A program made the position numbers and the translations under genes. DNA of 64,000 nt from Macrostomum lignano (lineage: Eukaryota), in the NCBI GenBank assembly GCA_002269645.1, contig NIVC01001406.1, forward strand, positions 231,804 to 295,803, given 5' to 3'. This document shows, one piece after another, positions 1 to 64,000 of the stretch. Numbering within the stretch: the first letter of the stretch is position 1; each line of letters opens with the position of its first letter. The notes beneath the pieces are model-generated. The model saw only the letters and a program-made list of their open reading frames with translations, had not been told where the DNA came from and ran no database searches.

Positions 1-196
1 GAGCCTTGGCTTTAAAATACATTAAAATGCTTCTGTTTAACTTACTACTGAACTGAAAGTAGCTTACACGTAAATGTGCTGAGTGGCCTATCTAGTTATT
101 TTAGTATCTGTGGTTACAATACTTCGGCCTACTGATAGTAGTGCGATATAAAAAAGTATCGACAATAAAAAAGCATCATAAAAAGAAGAAAATTAC

Positions 197-3100
197 CTGA
201 ACAGAGCGCAACAACTCGGTCTTCTGCTCCGAGGTCAGCACGGTTACATCCGGCGGCACTTTAATACGGTTTTCTGAATAAAAAATGAACAAAACATAAA
301 CACGATTATAAAGAAAATACTAAAACAGTGGTGTTAAATAATACTTGAAAAAAATACAGACCATTAGCCGTATCTAGCCAATCTCGAGCTTCCTGGAGGT
401 CGCATTCCAAGTCTGAAAATAATGGTGTGAAAAATTGGATGCTTAATTTTTCTTCTACCATTTTTTAAATAAAAAATCGGGAGAAATAACGAAAAGGATG
501 TGTTCAACTGGGAATATACTACGGAAGGCGAGGGTCATTTCGGGTCACTGTCACTTGAGAGGAAAGGTTGGGTGAACAATTAATTCCCACACTTGCACTA
601 GCAGGTGAGCTAGTGTAGATGAGCCAGAAATTACAATTCAAGCCCCAGCTAGTGTCGTGAATGAGTTTTGTCACGCAACAATAGAATAAATAATTATGAT
701 GAGTAGTGGGGATCTGATGCTGCAGAAGCAAAAATTTCCACTGCCTAACGAGCCACTTCAGCATAACTGTTACAGCAGAAACTACAGCTTCAAAGACTAA
801 AAGCTATTACGTCAGGCACTCATTGTATTCTATCTTTTCTAGAGTATGGACGGGAAATCAATATGAGTGCCGATTCTGGCATTCCCAGCTATTGCAGCTG
901 GCAAGCGCGAGTGACTCATCACCGCTCTCAGGGTAGGCGATTAGAGCAGTCACCCCCACACTGCCCTCAGACCCTCTAAGCAGGGCTGAGCTCGCACTGG
1001 GTTGAAAAAACACACAACTGGGATCTGCGTTAACAATGGCGATGAAATGAAGCTGGCCTAGGCTTATACTGAGGAGGGCATTGTTGAATGAATAATATGA
1101 TTGAGCCGGCAGATCTGAAACCCCCATCACTGAGTTCAATGATTTACACCGCCAGTGTTCAGATGCTGCACGCCATTAAGCTTAATTAGATCCGATCTGA
1201 TAACAAAAAAATACCACCTAACCTAATGAACCCGGAATGACCCATCACAAGTATCTATAGACGGAATAAGTGGCGGCCCAGCAACAGAGGATCTGGGAGG
1301 CCGGCTCAGCAACTGATGATTTGGGAGGCTGGCCCGGCAACTGAGGATCTGGGAGGCTGGCTCAGCAACTGATGATTTGGAAGGCTGGCCCGGCAACTGA
1401 GGATCTGGGAGGCTGGCCAAGCAACAGAGGATCTGGGAGGCTGGCTCAGCAACTGAGGATCTGGGAGGCTGGCTCAGCAACTGAGGATCTGGGAGGCTGG
1501 CTCAGCAACTGAGGATCTGGGAGGCTGGCTCAGCAACTGAGGATCTGGGAGGCTGGCTCAGCAACTGAGGATCTGGGAGGCTGGCTGCAGCACAAGCTGA
1601 ACAGTGAGACGCACACAAGGCGGGCGCAGCCACGGGCAGGTGAACTCACCAACTAGCAGCGAGCCGCCGTTGCCAGGCCAGAGCTCCAGCGCCGCGTCAA
1701 CAGCCAGCCAGGCCTCCTGCATGCTGCGCATCTTGGCGGAGACGTCGTCGGCAACGCGTGGATTAGCGAGGCAGAGCGCGCTGGCATAGTGGGACACCTT
1801 CTTCTGAGCTGACAGGTGGGCGCGATGGTCCGATTCGGCGTCCTTGACAACCGGGAATTATAATCAATGTAGACAGCTTTGGGTGGCAGACTCTTTTCCA
1901 TTGTACATAAATTTAACATCAAATTTAGACTGGTTGTTAAAGGGACATGACCCCGTCATAAATTTAAGGAATATGCGGGGACAGTGGCCCCTCCTTGGCA
2001 TTAAGATGATGCCTTTAAATTCGCAATTTATGCAAACTACAATGCGTTATCCATTCGGAAGGGGTCAGCTGCCCCCTTTGACAATGGGGGTCATTTTGCG
2101 GTCAGTGTGTACTCCGAAACTAGATAAGAAAAAAGATGAATAAGCAAAATGATGGTTCAAAATACAAGGAAACGACAGTGATAAGAGAATAAATGAATGA
2201 CGCGGTTCACACTATACTGGATGGACAGTTTATACGCATCTTATATAATGCGTATCAAACAGCATAAGCATATCAAACAGTAAAATATGGCACAAGCCTA
2301 TCGATTACAAACGCCGCGTTCGCGCGACCACCCACTTTACGATTATCCGTATTCGTCATATTCATAATACTCACTCACACTATAGGCTTATAGATAATAA
2401 GCAAGTAAAGCTGGCCCGCAGGCCTTATATTATAAATAAAGAGCTCGATAATGCAAAAACTCCAATGCTGGCTCACAAACTGCATTACGTAACCCCCCCC
2501 CCACAAGGCGCCCTCAATCCCAGTCGCGTTTCTGAACTCAGCCAAAACACACAATTTCCAGCCTCAATCGGAACCCAATTCTTTCTCTCCTGGAGTCGCT
2601 CGGGTTTCTCCGTCGCTTTTTAATTTTTTTTGCTGATTACCCAAGCTTCCCAAATTTCTAAAACAATAGCAGCCCGGCCAGCTCAAGGGTTGTTTAAGCT
2701 TTTTGTATTTAATCTTCTCTCTTCGCTTTTTCTCCTCTCTATCTGCCTTCTCTCTCTGCTCTCGGCTCCTTTCTCTCATCTACTTCTCTTCTCTGACTCT
2801 CCCTCCTCTCCTCTTCTCTCCACTCTTCCCCTTTATTCCATCGCCTCTCCTTTCTCCCATCTCTCTTCTCTATTCCCTCTCCTCTCTGCCCTCCTCTGGC
2901 CCGCAGCCATGCTCTAGGCTCTCTATCTGGCCCTTGGGGCAAGAAAGTTTGCCAACCCCTGGCCTATATGCAGTGCCAAACCCCAAGAAACATGACGCAT
3001 GAACGACTTAAGTAGGATGGAGAACTTCGTTTCTTAGAAAATATTTCAAAGCTGTTTTTATGTGTAAATATACTACAAAGATTGGATTTTTTCATATTTT

Positions 3101-6100
3101 AACAAAGAAATAAAGCAATAAAAACACTGGAAAATCGTATCGATTTTCTAAGAAACGAAGAACTTTTACCCCTAATTAGTTTTCTGTTTTCAATTTTCAT
3201 AAAGGCCAAAGCATCACACAGGATTCCCCGAAATGGAAGCGATGGGATTCGAAGAGGAAGCGATGGGGTCCAGAGGGGAAGCGATGGGATTCGAAGAGGA
3301 AGCGATGGGATCCAGAGGGGAAGCGATGGGATTCGAAGAGGAAGCGATGGGGTCCAGAGGGGAAGCGATGGGATTCGAAGAGGAAGCGATGGGGTCCAGA
3401 GGAGAAGCGATGGGGTCCAGAGGGGAAGCGATGGGATTCGAAGAGGAAGCGATGGGGTCCAGAGGAGAAGCGATGGGGTCCAGAGGGGAAGCGATGGGAT
3501 TCGAAGGGGAAGCGATGGGATCCAGAGGGGAAGCAATGGAATGCGAAAGGGAAGCAATGAGCCTTTTAAGACCACTACGTCTTTGTGATACATCTAACAC
3601 ACAGAAAACTGGCCCCTCACCAAATGCATCAGGTAGCGTTCAGCCTTGGACGCGGCGGGCCGCTGCAGGCGCAGCTGCAATTGCCGCAGCCAATCGTTGT
3701 GCTCCTTCCACATGCTGTAGAACTCCAACAGTGTGTGAGCGTCGTCATTGCCTGTCTCCGATTGGTTCTCCATCGACTGCGGAATAGCAATGGTAGTAGG
3801 CTGTGGATATAAGTACATTTTGGCTAGTTCATTCATAGCCCCGTTTTAATAAGGACTTGCAAATCAGCCACTGCCTCCAGTTGCAGTTGGAGTTTTGTAA
3901 TTCTAATTAGCAATTTTGTTAGCATTGGCACTAATTTGCCTACCGAATAACACGTTGGTTCAGTAACGGAAATAACCGTTTTCAGTAAAGTTGGGAAGCA
4001 CGAAAAAGTGCAAATATCAGAGAACTAAATAAACAGATATGTTGGCAATACGTTTCTTTTAAGTGTGTAATGACTTTGTATTTGGACAAAAGCACTTTAT
4101 AGTTGTCATTGTTTCTGCAAAGAACGGGTCATTGTGATATTGGTCATTGTTTCTGCAGAGAACGGGCCATTGTGCTATTGGCCACTGGTTCTCTAGATAA
4201 CGGGTCATTGTGTTATTGGTCATTGATTCAGCAGAGAACGGGTCATTGTGTTATTGGTCATTGATTCAGCAGAGAACGGGTCATTGTGCTATTGGTCATT
4301 GATTCAGCAGAGAACGGGTCATTGTGCTATTGGTCATTGATTCAGCAGAAAACGGGTGATTGTGCTATTGGTCATTGATTCAGCAGAAAACGGGTCATTG
4401 TGCTATTGGTCATTGATTTAGCAGAGAACGGGTCATTGTGTTATTGGTCATTGATAATGCAGAGAACGGGTCATTGTGCTATTGGTCATTGATTCAGCAG
4501 AAAACGGGTGATTGTGCTATTGGTCATTGATTCAGCAGAAAACGGGTCATTGTGCTATTGGTCATTGATTTAGCAGAGAACGGGTCATTGTGTTATTGGT
4601 CATTGATAATGCAGAGAACGGGTCATTGTGCTATTGGTCCTTGATTCTGCAGAGAACGGGTCATCGTGCTATTGGTCATTGATTCTGCAGAGAACGGGTC
4701 ATCGTGCTATTGGTCATTGTTTCTGCAAAGAACGGATCATTGTGCTATTGGTCATTGATTCTGCAGAGAACGGGTCATCGTGCTATTGGTCATTTGCTCT
4801 TCTGTGAGGCTTTATCGGTCATTGGTTTTATAGGAAACGTTAAATGTACTTTGAAGCGTTTATTTTTTAGCATGCCTATAACCTCAACACTGAAATTTAC
4901 AGTGAGATTTGTGTACTACCTGTTATTAAACAAATTAATACCAATCTATTTTATTTCAAAATAGGTACAAATCCAATAGCTAATCCTGCCAGCTAAAAAA
5001 GGCTACATCGGTACATGCTGGTTATTACTCTGGGCAATTGGGCATTTATCAGCCGCCGCTTTAATGCTTGCATACATACATCTAGTACTAACGGCCAAGC
5101 CGAGAAATCACTGGAAAAAGGCATAGCCGGGCGTCACCCCCCCCCCCCCGCCATCCAAGCCAGAGCAGCGACTGCATGATTAATTAATAAATTCTGGCTT
5201 GCCAAACCCTTGCGGACTGGCAATAAAGGTATTTTAAGGCCAACGCCGTTTACATTATGCCCTCCATCACCGACTGTACGAGTCCCTAGAGCAGAGATAA
5301 AGAGATGAAGAGACTTGATCACTGCTGCGGGCGAGATGAGAGTGGAATGGAGATTGAATGGGAGAGAGAGAAGAAATAGGAGATGAGAGATGACAAAATA
5401 GAGGAGATGAGAGAAGAGATGAGATAGAAGATAAGAGAGAGAAGTGAGGAGACGAGAGGAGATAAGAAAGGTGAGGAGATGAGAGGAGAGAGTTGAGTTG
5501 AGATGAGAGGAGAGGAGAGAAGAGGAGAGGAGAGGGAGGAGAGAGTAGGGGAGAGAAAGGAGAGAAGAAAAGAGAGAGGAGAGAAGAAAAGAGAGAGGAG
5601 AGAAGAAAAGAGAGACGAGAGACACCAACCTTGAGCGGGCCGGATTGTAAACTATGTAAAGTTTCATAGGACCCGAGGGCCGGATAGAGGCTTGCCGACC
5701 CCTGCCTTAGAGACAAGGAATCTGAAAAAAGGCTTAATAGTTTCTACCTGTTCACCTCAAAAAAACTATCAAAAATATGAAAAATAAATGAAACTAAATT
5801 TTTTTTTCTTAAAACGCAGAAAAAAATCTAACGAAAAGAACCCTGGCGAGGCTTCATTTTTTACGAGTGAAAGATTTTTGTGCTTAACGGAGCATAATAG
5901 TTCAGAAATACTTTTTCACCTGTCTAGGTAATAAAATATGAAGCACAACTCAATAAAGAATCTGGGACCTAGCTAGATTCCTAGCTTGAAAAGTATATAG
6001 GCCGCGTGACTCACCTGGCATTTCTCCATGATGCCGCTGTCGTTCATTAATAAAGTATAGGAAGGCTTCAGCAGATCCCAAAGAGGCTGCTGGCAGTTGT

Positions 6101-9100
6101 CCGGCGATGGAGAATGATTGTGACGCTGCTGTTTCTGTTGCTGCTGCTGCTGTTGAAGCAGATTGCGCAGTTCCTCCTCTGTGACGGCCTATTGTTGTTG
6201 TGCAAAAATACATTAACAATAATTTACTTATATCAATAGAAATCTGGGCCGAATCAAAGTTACCAGCAGCAATGCCATGGATTCTATGGCCTAAAGCTTA
6301 AAAAAATAATTTGTTCATTTAACGTCTGTCAATAAACTCGTACTTCCTTTGGCATATTGCTACAGATAAACTATGTTTTTGTAATTAAAACCACCTGATT
6401 AATAAATTACAAAATATGTTTGTAAGCGATGCAAAGGAATTCCAAATTTTGGGGAGTTGCAGTCTTGGAAATGAAGCGTCACAGGGCCGCTGCACATGTA
6501 CACCCTGTGTGAGCATGTGCCACCCCCCGTAAATGTGTGCGCGTACGTGCTCAGAGACTATCTATTAGCCTCATCTATTAATATTCATAGCAACGATGGT
6601 AGCCCAAGCGTCAATCAAAACAGGTAAAAAGAATTGAGAAGTTGAATAATGGATTAAGATATTGATGACTGACAGATTTGAGTGAGTCAGAATGAAGAAC
6701 ATTATCATGACTCAACTTAAGTAACGCTTGACAGGCCAAGACAGCTCTATAAAGCATTTGAGCATTGCTCTATGATAAGCTTACAGCGATTTTGATTGAT
6801 GCCCCAGACAGGTAAGCACGGCTCTAGGCATCCAACTCAGATCAATGGGAGAACGGCCGACCAAAAAAGCCTCGCTAAGCCTTCAACACACGCGCCCTTT
6901 GGCCTCCCATTTAGCTGGGCAAATAATGACGTAATAAAAGATTTCCAAAAAATGGGGAGAAAATTCCTCAGACTTGATGGCTATTACGCAACAAAAAATC
7001 CCTAACAAGTTGCCAACTAAATCGATAAGAGTTAATAAGAAGACGACTTAGGGATGGGATTTATCCAGGATGGGCGATGACGCTTAGAGGCTGATGATTC
7101 ACGCGGCGCTATTTGCGTATAAATACAATACTTGTGTAACAGTCTTAAATGGCGATTGTAGCAAGAGTGGCTAAGGGCGATTGTAGCAGGAGTGACTAAG
7201 GGCGATTGTAGCAGGAGTGACTAAGGGCGATTGTAGCAAGAGTGGCTAATGGCGATTGTAGCAAGAGTGGCTAAGGGCGATTGTAGCAAGAGTGGCTAAG
7301 GGCGATTGTAGCAGGACTGGCTAAGGGCGATTGTAACAGGAGTGGCTAAGGGCGATTGTAACAGGAGTGGCTAAGGGCGATTGTAGCAGGAGTGGCTAAG
7401 GGCGATTGTAACAGAAGTGGCTAAGGGCGATTGTAACAGGAGTGGCTAAGGGCGATTGTAGCAGGAGTGGCTAAGGGCGATTGTAACAGAAGTGGCTAAG
7501 GGCGATTGTAACAGAAGTGGCTAAGGGCGATTGTAGCAGGAGTGGCTAAGGGTGATTGTAGCAGGACTGGCTAAGGGCGATTGTAACAAGAGTGACTAAG
7601 GGCGATTGTAGCAAGAGTGGCTAATGGCGATTGTAGCAAGAGTGGCTAAGGGCGATTGTAGCAAGAGTGGCTAAGGGCGATTGTAGCAGGACTGGCTAAG
7701 GGCGATTGTAACAAGAGTGGCTAAGGGCGATTGTAACAGGAGTGGCTAAGGGCGATTGTAGCAGGAGTGGCTAAGGGTGATTGTAGCAGGAGTGGCTAAG
7801 GGCGATTGTAGCAGGAGTGGCTAAGGGTGATTTTAGCAGGACTGGCTAAGGGCGATTGTAACAGAAGTGGCTAAGGGCGATTGTAACAGGAGTGGCTAAG
7901 GGCGATTGTAGCAGGAGTGGCTAAGGGCGATTGTAACAGGAGTGGCTAAGGGCGATTGTAACAGGAGTGGCTAAGGGCGATTGTAGCAGGAGTGGCTAAG
8001 GGTGATTGTAGCAGGACTGGCTAAGGGCGATTGTAACAGGAGTGGCTAAGGGCAAATCTAAGGAGTGTGTGTATCAAGACTATCAGAAGAATGATTAAGG
8101 GATTCATTCTCAAGCCAGGAACTGGGCTACCGATGCTAAGCCCCCAGCCTTCGTCGGAAATATGAAATATTTTCATATTGTGAATATAAGAACCAGTTAA
8201 ACAATCTTTATGCACAAGGCGTGCTGTAAGCGCTGCTATGCAGCTTAAAAATATTAAGTCGTCAAGGGCGAAATAAAACGTTGCTATATCATCCAAACCT
8301 TTACAATTAAGGTTAATCAAAAGAAAAAACATTAACCCAAATCAATTGTCAAATTATTAACTGAACAGAAGAAAATGAACACAAAATAATATAAATTAAC
8401 AAAAGTCAAAAGTACACAGAAGTAGGCAAACCTTATGGCAGTACTTAATCTCGCTCCGAACTTGTTTAAAATGCACTTTTGTTAATTAGTAGAAAAGCTA
8501 CAAAAAAAACAAATTCAAGACATGCTGAGAGGAAATCAAAAACGCTAGAGTAAAATTGATACAATGACGAATTAAAACAAGAGACGAGAGAGGAGACGAG
8601 AGGAGGAAGGGAGACCCGCCTGGCCCAAACACCCGGTTTTTGTCCGGATTTGGTCCGGAATTGTCCGGTTTTAGCGGTTTTTCCGGATCAAGCTAAATTT
8701 CATCCGGATTTTATCCGGTTGTACAGTCCGGATCAAAATTCGGAGGATCCTCCGGACCAAAACCGGATAAAAAGTTTTTTGCAAACGTCTTACGTCCGGT
8801 TTTTCACCCGGAAATTTATCCGGTCGATTTTCTAACAAAAATTGGACAAAACCCGGAGCATAATCCGGATGACCTCCGGACGAGAGTAGTTTTTTCGTCC
8901 GGAAATTGATCCGGTATTTCTTCCACTCGTTTCTCCACTGTTCGAGACGGATCTAAACGGATCAAATACCGGATTAAATCCCGCTGGGACGCAACTCCGA
9001 CATTTTGCAAGCTGTTGGTTCGATTTCGGATCGAAATTAACACGAAATTTACTTTTGGTCCGACTTTTAACCCTTTAGGACACGATTTTTGTCGTCCAGA

Positions 9101-11202
9101 AAGTCGTCTGGCTACAGGTCAGCAGCTGCAAACCCTGGAAAATTGGCCGTAGCCAAAATGTGGCTGGCGAATGCATCTGTCGTTTACACTCCAGCCGAAC
9201 TCCACCGAGCGTTCACCCGTTGCGGTGAAACAGCTCGCGAGAAGCTGGGGTACCCGAAGCGTGTCAGAACCAAGCCGGGTGCCACAAAACCGGGAACCAC
9301 CAAGCCGTCCACCACCCAGCTGTCCGACTCTGGCGTACTCGGACATGTTGTCGACATATCGCAGCTGGACGGGAGTGACGACATGCTGAACCTAATAGTT
9401 CGCAATTAGTAGCAGAAGAATTTTAAGTTCGACTGTTAGGAAACTTCCGTCCGTTTTGGCTGAAATAGGTTGGAGCAAGTTTTCATAGGAATGCAGCAGT
9501 GTTACTCAGTAAAATAATTGCCATCACTGCAATCGATGACCCTCTGCCAACGAGAGGGCAGACTTTGGATGCCAGCTGGCATCCAACACAGCTTCATTAT
9601 CCTCTGCATAGAAAAGTATAAAAACGGACAGAACTTTCCTAACAACCCAATAACTAAAAAATAAAATTTTGTGGTCCCCTTTGGCGTCCGAGGTAGAGCC
9701 CTTAATCTGTAGTTAGTCTATATGGTGCTTAATATATTTCTTAATCTGTGGTGGAGCCCCCAATGTCTACTGTTATAGCGATCCATGGTGGTTTGTCCTG
9801 TGACGGAGGGTGACAGTAAGGAATGTGATCGAGTAGAGGGGAGGTGGGAGATTAGAGGGATGGTGAGAGTAGAGAGACTGAGAGAGTAGAGGGTGAGATG
9901 GTTTAGGTGCTTGAGAGATTAGAGGGATGGTGAGAGTAGAGAGACTGAGAGAGTAGAGGGTGAGATGGTTTAGGTGCTTGAGAGAGTAGACGATGGTGAC
10001 ATTGTAGGTGGTGACGTGAGAGGGAACTGGCACTGGCCCTCTGTAAATCGCTGATGTCTATTTGAATTTGAAAAAAATATACGGAATGTATTGATGGAGT
10101 GCAAGGAATGGAGTATTTCGCCAGGCGTGAATTTTTAAGCCGGAATAACTGCTCCAGACTGTGTTACGTGTTTCCCCATTTTTTCTTCTCTTAGTAATCA
10201 AATTTATGCTGCCAAATCTATCTCCGCGTCTATCGAGATCCGGATTTTTATCCGGAAATTCACCCGGCGTTTCATCCACTAAGGAACCCAGTCGCGTTGG
10301 TCCGGTTTTTATCCGGAAATTCACCCGGTATTTCATCCTGCACTGCTGATCCGGATTTGATCCGGTTTGTCGTCCGCATTTACATCCGCTAAAAACCGGA
10401 GGGAAACCGGAGATTCTTCCGGATAAACCCCCGGATGTAGACCCGGATGAAAGTACTCAAAATTCACACTCTCATCCGGAATGTTAACAATTTCTCCGGC
10501 TTTCGTCCGGTATTTTAAATGGGAATTTTATATTACGAGCCGGATGAAAATTCGGAATTGTGCCCGGAGATATTGCCGGATGATTGGGCCAGGCGGGGAG
10601 GGGAGAGCTGAGAAGAGACAAACCTTGAGCGGGCTGGATTGCTTTAGTGAATTTTCAAAGGGACCAGAGAGTCGGATTAGGGAGGCTTAGCCGACCGGAG
10701 TTTGCCGGCCACTTGCCCAATAGACACAAGTTTAGTCTTTAAGGAAGGTAGTGGCTGCAAAAAAGCAATATTAAATGCACGCTACCCAATGCTATTGATA
10801 TCGAAGTTACTATCATAGACTAAATTTTGATAGAATACTTATGGTTCAGGCAAGGTCTTTTTTAATTCCATGCTCAGATATACAAGACATGTAAATCAGA
10901 ACTGAAAGTCAATCAGGTTGATGATAAAAAACGAATCTACAGGACACTGTGATACAAACAGTCGCTTTCCGGGATTGAGAACTCAGGATGCGAGCACCGA
11001 GTTTTTTAATAGATATAATTTTATTAAATCTCACCTGGTTGGCATCAAATCTGCGTCGCTTATTAGGAGCTGGCGCGAATTCGTCCCTGACAATGATAAT
11101 CTTGGAAGAGTTAGATGGAGGCGGCGCAGTCTTTAGGCTGTTTCGACGCTTGCTATTGCTAGTACTGTGCTGCTGCCTGCGGTGCGTGCAAGTGACTGGC
11201 AT
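197..11202 (-). CDS. Uncharacterised multi-exon protein with a spectrin-repeat-like segment (3' end runs off the window start)
   Basis: Exons (minus): 11035-11202, 6015-6188, 3621-3776, 1650-1842, 197-273, GT-AG and in phase, giving 256 aa with no stop. The segment LLEFYSMWKEHNDWLRQLQLRL...VSAKMRSMQEAWLAV has the two spaced Trp residues and helical periodicity typical of spectrin repeats. The N-terminus has basic patches (KRRNS, NKRRRF) and a polyQ. Confidence 0.75.
1285..1588. repeat. 28-bp minisatellite
   Basis: Unit CTGGCTCAGCAACTGAGGATCTGGGAGG, ~11 copies, ending ~60 bp from an exon donor. Confidence 0.95.
3233..3560. repeat. 21-bp minisatellite with two unit variants
   Basis: GAAGCGATGGGATTCGAAGAG / GAAGCGATGGGGTCCAGAGGG, ~15 copies. 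Confidence 0.95.
4085..4795. repeat. 38-bp minisatellite
   Basis: Unit GCAGAGAACGGGTCATTGTGCTATTGGTCATTGATTCA, ~18 copies. Confidence 0.95.
5230..5715 (+). repeat. Interspersed GA-rich repeat family member (related pieces at ~2640-2960 inverted and 10599-10720)
   Basis: GA-rich tract followed by AACCTTGAGCGGGC(C/T)GGATTG, shared with 10620-10640; the leader ...GATAAAGA...TGCGGGCGAGATGAGAGTGGAA resembles the start of the Helitron GA module. Confidence 0.55.
7150..8055. repeat. 25-bp minisatellite
   Basis: Unit GGCTAAGGGCGATTGTAGCAGGAGT, ~36 copies. Confidence 0.95.
8614..10598. mobile_element. Putative non-autonomous CACTA/EnSpm-like DNA element with TCCGGA-rich subterminal arms
   Basis: Perfect 14-bp TIR CCCGCCTGGCCCAA ... 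TTGGGCCAGGCGGG, flanked GA|...|GA (also a 7/8 match aagggaga/gagggaga); ~450-bp arms densely repeating TCCGGA motifs at both ends. Confidence 0.6.
9434..9644. mobile_element. Small inverted-repeat element (MITE-like) inside the CACTA-like element
   Basis: TGTTAGGAAA(C/G)TTC(C/T)GTCCGTTTT inverted at both ends; no clear TSD. Confidence 0.5.
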
Positions 11203-11461
11203 AATTCTGTTGAAATATTCCACTATTTTTTAACTAGACGGCTGCACTCATAGCAGTTCGATTGTTCTTTAATTAGTAGACCAGAAAATGTGCAACAACA
11301 GTTATATGCTATACAATTTAACAGTAACTGTTAGTGACAGTGAAACTATTGCAATAAACAAAGCTATGCATACAAAATGATATCTCATTATAATTCTTTG
11401 ACTTGCAATATCATAAAGCACATCTTATTATGAAAAATAGGCTTTTCAATATATATAACTA

Positions 11462-13002
11462 TACGAAGGGCACTGCAAAAGTTTTTAGCCACAAATCAGC
11501 TGTTTGTCCAATCAGCTTCATTTTTTTTCACAGGCTTACATGCCAATACAAATGACCATGACGGATAAAACTTCACGCAAATATCTTGCAGCCTTCAGCT
11601 GCTGGACCAGATAACTTCAGCACCTCTGCCCACTTTCCAGCAGAGCTCGTAGAACTTTCGTGCTATGACCTTTTATGACTATCGCAGCGGCCTTGATTGC
11701 CGCCAGTGCCACGAAGGCTGTCAGCCACTGGCGGCGCAGGGGGGGGGGGCACCTGCCCCGGGTGACCACAGGTCATTGCCTCAAGGGGTGACCACCCCAC
11801 CATCCCCACGGCCCTGAAAAGACCCTAGGAAGGGAAGGCAGATGGTCACCCCCTGCTATGCAACTTGCACTTGCATCAATGATTAAAAATGCATTTTTAT
11901 AAGAATTTTCGTGTTGTACAATCGTTTTGTTAATTTGTTCGTAATTTTTTACTTTCTTTGAAAATTTGTGTTCTAATTCAAATGTTTTTATTTGTTTAAT
12001 TACGATTGGTAGGGGAAGGGGGGCGACAACCTAACTACTGCCCCCCCCCCCTAACCGGAGATACTGCGCCGCCACTGCTGTCAGCGGCTTTCGCAGAAGC
12101 TGCTTCATCGCCTACGACCGTCAGCAACAGGTTCCGTGAGTTTCGTCGTGGCTGAGACACGATGGAAGATGAGAAGCGTACAGACCGACCTTCAACTGCC
12201 AGGACACCAGAAACAGTGGTTAGTGTCCGCCAGCTGGTAGAAGCTGACAGGCGGATAACCTACAAGGAGATCAAGGCATTCATTCGCCGACAATCGCTAA
12301 AAATCTTTACCACCACATTGGCTTGTGCAAGCTGATCAGTAGCTGGGTGCCCCACCTGCTGCAGCCTGAACAGAAATATGCCAGTGTCGATTGGTGCCAC
12401 CAGATGCTACAGAAGTACAGTGATGGAGCATCGAAAAGCGGTCGCCAACATTGTGACAGGCGACGAGACTTGAATGTACTGCTATGAGGCAGAGCGCAAG
12501 TGCAAGTCGCAGGTGTGGGCGTTTCCAGATGAGGTGCTACCATGCCAACAAAGGTCGTGCAAGGCAGGAGCACCAGCAAGCAGATGGTTGCAACTTTTTT
12601 GCATTGCTCAGGTCACAGGGCAACTGTGCAGCTGCTAGACTAGTGCTCCTAGTATACTGGCCTAGTATAATGGCATCTGGTTGCCACAGGTCATCCACAG
12701 CCTGAGCAAGACATATCTAAAGTCCAGTGTCCAAGGCCTCAGGACAATGGGAGTACTCACATGGCTCAGGCAACATGGCCATTCCTGCAGACCTAGGGAC
12801 TGCAGCTGACCAGTCAACCCCTATACTCTTGGCACTGACTTTTTTGTGCTCCCTAAAGTCAAAGACTCCCTATGTGACTAGAATTTTTTTACTGCAGAGG
12901 CTATTGATGCATTCCATGAGATAGAAAAGGGTTGTCGACATCTACGTGGCAGCTTAGCTGCTTCCATTCAGATATAGCTAAAAACTTTTGCAGCACCCCT
13001 TG
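11462..13002 (+). mobile_element. Decayed mariner (Tc1/mariner) transposon
   Basis: TA-flanked ~28-bp TIRs (CGAAGGGCACTGCAAAAGTTTTTAGC vs reverse complement CAAGGGGTGCTGCAAAAGTTTTTAGC). Frameshifted transposase remnant with EDEKRTDRPST, WVPHLL and IVTGDET motifs at ~12160-12600. Confidence 0.88.
11726..12077. mobile_element. hAT-like MITE inserted into the mariner transposase
   Basis: TIRs CA(C/G)TGGCGGCGCAG, flanked by a perfect 8-bp TSD CTGTCAGC (11718-11725 and 12078-12085). Confidence 0.85.
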
Positions 13003-13245
13003 TAGTTTATTGTTTATTTTAAAAAAATCATACTGTTTGCCAACAAAAAAGTGGCAAACAAAATGACTATGCATCCTATTATATACCATAGAGGAATTTT
13101 TAGACTTTCTAATCTGATAATAGATAAGTCTTAATGACTATAGCAACAATATCTAAGACAATAATATAACTATATAGTCGTAAGATATAAACATTGATTT
13201 TAGGTAAATAACTCTCATTTCTTCCTACTAGGCCATAGTCAGGAT

Positions 13246-13246
13246 C

Positions 13247-13292
<46 letters not shown>
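13246..13292. repeat. (TA)n microsatellite
   Basis: Pure AT dinucleotide run. Confidence 0.95.
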
Positions 13293-13295
<3 letters not shown>

Positions 13296-13751
13296 TAGAA
13301 TTTAGCTAAAGCATTTAAATTTGCACTAGATAGGTATGTCAAGCAAAATACAATAGTTTACGAAGTATACTAATAGTAATAGACAGTCTAAATTATCTTA
13401 GCCGTCCTCCTAGGGCTTAGCTGAATCTATATAAATACAACTTGATAGGAAGATAAATTACTAAAAGTAAAAAGTTTTCTATGAAACAATTATTATCATT
13501 AATATTATATACTGTATATTTATAAAATATTAGCAAAAACATTGTCTAATTATATGTTCTATAACTTTATATATTTTTTTTTACTAAAATTTTAAATAAA
13601 TAAAATATAAAAACTGAATATTTTATAGTGCAAATGTGATTTCTAACTTAACTTAAACTTTAACTTAATATAACTTTTGTTATGTTTAAACAAACAATAA
13701 ATGGATAGCATAGACTTTTTAAGTCTAGAATATTTGCACATTAATACACTA

Positions 13752-16864
<3,113 letters not shown>

Positions 16865-19800
16865 TCTCTACATATAAAAATCAAAACTCTGTCTGTCTGT
16901 GTGTGTGTCTGTATACAAATTTGATCGTTATGGACTCCCAAACCGCTCAAACAAATGACACCAAACTTTACACCCACCCTAAACTTACTACGGAGAATGT
17001 CTTAGGCTACCTTTTAATTTCCTAAATTTGAGTCTTCCCACCTAAAAGTGCAAAAAACTGCTCAAAATGCGCAATTTTTTAACTAAATCCTCCATAGCGC
17101 CGCTCCACTTCTACCGATTCTCTTTAAATTTGACACAGATAATCTTTAACTATTTTGGCACAATCATGTAAAATTTCGAGTCTCAAAGTTAATCCTGAGC
17201 GGTGCTGTGCACTTTTAAAGTTAGGCTGTTTTTTTCAGCGTGGCAACCACCCCAACCTCCGCCCGCCTGCCTCTCTTTCCCGATACCGATCTGAGCCCAG
17301 ATGTGTAAAATGGTTTCAAAATTGACTAGCTTTCAGCTGCCATAAGTTTGCTCCACGTAAAGCGATTGACTTTAAACTTGACACAATTCTTCATTGACTC
17401 ATTCTCTATCTAAATGTAAAGTTTCAACTCTGTAACTCAACCGAAAAAGAAACTGTAAGCATGTGAAGTTTGTCTGCTTTTTCTGTTGTTTGTGCCACTC
17501 ACTCACTCATTCCCCAGAGCCAGACGAAGGGTCAGGCGATAGGACTGAATGTACATAGCAAATGTACAGTGTTTTGGAATAACTTTATTTATAGCCTTCT
17601 CTGCACCCCGAGAGTGGAGAGGCGTGGAGAGGAGAGAGTTTAGCGAGAGATTCAACCACTGTCCTCACTCCTGTGTATAAGACAAGTCTGCAGGAGTTAA
17701 ACAAGGATGGCAAATCAAGGCGATGTGGGATGGTTTTTAAAAATAGCGAAAAATTAATGATTACAATGAACTGATTACAATGCAATCCTACTAAATTGCT
17801 TACACCATGAAAATTTTAACATTAAGATACGAATAAGGTACTTGAAAATTTAAATAACCTCCTAAGAAATGCGTATTTCCTTGGTTGTTAGACTGCTGCA
17901 GACTGTGGTGGTGGAGCTAGAGAATGGAGATACACAAATTCCTCTCAGGACTGCTAATTGGCCAGAAAGAGCACGAGAAATTATAACAACCATGATAGTA
18001 CTACGTCCCACAAACTGGATTTCGAAGCAGGGATCGGCAGATTTTTATCTCAAAGGCCAGATAAAGAATCAAGCTTATGGCTGCGGGGCAGATGAGAGTG
18101 AAAAGGAAAAGGAGTAGACTATTAGAAAGGGAGGAGGGGCGAGAGGGGATAAGAGAATAGATAGAAGATATCAGGAGAGACGAGGGGGTCGAGGGCAGCG
18201 GCAGAGCAGAGAATATGGGAGTCGGGAGGAAGAAGCGAGAGGAGGGAAGAGAGAAGGGAGATGGAATTAGAGGTGAGAAGATGGAGAGAGAAGAGGGGAG
18301 AGATGAGACAGAGGATCAATGAGAGAGGAGAGTAGAAAAGAGTGAGAAGAGATGAGAGATGAGAGAACAGAGAGGCAGATGAGAGAGGATCGAGAGGAGA
18401 GATTAGAAAGGATAGAGAAGAGAGGAGATAAGAGGGGATAGAGGGGAGAGAGAGGAGTGAGAAGAGGAGATAAGAGATGAGAGAGGGAAGAGTGAGAAGA
18501 TGAGATAAGATATAAGATATAAGAGATAAGAGAGAGAGTTGAGAAAGAAGAGAGGAGAAAGGAGAGATGATAGAGTAAAGGGAAGAGGAGGAGAGAGGAA
18601 AGAGATGAGATCGTGGAGATGAGAGAGATGAAAAAAAGATGATCGAGAGAGTAGAGATGAGAGATGAAGGAAGAGAGAGCAGAGTGCAGAGAGACGAGAG
18701 AAGAGAATAGAGGGGAGAGAGTATAGAAGAAGGAAGAGAAGAGAGGAGTAAGGAAAGAGGAGTGTCAGAAGAGGGGAAAGAGAAGAGTACACAGTAGAGA
18801 GGAGAGTAGAGATGACAGAAGAGAGAGGGGAATGAGAGAGCGAAGATGAGAGTGAACAGACGATATAAGAGAGGAGAGAGGAGAGTGAGAAAGAAGAGAG
18901 AAGACAAGAGAGGGAGAGAGTATAGAAGAGAGAAGTGAAGAGACAAGAAGAAAGAAGAAAGGATCGAGTCCTCCTGAGTCAAAAAAGGGGAAAGAGAGGA
19001 GTACAAGTGGAGAGAGGTGAGAGAACATATGAGAGTAAAGATGACAGAACAGAGAGGGGAGATGAGAGATCAGAACAGACGAGAGATGGGAGAGTAGAGA
19101 GAAAAGAGGAGAGATAAGAAATAAGAGATGAGAGGTGCAGACAAGGGAGAGATGAGAAGTGAGTGAGGAGAGAGGAGGGGAAGGGAGAGAATCGAGAGGA
19201 CAGGGGAAATTGGTGAAAAGGACGAGAGAGGAGAGGAAAGAGGGGAGAGATTAGAGAGAAGAGAGATAGGACAGGAGATAGCAGAGAGATGAGAGGAGAG
19301 AGGGGGGAGAGGAGAGAGAAGATAAAAGAAGAAAAATGAGAGATAAGATAGCAAAGACGAGAGAGAAGGGAGAGGTGAGGGATAGAAGACATGAGAGGAG
19401 AGAGTTGAGAGAAGAGAGGAAAAAGGAGAGAGTAGAGATAAGGAAAAAGTTAAGAGAGGGTATAGTAAGGAGTGAGAAGAGAGGTGAGGGAAGAGAGAGC
19501 AGAGAGCAGAGGGAAACAAGAAGAGATAAAAGAGGAGAAAGGAGATATGAGAGACCAGAGACCAGAGAGAAAAGAGGAGAAGAGAGAGAAAAGAATAGAG
19601 GGGAGATGGAAGAGACGAGAGAAGAGACGAGAGAGGAGAGAGGACAGAGGAGAGAAGAAAGAAGAGATAAGAGGAGAGAGAGAGAAGAGACAAGAGAGAA
19701 GATAGGAAACAGAAAAGAAGATGGAAGTTTCAAAGGATGCAAAGGACATAGGGAGAGGCAGAGGTAGAGGCCAGAGTTTGCCTGACATTCTGCGCAGCAC

Positions 19801-19981
19801 CCCAGCCAACAATAGCAATGTTTGCCTCAAATCCTAATTTTACATGAATGTACACTATTTAACTCTAATCCTAACTATTAACAAGTTTTTGTTTGAGTTT
19901 GACCTCAGATTTTAGAATACATGCAAAAAATCCAGGGAATGGAGTTCCCCGGGTTCAAAATCCGCGGGTTTCAACAGCTTG
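16865..19981 (+). mobile_element. Non-autonomous Helitron, copy 2 (most divergent)
   Basis: Same 5' TC terminus and 3' hairpin+CTTG terminus, fused directly CTTG|TC to copies 1 and 3. Confidence 0.8.
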
Positions 19982-21902
19982 TCTATACCTATAAAAATCA
20001 AAACTCTGTCTGTCTGTGTGTGGACAATTTTGATCGCTATGGACTCCCAAACCGCTCAACCAAATGACACCAAATTTTACACCCACCCTAAACTCACTAC
20101 GGAGAATGTCTTAGGCTACCTTTTAATTTCCTAAATTTGAGTCTTCCTACCTAAAAGTACAAAAAACTGCTCAAAATGCGCGATTTTTTCACTAAATCCT
20201 CCATAGCGCCGTTCCACTTTTATCGATTCTCTTCAAATTTGACACAGATAATCTTCAACTATTTTGGAACAATCATGTAAAATTTCGAGTTTCAAAGTTG
20301 ATCCTGAACGGCGCTGTGCACTTTTAAAGTTAGGCTGCTTTTTTCAGCGTAGCAACCACCCCAACCTCCGCCCGCCTGCCTCTCTTTCTCGATCCCGATC
20401 TGGGCATAGATGTGTAAAAGGGTTTCAAAATTGACTAACTTTCAGCTGCCATAAGTTTGCTCCAAATAAAGCGATTGACTTCAAACTTGACACAATTCTT
20501 CATTGACTCATTCTCTATCTAAATGTAAAGTTTCAACTCTGTAACTCAACCAAAAAAGAAACTGTAAGCATGTGAAGTTTGTCTGCTTTTTCTGTTGTTT
20601 GTGCCACTCACTCACTCCACTCATTCCCCCCAGAGCCAGACGAAGGGTCAGGCGATAGGACTGAATGTACATAGCAAATGTACAGTGTTTTGGAATAACT
20701 TTATTTATAGCCTTCTCTGCACCCTGAGAGTGGAGAGAGGCTACGTTTAGCCATAACAGTTTAGTGAGAAATTCTAACCATTGCCCTCCTCTCTGTATTG
20801 GCAAACTCTGCAGCAGTTTAACAGTGGATGGCAATTGGCAAATCGAGGGAATCCAGCATGGTTTGTAAAAGCGAAAGATTTATGAAAAGGCGATGCGATG
20901 CAATGAAATACAACCCTAATAAATTAGGCACACCATGGAAATTTTAAGTTTCTCTTAAAAGTACTTTAAAATTTAAATGGCCTCCTAAGAAATGCGTATT
21001 TCCTTGGTTGTTAGACTGATGCAAACTGCAGTAGAGCTGAAGATACACAAATTCCTTTCAGGGCTGCGAATTGGCAAGAAAGATGACGTGATCAAAGCAT
21101 GAGAACAACCATGTCAGTGGCCAGATAAAGAATCCAGCTTATGGCTGAGGGGCAGATGAAAGTGGAAAGAAGGAATAGACGATTCGAAGAGAGGAGAAGC
21201 GAAAGAGGGGATAAAAGAAAATATAAAAGATAATAGGAGAGATGAGGGGGTGAGGACGATGAGAGAGAGGGGGAGAAGAGGGGAGAGAGGAAAAGCGAGA
21301 GGAGAGAGTAGAGATGAGAGTAGAGAGCTGCAGATGAGAGGAGACAGCAGAGAGGAGAGCAGAGAGTTGACACAAAAGATTGACACAAAAAAGCTTGCGG
21401 CGCGAAAAAAATGGGCACTCCTCACTCCCACCACTGGGGAAGAGAGAAGAGATAAAGATACATCTCTACATCTCCAAGGTTGTAGAGATGAGAGAGGTGG
21501 AAGGAGAGATGAGAAATGAGAGATGAGAGATAAAGGAGAGAGGAGACTCGAGAGAGAGAGAAGAGAGGGAGAGAGAGTATAGAAAAGGGAAGAGAAGAGA
21601 AAAAAGTAAGGAGAAAGGAAAGTGAGGAGTCAAAAGAGGGGAAAGAAAAGAGTACAGAGGAGAGAGGTGAGAGAACATATAAGACTGAGATGCCAGATTA
21701 AAGAGGGGGATGAGAGAGCAGAGACGAGAGTGAACAGATGAAAGATGGGAGAGTAGAGAGAACAGAGAAGAGATAAGAGATTACGGAGACGAGAGGAGAG
21801 AAGAGAGACAAATGTAGAGAAGTGAGTGAGGAGAGAGGAGAGGAAAGAGGAGAATGGAGAGGGGAGAGAGTAGAGAGAGGAGGAGAGATAAGAGAGAAAG
21901 AC

Positions 21903-21970
<68 letters not shown>

Positions 21971-22868
21971 CAGAGAGAAATGAGAAGAGATAAGAGAGAA
22001 AAGATAAAAGAAAAGAAAGGAAAGATGAAAGAGCAAAGGCGAGAGAGAAAAAAGAGGTGAGGGAAGAGACGAGAGAAGAGGGGAGAGAGGAGAGAGGAAA
22101 GAAGAGATGAGAGGAGAGAGAGAGAGGAACGAGTAGAGAGGAGAGATGAGAGAGTAGAGGAGACAGTTAAGAGAAGAGAGAAAAGAATAGAGAGGAGAAG
22201 GAAGAGACGAGAGAAGAGGGGGGAGAGGAGAGAGGAGAGGAGAGAGAAAAGAAGAGGGAAGAGATGAGATAAGAGAAATGAAAGAAAAGAGAGATGAGGG
22301 AAGATACGAGAAAAGATAAGAGAGGAGAGAGGAGAGGAGAGAGAAAACGAAAGAGTAGGGAGGAGAGAGGAGAGGAGAGAGAAAACGAAAAAGTAGAGAG
22401 GAGAGAGGAGAGGAGAGAGAAAAGAAGAGACATGAGATGAGATAAGAGAGATGAAAGAGAAGAGAGATGAAAGAGAAGAGAGATGAGGGAAGATACGAGA
22501 GAAGAGGGGAGAGATGAGAGAGGAGAGACGAGGGACGAGAGAGAAGAGAGGAAACAGAAGAGACGATAGAAATTTTAAAGGATCCAAGGGACGTAGGGAG
22601 AGGCAGGGAGAGGCCAGAGTTTGCCCATACATGTTTTAGAGTCAGACAGACATTGCCTGACATTCTGCGCAGTACCCCAGACAACAATATCAATGTTTGC
22701 CTCAAATCCTAATTTTACACGAATGTGCTTCATTTTATGTCTACCTCTATCCTACTAACTATTAACAAGTTTTTGTTTGTGTATGGCCTTAGATTTCAGA
22801 ATACATGCAAAAGTAGTTCCGGGGATTGGAATTCCCCGGGTTCAAAATCCGCGGGTTTCAACAGCTTG
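19982..22868 (+). mobile_element. Non-autonomous Helitron, copy 3
   Basis: Starts TCTATACCTATAAAAATC, ends CAACAGCTTG followed by T, so the whole trimer sits between A(13751) and T(22869) with no TSD, as expected for Helitrons. Confidence 0.8.
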
Positions 22869-23537
22869 TATAGTATATACTACATTGGTTTATACCAACC
22901 TATATGCTATGAGACTTGAAAATTATACACCAAGTATATACTAATGATCAATATGCCCTAGAAATTTTGAATGCATATAACATGATCCTTAGAGTTGAGA
23001 ATGGTTTTTAGTCTATTGCTTATATTAGCATTAGAATCTCTAGAATCTATCTATTAGACCCTTTATACCTTTTGATAAAGTCCACAATGTAGATATGATC
23101 TGACCTCTAGCAAGTGATATAGCACTATATTCCAGATCATTTTGGGTGCATGCCTAAACTAAAATTGAAGAGTTACAAATGTATACCAAAAAAATTTAAT
23201 ATATGCCTTTAATTTAATTTAGGCATGTTGCAACAATAAATGACCCTTTTTGCATTGTATAAAGAATCCTTTTTGGCTACTTATTTATCTATATTATTTA
23301 TAACAAAAAAATGATATGCACAAAATTTTGTTTAAACATATTATTGATAAGCCTAAAAGCCAAAAAGTTTGAAATTTATGCTAAAATATGAATATTTTCA
23401 ATCTTTTTACATGATGCTATGAAGTGCATGCCAGGTATACATGCATACTATTTTCTTAAGAGTTATGCATACCAATTGTGTAGCCTAAATTTAAATGTGC
23501 AAGGCCAATGCACACCTAAATTTTTAGATATATACTA

Positions 23538-24142
23538 CAAGGGGTGTTTCAAAAGTAACGATAATTTTGTTACAAATTTTGATTATATAAATGTATGGAC
23601 CTGAAATTTTCACCCAATAATTTTACACATATAAACAACTAATAGCTTTATTTAAAGCCTTATATAGCTGCACACAACTGTGTAATCATAAATGAAACAT
23701 TGTGCCTCAAAATTTTAAATTATGATTTTTGTCTATGGCAAAAATAACCAAGTTTGAACGTGTTCATCAAGTAAAAAATCTGGCATTAACCAGGAATGCT
23801 ATGCAGCTCAAAACTGCAAGATTATTCCCAAGTAACTTTGCCCATAGAAAGCAGAAGGAGTGGGTCCTTATTAGAAGTAGCCAAATTTAGTAGCAAAAGT
23901 TGAAAAGCCTTCAAATTTTAAACTTTTTGAGTCTTTTAGCCATAGACAAAAATCATAATCTTCAATCTCAAAGCATGGACTTTCATTTTTAATTACACAG
24001 TTGCATTCAGCTATATAAGGCTTTAAATATGAAGCTAATAGTTGTTTATGTGTGTAAAATTATTGGATGAAAATTTTAGGTTCATATGTTTATCTAATCA
24101 AAAGTTATAACAAAATTCTTGTTACTTTTGAAACACCCCTCA
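23538..24142. mobile_element. Tc1/mariner-type foldback MITE
   Basis: TA-flanked TIRs (C/T)(A/G)AGGGGTGTTTCAAAAGTAAC with long imperfect inverted arms continuing inward. Confidence 0.75.
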
Positions 24143-25309
24143 TACATGATCAAGTCTATCTGGAGTGTGGATATAGCATGCAAAGTAAAAACATTTGTGT
24201 ATACATAGTATATACTTTTTTATACTTATAACTCATGATAATTAAATAAAAGAAAAAAATACATTTTTAGCTTCAAAAAGAAATGATTAAAATATGATTT
24301 CTATAACTAGAAATGATTAGTTATAGCGGCCTAATAGAAAAATATTAAGGCTCTTTGGCACTTTGGCAACAAGACATTAGGCCAAAATGTCTCCCTTTTT
24401 ATTGCCAATAAAGCAATTATGGTTGCCAAAAAAATTTATTGTCCCAAAATTGTCACTGAAGTGTCCATTGCTAAAGTGTCTTTTTGCCAAAGTGACTGGT
24501 AGCCATATATTAAAATGCAGAGAGGAAGCCCCTTAATGTAATTTTGTTATGCTTAAACATATAATTAATTACAGTATAATTTTTATTAGATATCATAAAG
24601 TCAGGCCCGAACCTGTCGATATGTGGACTGCCTGCTATGCAACGCTGGGGCGCCCAACACTGCCAATGGAGCTGACTTTGTTCACTCCTAAGCTATCTGA
24701 CGCACCTTGCTCTAACTGTGACTGCATGCGGGGTAGCATATTTAGTTGTTGTTGTTGTTAGATATCAGACAGTGAGACAGGAGCTAGAGTATCTAAAAAC
24801 ATGTCTAATGAACAGGGTTCCAATAATGCTGCTTTCTTAAGCAACTAAACTAAGCAATTAGACTACAGGTTAAAAGGGCAACAGATCAAAAAGGCAATAG
24901 TCAGAAGGGTGAAAGTCAAAAGGGCAACACTCATAATATATTTATTACAATTACCAGTTCACATGTGTTAGACTTCTATATGTTTAAAATATATTTGTTA
25001 AAATGTACAAGTAGTTAAAATTAGGCCTCAAGACTTGTGTGTGTATATTTGTTAACTTTGTTAAAATTTACAAGTAGCAATAGTATGAAATTGCAATCTA
25101 TTTTATGATTCCTAGCTGACTATTGAAAAGATTTTTGAATATCAATAGACCTATAAGAAAGGCAGAATATATTGAAAGATGAGCATTTACTCTTTGAGTC
25201 TAGACTAAAAGCAATAGCAATTTTCTCTGCTAAAATGATTAATGAAAAATGGGCAATTTTCTAGTTTTTTTCATTAAATTATTTTGACTCCAGAAAAGTA
25301 ATCTATGAA

Positions 25310-26875
25310 TGAGGGGTATCCCAGAAGTAGTGTCACTTTTGCATGTAAAATGGTTTCTAAAAGAACACTTAACTTAATAGAGCATGGCATTAAAAAGCGG
25401 TACAATCTAGCAACATTTTAATGATTGAATTTTGAAAATCAAACAAACAAAGAAAGTTACAAACAGAAACAGTTCCGCATAAAACCCACAAAGCAATTTT
25501 AAACACAGTAATGCATCTATTCATCATCTTTTATGGGCATCATCTTCTCGACATAGTCACCATGCAGCTAGATGCACTTCTGCCATCGTTGTTGAAGTGA
25601 ATTAATTGTATTGGCATAAAACTGTGGCTGAATATGATGAACCAGTGACTGACGCACAGCATCCACAATGCAGGCTCGATTCTTGTAGACATGACCTTGC
25701 AGCAGTTGCTTTAAGTGGGGGAACACAGCGAAGTCCAGCGGAGCCAAGTTAGGTGAGTATGGTGGGTGGGGCAAGATGTTAAAGTGCAGCTTCTCTAGAG
25801 CCTCCTGAGTCCGTCTGGCTATATGTGGCTTGGTGTTATCATGGAGCAGAATTAGTGGCTGTTGACCTCCATGCCTCCTGTTGCTGATGTTTCGCCAAAG
25901 TTTGTTTAGGGTTTAGACATAACAGTTGACCATCGTGTTGGGCTCCAAGAAGTCAATTGTAAGAGGACCACGCAAATCAAAGAAAACCAATGTCATGATC
26001 TTCTGAGCATGCAGTTGCTGCTATGCTTTGATTGGAGGATTTGATCCCTTTATTGTCCAGACCATGTACTACAAATTGGTAAGAGGATTGAAGTGAGGGA
26101 TCCATGTCTCATCACCAGTGACAATGTGCTCCCTGAAGTTCTACCATCCAAGCTGATTTGCAGGGTCCAGGTTTGCTTGGCAAAACACCATGCGCTGTCT
26201 TTTCAACTCCTCCATTAAAAGTCGCGGCACCCAATGAGCACTAAGCTTCACTAGTCCCATGCTACCAACAATGCTATGGTGCACACTGATTTAGGGGTGT
26301 TCAGTCTATTAGAAATCTGCCAGATGGTGTAGCGAGGATCTTCCAGCAAATCCAAGATCTGGTCAGGCAGCTCTTTGGATACAGAAGTCAAAGGGCATCC
26401 ACTTTTTGGCAAGTTGGAAATGCACTGGCAGCTAACCTTGAACTGCTTTATCCACTGGTAGACTGTTTTTCAACTGATAGCATCAGAACCATGAATGCGT
26501 GTCAGATTGTTGTGAATTTCAGGCATTTTTGGCTGAGACTCCCGAGTGTAAAAATTCTCTGCCCTTCTAATAAGTGAATGTTAGCCTCCATGCCTGGAAC
26601 AAGCCTTGCTGCTATTGCTGCTTTCTGATTCTGCTGCTCCATATGCTATTCTTCTATGCAAGCATAAAAGTAGTCATATGTATTTCTATGGTCAAGAGTA
26701 CGCAAACAAATGCATGCTGCCTAGAGCAGGCTATATATATGAAGCTAGGACTTTTGGTGAATGAAAGCTAAAATAAGCCGCTTACTCAACCAATATGGCA
26801 ATATGAAAAAAAATTAACATGCATTCTTACTTATGGCAGAAAGCAAATGTGACACTACTTTTGGGACATCCCTCA
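25310..26875 (-). mobile_element. Decayed mariner transposon
   Basis: TIRs TGAGGG(G/A)T(A/G)TCCCA(G/A)AAGTAGTGTCAC at both ends; transposase C-terminal remnant PHPPYSPNLAPLDF...QRWQKCI at 25568-25774. Confidence 0.88.
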
Positions 26876-29167
26876 TATTTTAAGTATAAATAAATACTTT
26901 TAAGACACTTAAGCCTGATTAAGCACTAATTCTATACTTCAAAACTTATTGTAATGCATCTGACACCAGAAAGTTGCAATAGTCTGGCTAGAATGTTTGA
27001 ACATTTTTTGACTTAAAAAAATTTATGGTTGAGTCTAAACATCAATGATCTTTGACAAGTTGACAAATAACAAATAACTAAAAGTAAGGTCTTAAATTTA
27101 GCAAAGCTATGTTGCATGCTATACATGGGACTTAAAATCACAAGCCCTATTTGAATTTGAAACTTAGAGGAATTGTTGTATCAATCAATGATCAACTGAA
27201 CCCAATAAAGCCATTTGGGAATATCCTATTATAGGGCCTAGGATATAGGGAATATCCTATGTAAAGCTTTTGCTGTTTGTTGGCAATTTGACCATAGAAA
27301 TAATACTTTTTATTTGTTTCTGTTAAGACTCATTCATTTGTTATTATTTTGGTTTTGGCCATAGACTATTGCAGCCTTTTGGTATTAGATACATTAATAA
27401 CAAGTTTTGAAGCATAAAATTAGGGCCTGATTAAGCTTAGGTCTCTTAAAAATAGCTATTTGTACTTAAAATAGTTCACACAGTACTTTTCTGGAGTCAA
27501 AATAATTTAACAAATGGAACTTAACAATTGCCAAAAAACTCACTATGTTCATGTTCATTATAATTTATAGGCCTTATATTTTTTGGAAAGAACTGCTTTG
27601 TAAAATTTTTCTAAGAAATGGGGTTTCCCATCCTTGGATATCTGAGTAGTCCTTTGTGCATTACTGTATATGCATGTTACAGCATGTAGAATGTCAATAC
27701 AACTCTAAGATGTACATATTTTTATTACTTTTTCGTACATTTTTAACAAAATTATTTTTAACAAATGTACATTTTGACAAATACAAGTCTAATACATGTG
27801 GACTTGTAATTGTTATGACTGTCGCTTTTTTGATCGGTTCCCAGCAACAGCAATTAGACCATGTCTTACAAAAATAATCACAAATTTACTCAATTGAGAT
27901 CTACATTCTTTTAATCATGTTTTTCTTTCTATTCTTTGATAAGTCGCAAGCAATTCAGTCTAAAGGAGACTCTTACGCTGATTGTAATTTATTTTTCGAG
28001 ATTAGGGTTCCTTTAATCATGTTACACTTACAGACCGACCGACACGACACTCACTACTTGTTATATTTGCAGGTTCAGACGTAACGTACGACACGAGCTC
28101 TCGGTTCATTTATTCTTTTTTTTTAACTTAATACAATATCGACACCTGATAAAACTTTTTCGGTAAAACTGAAAATAGAAAACGTAAATATTTTAGAATT
28201 TGTTTTTTATAAGGTAATCTTATAGCAGAAAAACATTTATTTTGAAAAACTTTTGTTTTGCTTCTCTGCATCCAACTTAAAACCGGAAGAAAAAACACGT
28301 AGGGAAATGAAACATTCTATGATTTTTTAAAGCTCTGCACGAATATATATAAAAAAACTAAGCAGCTTGTGTATACTCAAACACAAAATAAATTGGCTGT
28401 TTCACACCTTGTCAACCGACATGTATTATTGTAGTCTCCGAAATGGCGAAATCAATATTCTCAGGTCAATCGCCAAAACAAATCCCTGGGCTCTGCCTGG
28501 ATTTGTCACTTTTTACTGCTATTATTCGTGATGAATTCGTGCTATACATTTACCTGCAAGTTTCACCAGAACTGCAGTGTAAATAATCTATTAAATGTGT
28601 CATTTCTTCCGGGCGGTTACCAAAATTTACGTATTAACCTTACAATTGTCTGGATAGACACGAAGTAGCTCACACACTACTTGATGCTGTTGTTACAATA
28701 CGAAGTAGTATTTCGGTGCATTATGTTATCTTGAAATTTATTTTACGACGGCACGGAAAATAAGTGAAACAATTTTTACGAAAGAAATGTTTTCTCTGAA
28801 CATAGGGATAAAAATTAATTGAAAAAACTGTATATTTTGAAAATTGAACAGAAAGCGGAACTTTGCAAATAGGTAAAACAAGTTATTGCATTTTGGAAGA
28901 GTCACTTTAACTTGAATTTACGAGCTATTTTTGTATTTTTTATCAAAGAAACATAAATGCGCAAGAGGCATACAGGGAAATGCCTGTGGCAAATTTAACC
29001 TATTGATTTTAGTGACAAAAGTTAATAAACCAGTCGAACAACAGTTCAGTGATTCGGGTGATTGTAAAATAAATCAGATTGCACGTAAAACTAAATTGAA
29101 AACCGAAATATGGAAAAAAGCTTTCAATCTCGATTCATACGAGCTATTACGCACTATAGATATAATA

Positions 29168-29812
29168 TCAAAGTAAATTTTCCGCAGTTGAAGACATCGC
29201 CACTTTGGCTTGCTTAGCCGAGGTCGGACCGTCCGACACAGCTGCCGCCGTCTTGCTGCTCGCCGATGCATCATTCGCGGCGTCAGCGCTCGCATTCTCA
29301 TCGTTTTCATCCGGTAGGTCGTCGCCGGGCTCGCCAGTCTCGGCGGCAGCGGCGTGCCGCAGCGTCCATTCGCGAGCGCGCCGTTCAAACGCCGGCCGGT
29401 CGGTGACGAACTGCCGGGCCAGCTCGGCCTCCAGCGGATCGTCCGGATTCGGCGTCCGCATCAGCAGGCGAAGCTGCAGCAGGAGGCCGCGCAGGCTCAT
29501 GGCTGGCGACCAGGAGCCGGCGGGCTGCGGCTTCAAGCTGTCCAGGCAGATCCGGCCGGCGGAGTCGATGTTTGGGTGCAGTATGGCCGTCTTGAAACGC
29601 ATAGCCGGCGGCTCGAACGGATAACGAGGCGGGATTAGCAGCTCCAGGCGGAAGCGGCCGCCGGCGTATGGCGTATCCTCGTCGCCAGTAAGCAGCACCA
29701 CCAGCTGGTCGGGCCTGTCCGGTACGCGCTGCACTCTGCAGCCGGGCAGCGGGTCTGTCAGCAGCTGCTGCAGCTCGCGGGACAGTCGGCTCTGCTTAGC
29801 ATTGGCTGCCAT
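29168..29812 (-). CDS. UBE2T: Ubiquitin-conjugating enzyme E2 T (Fanconi anaemia pathway E2), intronless, 214 aa
   Basis: UBC fold with YPFEPP, HPNIDSAGRICLD (catalytic Cys) and PNPDDPL, closely matching the UBE2T-type sequence, followed by an acidic/low-complexity C-terminal tail. Confidence 0.9.
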   Translation of the reverse strand: MAANAKQSRLSRELQQLLTDPLPGCRVQRVPDRPDQLVVLLTGDEDTPYAGGRFRLELLIPPRYPFEPPAMRFKTAILHPNIDSAGRICLDSLKPQPAGSWSPAMSLRGLLLQLRLLMRTPNPDDPLEAELARQFVTDRPAFERRAREWTLRHAAAAETGEPGDDLPDENDENASADAANDASASSKTAAAVSDGPTSAKQAKVAMSSTAENLL

Positions 29813-30314
29813 ATGGAGAGCTAATTGAACTGTTTTACAGGAAAATCAGTGGGCTGAAAGTGTGAATAAAAATAATTATCCAATTGTTCACGCGTGATCT
29901 GCTGACATTACAGCGTATTTAGCCAACTAGTTCACTGAATCAGTAGTTTTCAGTCTCTAGGGGGGGGGGGTATTTCAGTAATACTTAGATAGAATTTTTC
30001 TCATTAGATTAAAGACGTATTTGCTAACACTGACGGGGTATTACTGAGGGGCTGGTTATGTAAAATGAGGGGTATTACTGAAGGGGTATACTCGTTCACT
30101 AAATGGGTAGTCGCTTACAGTACTCAAACGGGACGAGAAGGGATAAGATTTTCCGCGACGGGATCTCGGGACTAGGTCGGGAGGGGATTTGACAATTGTC
30201 ACCATCGGAACATCCATAAAAAGGAGTACTATCGTAGCCTACAGACAGCTATAAACCTCAGGCTACGGTTATTGTCAGGTTATTGTCTATAATAGATTGT
30301 TCCCCGTTTTTATT

Positions 30315-32152
30315 CACTGAGTATTCTTCATTCACTGAATGGGTAGCTGCTTACGCACTGAGGGTCTTCCTCATTCACTGAATGGGTAGTTATTTACGCA
30401 CTGAAGGTCTTCCTCATTCACTGAATGGGTAGCTATTTACGCACTGAGGGTCTTCCTCATTCACTGAATGGGTAGCTGCTTACGCACTGAGGTTCTTCCT
30501 CATTCACTGAATGGGTAGCTGCTTACGCACTATAAGGGTTTTCTCATTCACTGAATGGGTAGTTATTTACGCACTGAAGGTCTTCCTCATTCACTGAATG
30601 GGTAGCTGCTTACGCACTAAGGGTCTTCTCATTCACTGAATGGGTAGCTATTTACGCACTGAAGGTCTTCCTCATTCACTGAATGGGTAGCTATTTACGC
30701 ACTGAGGGTCTTCCTTATTCACTGAATGGGTAGCTATTTACGCACTGAGGGTCTTCCTCATTCACTGAATGGGTAGCTGCTTACGCACTGAGGGTCTTCC
30801 TCATTCACTGAATGGGTAGCTATTTACGCACTGAGGGTCTTCCTCATTCACTGAATGGGTAGCTATTTACGCACTGAGGTTCTTCCTCATTCACTGAATG
30901 GGTAGCTGCTTACGCACTATAAGGGTTTTCTCATTCACTGAATGGGTAGTTATTTACGCACTGAAGGTCTTCCTCATTCACTGAATGGGTAGCTGCTTAC
31001 GCACTAAGGGTCTTCTCATTCACTGAATGGGTAGCTATTTACGCACTGAAGGTCTTCCTCATTCACTGAATGGGTAGCTATTTACGCACTGAGGGTCTTC
31101 CTCATTCACTGAATGGGTAGCTGCTTACGCACTGAGGTTCTTCCTCATTCACTGAATGGGTAGCTGCTTACGCACTATAAGGGTTTTCTCATTCACTGAA
31201 TGGGTAGTTATTTACGCACTGAAGGTCTTCCTCATTCACTGAATGGGTAGCTGCTTACGCACTAAGGGTCTTCTCATTCACTGAATGGGTAGCTATTTAC
31301 GCACTGAAGGTCTTCCTCATTCACTGAATGGGTAGCTATTTACGCACTGAGGGTCTTCCTTATTCACTGAATGGGTAGCTATTTACGCACTGAGGGTCTT
31401 CCTCATTCACTGAATGGGTAGCTGCTTACGCACTGAGGGTCTTCCTCATTCACTGAATGGGTAGCTATTTACGCACTGAGGGTCTTCCTCATTCACTGAA
31501 TGGGTAGCTATTTACGCACTGAGGTTCTTCCTCATTCACTGAATGGGTAGCTGCTTACGCACTATAAGGGTTTTCTCATTCACTGAATGGGTAGTTATTT
31601 ACGCACTGAAGGTCTTCCTCATTCACTGAATGGGTAGCTGCTTACGCACTAAGGGTCTTCTCATTCACTGAATGGGTAGCTATTTACGCACTGAAGGTCT
31701 TCCTCATTCACTGAATGGGTAGCTATTTACGCACTGAGGGTCTTCCTTATTCACTGAATGGGTAGCTATTTACGCACTGAGGGTCTTCCTCATTCACTGA
31801 ATGGGTAGCTGCTTACGCACTGAGGGTCTTCCTCATTCACTGAATGGGTAGCTATTTACGCACTGAGGGTCTTCCTCATTCACTGAATGGGTAGTTATTT
31901 ACGCACTGAGGGTCTTCCTCATTCACTGAATGGGTAGTTATTTACGCACTGAGGGTCTTCCTCATTCACTGAATGGGTAGCTGCTTACGCACTGAGGGTC
32001 TTCTCATTCACTGAATGGGTAGCTGCTTACGCACTGAAGGTCTTCCTCATTCACTGAATGGGTAGCTGCTTACGCACTGAAGGTCTTCCTCATTCACTGA
32101 ATGGGTAGCTGCTTACGCACTGAAGGTCTTCCTCATTCACTGAATGGGTAGC
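30315..32152. repeat. 43-bp satellite array between the MSH6 3' end and UBE2T
   Basis: Unit CATTCACTGAATGGGTAGCTATTTACGCACTGAGGGTCTTCCT, ~43 copies, with higher-order structure. Confidence 0.97.
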
Positions 32153-32817
32153 TGTTTGATATTTAGGTGCGGTTTCAGATCATAACTAAATTGAAGCAAT
32201 CAATGCTGGTCCTCTAGATGTAACCGCTCATATAAAATCTGAAACCAAGACAGAAAATCGTAATGAAAGAACAAAAGCCATTGCCGTCATTCGACTTGCG
32301 TCATCCTTTTATTATTTGTTAGAAAAAAATAACAATAATATTTGTTATCGGCCTAAATGCACAAAGCTTCAACCGGGCATAAAAGACGTAAGCATGAAAA
32401 TGAGATTTTCATTATCCAGTTTGACTGCACACAATTTACTTGTTATATCAAAGAGATGGTAGGTGATTTTGAATGGACACAACACAAAGGAAAAGCTCAG
32501 TTATAGCTGGTAGAGAAACCTTCCTTGAGTCAAACTATAATGTCAGATTGAACTACAATGATAAAAATTGTAAATTGCAAAATAGGATTCGAGCTACAAA
32601 AAGACTTAATAGAATTGGGAAATTCTATCCTTTCGGGCTAGGGGGGGGGAAATAATAAAAAAACTATAGACTATGACAACTGATAGTTTGTCTTCAGTAG
32701 GTTGATGCAACAGACGAACTGTCTGCCGTCTTATAAAAAAACTGTTTGAGAAGAAGCCGCCCGAACAGAGCAGCTTGAGCTTGCTTAGCAGTCAGCGAGG
32801 CTGTCAGCCATTCCCAG

Positions 32818-33077
32818 CTAGCCACTGCGAAAGGCAGCCAAATCGGCCGCCGCGAGGCGCCCGGCTCTGGCGTGCACTAGCAGCTTCACTACGGCCACCT
32901 GTCGCTCCAGCTGGCGGGCCCGGGCCACGGCGCGCCGGACAACATCGGCTGGAAGGCCGGCCAGACGGGCTGCGTTGAAACCGTAGCTTCGGGGGCAGGC
33001 GCCGGGCCGCAGCTTGTACAGAAAAGTGATCGACTCGCTGTCGACGTCCTCTTCGCCCTCGCCGTCGCGCTCCACCT

Positions 33078-33161
<84 letters not shown>

Positions 33162-36100
33162 ACCCATTAAACTATCCTGATTAAATATTAACTTATTTTT
33201 GGGACTAGTAGTAGCACGCTCACGCTGGGCACCAGACAAGAGCAATATGCACTCACCTGGCAGGCCATGTGGCCCAGCTTGACGCGCGGATCACCAATGA
33301 ACTCTTCAACCAGAAAGTGGTAGTGCGTCGAGAACAGGGTGCGGCAGCGGATGGTGTGCGCCAGTTCGCGTACAACACCGTAGGCAACGGCGGTGCCGTC
33401 GTAAGTTGACGTGCCGCGGCCGAGTTCGTCTAGCAGCACCAGCGAGTGTCGGGTGGCGTGGCGCAGTATGGCTGACGTCTCGGACATCTCCACTAGGAAG
33501 GTGCTCTCGCCTGCGAGCAGAAGGATGGAGATGACAACCGCGGATGCAAGTGAAAGCAATAGACAGATAATAATAATTAATAATAATTGATTGCACTTGC
33601 CCTAATGGGCAGATGTGCAACCGACAGCTCAGCCGCAGCTATTGCTCGGCGCATCTGAAGGCTGCGTACGGCTGTTCAGTCCAAGGACTGGGGGGTCGCC
33701 ACACACCCTCAATTACCCCAGCTAATGCTGGCACCAATTTAAAACTGGGTAAACTGAAGCAATGCAGAGTGAAGTGTCTAGCTCAAGGACACAAATTGTT
33801 CCAAGTGGGTCGAGAATCGAACCCCCGACCTTTCAGTCGTGAGTCTGACGCTCTAACGACTAGACTACAATCCTAATAGGCAGAAGTAATTTAATTAGGT
33901 TTTAAAGCTCAATAATTACCTGTCATAATGCGATCCGACGCGCCTAGCCGAGTGAAAATTCTATCGACAGGTGTTAGGGTGCACTCTTCGGCCGGCACGT
34001 AGCAGCCCTGAAGCAATTGTGTAGATTGGATTTGGTTTACATCCAGTTATTCACATTAGATATGGACTTTTAATTGACTTAATGGTACTTTCTGGCTTTG
34101 CACTTTGTTCACTTTACTGAATTTTACCAAGCAAAGTCCAATAAAAGCCCAGTACATTACATTTGATTAAATATCTACCGCCAGCCAACTATGGCAAGAA
34201 AACATCGTGCACGAGTCGGGGTGGGGCTAATTGCCGATGTATTAACCCAGCACCAGACGGCAGAACAGGCCAAATGCGAGCTACTAGCAGCAACAGCAGG
34301 AGCACTAAACTAACCGCTCGATCAGATGCACCCAACAGCATCGCTTTGGAAAAAAAGCTAGGTTATCGCTAGTGGGTGAAATGAATTCAGCAAGATAGGC
34401 GGTAGGCAGGTACAGAGGGGGAAGAGAGAGAGAAATGGAGTGAGCAAGACCGCGGGCTCCACCCATGGATATTTACCCCGCTTTACACTCAATAAATTGA
34501 ATTGAATGCGTATAGAATACAGTCAGTGAAGGGGTTGCACGGGCAACAGGGAATGGAATGGCAAAGGGAAAGGGGAGAAGGGAATGATGGGATTCTGGGT
34601 TGCAAGACAGCATAGGTTGAGACAGAGAGAAGAATCACGAAAAACGGGGGAGGAAAAATGTAAAGATGACTTAGATTCTAGGGCGTGGGGCAGAAGGCTT
34701 TAGTGATGAGGCGGGGAGGAACTGCGGAGCTGGTGAGCAGACGAGAGAGCGAATCGAATCTCAGACCGGATAGAAAGGCAAAATGGGGCGAGGCTCAGAC
34801 AGCAAGATGAGACGGACGCAATGAGTGGGAGGATAAAAGAAATAATCAGCCCGGCAGAGTATTCCCCAGAGCTAAGCGGACGCACTACTGTATAGTGGAA
34901 GTGAACTCCAAGAGAATTGTCTGTTAAATCGGCTGTTTACGCCAAGTTACCTACGTGAAAGGAAGCCATTATTAGCTCTATAGGGGCTTAGCGCAGGTTA
35001 CCGACCCAGCGTGAGATGGGATACCGCATCAACGCGACGCCAAGCAGAGCAGAGCAGCATTAACATGGGCCAGCGGTACTCAAGCTTCACAGGATCTCTG
35101 CCGCATTATACCAGACTGTCGCAGACATCAACCTTGGCGATGTTGCACGACGCCATCGTTGAAGGTGACAGCGAAGTGGCTAATCAGTTAATAGACGCGC
35201 TGCGCGTCGATGGAGGCGCGCGGACGTTCGGTGCAAAGCGTCGCAAAAAAGCACGTCGACAGCAGCAGAGAGAGCAGCAGCAACTGTACTTGGACTACCG
35301 CGGCGAGACCCGATTTGGCATTGAGATTCGGTATTCACAGACAGCCCTAGCTTTGGCTATACAGTTCGGCCAGTGGGATACATTCAAGGATCTGATATTG
35401 TGCGGACTATCGCCAAGGGCGCAGCAGCGCATGCTAGTGCCTGGACACAATGGCCAGTCAAGCACTCGAGACTTTGAGAATGCGTTGGATCTGTTCGTCT
35501 GGGCGTTAACGAAGGTAAGATTTGTAAAAATGATACATCAAATACTAAAAGAATTTCTAACAGCAAAATTTGAATTATCAATACGACCCAACCAGGCGTC
35601 GTACTATCCGCCCTACTTGTCCGAGGAGCAAGTGATCGAACTGACGTGGGTAATTTTGCGCCACGGTGTGTCGCCAGACAGCCTTCCTGGCCAGCTGCTG
35701 CACAGGGTGTGCCAAGCTGCCGTGCTCGACCTAATAGGATCTTCCCTACTCGACATGGAGACCAGCACGGTGCTGCAACGCTCGGCGCTCAGCATCCTGT
35801 GCTGCTTGTTACAGCACGGCATGAACCTGAACGATGGCGCCATTTGTAATTTGCAACCGCTGTACCATCTAGTCCTCTGTTACTTAGCTAATCCTGCAGC
35901 GAGTCTGGCACAGCAGCTGCGTAGCAACAGCAAGCTTCGCTTGGCCCTGTGCATCATAATTAACGCCGCGTGCAATAGCAATACCGGCTTGCCCAGCGTG
36001 ACTGCCGCTGGATTAACAAATCGCAGTTGGAGGAGCACAGCCTCCCTGTGGTATAACTACGCTAAGATGCACGGACAGCAGCGGAAGACAATGCTAGTGG

Positions 36101-39100
36101 ACGAAGAGGACGTGGCCCGAGTACTGCGAGCCCACTGGGCGGTCACGGAGACCTGTGGCGGTCGGCCCGCCCGACTGGCCCTGCTAGCCAGGAACCACAT
36201 CCGCTGGGCACTAATAGCCAAGAATGGCAACGCCGAAACGTACAAAGACTTGTCGACGAGAATGGCTGAACTGCCGGGGCGTTGGCGACTGTGCCGAATG
36301 GTGGAATTCATGGACGAGGAGTTTCTAGCGCCAGAGATTAGTGCCATACTGAGCCGAGTGACGTCCGATAGTGACCAGTTTGCAGCATGCTTGCCGTGAA
36401 ATAAGCCTTAGTTTACACATTATAGATTTCACTTGCTTCTGACTACTTAATTTAGTCAGATCACTTCCGGACATATGGTCTCGACACTCAAGTCAAAAAT
36501 AATACAATCGGCTTTCTTGTATTTGGAAACAAAACTAACTGCGATTACATTGTCTGTCTGTAACTACCAAACTCAAATTCAAATTTTCCAGTTGATACTT
36601 CCGATCACCCCAGATCAAGTTTTTGTACCAGCCGCGTCTCAGTTTCTACTTAGTCGTTAGATTGCAAAATGCACGCATTTTTGGTATCACAATTTAAATG
36701 GAACCGTCACCTGCTACCATATGAATATGCTTATTCAAAAGCTCTGTTTTGTGATATTCAGTTTTTTCACTGTGTATCACGCGGAATTATTTTGAAGGTC
36801 GATTTTGAGAATCGTGTATACTTTATTAGTTGGAAAACTAATGCACTACATGTATCTTGCTGGGGTGCTTTCTATCGGGGGGGGGGTGCTAGATATCTGG
36901 GGTTGCTTGCTCGGGGGAAATTGCTGAGATGTAAAGGCTTACTGAGGGAATTACTGAGATGTAAAGGCTTACTGGGGGAATTGATAAGATGTCAAGGCTT
37001 GGGGGAATTGCTAAGATATAAAGGCTGAGGTTAGAAGCTACAGGTAGTTTATTTAAAAAAATTATTACATTCTTTGCTTGTTCCCCAACGGGGGCCGTAG
37101 ATTGCTAGTAACTTCCTAGAAACAACCGAATCAAAGTATTGTTTTGAAAAAAACGGCCTTCAAAACGGCACCAGAACAACATTGCCAATTTATTGTGCGT
37201 GCTTGTTGCTTATAAGAGCGCCAATCTAAACGATCCCCTCTTTCTACTTATGCTACGACTCAGAGCAATAGGTTTCTTAGTCATGGACCGTATCTTCAGA
37301 GTTTTTTGTTATAAAAATGTGAAATCTTACATTTAAAGTTCTCTGCAGATGAAAACCACTGTCAAAGTGTGTAAGTGGTTCGAGAAAATCTTTACCCAGT
37401 TACCATGGAAACTTAACCGAATAAGTATTTTGTTGAAAACTGAGAAACTCTATTTTGCGAGATTTGATTGCTTTGAGACAATATTTGCTTGAAGCACCGT
37501 TTGCAAAGCAGCAAAGGGAGTATGGGAGGGCAAGATCTTCAAAATGCATTTTATCCCGGTTGCCTTCGACAGCTAGCGAACAAAATATTGGAGCTCAATA
37601 TTTCTAATCACAAAGTACTTCGGTGTCAAAAGCAAGATATTCAAGCATAATGGCTGCAGCTTCGTTTCGTTCTGTCTCTCCGAAATATTCAGACAAGTCG
37701 GACCTTGATGGATCGGGTCCTGCATCAGGGGTGCTAGTTGAGCAAGCAAGACAGGACAGCCGATGTATGCTAAAGTTTGACTCCGGATAATTTTCCAAGC
37801 CAAATAGCTCTTAAATAGCTCATCAGCTCATCTGGGGGGGAAGCGCTTTCTATCATAAACCCGAAATATCATAGACCCGAAATATCATAGACTCGAAATA
37901 TCATAGACCCGAAATATCACAAACACAAAATATCATAACTCCGAAAACCAAAATAGTGTTGGACATTGCTAGAACTTTCTAGTGATATTTCGGGTTTATG
38001 ATGGGCGCTGCTATTAATTTCGGAGTTGTGAATTTTCGGGTTAATGATATTTCGGGTTTGTGATATTTCGGGTTTATGATATTTCGGATTTATGATCGGG
38101 TTTATGATGCGAAGTGCTTTCGGAGTTGTGATTTTTCGGGTTTATGATATTTCGGGTTTGTGATATTTCGGGTTTATGATATTTCGGGTTTATCATAGGG
38201 TTTGTGATATTTCGGGTTTATCATCGGGTTTATGATGGGAATTGCTTTCGGAGTTGTGATTTTTCGGGTTTATGATATTTCGGGTTTGTGATATTTCCGG
38301 TTTATGATATTTCCGGTTTATGATAGGCGTTGCTATTAATTTCAGAGTTGTGATTTTTAGGGTTTATGATGGGCGTTGCTATTAATTTCGGAGTTGTGAT
38401 TTTTCGAGTTTATGATATTTCGGGTTTGTGATATTTCGGGTTTATGATATTTCGGATTTATGATCGGGTTTATGATGCGAAGTGCTTTCGGAGTTGTGAT
38501 TTTTCGGGTTTTGATGGCGACCCGCTCATCTCTATCAGACGCCCAGAGCTTGAGAGCTTGAATCAAGAATAATGATTCAATACCTTCAATACAAAGTCAG
38601 AATCCCCTTAGCAAAGCAGTTAAGCGTTGCTCAACTCAAGCTCAGCGGTACACCCTGTGTGTGAGCGTGTGTCAGCGTATATATCCGTCCGCATGCTCAG
38701 GCCAGCGGGATGAGCACTATATGCCTGGCTTGATTTGCGGCAGTGCATGAAGCCTCACTGCAGACAGACAGTCGCACTCGTTTTTAATAAAATATGACAC
38801 TGCAAAGTTCAAAGTCGACTTTACACTTCTTCAAGTGATCAGGTGGCGAGTGTAGTTTCGTCACGAGAATCCGATGGAAAGAAGATTATCGGAAGGATCG
38901 GACTCTATCCAGGCATTCGCCAGTCGCCAGTCGGCAACGCGTTAATCCGGACAGACACGCTGAAACTTGATCTACTCAAAACTGATTTTTTTGTAGACTA
39001 GCAATGCGACGTCCATAGCTCTGCTTTTGCAGGAAAAAAAACTTTTTAGCTTTTAACATCACACAGAGAGCAGCGCAGGGCTCACGTCAGCTGTCATAAT

Positions 39101-42100
39101 CATATCCGAATCTGGTTGCTCTAATGTCCATTTTGAAGACTTTTGATTTTGCAAAAATCGATATTCAGCAACAGATAAATCCCCCTCTCCAAAGCTGACG
39201 CTGTCACGCGGCACAAAAGTGCAAGCAATGCTTTTAATATCGTTTGTTTCAGTATCGTGTGTAGGAATCACGAGCATGCAAAAGCAGGCATTCAGAAGCA
39301 CCAATCGCAACTGTTCAGCATTCTGCGGGGCAACCACGCTGAACTCTTCGCTTTACGAAGTCGAATCAAGACATGCTTGGTGGGGGTTCATGTCTGGAGA
39401 CTTTGACGGCCTGTTTAAATGTGCGAATTGCTCTGCGCAACCCCCATCCCCTCCATGGTTTCCTTATGCCGCATGCTGCGATGGCATCTAGCGGTGGCAG
39501 CGATTCGCACATTTCTGAATCACCGATGACATGCAGAAATTTTGAGACGTGGCAGTGCAAGTTATGGGGGTTAGCTGTTGCTGGGTAGATTCTTCTTATG
39601 CAAGCCTGAAGAGTCAGCGAAGGGGAAGAGACTGGTTCGCTGCCATCTAAGGAATGCCGCTTATTGCTAGCGAAAAGGGCGTTAACCGCGCAACACAAAG
39701 GGAATCCTAGGTAATTCTAGCTAAATCAGTGCACGCGGACATGAAGTCAAATCATGTTTTAGCCGGCCAGTACGAGCACTTGTGCTGCTTGATTTCTTAG
39801 AATTGAAGTGCGCTTCGGGTAAACAATTGTCTGGAGTCTAATACGGTTGATAATATTAATTCACTAGTTTTAACTGCAATTTTCTAGAGCAACTAGATTA
39901 TTATGCCGGTATAAACGCTCGTACAGTAGGTGATTTATGATTGTTTTACATAGGGAAACTAGCCGGGAACCGAACAGGCCAAACTTCTAAGCTGTTTTCG
40001 ATCTTAAAGGATTTCCTTCTGGCATGGGAGCGGTACGTCTGCCTAAGCCTGCCTAAACTATTGGAAATGCGACTTAACTCAAATCTGCTCTAGTCCTAAA
40101 AGAAAAAATCTTTTAAGTGGCTAAGGAGAAAGGAACAAGACAGATTAGCCCTGACTCTCATTGAGATGTCCAGTCTCATGGAGGGTATTGCTGAGATTTC
40201 AAGGTTCATGGAGGGAATTGCTGAGATTTCCAGTCTCATGGAGGGAATTGCTGAGATATCAAGGTTCATGGAGGGTATTGCTGAGATTTCAAGGTTCATG
40301 GAGGGAATTGCTGAGATTTCCAGTCTCATGGAGGGAATTGCTGAGATATCAAGGTTCATGGAGGGTATTGCTGAGATTTCAAGGTTCATGGAGGGAATTG
40401 CTGAGATTTCCAGTCTCATGGAGGGAATTGCTGAGATATCAAGGTTCATGGAGGGTATTGCTGAGATTTCCAGTCTCATGGAGGGAATTGCTGAGATTTC
40501 AAGGTTCATGGAGGGAATTGCTGAGATTTCCAGTCTCATGGAGGGTATTGCTGAGATTTCCAGTCTCATGGAGGGAATTGCTGAGATTTCAAGGTTCATG
40601 GAGGGAATTGCTGAGATTTCCAGTCTCATGGAGGGTATTGCTGAGATTTCCAGTCTCATGGAGGGAATTGCTGAGATATCAAGGTTCATGGAGGGTATTG
40701 CTGAGATTTCCAGTCTCATGGAGGGAATTGCTGAGATTTCCAGTCTCATGGAGGGAATTGCTGAGATATCAAGGTTCATGGAGGGTATTGCTGAGATTTC
40801 AAGGTTCATGGAGGGAATTGCTGAGATTTCCAGTCTCATGGAGGGAATTGCTGAGATATCAAGGTTCATGGAGGGTATTGCTGAGATTTCCAGTCTCATG
40901 GAGGGAATTGCTGAGATTTCAAGGTTCATGGAGGGAATTGCTGAGATTTCCAGTCTCATGGAGGGTATTGCTGAGATTTCAAGGTTCATGGAGGGAATTG
41001 CTGAGATTTCCAGTCTCATGGAGGGAATTGCTGAGATGTCAAGGCTCATGGAGGGTATTGCTTAGATTTCAAGGTTCATGGAGGGAATTGCTGAGATTTC
41101 CAGTCTCATGGAGGGAATTGCTGAGATGTCAAGGCTCATAGGGGGATGCCGATATATTAGGCTAGATTGCTGGCTTTCAAGGCGGATGCTGTCTAATAAA
41201 GAAATGAACAATAGAGACAGCAAAAAATGTCAAAGATCATCAAAGCTTGAATGCAGTTCATTCTGAAAAATGTATCTTCCTTTGTATTTGTAGCCTCCCC
41301 AAACTGGCTGCGCAGATTTCTAGTAAATACTAACAGTAGGTGCGATTGCCTATCATAATTTGTTCTTCTGAGAAAATTAGGAACTTTGTGTGTGTGCCCG
41401 CCTTTTTAATTTTAACTAAACCTAGAAAATTCCAGAAGTTGATAACAATAATAATAATTGATAATAATTAATTACACCTGCCCTAATAGGCAGATGTGCA
41501 ACCAACAGCTCAGCCAGAGCTATTGCGCGGCGCATCTGGCACCCATTTTACAACTGGGCGAACTGAAGCAATGCAGAGTTAAGTGTCTTATTCAAGGACA
41601 CACATCGCTCCAATGGTATTGGGAATCGAACCCCCGACCTTCAAGTCGCGAGTCCGACGCTCTAACCCCTAGGCTACAGCCCCCTTCTGCGCAGCGGATA
41701 ATATAGCAAAAACGAACTCACCAGCTGCGCCAGCACTACAATAAGCGCCACCTGCCGCATCAGAGTGCTCTTGCCGCCCATATTCGGCCCGGTAACTAGC
41801 ACAAACGGGGCGCCACTGGGATCGTCCGATCCGGCCGGCTTACCAAGCGACGTATCGTTCGGGATGTAGCCGCCAGCGCTGAATGTGCGCGACACGAATG
41901 GGTGCCGGCCCTGACGTATGGTCAGGAAAGGCTGCGCGGAGAGATATAGAAAAGGTACATGTAAGTACACAGTAAGTGCATTAGCGAACTACACTTAACT
42001 ACACACCCTCCAGAGTCCAACAATGGGCCGCCGCTACCCTCCAGAGTCCAACAATGGGCCGCCGCTACCCTCCAGAGTCCAACAATGGGCCGCCGCTACC

Positions 42101-45100
42101 CTTCAGAGTCCTACAATGGGCCGCCGCTACCCTCCAGAGTCCAACAATGGGCCGCCGCTACCCTCCAGAGTCCAACAATGGGCCGCCGCTACCCTCCAGA
42201 GTCCTACAATGGGCCGCCGCTACCCTCCAGAGTCCAACAATGGGCCGCCGCTACCCTCCAGAGTCCTACAATGGGCCGCCGCTACCCTTCAGAGTCCTAC
42301 AATGGGCCGCCGCTACCCTTCAGAGTCCAACAATGGGCCGCCGCTACCCTCCAGAGTCCTACAATGGGCCACCGCTACCCTCCAGAGTCCTACAATGGGC
42401 CGCCGCTACCCTCCAGAGTCCTACAATGGGCCGCCGCTACCCTCCAGAGTCCTACAATGGGCCGCCGCTACCCTTCAGAGTCCAACAATGGGCCGCCGCT
42501 ACCCTTCAGAGTCCTACAATGGGCCGCCGCTACCCTCCAGAGTCCTACAATGGGCCGCCGCTACCCTCCAGAGTCCTACAATGGGCCGCCGCTACCCTCC
42601 AGAGTCCTACAATGGGCCGCCGCTACCCTTCAGAGTCCTACAATGGGCCGCCGCTACCCTCCAGAGTCCTACAATGGGCCGCCGCTACCCTCCAGAGTCC
42701 AATAATGGGCCGTTGCTACCGCAAGCACGAGAATTGCCCACAGACTAATTGCCGAGATTTGCCCGCAATGCTTTTTCCTGCAGCAAGTCTATTAATCAAG
42801 AGATTTACCCGATCATAACGTTTCGATAGTAACTGCATATCAAATTCTTATTTTCCTTGTAGGCTTTCATTTCTATATGCATACAGGGGTACATCTATGA
42901 GCGATTCATTCATGCACATGCCATGTCGCTTTTGTCCCCTAAATCTCTTTATTAAAAGTTACTAAATTTTTCACTGTAACTTTTACTATAAAATGCGCTG
43001 CAGAAAAAATCATTGCGGGCAAACCTCGGCGGGCAAATCGTCTGCAGGAAATTCTCATGGACCCCGTCGCTACCCAACAAGTCCTACTATCTAAAATGGG
43101 ATGCCGCTAGCCTAAATCCCACAGCGGACAGGCACTACACCTCCGAGTCTATCAACGCACCTCAGTGTCCGGCTGCAGCGCCACTATAGTCGGTCGGCAC
43201 ATCTCGCCGCCGTCGCAAGTTCGACTAAATTCGGCCAGCGATAGCAGCACATCCAGCACAGCCAGGCACTGCACTGCGGCCATCCATTTTTCGTAGCTGT
43301 AATTAACGAATTAATGAGCTAAGTGAGATTAGATTAATTAGTTCTCCGTGGGGGGGGGGGGCAATCAAGGCCACAGTCGACCCGCAGCCCATTCCGCGGC
43401 CCCCAGCTGAGGAGAAGCTCACAGAATTTCAGCATTACTCACTGGCTATCGAACCGGTGGAACAGTCTGCACATGACGTCCTTCAACGCGGCAGCCTTCT
43501 GCTCCTCCAGCGCCTGCACGCTAGCCAATAGTTCGTCAGTCTCCGGACAGCGGAATCTTTTGAAACCTTTACGCGATCCGGACACTGTCCAGTTTGATGG
43601 GACCCGGCTGGCGCGGGACTCGGCCAGTTCCACCTGAGTAGCAGTTTGAGTTTGAGCATATTTGAGCAATGTGACAGCGCCATTGAAATAACTGAGCGGG
43701 ACTGTATGGGCAGTAAACCCATCTCTAGACTAAAACTTTCGATTCAAGAAAACTTCAAAGCAATGATGAGTAAACTGTTCGTCTCCAATATTTTTCATGG
43801 AAGCCAAGGGGCTTAGCTGATGAATCTACTAATGTAATAATATTAATGTAATAGTAATGTAATAATATTATTGCGCCGTTATTATATTATTATTTGGCAA
43901 TTGGTTTTTGCCCAAAAAATACACTACGGAGATTGGAATTTTTCACTTTTTTCATAGTAAAATTGCTATGGCTTTCGATAGGAGACAAACCCAAAGTTTA
44001 TCTTTTGATATGTTGTGCCTTTCTTGTAGCTCTATTGATATTTATAAAGCTTTTCGTTCAGAAAATTATAATTCTTTGTTAGTTTTTTATTCTACATAAA
44101 ATTGCATGTCTTCTTGTGCCTAAAAACCATTAAAATGGCACGGCTCATTGGTTTTATGAATCATTCTTAGCTGACTGTGTAACAATATGTGTAACAGAGA
44201 TGATAAAAAAGACTCATAAAAAATTCCTAATTTTCTGAACGAAAAGCTTTATGAATATTAACAGAGCTATAAGAAAGGCACAACATATCAAAAGATGAAC
44301 ACTGGGTCTGCCTCCTATCGCAAGCAATAACGATTTTATTATGAAAAAAGTGAAAAAAGTTGCCATCTCCGTAGTGTATTTTCCAGAAAAATCCTGCCTC
44401 CTTAACTTTTTCTAAGAAACGTCTAGTTCGAACTCTAAACAGTGCCAGACAAAGCCGCCAATAAGCCAACCTGATAGCGAGTCCGGCCGCTGCCAACAAA
44501 GTTCAGCTTGCAGCCGAGCCGGCCGCCCTGCTCGGCCAGGAACGCCTTGGCCCGCTGCTCGCAGTCTGTCAGGCCGGACACGGCCTCGTCGTATTCGCCG
44601 AGCACGCCGCGCTCCGGTATGATGACGCCTTCGCGTTTGGCTCGCTCGTTGTCGAATGAGCCGCGCAGGCCGCGAACAGTTGGCAGCAGGCTGGGGAACC
44701 GGCCGCCAGATTCTGTCGGGTTGATCAGCTGGCGCAGCAGCTCCGAACTGGGGTGGGAAGCCGGTCAGGGGTGCAGAGGTTGCGCTGGGGAATTCCTGCT
44801 GATTTCCCGCGGGAATCCCCTTTTTGGTTATCTATCGGGGAATTCCCCCTAACTCTGGGTTTCAGATTGAAGAAATTCCTTCCTAGTTATTTTTATTGGG
44901 AATTTCCCCTCGGGTAATTTCTACTGGGGATTTCCCTCGGGTAATTTTTATTGGGGATTTCCCCTCGGTTAATTTTTATTGGGGATTTCCCCTCGGGTAA
45001 TTTCTATTAGGGATTTCCCCTCGGGTAATTTACATTGGGGATTTCCCCTTGGGTAATTTCCATTGGGGATTTCCCCTCGGGTAATTTACATTGGGGATTT

Positions 45101-48100
45101 CCCCTTGGGTAATTTCCATTGGGGATTCCCCATCGGATAATTTTTATTGGGGATTTCCCCTCGGGTTATTTCTACTTGGGAATTCCTCTCAAGGTTATTT
45201 CTATTGGGGCATTCCCGTTGGGTTATTTCTATTGGGGAATTCCCCTCGGGTAATTTACATTGGGGATTTCCCCTTGGGTAATTTCCATTGGGGATTTCCC
45301 CTTGGGTAATTTCCATTGGGGATTCCCCATCGGATAATTTTTATTGGGGATTTCCCCTCGGGTTATTTCTACTTGGGAATTCCCCTCAAGGTTATTTCTA
45401 TTGGGGCATTCCCGTTGGGTTATTTCTATTGGGGAATTCCCCTCGGGTAATTTACATTAAGGATTTCCCCTTGGGTAATTTCCATTGGGGATTCCCCATC
45501 GGATAATTTTTATTGGGGATTTCCCCTCGGGTTATTTCTATTTGGGAATTCCCCTCAGGTTATTTCTATTGGGGAATTCCCCGGTTTCCCAGGTGCTTGC
45601 ATTAGGAGGCATTGCCTTCGTGTTTTCTAGATAGATAGGGTCTTTTCATAGTGAGTGGTTAAGCTACTGAAACACTGAAGACGATCGACCCAAGCGAGGC
45701 TTCAAAGACTCACTCGAACAGTTTCCTTTCAGCCAGGCCAGCCATCAGCCGGCAGGCGGCTTCAAAGCCGGCCAACAGTCCCAGGAAGTCTTCAATCTTG
45801 CGCTTATTGTATTGCACAGCTTCGAACAGCACAGCCCGCTGATCCGGATGGTCCGTGCCGGCAGGCCGGCAGCCGAACACGTGCATCTTAGCCGTCAGCT
45901 TCTCTAAATCTGGCAGCTTCTTCAGGCCGGCTGATAATTCCTGGCAGACTTGTCGATCGGCCGACACCAGTTCAGCGACGGCCTCCTGGCGGCGTTGGAT
46001 CGCTTCCGGATGGCAGAGCGGAGCGCACAGCCACTGCTGCAGCAGCCGCTTGCCGAAGGCCGTGCCGCAGCGGTCCAGCCGGCTGTACAGGGTGGCCTCA
46101 GATGACCCGCCGCCTCCTCTCTGCTGCTCAGCGAAGACATCCAGATTGGCCAGCGCGATGCCGTCAAGCACAGCGTGAGTCTGGCTGGCGTAGAATGGCG
46201 GCGCATCAGCTGCCTTCATCTCGGCCTCATCAGCGCCAGCCTCATCGGCAGCTGAGCCGGAGTCTGCCGGCCTGTAGACGGCGAAGTTGCGCATAGACAG
46301 CACGTCGTGATCGATGAGGCAGCGGCTCAGGTAGTGCACCAGGCCGCCAAGGGCGCTCACTCCGAGCTCCCACTGTCTGGCCGCAGTCCGGCCAAGGCTG
46401 TCCGACTCGCATAGCAACGGTTGCAGACCCTCGGGCCAGGCGAACTTGCCGTTATCAACAAAGTAAGGCGCCTCGGCCAGGTGTGCCAGGCACCGGCCGC
46501 TGTCCCAGAACTCGCGGCCGGGCGTCAGCGCCTCTTTCGGCACGGCGCGGAGGCAGCCGTTCAGGATGGCCAGAGTGGCCGGGCGGAGTCGGCCGCGCTC
46601 GTGCAGCAGCTGGGCAGGCGGATGGTGCGCTATGAGGGTGCGCAGCCGGGAGCAGTGGCAGTCGTCGGCGAACTGTCCCACCTGCGCCAATGGGGTTGGC
46701 AAAATTTTTTTTGTACTTTGTTAGTGCAATTCCAGTGCGTTCCTTGACGTCCTTGAAGCACGATTTGAAGTAGGATCCTAAAAACAGTTTTTGTCTGCCA
46801 CTAACAAACTAGGGGTTGTAGCCCAGTGCTTAGAGCGTTTTACTCACTAGTCACGACTTGAAGGTCCGGGGTTCGATTCCCGATCCTACTGGAACAATTT
46901 GTATCCTTGAGCAAGACACTTTAACTCTGCATTGCTTCAGTTCACCCAGCTGTAAAATGGGTGCCAGCATTAGCTGGGGTAATTGAGGGTGTGTGTGGTG
47001 ACCCCCCCAGTCCTTGGACTGAACACCCGTACGCAGCCTTCAGATGCGCCGCGCAATAGCTGCGGCTGAGCTGTCGGTTGCACATCTGCTCATTGTGTCA
47101 ATTATTATTATCTGCCACGATAGTTTAATCCATAAAACTAGACTGCTTTCATATTTATTAATATAGCATTTTCTAAGCATATCGAGCCTAGGAGCAAGCA
47201 AATTAGTTTAGTTAATGAGTGAATTTAGCTATTGAAGACTTGTTTCTCATTGTCTATGGCCTAAAGGGGGGTCTGTGAAGCAGCCATAGATACTATAAAC
47301 ATTAGCTAACTCTAAGAGGCTATGAGGCTAAGATGTTGTCTATGGCCAAGAGCTATAGAAATAGCTTATCGCAAAATCATAACGTAAAGATTGAACTCGA
47401 ACTTTTGGGGTTAGCGAACTGGGCGGCAACGCCTCCTCGCTGTTTCCGGACGCACGGAGCCCCCTGCAGCTAAGTCAAGTAAGTGTTCAATAGAAAAATT
47501 GAAAAAAGGTCAAGTAAAACACAAACATATTACTCACCCAAACTTGACCAATAGTAGTATCGACAAATGCGACGCCAAATTGCAGCGAAACCTGCTGTTG
47601 CGTTGAGTCAGAATCCGCCGACCCGGCGTTACATTGAACAGCCTCCTTCACAGCTAGAAGGTACTGCGCCTTAGTTACCAGGGCGTCACCGTCCCAGTGC
47701 GAGGCCAGGCGGGTGCCAGGCGTAGTCACGCGACAGATTTCGCGGCGCATCACCTGGCAGAGCGATTGGAAAGTTTTAACCATCGTTATAATAAACTCCA
47801 GTGCCTGAGTTGACAACCCTACTCCCCAGTGCCTGAGTTGAGAACCCTACTCCCCATTTCCTGAGTTGAGAACCCTACTCCCCATTGCCTGAGTTGAGAA
47901 CCCTACTCCCCAGTGCCAGAGTTGAGAACCCTACTCCCTAGTGCCTGAGTTGAGAACTCTACTCCCCAGTACCTGAGTTGAGAACCCTACTCCCCATTGC
48001 CTGAGTTGAGTACCCTACTTCCCATTGCCTGAGTTGAGTACCCTACTCCCCAGTGCCTGAGTTGAGTACCCTACTCCCCAGTGCCTGAGTTGAGTACCCT

Positions 48101-51063
48101 ACTCCCCAGTGCCTGAGTTGAGTACCCTACTCCCCATTGCCTGAGTTGAGAACCCTACTCCCCATTGCCTGAGTTGAGAACCCTACTCCCCAGTGCCTGA
48201 GTTGAGTACCCTACTCCCCAGTGCCTGAGTTGAGTACCCTACTCCCCATTGCCTGAGTTGAGTACCCTACTCCCCATTGCCTGAGTTGAGTACCCTACTC
48301 CCTATTGCCTGAGTTGAGTACCCTACTCCCCATTGCCTGAGTTGAGTACCCTACTCCCCAGTGCCTGAGTTGAGTACCCTACTCCCCATTGCCTGAGTTG
48401 AGAACCCTACTCCCCAGTGCCTGAGTTGAGTACCCTACTCCCCAGTGCCTGAGTTGAGTACCCTATCCCAGTGCCAGAGTTGAATTCCCAACTACAGTGC
48501 CTGAGTTGCATAGCCTCCTTCCCCAGTGCTTGTCTGCCTCAGGCCATCTACGCAAACCATAAAAAAATTACCTTCTCCTTTCCCGGCCTGCCTCGCGTCC
48601 TCTCCTGCATCTGATCGGGCGTCTCAGTCTGCTCAACCCTGGCTACTTTGTAGCCTTTCTGCACCAGCGAATCGGCCATGCGACCAAATGAGACCTCAGG
48701 AAAGCCGGAATGAGCGTAAGCGCCGCGCATGTAGGACAAATTGAGCTCCTGCACGCCAAGCACCGCGTCCATATGGTAGAGCTCATAGAATTTGCCAACT
48801 TTAAAGAATAGCACCGTGTCGAAATGGCGCGACTTCAGTTCCCACCACTGACGCATGGCCGGAGTCAACTGTGGGTAATAGATGAAAATTTGTGAAATAT
48901 AAATGAGTAGTATAATGATGATTGACTATAAACAGCTTTTATAGTTAATTTAGCTGTATATATACTACTTACTACAAATATTAAATCCAAGAAATTAGAT
49001 ACTGTATTGAGGGTTTCAATTATAAATTAATATTTAATTGATTACACCTGTCCCAATGGGCAGATGTGCAACCGACAGCTCAGCCGCAGCTATTGCGCGG
49101 CGCATCTGAAGGCTGCGTACGGCTGTTCAGTCCAAGGACTGGGGGTCGCCACACACCCTCAGTTACCCCAGCTAATGCTGGCACCCATTTTACAGCTGGG
49201 TGAACTGAAGCAATGCAGAGTGAAGTGTCTTGCTCAAGGACACAAATTGTTCCGAGTGGGCCGAGAATCGAACCCCCGACCTTTTAGTCGTGAGTCCGAC
49301 GCTCTTACCAACAGGCTACAAGCCTTTTAACCCCTTTAGGGACCTAAGATACTTCAAGAATCGTTTAACTGTGAATAAAGTGTTTCTGTAGACTCTACTA
49401 CAATTTATAAGCCTGTTTTTGCTGGCCATCGAAGGAAGAAAGTCCCATTTTTAAGGTAAAGAAAGAAAACATTATTTAGTTTTAAATCATACAAGTTCTA
49501 CTCCTAGCCAGAAGCTCCTGGCCCAGAAGGCCCAGGAGGCCCTGGCCTCCTACCTAGAAGCTCTACTACCCTGAAGCTCTACTACCCTGAAGCTCTACTA
49601 CCCTGAAGCTCTACTACCCTGAAGCTCTACTACCCTAAAGCTCTACTACCCTGAAGCTCTACTACCCTGAAGCTTTACTACCCTGAAGCTCTACTACCCT
49701 GAAGCTCTACTACCCTGAAGCTCTACTACCCTGAAGCTTTACTACCCTGAATCTCTACTACTCTGAAGCTTTACTACCCTGAAGCTCTACTACTCTGAAG
49801 CTCTACTACCCTGAAGCTCTACTACCCTGAAGCTCTACTGCCCTGAAGCTCTACTACCCTGAAGCTCTACTACCCTGAAGCTCTACTACTCTGAAGCTTT
49901 ACTACCCAGAAGCTCCAATACCCTGAAGTTCTACAACCTCGGCTTTTAAGCTGTATTCATCCTGTAAGCTCTACTTCAACACCGGCAACAACAACAGCCG
50001 GCTGACCTACCTGAGTATAATACCTCTCCGGCACTAGCAGGGTTCGGCCGTCATATTCAGGATTGTCCGGCCGCCGGCCAGCCGAATCTCGGATCCGCTC
50101 GGGCCGCAACCAGTCCAGCTTGAGGTGATCCCAGATCTGCTGCTGGCCGCCGCCCAGCTGCACATCGTCATCGTCGGCGGCACCAGCCGAGGCAAGCGTT
50201 GACCGATCCAGTGCCGACGCTGAGAAGCTGGCCTCGCCATCGGATGAGGCAACAGACGCCGGGCTGAAAGCTGCCAGCCTGCTCAGACCGCTGCCCGGCT
50301 TGCGGGCTGGCGTAGTCTTCGTTGTTGAAGCAATCGACGTGTCGGCAAGTGTTGTAGGATTTTTCTGCTTTTTCTTGTCGGCTGCGGCAAGTTTGCGACG
50401 CCTGGATGGCGGGCTGACATTCTCCAGGTCGCTGCCAGAATCGGCACTGCTGTCGGCTGAATCTTCTTCTGAAGCATCGTCTTCTTCTTCTTCTGCAGAT
50501 TCCTCAGACGATGAAGTCCCACTTTTTCCTGGAGAGTAGTCTGTAATGTAGCAGTAGTAAGCGCATTGAATTAATTGACAAATAGCAACATTTAGGATTA
50601 TTTCTAGAAAATATCACTTTAGCTACTTTTCAAATGTAGCAATAAATTTTAAGCAGACCCGCTAAATTAGACTGTCTTAGACTCGGAATTATCTATCAGT
50701 ATCAAAAGAGACAGTTTCTGTAGTAAAACTAGGAAAAATCGTGTGCAAAAGCCAAGGAGGTTGCCAGCCAAGAAAATGTGCGGCAAGAAAGGTACCAGCT
50801 CAGGACAGAATTTCGGCAGCTGTCTAATTTTACATTTAAAATCAATTAATGAGCTAAATAAAGTATACTAATACACTTATTTATTCGGTTAGGCTGCATA
50901 AAGATTTGTATTTAAAAAACTTTTACCAACTGACTCGCAATCAGCGCCCCCCGTTTGATTTTTTTAATAAACTACATGTAGCTTCTCTTTGCAATAACCT
51001 CAGCAATCCGTCTGTCTGTCTGTCTGTCTGTCTGTCTTTCTGTCTTTCTTGTCTGTCTGTCTG

Positions 51064-51129
<66 letters not shown>

Positions 51130-51176
51130 GTGTCTTAGTGTCTGTCTGTCTGTCTGTCTCTGTCTGTCTGTCTGTG

Positions 51177-51211
<35 letters not shown>

Positions 51212-51212
51212 G

Positions 51213-51243
<31 letters not shown>

Positions 51244-51244
51244 G

Positions 51245-51291
<47 letters not shown>

Positions 51292-51292
51292 G

Positions 51293-51325
<33 letters not shown>

Positions 51326-51328
51326 TAG

Positions 51329-51405
<77 letters not shown>

Positions 51406-51442
51406 TAGTGTCTGTCTGTCTGTCTGTCCGTCTGTCTATCTA

Positions 51443-51473
<31 letters not shown>

Positions 51474-51476
51474 TAG

Positions 51477-51545
<69 letters not shown>

Positions 51546-51548
51546 TAG

Positions 51549-51645
<97 letters not shown>

Positions 51646-51682
51646 TAGTGTCTGTCTGTCTGTCTGTCCGTCTGTCTATCTA

Positions 51683-51737
<55 letters not shown>

Positions 51738-51740
51738 TAG

Positions 51741-51785
<45 letters not shown>

Positions 51786-51788
51786 TAG

Positions 51789-51835
<47 letters not shown>

Positions 51836-54552
51836 GATTTTTTTTCAAGAACCGTCCGGTCGATTTTTTTTCACATTAACTTAAAAAATTGTAATTCTTC
51901 GGCAATCATGCATAACTTTTTTGATGAAAAATTTGAATTGGAAGTGGGTCAAATATTTGAAAAAGTGTCAGTGAGGTGAGGTCACCGAACCTTCAAATTT
52001 AGATCGTATTTAGTGCTTTGAGAAGATTTTTGTGTAGAAGACCAGCTTCTCAAATGTTTACTAAAATTACTTGTCTTCAGAACCGAAAGAAGAGTTTAAA
52101 TTTAAAGTTTACTTTAAAACATAATGCCCAATGCATACTAGCAAAGAATGGTATTTTCAATGAAAAAGGTCGCTGCTTAGAGTTTTGCGAGTGTGAGAAA
52201 ACTGTGGCAATTTGGCAAAGTGGCAGTTCATGAGACTGATAAAATCGAGAAGCACTTGGCTATGTCAAGCTGACTACCTCTGATTGAAATAGATTTACTA
52301 ACCTTCCTAAGGCAAATGACAGCTCTGACAGGGCGTGGGCGGCGCGGCAGGGCGAGACCGCGTCACCTGCAGCGGCACCAGCGACACCATAAATGAGAGC
52401 CCAGCGACCGAGCCCCGAGACCCAATCAGCAACTCAACCCAGCAGCCAGTCTCAAGAAGCCAGCAGCCAAAGCACCCAGCTCAGCAGCCATGTACAAGCT
52501 CGTCTGTCTGTTCGCTCTCGTGGCCTTCGCCGCCGCCGCCTACACTCCGGAGCAGAAGAACGAGGTCGTGAACGACATCATTCACGAGGTCGTTCCCGTG
52601 CTCAGCATCGACACAAACTGCCTGCAGCAGAACGGCATCAGCTCCGTGACGTGCCTGGTGAGCAACCTGATCACCTGCTTCTTCTCCAGCGGCACCAACA
52701 TCAGCAAGCTGGCCACCTGCCTGGCCAGCAAGTGCGGCGGCAGCGCCATCCAGATCATCAGCTGCATCAAGCTGTAAATGCTGGATAGCTGCTTTATTTC
52801 AGATAGATTCCAAATACACTTGGCTGAGATGCAACTAGAGATGTAATGTCTACATGTGTTTAACAAGCTTTATCAATTTAATTCTTATTTCTGAAGCTAC
52901 AACTCAGGATAAGGGAGGATAAAGAGCAAGCAGATCTCTTTATGCCAACGGTTTAATCGCACAGGGCTAATAAACGCACCCTCCCCAAAAACTGGAGGTG
53001 GTTAAGACAAACCCACCTCAAACCGGCACACCGCCAACCAATCGCAGCCAAGCGCCCCACTTTTGCCTCCACCCTAAGAAAGAAAGATTCCCTATACGCT
53101 ATTTAAACCATCGTTTCCTCAATTCGAACTAACCCGAATCCATATCCGACTCAGCCTTCGGTTCTTCATCGTCGTCCGATTCAATAACAGCCTCGCGGCG
53201 CTTCTTTCTAGCTGGTAGTTTCGATGCAAGACCGGAATTCGCGTCCTAAATGGAATTTTATTAATAAATGCAATTAAAATATCAGCAATGTTGCTTTTAT
53301 ATTACTCGTCACAACAAAGTAAGTAGTATGGAATGCTAATTCTAACATTCAAGAACAATAAAAATATAAACGTTGTGCTCCAACGCGTTCTTTATTATGG
53401 ACGAAATTTACTGTAATGGCCTACATGACAAATGGCACTCTTCTTGCCTTAAATGGACATTTACACACGAACGCACTCACACAGGGTGTAAAAGCGGCCC
53501 TAGCTTTTTGGTAGTACTCTGAAGTACTCGAAGTTTGTAGTACTTACGTAATATATGGTAATATTAAATATGCAAAATTGATCTAAACAAAGAAATGAAA
53601 GAAATACATTTCGGTACTGTATAAACTACTAAAAGTAGCTTGCTAAAATACTTACTGGCGATTCCTCTCTGCCCCGTTTGCGAACAGTTGACACCGCCTC
53701 ATCCGCATCATCGTCAATGCTAGTCCCATTCGGTCCGGCATTATCCTCCTCGCCACACGATGGCTCCTGCTGGGCCAGCAGTTTGTCTAATCTGTCGGAC
53801 CGGCTAAGAGGCTGAGCATCCAGCGCCATCTTATAAGCGGCAGCAAGTTTTGGATCCTCCGGTTCCATAGACTCTCCGCAGGACATCATGCTGCGGGCCT
53901 ATGCGGTCGCGTGATCCAGGGGCGGGGATCAAATCGAATGAACTGGTGCTTTATAGATAGATAAATTATGTTGGCTTGGAATCCATAAAGCTACTTGAAA
54001 TCAGTAGTATTATCTAGCATTTTATTGCTCCCAGCTGTGAGTTGGGGTCACTTCTCTACCCCGCCTCTCATTTTATTGCTACCAGCTGTGAGTTGGGGTC
54101 ACTTCTCTACCCCGCCTCTCATTTTATTGCTACCAGCTGTGAGTTGGGGTCACTTCTCTACTCCACTACCCCACCCTCATTTTATTGCCCCCTGTTAATT
54201 GGGGTCACTTCTCAACCCACCCCTTATTTTATTGCCCCCTGTTAATTGGGGTCACTTCTCAACCCACCCCTTATTTTATTGCCCCCTGTTAATTGGTGTC
54301 ACTTCTCAACCCACCCCTTATTTTATTGCCCCCTGTTAATTGGTGTCACTTCTCAACCCCACCCCTTATTTTATTGCCCCCTGTTAATTGGGGTCACTTC
54401 TCAACCCCACCCCTTATTTTATTGCCACCTGTTAATTGGGGTCACTTCTCAACCCCACCCCTTATTTTATTGCCCCCTGTTAATTGGGGTCACTTCTCAA
54501 CCCCACCCCTTATTTTATTGTCCTTTTGCTCGCTGACCATACATGGTGCTTT

Positions 54553-54603
<51 letters not shown>

Positions 54604-55118
54604 AAATAACTGAGGTAAACCATGCATCTACTATTTAATACCTGTTCGCAATTGCCGCCAGCTAAGTCAGTCCAGAGCTGCACACAGTCGGCCGGCACCC
54701 AGGACCGGTTGGGCGGACTGTCCAAAAATTGCACGTGCACCCGGCCGGGCCGATCCGGCCGACGATTGGCTTCAAAAGTCCGGCGCCGGGTCGGATGCCG
54801 GCAGACTAGAGCGGGCCACCACGGATATGGGTCCAGCCTGGCCCAGACTAAGTCGCCTTCAGCCGGCCTGCCCGGCACTTGCTGCTGCTTATCAGTCTTA
54901 TCCTTCCGTTTCGGCGTCTTTGAAATCGATTTCTGCTTTTTAGCGGAAGAAGCAGACTGAGCAGAAGCAGAAGCAAACTTCAAACTTTTCGGCGTCTTTG
55001 CTGCGCCTGCTGGCGAAGACGAAGCGCCAGCTGACGGCGACGCGGCGGGCCAGGGCAGCTTCTTTGCCTGGCCGCTGTTCTGCGGCGAGAAGAACTGCAG
55101 AATAGACTTCTGCGACAT
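32818..55118 (-). CDS. MSH6: DNA mismatch repair protein MSH6 (MutS-alpha subunit), 14 exons, ~1418 aa
   Basis: Exons (minus): 54642-55118, 53656-53898, 53134-53245, 50011-50540, 48572-48868, 47538-47753, 45714-46681, 44471-44747, 43443-43633, 43161-43296, 41722-41931, 33920-34007, 33257-33510, 32818-33075. All have GT-AG boundaries and compatible phases, total 4257 nt. Motifs: N-terminal PIP box QKSILQFF; PWWP ([12 protein letters not shown]); MutS domain [16 protein letters not shown]; Walker [11 protein letters not shown]; Walker B/signature [13 protein letters not shown]; STHYH; C-terminal [13 protein letters not shown]. Confidence 0.97.
33081..33161. repeat. (TAG)27 microsatellite at the last MSH6 acceptor
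   Basis: Perfect trinucleotide run ending a few nt before the AG of exon 14 on the minus strand. Confidence 0.95.
33590..33873 (-). mobile_element. tRNA-derived SINE, copy in MSH6 intron 12
   Basis: The reverse complement begins with a tRNA-like head (A box TAGTCTAGTCGTTAG, B box GGTTCGATTC), then the core GTGTCCTTGAGC.AGACACTT and a (TTA)n tail; shared with five other copies. Confidence 0.85.
35065..36399 (+). CDS. Ankyrin-like repeat / C-terminal SOCS-box-like protein (ASB-like), nested antisense in MSH6 intron 11; probable intron 35515-35595
   Basis: Long GC-rich ORF starting MGQRYSS. Degenerate ankyrin-like segments ([29 protein letters not shown]) and a BC-box-like [16 protein letters not shown] followed by ...[14 protein letters not shown]. 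An AT-rich 81-nt GTAAGA...CCAG segment looks like an intron; spliced product ~417 aa. The family call is inference from motifs. Confidence 0.7.
   Translation: MGQRYSSFTGSLPHYTRLSQTSTLAMLHDAIVEGDSEVANQLIDALRVDGGARTFGAKRRKKARRQQQREQQQLYLDYRGETRFGIEIRYSQTALALAIQFGQWDTFKDLILCGLSPRAQQRMLVPGHNGQSSTRDFENALDLFVWALTKVRFVKMIHQILKEFLTAKFELSIRPNQASYYPPYLSEEQVIELTWVILRHGVSPDSLPGQLLHRVCQAAVLDLIGSSLLDMETSTVLQRSALSILCCLLQHGMNLNDGAICNLQPLYHLVLCYLANPAASLAQQLRSNSKLRLALCIIINAACNSNTGLPSVTAAGLTNRSWRSTASLWYNYAKMHGQQRKTMLVDEEDVARVLRAHWAVTETCGGRPARLALLARNHIRWALIAKNGNAETYKDLSTRMAELPGRWRLCRMVEFMDEEFLAPEISAILSRVTSDSDQFAACLP
36913..37027. repeat. Short degenerate ~30-bp tandem repeat
   Basis: About 4 copies of GGGAATTGCTGAGATGTAAAGGCT-like units, sharing their core with the 40161 array. 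Confidence 0.7.
37855..38515. repeat. Degenerate ~15-bp repeat with an internal orientation switch
   Basis: CCCGAAATATCAT units at 37855-37950, then the reverse-complement units ATGATATTTCGGGTTT at ~37983-38515. Confidence 0.85.
40161..41140. repeat. 30-bp minisatellite
   Basis: Unit ATGGAGGG(A/T)ATTGCTGAGAT(T/A)TC(CAGTCTC/AAGGTTC), ~33 copies. Confidence 0.97.
41465..41683 (-). mobile_element. tRNA-derived SINE, internally deleted copy
   Basis: Same head, core and tail as the other copies, lacking ~70 bp of the middle. Confidence 0.8.
42003..42720. repeat. 31-bp minisatellite in MSH6 intron 10
   Basis: Unit CCCTCCAGAGTCCAACAATGGGCCGCCGCTA, ~23 copies. Confidence 0.97.
43922..44376. mobile_element. 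Foldback MITE in MSH6 intron 8
   Basis: TA|CACTACGGAGAT ... ATCTCCGTAGTG|TA termini with ~190-bp imperfect inverted arms. Confidence 0.8.
44885..45585. repeat. ~26-27-bp minisatellite filling MSH6 intron 7
   Basis: GGGGATTTCCCCTCGGGTAATTTCTATT-type units containing mini-palindromes GGGGA(A/T)TTCCCC; a ~200-bp higher-order block is duplicated (see matching ORFs at 45091 and 45288). Confidence 0.92.
46812..47110 (+). mobile_element. tRNA-derived SINE, copy in MSH6 intron 6
   Basis: GGGGTTGTAGCCCAGTG head, GGTTCGATTCCC B box, conserved core, TTATTATTA tail. Confidence 0.85.
47800..48530. repeat. 28-bp minisatellite filling MSH6 intron 5
   Basis: Unit CCCCAGTGCCTGAGTTGAGTACCCTACT, ~25 copies. 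Confidence 0.97.
49038..49324 (-). mobile_element. tRNA-derived SINE, copy in MSH6 intron 4
   Basis: Near-identical to the 33590 copy, with CpGs intact. Confidence 0.85.
49555..49930. repeat. 16-bp minisatellite in MSH6 intron 4
   Basis: Unit GAAGCTCTACTACCCT, ~23 copies. Confidence 0.95.
51010..51834. repeat. ~820-bp (TCTG)n microsatellite with periodic TTAGTG interruptions
   Basis: Directly visible; the flanks resemble microsatellite-carrying non-autonomous rolling-circle elements. Confidence 0.97.
52335..52430 (+). promoter_or_regulatory. Putative Pol II core promoter of the secreted peptide gene
   Basis: GC box (GGGCGG, ~52338), TATA-like CATAAAT (~52389) and initiator-like ATCAGCA ~30 nt downstream (~52424), followed by a 5' UTR leading to the ATG at 52490. 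Confidence 0.5.
52490..52777 (+). CDS. Small secreted cysteine-rich protein, 95 aa, intronless, nested antisense in MSH6 intron 3
   Basis: Signal peptide [17 protein letters not shown]; six mature Cys spaced C-x10-C-x7-C-x13-C-x4-C-x9-C; strong C/G third-position codon bias; TATA-like and initiator-like elements upstream; AATAAA near 52969. Confidence 0.85.
   Translation: MYKLVCLFALVAFAAAAYTPEQKNEVVNDIIHEVVPVLSIDTNCLQQNGISSVTCLVSNLITCFFSSGTNISKLATCLASKCGGSAIQIISCIKL
54020..54603. repeat. 47-48-bp minisatellite plus a (CA)n(GA)n compound microsatellite in MSH6 intron 1
   Basis: Unit TTTTATTGCCCCCTGTTAATTGGGGTCACTTCTCAACCCCACCCCTTA, ~10 copies, then (CA)n(GA)n at ~54555-54603. Confidence 0.93.
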
Positions 55119-55259
55119 CTCTGGCTTCTGCTGAGCCTTTTTGCTTGTTCACCTGGGTCAATTTTTCTTATAACACCCTATAGAATTACAGCAACGTGCA
55201 GCACAACCAGCTGAAATATTTTGCTTTATGCATCAGTTTCTAGGCAACGGCTGAAATTT

Positions 55260-56215
55260 CAGAATCTTCCCTAATTCCCATTGAGAATCTTCTAATTACC
55301 ATTCGAGAGTTTTCTTAAATTCTTCTTTAATAATCTTCCCTAAGTACCCTTTGTAAATCTTCCGTAATTTTTCTTTAATAATATTTCCCTATTCCTCTTT
55401 AAGAATCTTCTCAAATTTCCCTGAAAATCTTCCCCAATTCCCTATATGAGAATCTTCCCAATTCCCCTTTGAGAATCGTCCCATTTCCCCTTTGAGAATA
55501 TTCCCCAATTCCCCATTTGAGAATCTTCCCGATTCCCCATTTGAGAATCTTCCCCAATTCCCCATATGAGAATCTTCCCGATTCCCTATTTGAGAATCTT
55601 CCCGATTCCCCTTTTGAGAATCTTCCCGATTCCTCTTTTGAGAATTTTCCCGATTCCCCTTTTGAGAAGCTTCCCCAATTCCCCTTTTGAGAAGCTTCCC
55701 CAATTCCCCATCTGAGAATCTTCCCCGGTTCCCCTTTTGAGAATCTTCCCGAATCCCCTTTTTGAGAATCTTCCCCAATTCCCCATTTAAGAAGCTTCCC
55801 CAATTCCCCATTTGAGAATCTTCCCGATTCCCCTTTAAGAATCTTCCCCAATTCCCCTTTTGAGAATCTTCCCCAAATTCCCCATTCGAGAATCTTTCCG
55901 ATTCCCCTTTCGGAATAGCTGATCAACCCCAATTCCCCATTTGAGAATCGTCCCGATTCCCCCTTTTGAGAATCTTCCTCAAATTCCCCATTTGAGAAGC
56001 TTCACCTTTTCCCATTTGAGAATCTTTCCCATTCTCATTTGAGAATCTTTCCCATTCTCATTTGAGAATCTTCCCTAACTTCCCCTTGAGAATCTTCCCA
56101 ATTCCTCTTTGAGAATCTTCCTCAATTCCCCATTTGAGAATCTTTAGCTTTTTTCCATTTGAGAATTTTCCCTAATTTTCTTTTTGGGAATCTTCTCAAT
56201 TTCCCATTTGAGAAT
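55260..56215. repeat. Degenerate ~24-bp minisatellite between the UFM1 3' end and MSH6 start
   Basis: TTGAGAATCTTCCC(C)AATTCCCC(A/T)T-type units, ~40 copies. Confidence 0.92.
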
Positions 56216-56891
56216 ATTTCGCTGCCGTAGCGAATGGGATTCTCCACTTGATCAGCTTGACTATGAAGTTGACTGACAAAGTACCATATTATATAATAGT
56301 CCTAAACATGCAGGCTCTGAAGAAATAACCAAAATTGTTTGAAAGAAGTCAAAGAAAAGATTGCAAGCAACGTCAAGCGACCCGATCCATCGCGTCTAAA
56401 CATTATTTTATATATTGCCATTTCAATATGCTATGGAGACAGAGATTATCAGCAACTGTAGGGGAATATTTAACGCACTGGAACACAGAAAAAGCAGTGA
56501 TTAACGAAGAGAAAAATGAATAAATCTGAAATAGATCCACAACATTAAAACTAACTAGTGTGAACAAAGCCAATGCATCTATAAAACATTTTTGATGATT
56601 GATTTTTTGAATCATATTCACTCTATCTTTATTATATTTAGCACAAACAAAGACTCGAAGACAAGGACAATAACAACAAAGACTTGTTAAAAATAAGATG
56701 GACTAAGATTTTATTTAGTATTAGTTCCCCCACACCAAGCACACACTACTGAAAGCGTCGTGTCGAAAATAAGTAAATAATCATTATAATTAAATACAAT
56801 TGAATTCATAACAGTAGAGGACACCAGTCAACACACAGCAATCCAATCCATCAGACCTGCACGCACACTCCGCCCAATCAATACACAAATC

Positions 56892-58337
56892 TCAAAGTCC
56901 AACTTGACCAACACGATCGCGCGGAATCAGGCGCAGCTCGGAGCCGTACTTGAGAAACACTTCGCCAGCGGTTTGCTGAGGATTAATTCCCACGCCGTCA
57001 TTAGTGATGATAGCGCTGGTGGCCGGCGGCACTTTGAACTCTTCGGCTGAGAATTTTAGCACGGCAGTGAATGGAGTGGCCTCCGGCACGCTAAGCCTGG
57101 TTCGAATGGCACAAATGGCAGTGTCAATCCAGTACTGCTATGTATACTGCTGACCCCTATGTTTAAAAATCCATATCAGTAACTGATTAATTTTCCATAA
57201 CTTCCTATAATTCACTTCCAGTAAGTCATCAACTTCACAGGCTCTTTTAACTGGCTGGGACTACATTTATGTTAACTTTAGACTCCATTATCTCAACTAC
57301 AACATGCAAATGTTGCTTGAGTAGCCAACCCTACTCAAGCCAACCCTACGCTAGGTGCTGAGAACTGAAGAGTTCCCCTCAAAAAAGCTTTGAAACTGGC
57401 AGCATGCATTCATTTCTACTAAGTCATTAAATTCTTAGCTATTGAGTTACCAATATTAATAGATACAAAAAATAGACGTACAACCTCTAGCCTAGTGGTT
57501 AGTTTTAGACTCACTCACGACTGAAAAGTCGGGGGTTCGATTCTTGACCTACTTGGAACAATTTGTGTCTTTGAGCAAGACACTTCACTCTGCATTGCTT
57601 CAGTTCGCCTAGCTGTTAAATGGGTGCCAGCATTAGCTGGGGTAATTGAGGATGTGTTGGCGACCCCCCCCCCCACCCCCAGTCCTTGGACTGAACAACC
57701 ATACACAGCCTTCAGATGCACTGCACAAAGGCATTAAAACTTTTAAAATGTGCATTCAATGTTTATGAGTTTTGAAAGATTTATCATTGAAAGCCATATT
57801 GAAATATTCTTTCTCTTCTCAAGGGGGCTGTAGCCTAGCAGTCTAATGCAGCATTCTGATATGCCAGTAGCCCAGGCTCAATTAAAAGTGCAGTCACATT
57901 AATTTGTGGCTAATATTGAAATCACAGCTTGGGTCTGTAACCTGAGTTTTTTTTGTCCATAACTTGGGTGCGATTTCGCACCCTGTGCTATATTTCAGGA
58001 TGCGATTTTCAAGACCAGGATGCGCTGCATTGCTGCAGACAAAAACTGGTGTATTCTAAGAACACGAAGTTACAGACTTAAGACGTCCATAACACTAAAT
58101 TGTGAAATCCACATCACATCCTTGCAAAAAATTCTGGTGCACTTTTTGCACGCTGAGTCAAATTTCAGGGTGCGATTTTCAAGACCAGGATGCTATTCGC
58201 ACCCATTTGCACAAAAAAACCCAGTCTGTAACCCTTATTCCATCTCCGATTTCAATATTAAAAACTTGAAAAACTTACACTTTGTATGGCAGCTTTGGGT
58301 CTGAAGTCAGTGTGATCTTAAATGTCACCTTTGACAT
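56892..58337 (-). CDS. UFM1: Ubiquitin-fold modifier 1 precursor, 2 coding exons, 87 aa
   Basis: Exon 58279-58337 gives [19 protein letters not shown](V) with a GTAAGT donor. Exon 56892-57096 gives [67 protein letters not shown]. Phase-2 intron; near-identical to metazoan UFM1. Confidence 0.97.
57484..57725 (+). mobile_element. tRNA-derived SINE, copy in the UFM1 intron
   Basis: Head TAGCCTAGTGGTTAG...GGTTCGATTC and the same core; 3' truncated. Confidence 0.8.
57942..58224. mobile_element. MITE with 8-bp TSD in the UFM1 intron
   Basis: TIRs CTG(A/G)GTTTTTTT(T)GT; direct repeat TCTGTAAC at 57934-57941 and 58225-58232; internal direct repeat GCGATTTTCAAGACCAGGATGC. Confidence 0.75.
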
Positions 58338-61300
58338 TGTTCAGCATGCAAAATGTTTAAAACAGTTAAAATGGGCTAAAATGCTTCTAAATTCATCTAA
58401 AATTCTAGGCAATACTTTGACATTGTAAATCAGTGATTTTTCTTGGCTTGTTATATTATACCAATCCTAGCATATATATTAGCATATATTCTCAATACTA
58501 TAATATCAAGATTTCTTCTATTAAAGATATCATAGTAAGCCTATTAGACCCATGCTAGTCTTATTAGCATTTTGAAAAAGCTTAAACTATTGCAGTTAAT
58601 CCGTACTCTCAATCATGTTGAATGCATGCTGGAATGCACAATAGGAAAATTTTTGTTTGTATGCCAACTGCAAACTATGTTTACTAACTGCACACCATGC
58701 TTACCAACTACATGCCAAATAAATAACCTTGATTTTCCATGAAAAATGACAAAAATATCACAAAAAGATATTCAATTTTACACAAAAAATTTAGAACTGC
58801 AAAAAAGCTTTTTTTAATTTAGACTGTTAGTAATAATCTAAACTCAGGAAGGTATACACAATAACAGACAATTCTGGTATATATAAACAAAAATGTGCAC
58901 AAATGAATGCACACAATGCATAGCAAAAGCCTAGCAGAAATTTTAGTGCATAGGGGCATAAAGCAAAAGAGGATCAGAAAATTTTGCTCATAACTGGTCA
59001 CCATACATTTGCAACCTCCCTGATTTACACTGGCCATGCGACTTACTTTTTGACTAAAATACGACTTACCTGGGAAAGAAACCCTAAAGCAAAATTAATG
59101 CAATTTTGGGTAAACAACATGAGTAACTATGACTGTCTTATAAGGGCTAAATGCCTCGTCATCTAATTAGTACTACATCTGTATTATTTGGGATGGGCAT
59201 TTTGCTACTTACCCCTGGTCCACCACAATTTATGGTGGCCAGATCGGCCAGCAGTTGTGCATGTATGATTGGTCACCATAAATGTATCATTTATGTATGC
59301 AGGACATGAAATATACATTTTGATATACATTTTTCCAAGATATAATTTGTATGTCAATTACGTAATTGTTTTAGTAAATTAAACAAAAATTTTAAATTTA
59401 AAATGGTACTTTATTATAAAGTTTTAGCTGATTTTATTTAGACGATTTTCAACATAAGCTAAATAAACAATAGAATTTTAAATAAAAATGCTTTTGATTA
59501 AATTTGCATTTTACTAGATTTTTTGGGCTATTATACATTACATTAGTATTGTCGAGAAAATAATAAGAGTAAACAACACACTACGTTTAAATTAGATGTT
59601 AAATTGAATAAGGAGCTAGTAAGTGGGTGCAGGGCCCAAACAAGTATATTTATTTACGTGGTTGAGAGAGGGGGGAGAGAAAAGATAAGAAGAAATGGGT
59701 AAGAAGGGCGAGGGCTAAAAATGCTCTAACGAGACAGAGAGGGGGGGGCTGACTGAAAAACTCACCGATCGATAATTGGAAAACAAGATAAGAATGTACA
59801 GTACGTAGAGCGCGGCAGATAGAAGATGGACTAGGCACACAGGGAATGGAAGAAAATGAAAAGGGAGAAAGTGAATTCTATTAAAGCAAGCTGCAATTTT
59901 GCGACAAGTATATAGTACTCTAGCTATGCATTTGTTAGTAATGAATATTTTATAGGCCTTAGTGTATAAATTTGTACTTCCCCTTGGTGCATAGTACATA
60001 CTCTGAAAATATGCTAAAAATTATTCTTATACACATATGATACCTTCCTGAGTATGGGTTGTAATCAATTTTTGTTACTTTTTTATTTTTGTTAAACCCA
60101 TAATCTTAGGATTATAGAACAACTATGCTAAAGCAAATCATAAAAAAAAGTTTGCTTGCATTGTACATTGGAACAAATCCTATCAAAAAAGTTTGTTTGC
60201 ACTATGCACCAGAACTATTCCTATTAAAAATTAAATACAGTTGCTTCTGCTATGTGCTAAATATTTTTTGTCAAAAAAACATAACATCTTAGTTTTTATA
60301 ACCATTTTGTTTTCTTAACTTTTAGTCTTTGAGTAAAGTCTTCCAAGTGCTGCTACCTACTGCCTACTTATTAGTATTTTCATTTAGAAAAATACAAATA
60401 AAATTTGTATTTAAATCTGTTTTATAGAAACTATAATTTTGACATATTTTAACTGAAAAAGCCACCAATATAACACTATATTAGCACTAATTTTCTGTCA
60501 ACAAAATATTATTAATTATTATCATGCAAAAACTTTTTGTCTTGTATTATTTTGCACTATATTTTTTCTCTTGTTTGCTGTTATGCTAGAATACATTAGG
60601 ATAGTGCATGTTCAACCTTTTTAGTACTAGAATTTTCTATGAAAAGGCTAGGCCTATCTAGGCCTTTATCTAACTATGGCTTTAAACTTGGTTCTTAATA
60701 ATTTATTATTAGGCCTATTTAGCAAATTAAAATTTTTATAATTTAAAAATTTAATTTTACTTTTTTTTAACATTGACATTAAAAGTAAATCAAAAAGTTT
60801 TGCAAAATACAAAGTTTATATATTGATAAATTACAATAGGCCTAGAATAATAGACCTTATTCTACTAGCATTCTTATATATTATAATTCTTTTAGAATTA
60901 TGTTATATATATAGGTATTGTTATATGATAAATGATAAAGAGAAAAAAATTCAAAAAGTATTTTTTAAATTTAAATCTTCCAAAATATAATTCATAAAGT
61001 TTTCTAATTCTAAAGCATATTTTACTAGGCCTATTGCAACCAGAATGGCTGTTGAACATGACAATATCTATGTCTACCAAGGTTAACTCTATTTGGATAG
61101 TGCCAATGTGTTACCAAATGAAGTAGGCTAGCTGGCTAGGCCTACTATAATGATCTATACAATTAAATGGTAGGAATATTGCACTAGTAAGCCTAGGCAA
61201 TTACTAGGCTATTCTAGTACCAAACAAGCAAAATAGCCTACTATAAACTAGGGCCTATTACATAAGCATTCCAAAAGAACATTTGTTTGGCAATGGCTAG

Positions 61301-63294
61301 GCCTAAAGTTCTGGCACCAGAACTTATCTCTTATTATCTAATGGCTATGGATCCAGCAGTGCCTCCTGCAGCTGCAGGCAGTTATCTACTAATTTAGTGT
61401 TTGAATATTAGATGTATCTCGTTTCGAAAGTCATCATTTGGTCCTGACTCCTGATCTCATCTTAATTCAGGAACAAAATCTCAAAAGGCCCCTATCCACC
61501 ACCCGATAAAAAGTATAATGTTTATACTATATTAGGCCTATCCATAAATTGCACTGCCAGAATACCACTACCGGATCCATACTCATTAGGCCCTACGCAC
61601 TAGTAGGTATGATGTAGACAGACACAGACTAGCTTAATTTACGAATTCTTAAAGTGCGGTTCAAATTGCTCAACATAAAAACAACTTCTCAGGGCTCCGC
61701 GCGCGAGCCATGCATTTATGCGATGATCACATTTAAAAAAACAGAAAAATCTCAAAGGATCCTAACAAAGTAACAAAGTAACAAAGGAAATTTTCTAGGG
61801 TAATCACACAAAAAATAATGCAGTATAAATGCACCACACCAATTCAGGTATGAACATATAGGAGAGCTAAAACTCTCGAACTGGTCAATGACTTTTTAAT
61901 TAAATGGTAAATCCGTTTCTGCGAAAATCTTAAAGGCCCGGTCCAGCCTAGCTGCCTCATCATTGTGCCCAAGGCAGTTTATTGTTAAGTTGACCATACA
62001 AATAGTTATAGCTGTTTTTTAATAGTTATTAATAGTTATTTTGCTATTCTTACAATACAGCATAAAATGTAAGATAGGCCTAACCATTTTTTGTTTTCCA
62101 TAAAAAATATTTCCTGAATTGCATATTACATTTTTAAGTAACAATATGATTTTGATTTAGTTTCAGATGCTTTGCTGGGACTTTATAGGGGGTAAATTGT
62201 GGGGGCACTAGTGCCAGATAAGGGGACATCATAGCACTCAGTAGCCATCCTCTAGTTTTGGTTATATCATTGCAGAAGTCATGTCAAAAAAGAATTTATA
62301 TTATATACATATTTTGGTGATCCTTCTGTACCCCGTTAAATTCCAAAAATGATTTTTTCACCTAAAAATGATATTTCAAGTAAGTTTAAGGAATTATCTT
62401 TCACCATAAGCTAAAGAAAAATTAGCTTTTTTAAAAGTAAATTTGTTTAAATATAATTATAATGCTATTTCATTTTGATTTTGTATAGTAATCACTGATA
62501 CTTTTGCTATACTTTTAATTTAGGATAAGCCAATCAATAATCATGTCTGATTGACCAGGCTTAATGACTTGAATATACTTTATATATTAATTATTCAAAC
62601 AAATTTTCTTTAAAATCAGCCTCACTTTAGCCTGAAAGATTGTGAGTCACATTTACTTGAAAAATCATTTTTAGTTTAAGAAATGTTTGGAATTTATAGG
62701 GGTAGGCCCTACTGAAAGATTGCCAATATCTTTAGTTGTATATAATTATTGTTAAATATAATTGTTGTTGTTGAAAAATTCTTGTATATTAAAAAAATAC
62801 CTTAAACTTGAATAATATGCTAAAGTGGTTTTCTAAAATGGCTAAATTGAATAGGCCTAGTATGCTAGAAATATCTGGCATAGGCCTTATCAGTAACTAA
62901 CCTTCTTAAGTATAGGCCTAAGCTAAAAATATTGAAACTTTTATAACAAATTAAGTTTATATAATTATAGTATCCAGTTAGCCTATTTTTAGTATGTGCA
63001 AAAATGATAAAAATGTAAAAAAAGTGGTCTTCTTTAGATGGCTAATATTTTTGAATATTTCAGATAGGCCTATGGCAATGTGCTTATATTCATTGAAAAA
63101 TAGATAAATAGAAGATCTTTCAAACATATAGTTTATATGTTTAGTACATACAATTACAAAGATACAGATTGTCAGACATTATATACATTTTTTACATTTT
63201 CAAAACTGCCAAATTTGCTTGAAAATATAGGGTTGGGAGGATTCATTTTTTAGTAAATGAATGCATCTCAAAAATGAGCTCAGGAGGCTCAGAA

Positions 63295-63484
63295 GGACTA
63301 GGGGGTCGCCACACACTCCTTCAATTACCCTAGCTAATGCTGGCAACCATTTTACAGCTATGTGAACTGAAGCAATGCAGAGTTAAGTGTCTTGCTCAAG
63401 GACACAGCATTGTTCAGAGTGGGTCAAGAATTTAATCAACCTTTCAATTGAGAGTCCAATGCTCTAACCACTAGGCTACAACCC
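63295..63484 (-). mobile_element. tRNA-derived SINE, CpG-decayed partial copy
   Basis: Aligns to the other copies but with most CpGs changed to TG/CA. Confidence 0.75.
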
Positions 63485-63917
63485 TACTTTTATTGTTTTT
63501 AGTGATCCTTTTTAACTAAGTTTGACTGTAGCTAGCTTCGAATTGGTAATGTATGTCAAATGGTATTAAATTCTCAAGTATTTAAAAACAAACAATAAGC
63601 TGATGGGCCTTTGGGTTTAGCCTATATGTATATTCCTAGAACCTTTAAAGTTGTTTAGGCTATCCTGTATTTAATCTTTATAGTTTTGCAAATTTGACAA
63701 TAACTCAAAGATGAACTTTTTGGACAAAATGTTTCCTAGGGATGAAGTGACCTGGACAGAGAAAGTTTTTTACTTTTTTATCCCAGCTAGGCTAGTTGCA
63801 GTTTGCAACTACATTTCAACAGAAAACGTGTTATTTTAGTTGAAAACAAACTGCTATTATTTTTTTTTATCTTTAATTGCTTCAGCGCGTTGGCCCGGCC
63901 TGTCAGTGTCACTCCAA

Positions 63918-64000
63918 ATGACGTCAACGTTGACTGTCCGCTTGATTCGATCCTTTGAGTTCAAGAATGTGCGCAACTTGGTGCTGCACTCGCTTGACCT
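63918..64000 (+). CDS. C2orf76: 5' fragment of a UPF0538 / C2orf76-like protein (runs off the window end)
   Basis: ATG at 63918 gives MTSTLTVRLIRSFEFKNVRNLVLHSLD, matching the recalled C2orf76 N-terminal pattern TVRLIRSFE. Preceded by a T-rich tract and TTCAG acceptor at 63885. Only 27 codons are visible. Confidence 0.75.
   Translation, partial: MTSTLTVRLIRSFEFKNVRNLVLHSLD

Follow-up and report, generated by a model that had tools for sequence, protein, structure and literature searches.

An intronless six-cysteine gene nested antisense in MSH6 intron 3 of Macrostomum lignano, and its paralogues

Comparison with described helical and six-cysteine families

Invertebrate genomes commonly contain lineage-restricted families of cysteine-rich secreted proteins. 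The SAPLIPs (saposins A–D, NK-lysin/granulysin, surfactant protein B and the pore-formers of protozoa and nematodes) interact with lipids and are built on the cysteine framework CxxC...C-x~10-C...C-x5-C. The crustacean hyperglycaemic hormone family has the framework C-x15-C-x2-C-x12-C-x3-C-x8-C. The cestode antigen B family is restricted to flatworms and comprises tandem multigene sets encoding abundant secreted alpha-helical lipid-binding subunits of ~8 kDa.

We analysed a gene for a small six-cysteine protein in the window, which here means the whole 64-kb stretch of M. lignano DNA under study. An earlier note on this DNA had given the spacing of the cysteines as C-x10-C-x7-C-x13-C-x4-C-x9-C. 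The same spacing was recovered from the translation for the six cysteines of the mature region; it differs from the SAPLIP framework and contains no CxxC. By analogy, the family resembles antigen B in being a flatworm lineage-restricted tandem multigene family of secreted alpha-helical proteins of ~8 kDa. However, antigen B proteins are not known to have a six-cysteine framework and no sequence relationship was detected: a family-profile search of 1.84 billion representative proteins gave no match outside Macrostomum.

The mature protein has a mass of 8.3 kDa, a net charge of -1, a pI of 5.6, a GRAVY of +0.48 and amphipathic helices. Its mild acidity sets it apart from the classical cationic antimicrobial peptides. 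An assignment to the defensins or CS-alpha-beta peptides was rejected on the basis of this charge and pI, an all-alpha model and the lack of any defensin-type Pfam match. For the crustacean hyperglycaemic hormone/ion-transport peptide family no Crust_neurohorm match was found at E<=10 and the spacing differs. Carriers of the insect odorant-binding, chemosensory and plant nsLTP types were also rejected, with no Pfam match at E<=10 and none of them among the Foldseek matches. The explanation that we consider best overall, and to which we give an even chance as a whole, is that the gene is a paralogue of a Macrostomum-restricted secreted family, has its own promoter and encodes a lipid or membrane effector.

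The gene, its host locus and its family

The ORF is intronless and 95 aa long and occupies the position that the earlier note had assigned to it (Table 1). The host gene is an MSH6 homologue on the minus strand, whose ORFs carry PWWP, MutS_I, MutS_III and MutS_V domains (Pfam). DV1 contig NIVC01000330 shows collinearity to the window with 96–99% nucleotide identity; the locus compared, L008, ends at window-equivalent 41232. In this contig MSH6 is annotated as a 1415-aa protein with PWWP and MutS_I-V. In our exon reconstruction the ORF falls between exons 3 and 4, in agreement with the antisense position in intron 3 claimed before. Judged by its sequence and that of its relatives, it is a real, intact, intronless gene antisense inside this intron. 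Within the same intron, positions 51010-51835 are taken up by a (GTCT)n array. Cysteines of the precursor are found at residues 6 (within the signal peptide), 44, 55, 63, 77, 82 and 92.

Table 1. Positions of the six-cysteine gene, its putative control elements and the surrounding MSH6 exons in the window
Feature	Position	Strand	Remarks
Distal promoter block TGACAGCTCTGACAGGGCGTGGGCGGCG	52317..52344	+	two TGACAG motifs and GC/EGR-like GCGTGGGCG box
Promoter block GCGTCACCTGCAG	52360..52372	+	contains E-box CACCTG
TATA-like box ATAAAT	52389..52394	+	kept in copies c1-c3 and L003/L004
Putative 5'UTR	52422..52489	+	start site from P0001 5' end
CDS, 95 aa	52490..52777	+	intronless ORF; 288 nt including stop
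Signal peptide, codons 1-17	52490..52540	+	predicted cleavage after Ala17
Mature 78-aa protein and stop codon	52541..52777	+	amphipathic N-terminal helix without Cys, then six-Cys helical core
Proximal 3'UTR	52778..52825	+	AATACA hexamer at 52813-52818, 36 nt past stop codon
Canonical AATAAA	52969..52974	+	160 nt from MSH6 exon 3 end (53134); possible distal signal
MSH6 coding exon 1	54642-55118	-	exon reconstruction
MSH6 coding exon 2	53656-53898	-	exon reconstruction
MSH6 coding exon 3	53134..53245	-	splice sites and reading frame; phase continuous with exons 2 and 4
MSH6 coding exon 4	50011..50540	-	exon reconstruction
MSH6 intron 3	50541-53133		holds six-Cys gene on opposite strand

The GC3 of the ORF is 0.93–0.94, as compared to 0.59–0.76 for the MSH6 exons, UBE2T and another nested gene of the same window. 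Measured against the codons that highly expressed M. lignano genes prefer, 83% of its codons are optimal (41–63% in neighboring genes). These values agree with the very strong GC3 bias noted earlier. Such near-optimal codon usage together with a GC3 of 0.94 fits high expression, and near-optimal codons would aid efficient translation.

The earlier note had regarded the gene as an orphan, which does not hold. We found five close homologues (E=2.6e-47 to 1.4e-35, 75–87% identity, 100% query coverage), namely BOX15_Mlig001791 (g1, g4), Mlig013012 (g1, g2) and Mlig018888 (g1), recorded as “hypothetical protein” in the databases. More distant homologues with ~40–47% identity are Mlig029556, Mlig019425/Mlig026862 and UniProt A0A1I8HA56. 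The family is tandemly amplified: four DV1 contigs together carry at least 13 intact copies, and beyond the close group four more divergent subfamilies exist in M. lignano. The ORF is also conserved in a second Macrostomum species (contigs L003/L004). Thus the paralogues present in the host genome contradict the orphan claim: the window gene is one dispersed copy of a multi-copy Macrostomum family already in NCBI/UniProt. That the family might be undescribed stands in so far as no curated family or PDB entry matches it, but its members are already recorded as hypothetical proteins.

An alignment of 12 members showed the six cysteines as well as P36, D41, G49, A75, G83, A86 and K94 to be invariant, and the window protein has all of them. 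The cysteine framework of the family is x10, x7, x10-13, x4, x9; wherever intact copies were seen to differ in length, they did so in frame. The members share with the window copy the signal peptide, the AYTPEQ start, the six-cysteine framework, the intronless architecture, the promoter blocks and the AATACA-type hexamer.

Homology of the window copy with its paralogues is confined to 52317-52825. On the 5’ side it begins in the M. lignano cluster copies at 52317 with the distal promoter block, which is also kept in the L003/L004 contigs of the other species; transcription factors can be assigned to the motifs of this block tentatively from their sequence. Promoter and 5’UTR are common to the window copy and the close group with 91–92% nucleotide identity. 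The motif GCGTCACCTGC is unchanged in all six aligned copies, including c4/P0004, whose promoter otherwise diverges, and its counterpart in L003/L004 is GCGTCAGCTGCAG. The TATA-type promoter proposed earlier is therefore supported by a conserved box, but the proposed unit start at 52335 has to be moved to 52317, where the conserved unit begins. The ~170-bp conserved promoter could act as a strong cell-type-specific driver.

The Mlig_3_7 gene models were built from an RNA-seq assembly (PMC5730564), which speaks for transcription of the family. In the partial model Mlig001791g1 (P0001) the 5’ end corresponds to window position 52424, 30–35 nt downstream of the TATA-like box, and transcription would start at ~52422-52424. 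The TATA-like box itself contains an upstream ATG, at 52393, which in the window copy is out of frame with the 95-aa CDS. In paralogues the same ATG is the start of 127-aa NCBI models, which appear to be over-extended at their 5’ end. The 30 nt preceding the ATG of the 95-aa CDS are conserved across all copies.

On the 3’ side, homology with L006 (1580-2010) and with truncated copies stops at ~52825. Nearly all copies and L003/L004 contain CAAATACAC or a related AAATA(C/A)A hexamer 25–55 nt past the stop codon. The AATAAA at 52969 lies in DNA common to no paralogue. Because conservation ends at ~52825, the conserved AATACA at 52813 is the more likely poly(A) signal. Motif and distance of the AATAAA from MSH6 exon 3 had thus been given correctly in the earlier note, but not the choice of the signal.

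Sequence evolution, origin and possible role

We compared the paralogues codon by codon. The ratio dN/dS amounts to 0.6–3.2 in codons 41–95 in contrast to 0.2–0.9 in codons 1–40, which are near-frozen among close paralogues with 0–3 synonymous differences. Replacement changes cluster between the cysteines, while the cysteine scaffold itself is invariant. The highest pairwise ratio results from 20 nonsynonymous versus 2 synonymous differences and, by a rough binomial estimate (P about 0.09), does not exceed 1 significantly. Because dS is lowered by strong codon selection, dN/dS is inflated, and a value near 1 in the mature domain also fits relaxed constraint. The pattern of the mature domain looks effector-like, with paralogues that would diversify on their inter-cysteine surfaces. 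A frozen signal or pro region and a variable mature part framed by cysteines are likewise found in venom peptide superfamilies (cone snail and others) and many invertebrate antimicrobial peptide families. This likeness concerns the evolutionary pattern only: unlike those effectors, the six-cysteine mature protein is larger, helical and acidic and does not have a dibasic processing site.

A compact unit consisting of the promoter with its TATA-like box, a 5’UTR of ~70 nt, the 288-nt CDS and a short 3’UTR reached MSH6 intron 3 from the tandem cluster by DNA-level duplication. A retrocopy origin of the window copy is unlikely because the promoter was copied as well. Around the duplicated unit we found neither a target-site duplication nor a poly(A) remnant, and the adjoining intron sequence has no other copy in the window. 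The gene would be transcribed from its own promoter, independent of MSH6. Its 17-residue signal peptide would direct the product into the ER and to secretion as a mildly acidic, unusually hydrophobic protein. This would make the locus a clean example of a young gene family growing by tandem and dispersed DNA duplication, one copy having landed in the intron of a DNA-repair gene. As to function, we regard an abundant extracellular effector interacting with lipids or membranes as possible, though distinctly short of probable; this view rests on analogy. It would act in defence or help to process microbial or algal prey, in a saposin-like manner but with a different scaffold. None of the family matches is a functionally characterised homologue, and no tissue-expression data were found in the M. 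lignano literature. Six family gene IDs had no match in full-text literature or in supplements of M. lignano expression studies, and nothing relevant was found in the literature on Macrostomum saposins, antimicrobial peptides or a cell atlas.

Genus restriction, fast evolution (mature dN/dS about 1 or above) and tandem amplification would equally be expected if the protein was a reproductive or other gland-specific secretory protein, e.g. a prostate seminal-fluid protein, which acts on the mating partner and not as a defence effector. Seminal-fluid candidates of M. lignano are reported to be small secreted proteins and reproduction-related genes of Macrostomum to evolve fast (PMC5977470, PMC7336406), and the profile of the family fits these descriptions. 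However, the six family gene IDs are all missing from the supplementary files of the seminal-fluid screen and the three-species positional RNA-seq study, which is weak evidence in view of the other transcript IDs mostly used there, and the sequence holds no reproduction-specific feature. We consider a reproductive role unlikely.

Whereas most other family members are organized in tandem arrays adjoining FANCL and amine-oxidase genes, the window copy is solitary, away from the cluster in the intron of another gene, and a paralogue search of the window revealed no further copy. It could thus be a silent duplicate that was dispersed only recently, a pseudogene in waiting, with expression restricted to the cluster copies. 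Its exact 95-aa protein is absent from annotated gene sets and has no record in the databases searched, dN/dS reaches about 1 or more in comparison to the cluster copies, and the cluster itself contains truncated and disrupted copies. On the other hand, the ORF is intact and has kept every family-invariant residue, promoter blocks, TATA-like box and proximal AATACA are intact, and the high share of optimal codons is retained. In addition, annotation easily misses nested antisense genes. An exact look-up of the UBE2T ORF of the window also returned no record, and this UBE2T is 99% identical to Mlig007030g2, which together with the collinearity to DV1 identifies the window as M. lignano. An MSH6 exon used as query did not retrieve the M. 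lignano orthologue. Weighing both sides, we find a silent duplicate quite improbable.

Predicted structure and the saposin label

Returning to the proposed secreted effector, the N-terminus of the precursor reads as an n-region of charge +1, a 14-residue hydrophobic core and Ala at -3/-1, which supports the clean signal peptide reported earlier. For the full-length precursor, with 6 sequences as input, AF2 had given a mean pLDDT of 64.5. For the mature protein AF2 predicted a five-helix bundle (pLDDT 81.6, pTM 0.69) whose helices span mature residues 3–17, 25–30, 36–50, 54–65 and 69–73. This all-alpha model agrees with the helical mature region suggested before. From the helix geometry of the model three disulfides can be proposed: Cys55-Cys82 and Cys63-Cys77 would staple an alpha-hairpin core, and Cys44-Cys92 would join the short second helix to the C-terminus, leaving the amphipathic N-terminal helix disulfide-free. 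Hydrophobic faces of such a protein may bind lipids or membranes.

Foldseek searches of both AF2 models against the PDB gave no significant match (none at E<=0.001 for the mature model), nor did a search of the mature model against BFVD. In a sequence-profile search of the PDB the best match was SecB with E=0.23, which is at noise level, and Pfam returned noise only for the window protein and all 12 family members at E<=10. The BLASTP/profile and AlphaFold/Foldseek checks called for by the earlier note thus yielded no confident match to a well-described family.

Two paralogues, P0004 and P0011, carry the UniProt/UniRef auto-label “Saposin B-type domain-containing protein”. Like SAPLIPs, the six-cysteine protein is secreted or lumenal by prediction, has ~80 aa (mature domain ~78 aa), an all-alpha model of five helices, three putative disulfides and a hydrophobic character, and this gross likeness probably explains the PROSITE/UniProt tag. 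One could accordingly regard the family as highly divergent true members of the SAPLIP superfamily. Yet 0/12 members matched the SapB_1, SapB_2 or Saposin profiles of Pfam at E<=10, while human saposin C as positive control gave 7.5e-14 and 5.8e-13 with the same library. Using hhalign, the family aligned to human lysosomal saposins A–D, which served as our yardstick, with a probability of 0.2% over 7 columns. The Foldseek PDB matches of the model, a predicted one of a small helical protein, contained no saposin-fold entry. Moreover, helix 1 of the model is free of cysteines and so, unlike in saposins, cannot be stapled to the C-terminus. In view of the lack of Pfam matches, the hhalign result and the different cysteine framework we reject the saposin assignment; the label was reproduced neither by Pfam nor by hhalign, and membership in the SAPLIP superfamily is very improbable. 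The same searches bear out the earlier statement that the spacing is unlike that of saposins, defensins and CS-alpha-beta peptides.

In place of a saposin, we tentatively propose, with somewhat less confidence than we place in a lipid- or membrane-interacting role as such, a previously undescribed disulfide-locked five-helix fold with a free N-terminal “lid” helix, representing a class of lipid- or membrane-active effectors that arose within Macrostomum and converged on SAPLIPs in size and physics without sharing their ancestry. If true, the gene would encode a compact, highly expressed, genus-restricted secreted effector whose cysteine framework and predicted fold match no curated family or solved structure. 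It has no bearing on any long-standing open question, and its function is directly testable, since both transgenesis and RNAi are available in the model M. lignano.

A chance ORF in GC-rich DNA is refuted by the comparative data: although a 95-codon ORF is unremarkable in 64 kb and two alternative-frame ORFs overlap it, at 52393-52788 (+) and 52582-52866 (-), paralogues and the second species show frame-specific conservation, in-frame length differences and invariant cysteines. The alternative 131-aa frame (52393-52788, +) is not kept in the paralogues, in which a 1-nt indel shifts the register.

Coding evidence, promoter and transcript of the nested gene

The window ORF (52490–52777, plus strand) encodes 95 residues, and its N-terminus (one Lys, a hydrophobic core of 14 residues and Ala-Ala-Ala before Tyr18) has, as read from the sequence, the anatomy of the signal peptide claimed in the earlier note. 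Cysteines occupy residues 6, 44, 55, 63, 77, 82 and 92; the six behind the signal peptide show exactly the x10, x7, x13, x4, x9 spacing noted before. The strong codon bias was also found again: third-codon-position GC amounts to 0.93–0.94, compared with 0.59–0.76 in the MSH6 exons, UBE2T and another nested ORF of the same window (overall GC 0.43). In 12 family members the six Cys as well as P36, D41, G49, A75, G83, A86 and K94 are invariant, and indels between intact copies stay in frame (one additional Ala in one copy; a loop 3 shorter by 2–3 residues in another subfamily). The database model P0005 of a paralogue lacks 8 residues, yet all 95 are encoded at its genomic locus. Two further ORFs overlap the gene, a 131-aa frame and an antisense 94-aa ORF; both are by-products of its GC3-rich codons. 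The 131-aa frame lacks conservation: relative to the paralogues, the window carries a 1-nt indel. Overall, the gene is real: intact and conserved, it codes for a secreted protein.

The gene has its own conserved promoter, of the TATA type claimed: two upstream blocks and a TATA-like box (see table) are kept in the paralogues and in L003/L004, genomic contigs of a second Macrostomum species (dS about 0.4). M. lignano gene models derive from genome-guided RNA-seq assembly (PMC5730564). The 5’ end of the “partial” paralogue model Mlig001791g1 is equivalent to window position 52424, 30–35 nt past the TATA-like box, and we infer a transcription start at ~52422–52424. With this start an upstream ATG at 52393 would lie inside the TATA element and stay untranscribed, so that 127-aa database models starting there would be over-extended and MYKL would be the true start. 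NCBI paralogue models of 127, 119, 117 and 115 aa all start upstream of MYKL (5022–5405 in the paralogue locus L001; equivalents in L002, L005, L006 and L007); their extra N-terminal residues, up to 32, are probably spurious and mask the signal peptide.

Nearly all copies and the second species carry CAAATACAC or an AAATA(A/C)A hexamer 25–55 nt past the stop, AATACA in the window, and homology between copies stops at ~52825. Together these would, we think, place the mRNA end near 52830 and its length at about 400 nt. The AATAAA previously taken as the poly(A) signal has the position claimed for it relative to MSH6 exon 3; as it lies in non-conserved DNA, AATACA is preferred and AATAAA is at best a distal alternative signal. 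Around 1100–1179 of L003, ~300 nt downstream of the orthologue, the contig ends in a stretch that contains a tRNA T-arm-like motif, GGTTCGAATCC.

As preferred codon we took the one chosen per amino acid in a codon-optimised GFP that was designed from the 100 M. lignano transcripts of highest abundance (PMC5730564). Preferred codons make up 78 of the 94 informative positions in the window ORF (83%), compared with 41–63% in MSH6 exons, UBE2T and the other nested gene. This pattern is as expected of a highly expressed gene and suggests that the window gene is one.

Features of the window around the six-Cys gene and its host gene
Feature	Position	Strand	Remark
Conserved upstream block TGACAGCTCTGACAGGGCGTGGGCGGCG	52317–52344	+	
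Conserved upstream block GCGTCACCTGCAG	52360–52372	+	
TATA-like (C)ATAAAT	52389–52394 (ATAAAT)	+	
AATACA	52813–52818	+	window version of post-stop hexamer
AATAAA	52969–52974	+	ends 160 nt from MSH6 exon 3
PWWP-bearing ORF	54552–55118	-	Pfam domain
MutS_I-bearing ORF	48548–48868	-	Pfam domain
MutS_III-bearing ORF	45710–46702	-	Pfam domain
MutS_V-bearing ORF	41674–41970	-	Pfam domain
MSH6 coding exon 1	54642–55118	-	splice sites and phases
MSH6 coding exon 2	53656–53898	-	splice sites and phases
MSH6 coding exon 3	53134–53245	-	splice sites and phases
MSH6 coding exon 4	50011–50540	-	splice sites and phases
MSH6 intron 3	50541–53133	-	between coding exons 4 and 3
Minisatellite, period 16 nt	49557–49938		Tandem Repeats Finder
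Minisatellite, period 48 nt	54168–54520		Tandem Repeats Finder
Minisatellite, period 24–25 nt	55256–56215		Tandem Repeats Finder
Minisatellite arrays	30315–32154 and 40096–41232		staggered self-matches, ~43-nt and 30-nt steps

Family, duplication and divergence

The gene is not the orphan it had been called. Among 5.8 billion proteins five clusters matched over full length with 75–87% identity, all from M. lignano or a Logan sample. When 1.84 billion representatives were searched exhaustively with a profile, the only additions were four more divergent M. lignano groups (Mlig029556; A0A1I8HA56; Mlig019425/Mlig026862; a fused gene model) and one spurious match, with no match outside the genus Macrostomum. 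In the M. lignano assembly DV1 the close relatives are arrayed in tandem, with copies on either strand: contigs 671 and 3085 each hold 4–5 intact copies and a truncated copy (in about 15 kb and 18.6 kb of covered DNA, respectively), contig 4760 holds three intact copies, one disrupted and the truncated copy, and contig 1252 a solitary copy, altogether at least 13 intact copies in the covered DNA. The family is transcribed, genus-restricted and tandemly amplified. That it might be undescribed held insofar as its scaffold matches nothing curated and we found no literature on it; its members are already in databases as hypothetical proteins. For this reason, and because lineage-restricted Cys-rich secreted families are common, the novelty is moderate.

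The stretch common to the window and all DV1 copies comprises only 52317–52781 (91–92% nucleotide identity) and extends to 52825 with two copies; the flanks are unrelated to those of the paralogues. Neither a target-site duplication nor a poly(A) remnant was found around the window unit. Since the promoter was copied with the gene, the window gene is a dispersed DNA-level duplicate, and a retrocopy origin is unlikely.

We calculated dN/dS (Nei-Gojobori) separately for codons 1–40 and 41–95. Codons 1–40, comprising signal peptide and N-terminal helix, are near-frozen within M. lignano (0–3 synonymous differences, omega 0.2–0.9). For codons 41–95 omega ranges from 0.6 to 3.2 between subtypes (20 replacement and 2 silent differences between the window and L001_c1, a copy in L001), with no single comparison significantly above 1; as codon selection in addition lowers dS, relaxed constraint is a possible explanation. 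The Cys scaffold is invariant across all family members compared. Secreted effector families typically combine a conserved leader with a Cys-framed mature part that diversifies.

Predicted structure and possible function

The mature protein has 78 aa, 8.29 kDa, a net charge of -1 (relatives: -2 to +2), a pI of 5.6, a GRAVY of +0.48 and one N-x-S sequon that is not kept in the family. In agreement with the helical region claimed earlier, AlphaFold2 predicts five helices for the mature sequence (residues 3–17, 25–30, 36–50, 54–65 and 69–73; 13-row alignment, pLDDT 81.6, pTM 0.69) and a small beta-bridge of residues 22–23 with 76–77. Helices 3 and 4 would form an antiparallel hairpin in which Cys38/Cys65 and Cys46/Cys60 face each other (mature numbering), leaving Cys27 and Cys75 to close the ends. 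This helix geometry suggests nested disulfides 1-6, 2-5 and 3-4; the amphipathic N-terminal helix contains no Cys. The protein would be secreted as a three-disulfide five-helix bundle.

None of the 12 family members matched Pfam at E≤10, and a profile search of PDB sequences gave no match. Foldseek with both models against PDB and BFVD returned nothing at E≤0.001 (best PDB match E=2.8, TM-score ≤0.40). The window protein shares its size, its numbers of helices and disulfides and its hydrophobicity with SAPLIPs, which supports that it may work like one rather than that it is one. Speculatively, it could act outside the cell as a lipid- or membrane-interacting effector that serves defence or the processing of food; this assignment is tentative. 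A reproductive or gland secretory protein is rather unlikely. That the gene is a silent duplicate at the MSH6 locus, with which the lack of a record of the exact 95-aa product in a database look-up is consistent, we consider improbable. Very doubtful is a highly divergent true SAPLIP: two paralogues bear the UniProt name “Saposin B-type domain-containing protein”, but our tests did not reproduce this label. In line with the missing CxxC noted earlier, neither this spacing nor the C-x5-C of saposins is present; SapB_1 and SapB_2 did not match the family, whereas human saposin C matched in the same library; hhalign gave 0.2% probability against human saposins A–D; no saposin fold was among the Foldseek matches in PDB; and helix 1, stapled to the C-terminus in saposins, cannot be so here. 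The tests made here also led us to reject a CHH-type neurohormone, a cationic defensin-type peptide and an OBP/nsLTP-type carrier.

Host gene and surrounding locus

The host gene is MSH6, and the reconstructed exons place the window ORF antisense within intron 3, as had been claimed. The annotation of DV1 contig NIVC01000330 gives the host gene as a 1415-aa protein containing PWWP and MutS_I–V. The UBE2T locus on this contig (L008) is collinear with window 10012–41232 at 96–99% nucleotide identity, non-coding DNA included; the window comes from another haplotype, homeologue or assembly of M. lignano. About 9 kb of the window (13752–22869) are missing from L008, where 22869 is joined straight to 13752; this segment is packed with long Ser/Leu-rich low-complexity ORFs and is likely an indel, rich in repeats or transposons, that distinguishes haplotypes or homeologues.

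A later intron of MSH6 contains another antisense gene (462-codon ORF, 35011–36399, plus strand; start probably ATG 35065). Its DV1 counterpart is an annotated 417-aa gene (L008 4125–5459) without a Pfam match. At least two genes thus lie nested in MSH6 of M. lignano, on the opposite strand.

A single-exon UBE2T-like ORF (29168–29812, minus strand; 99% identity to M. lignano Mlig007030g2) adjoins MSH6, and a FANCL_C-domain gene (L006 14355–15014, minus strand) adjoins the DV1 six-Cys cluster. UBE2T and FANCL are the Fanconi-anaemia ubiquitylation pair; that solitary copy and cluster each lie near one of them is probably coincidence.

Minisatellite arrays sit in and around MSH6. A (GTCT)n microsatellite of ~206 units (51010–51835), ~480 bp upstream of the window gene’s promoter block in the same intron, yields long spurious “SVCL” ORFs. 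Furthermore, a ~300-bp interspersed repeat is found in several introns and flanks of MSH6 (33579–33876, 46812–47088, 49035–49324, 57488–57719), with 90% identity to L008 6650–6954 and ~70% to L002 15004–15283. ARAGORN found no tRNA in it; its translations include a tRNA-like “ESNPRP” segment, and it may be a degenerate SINE.
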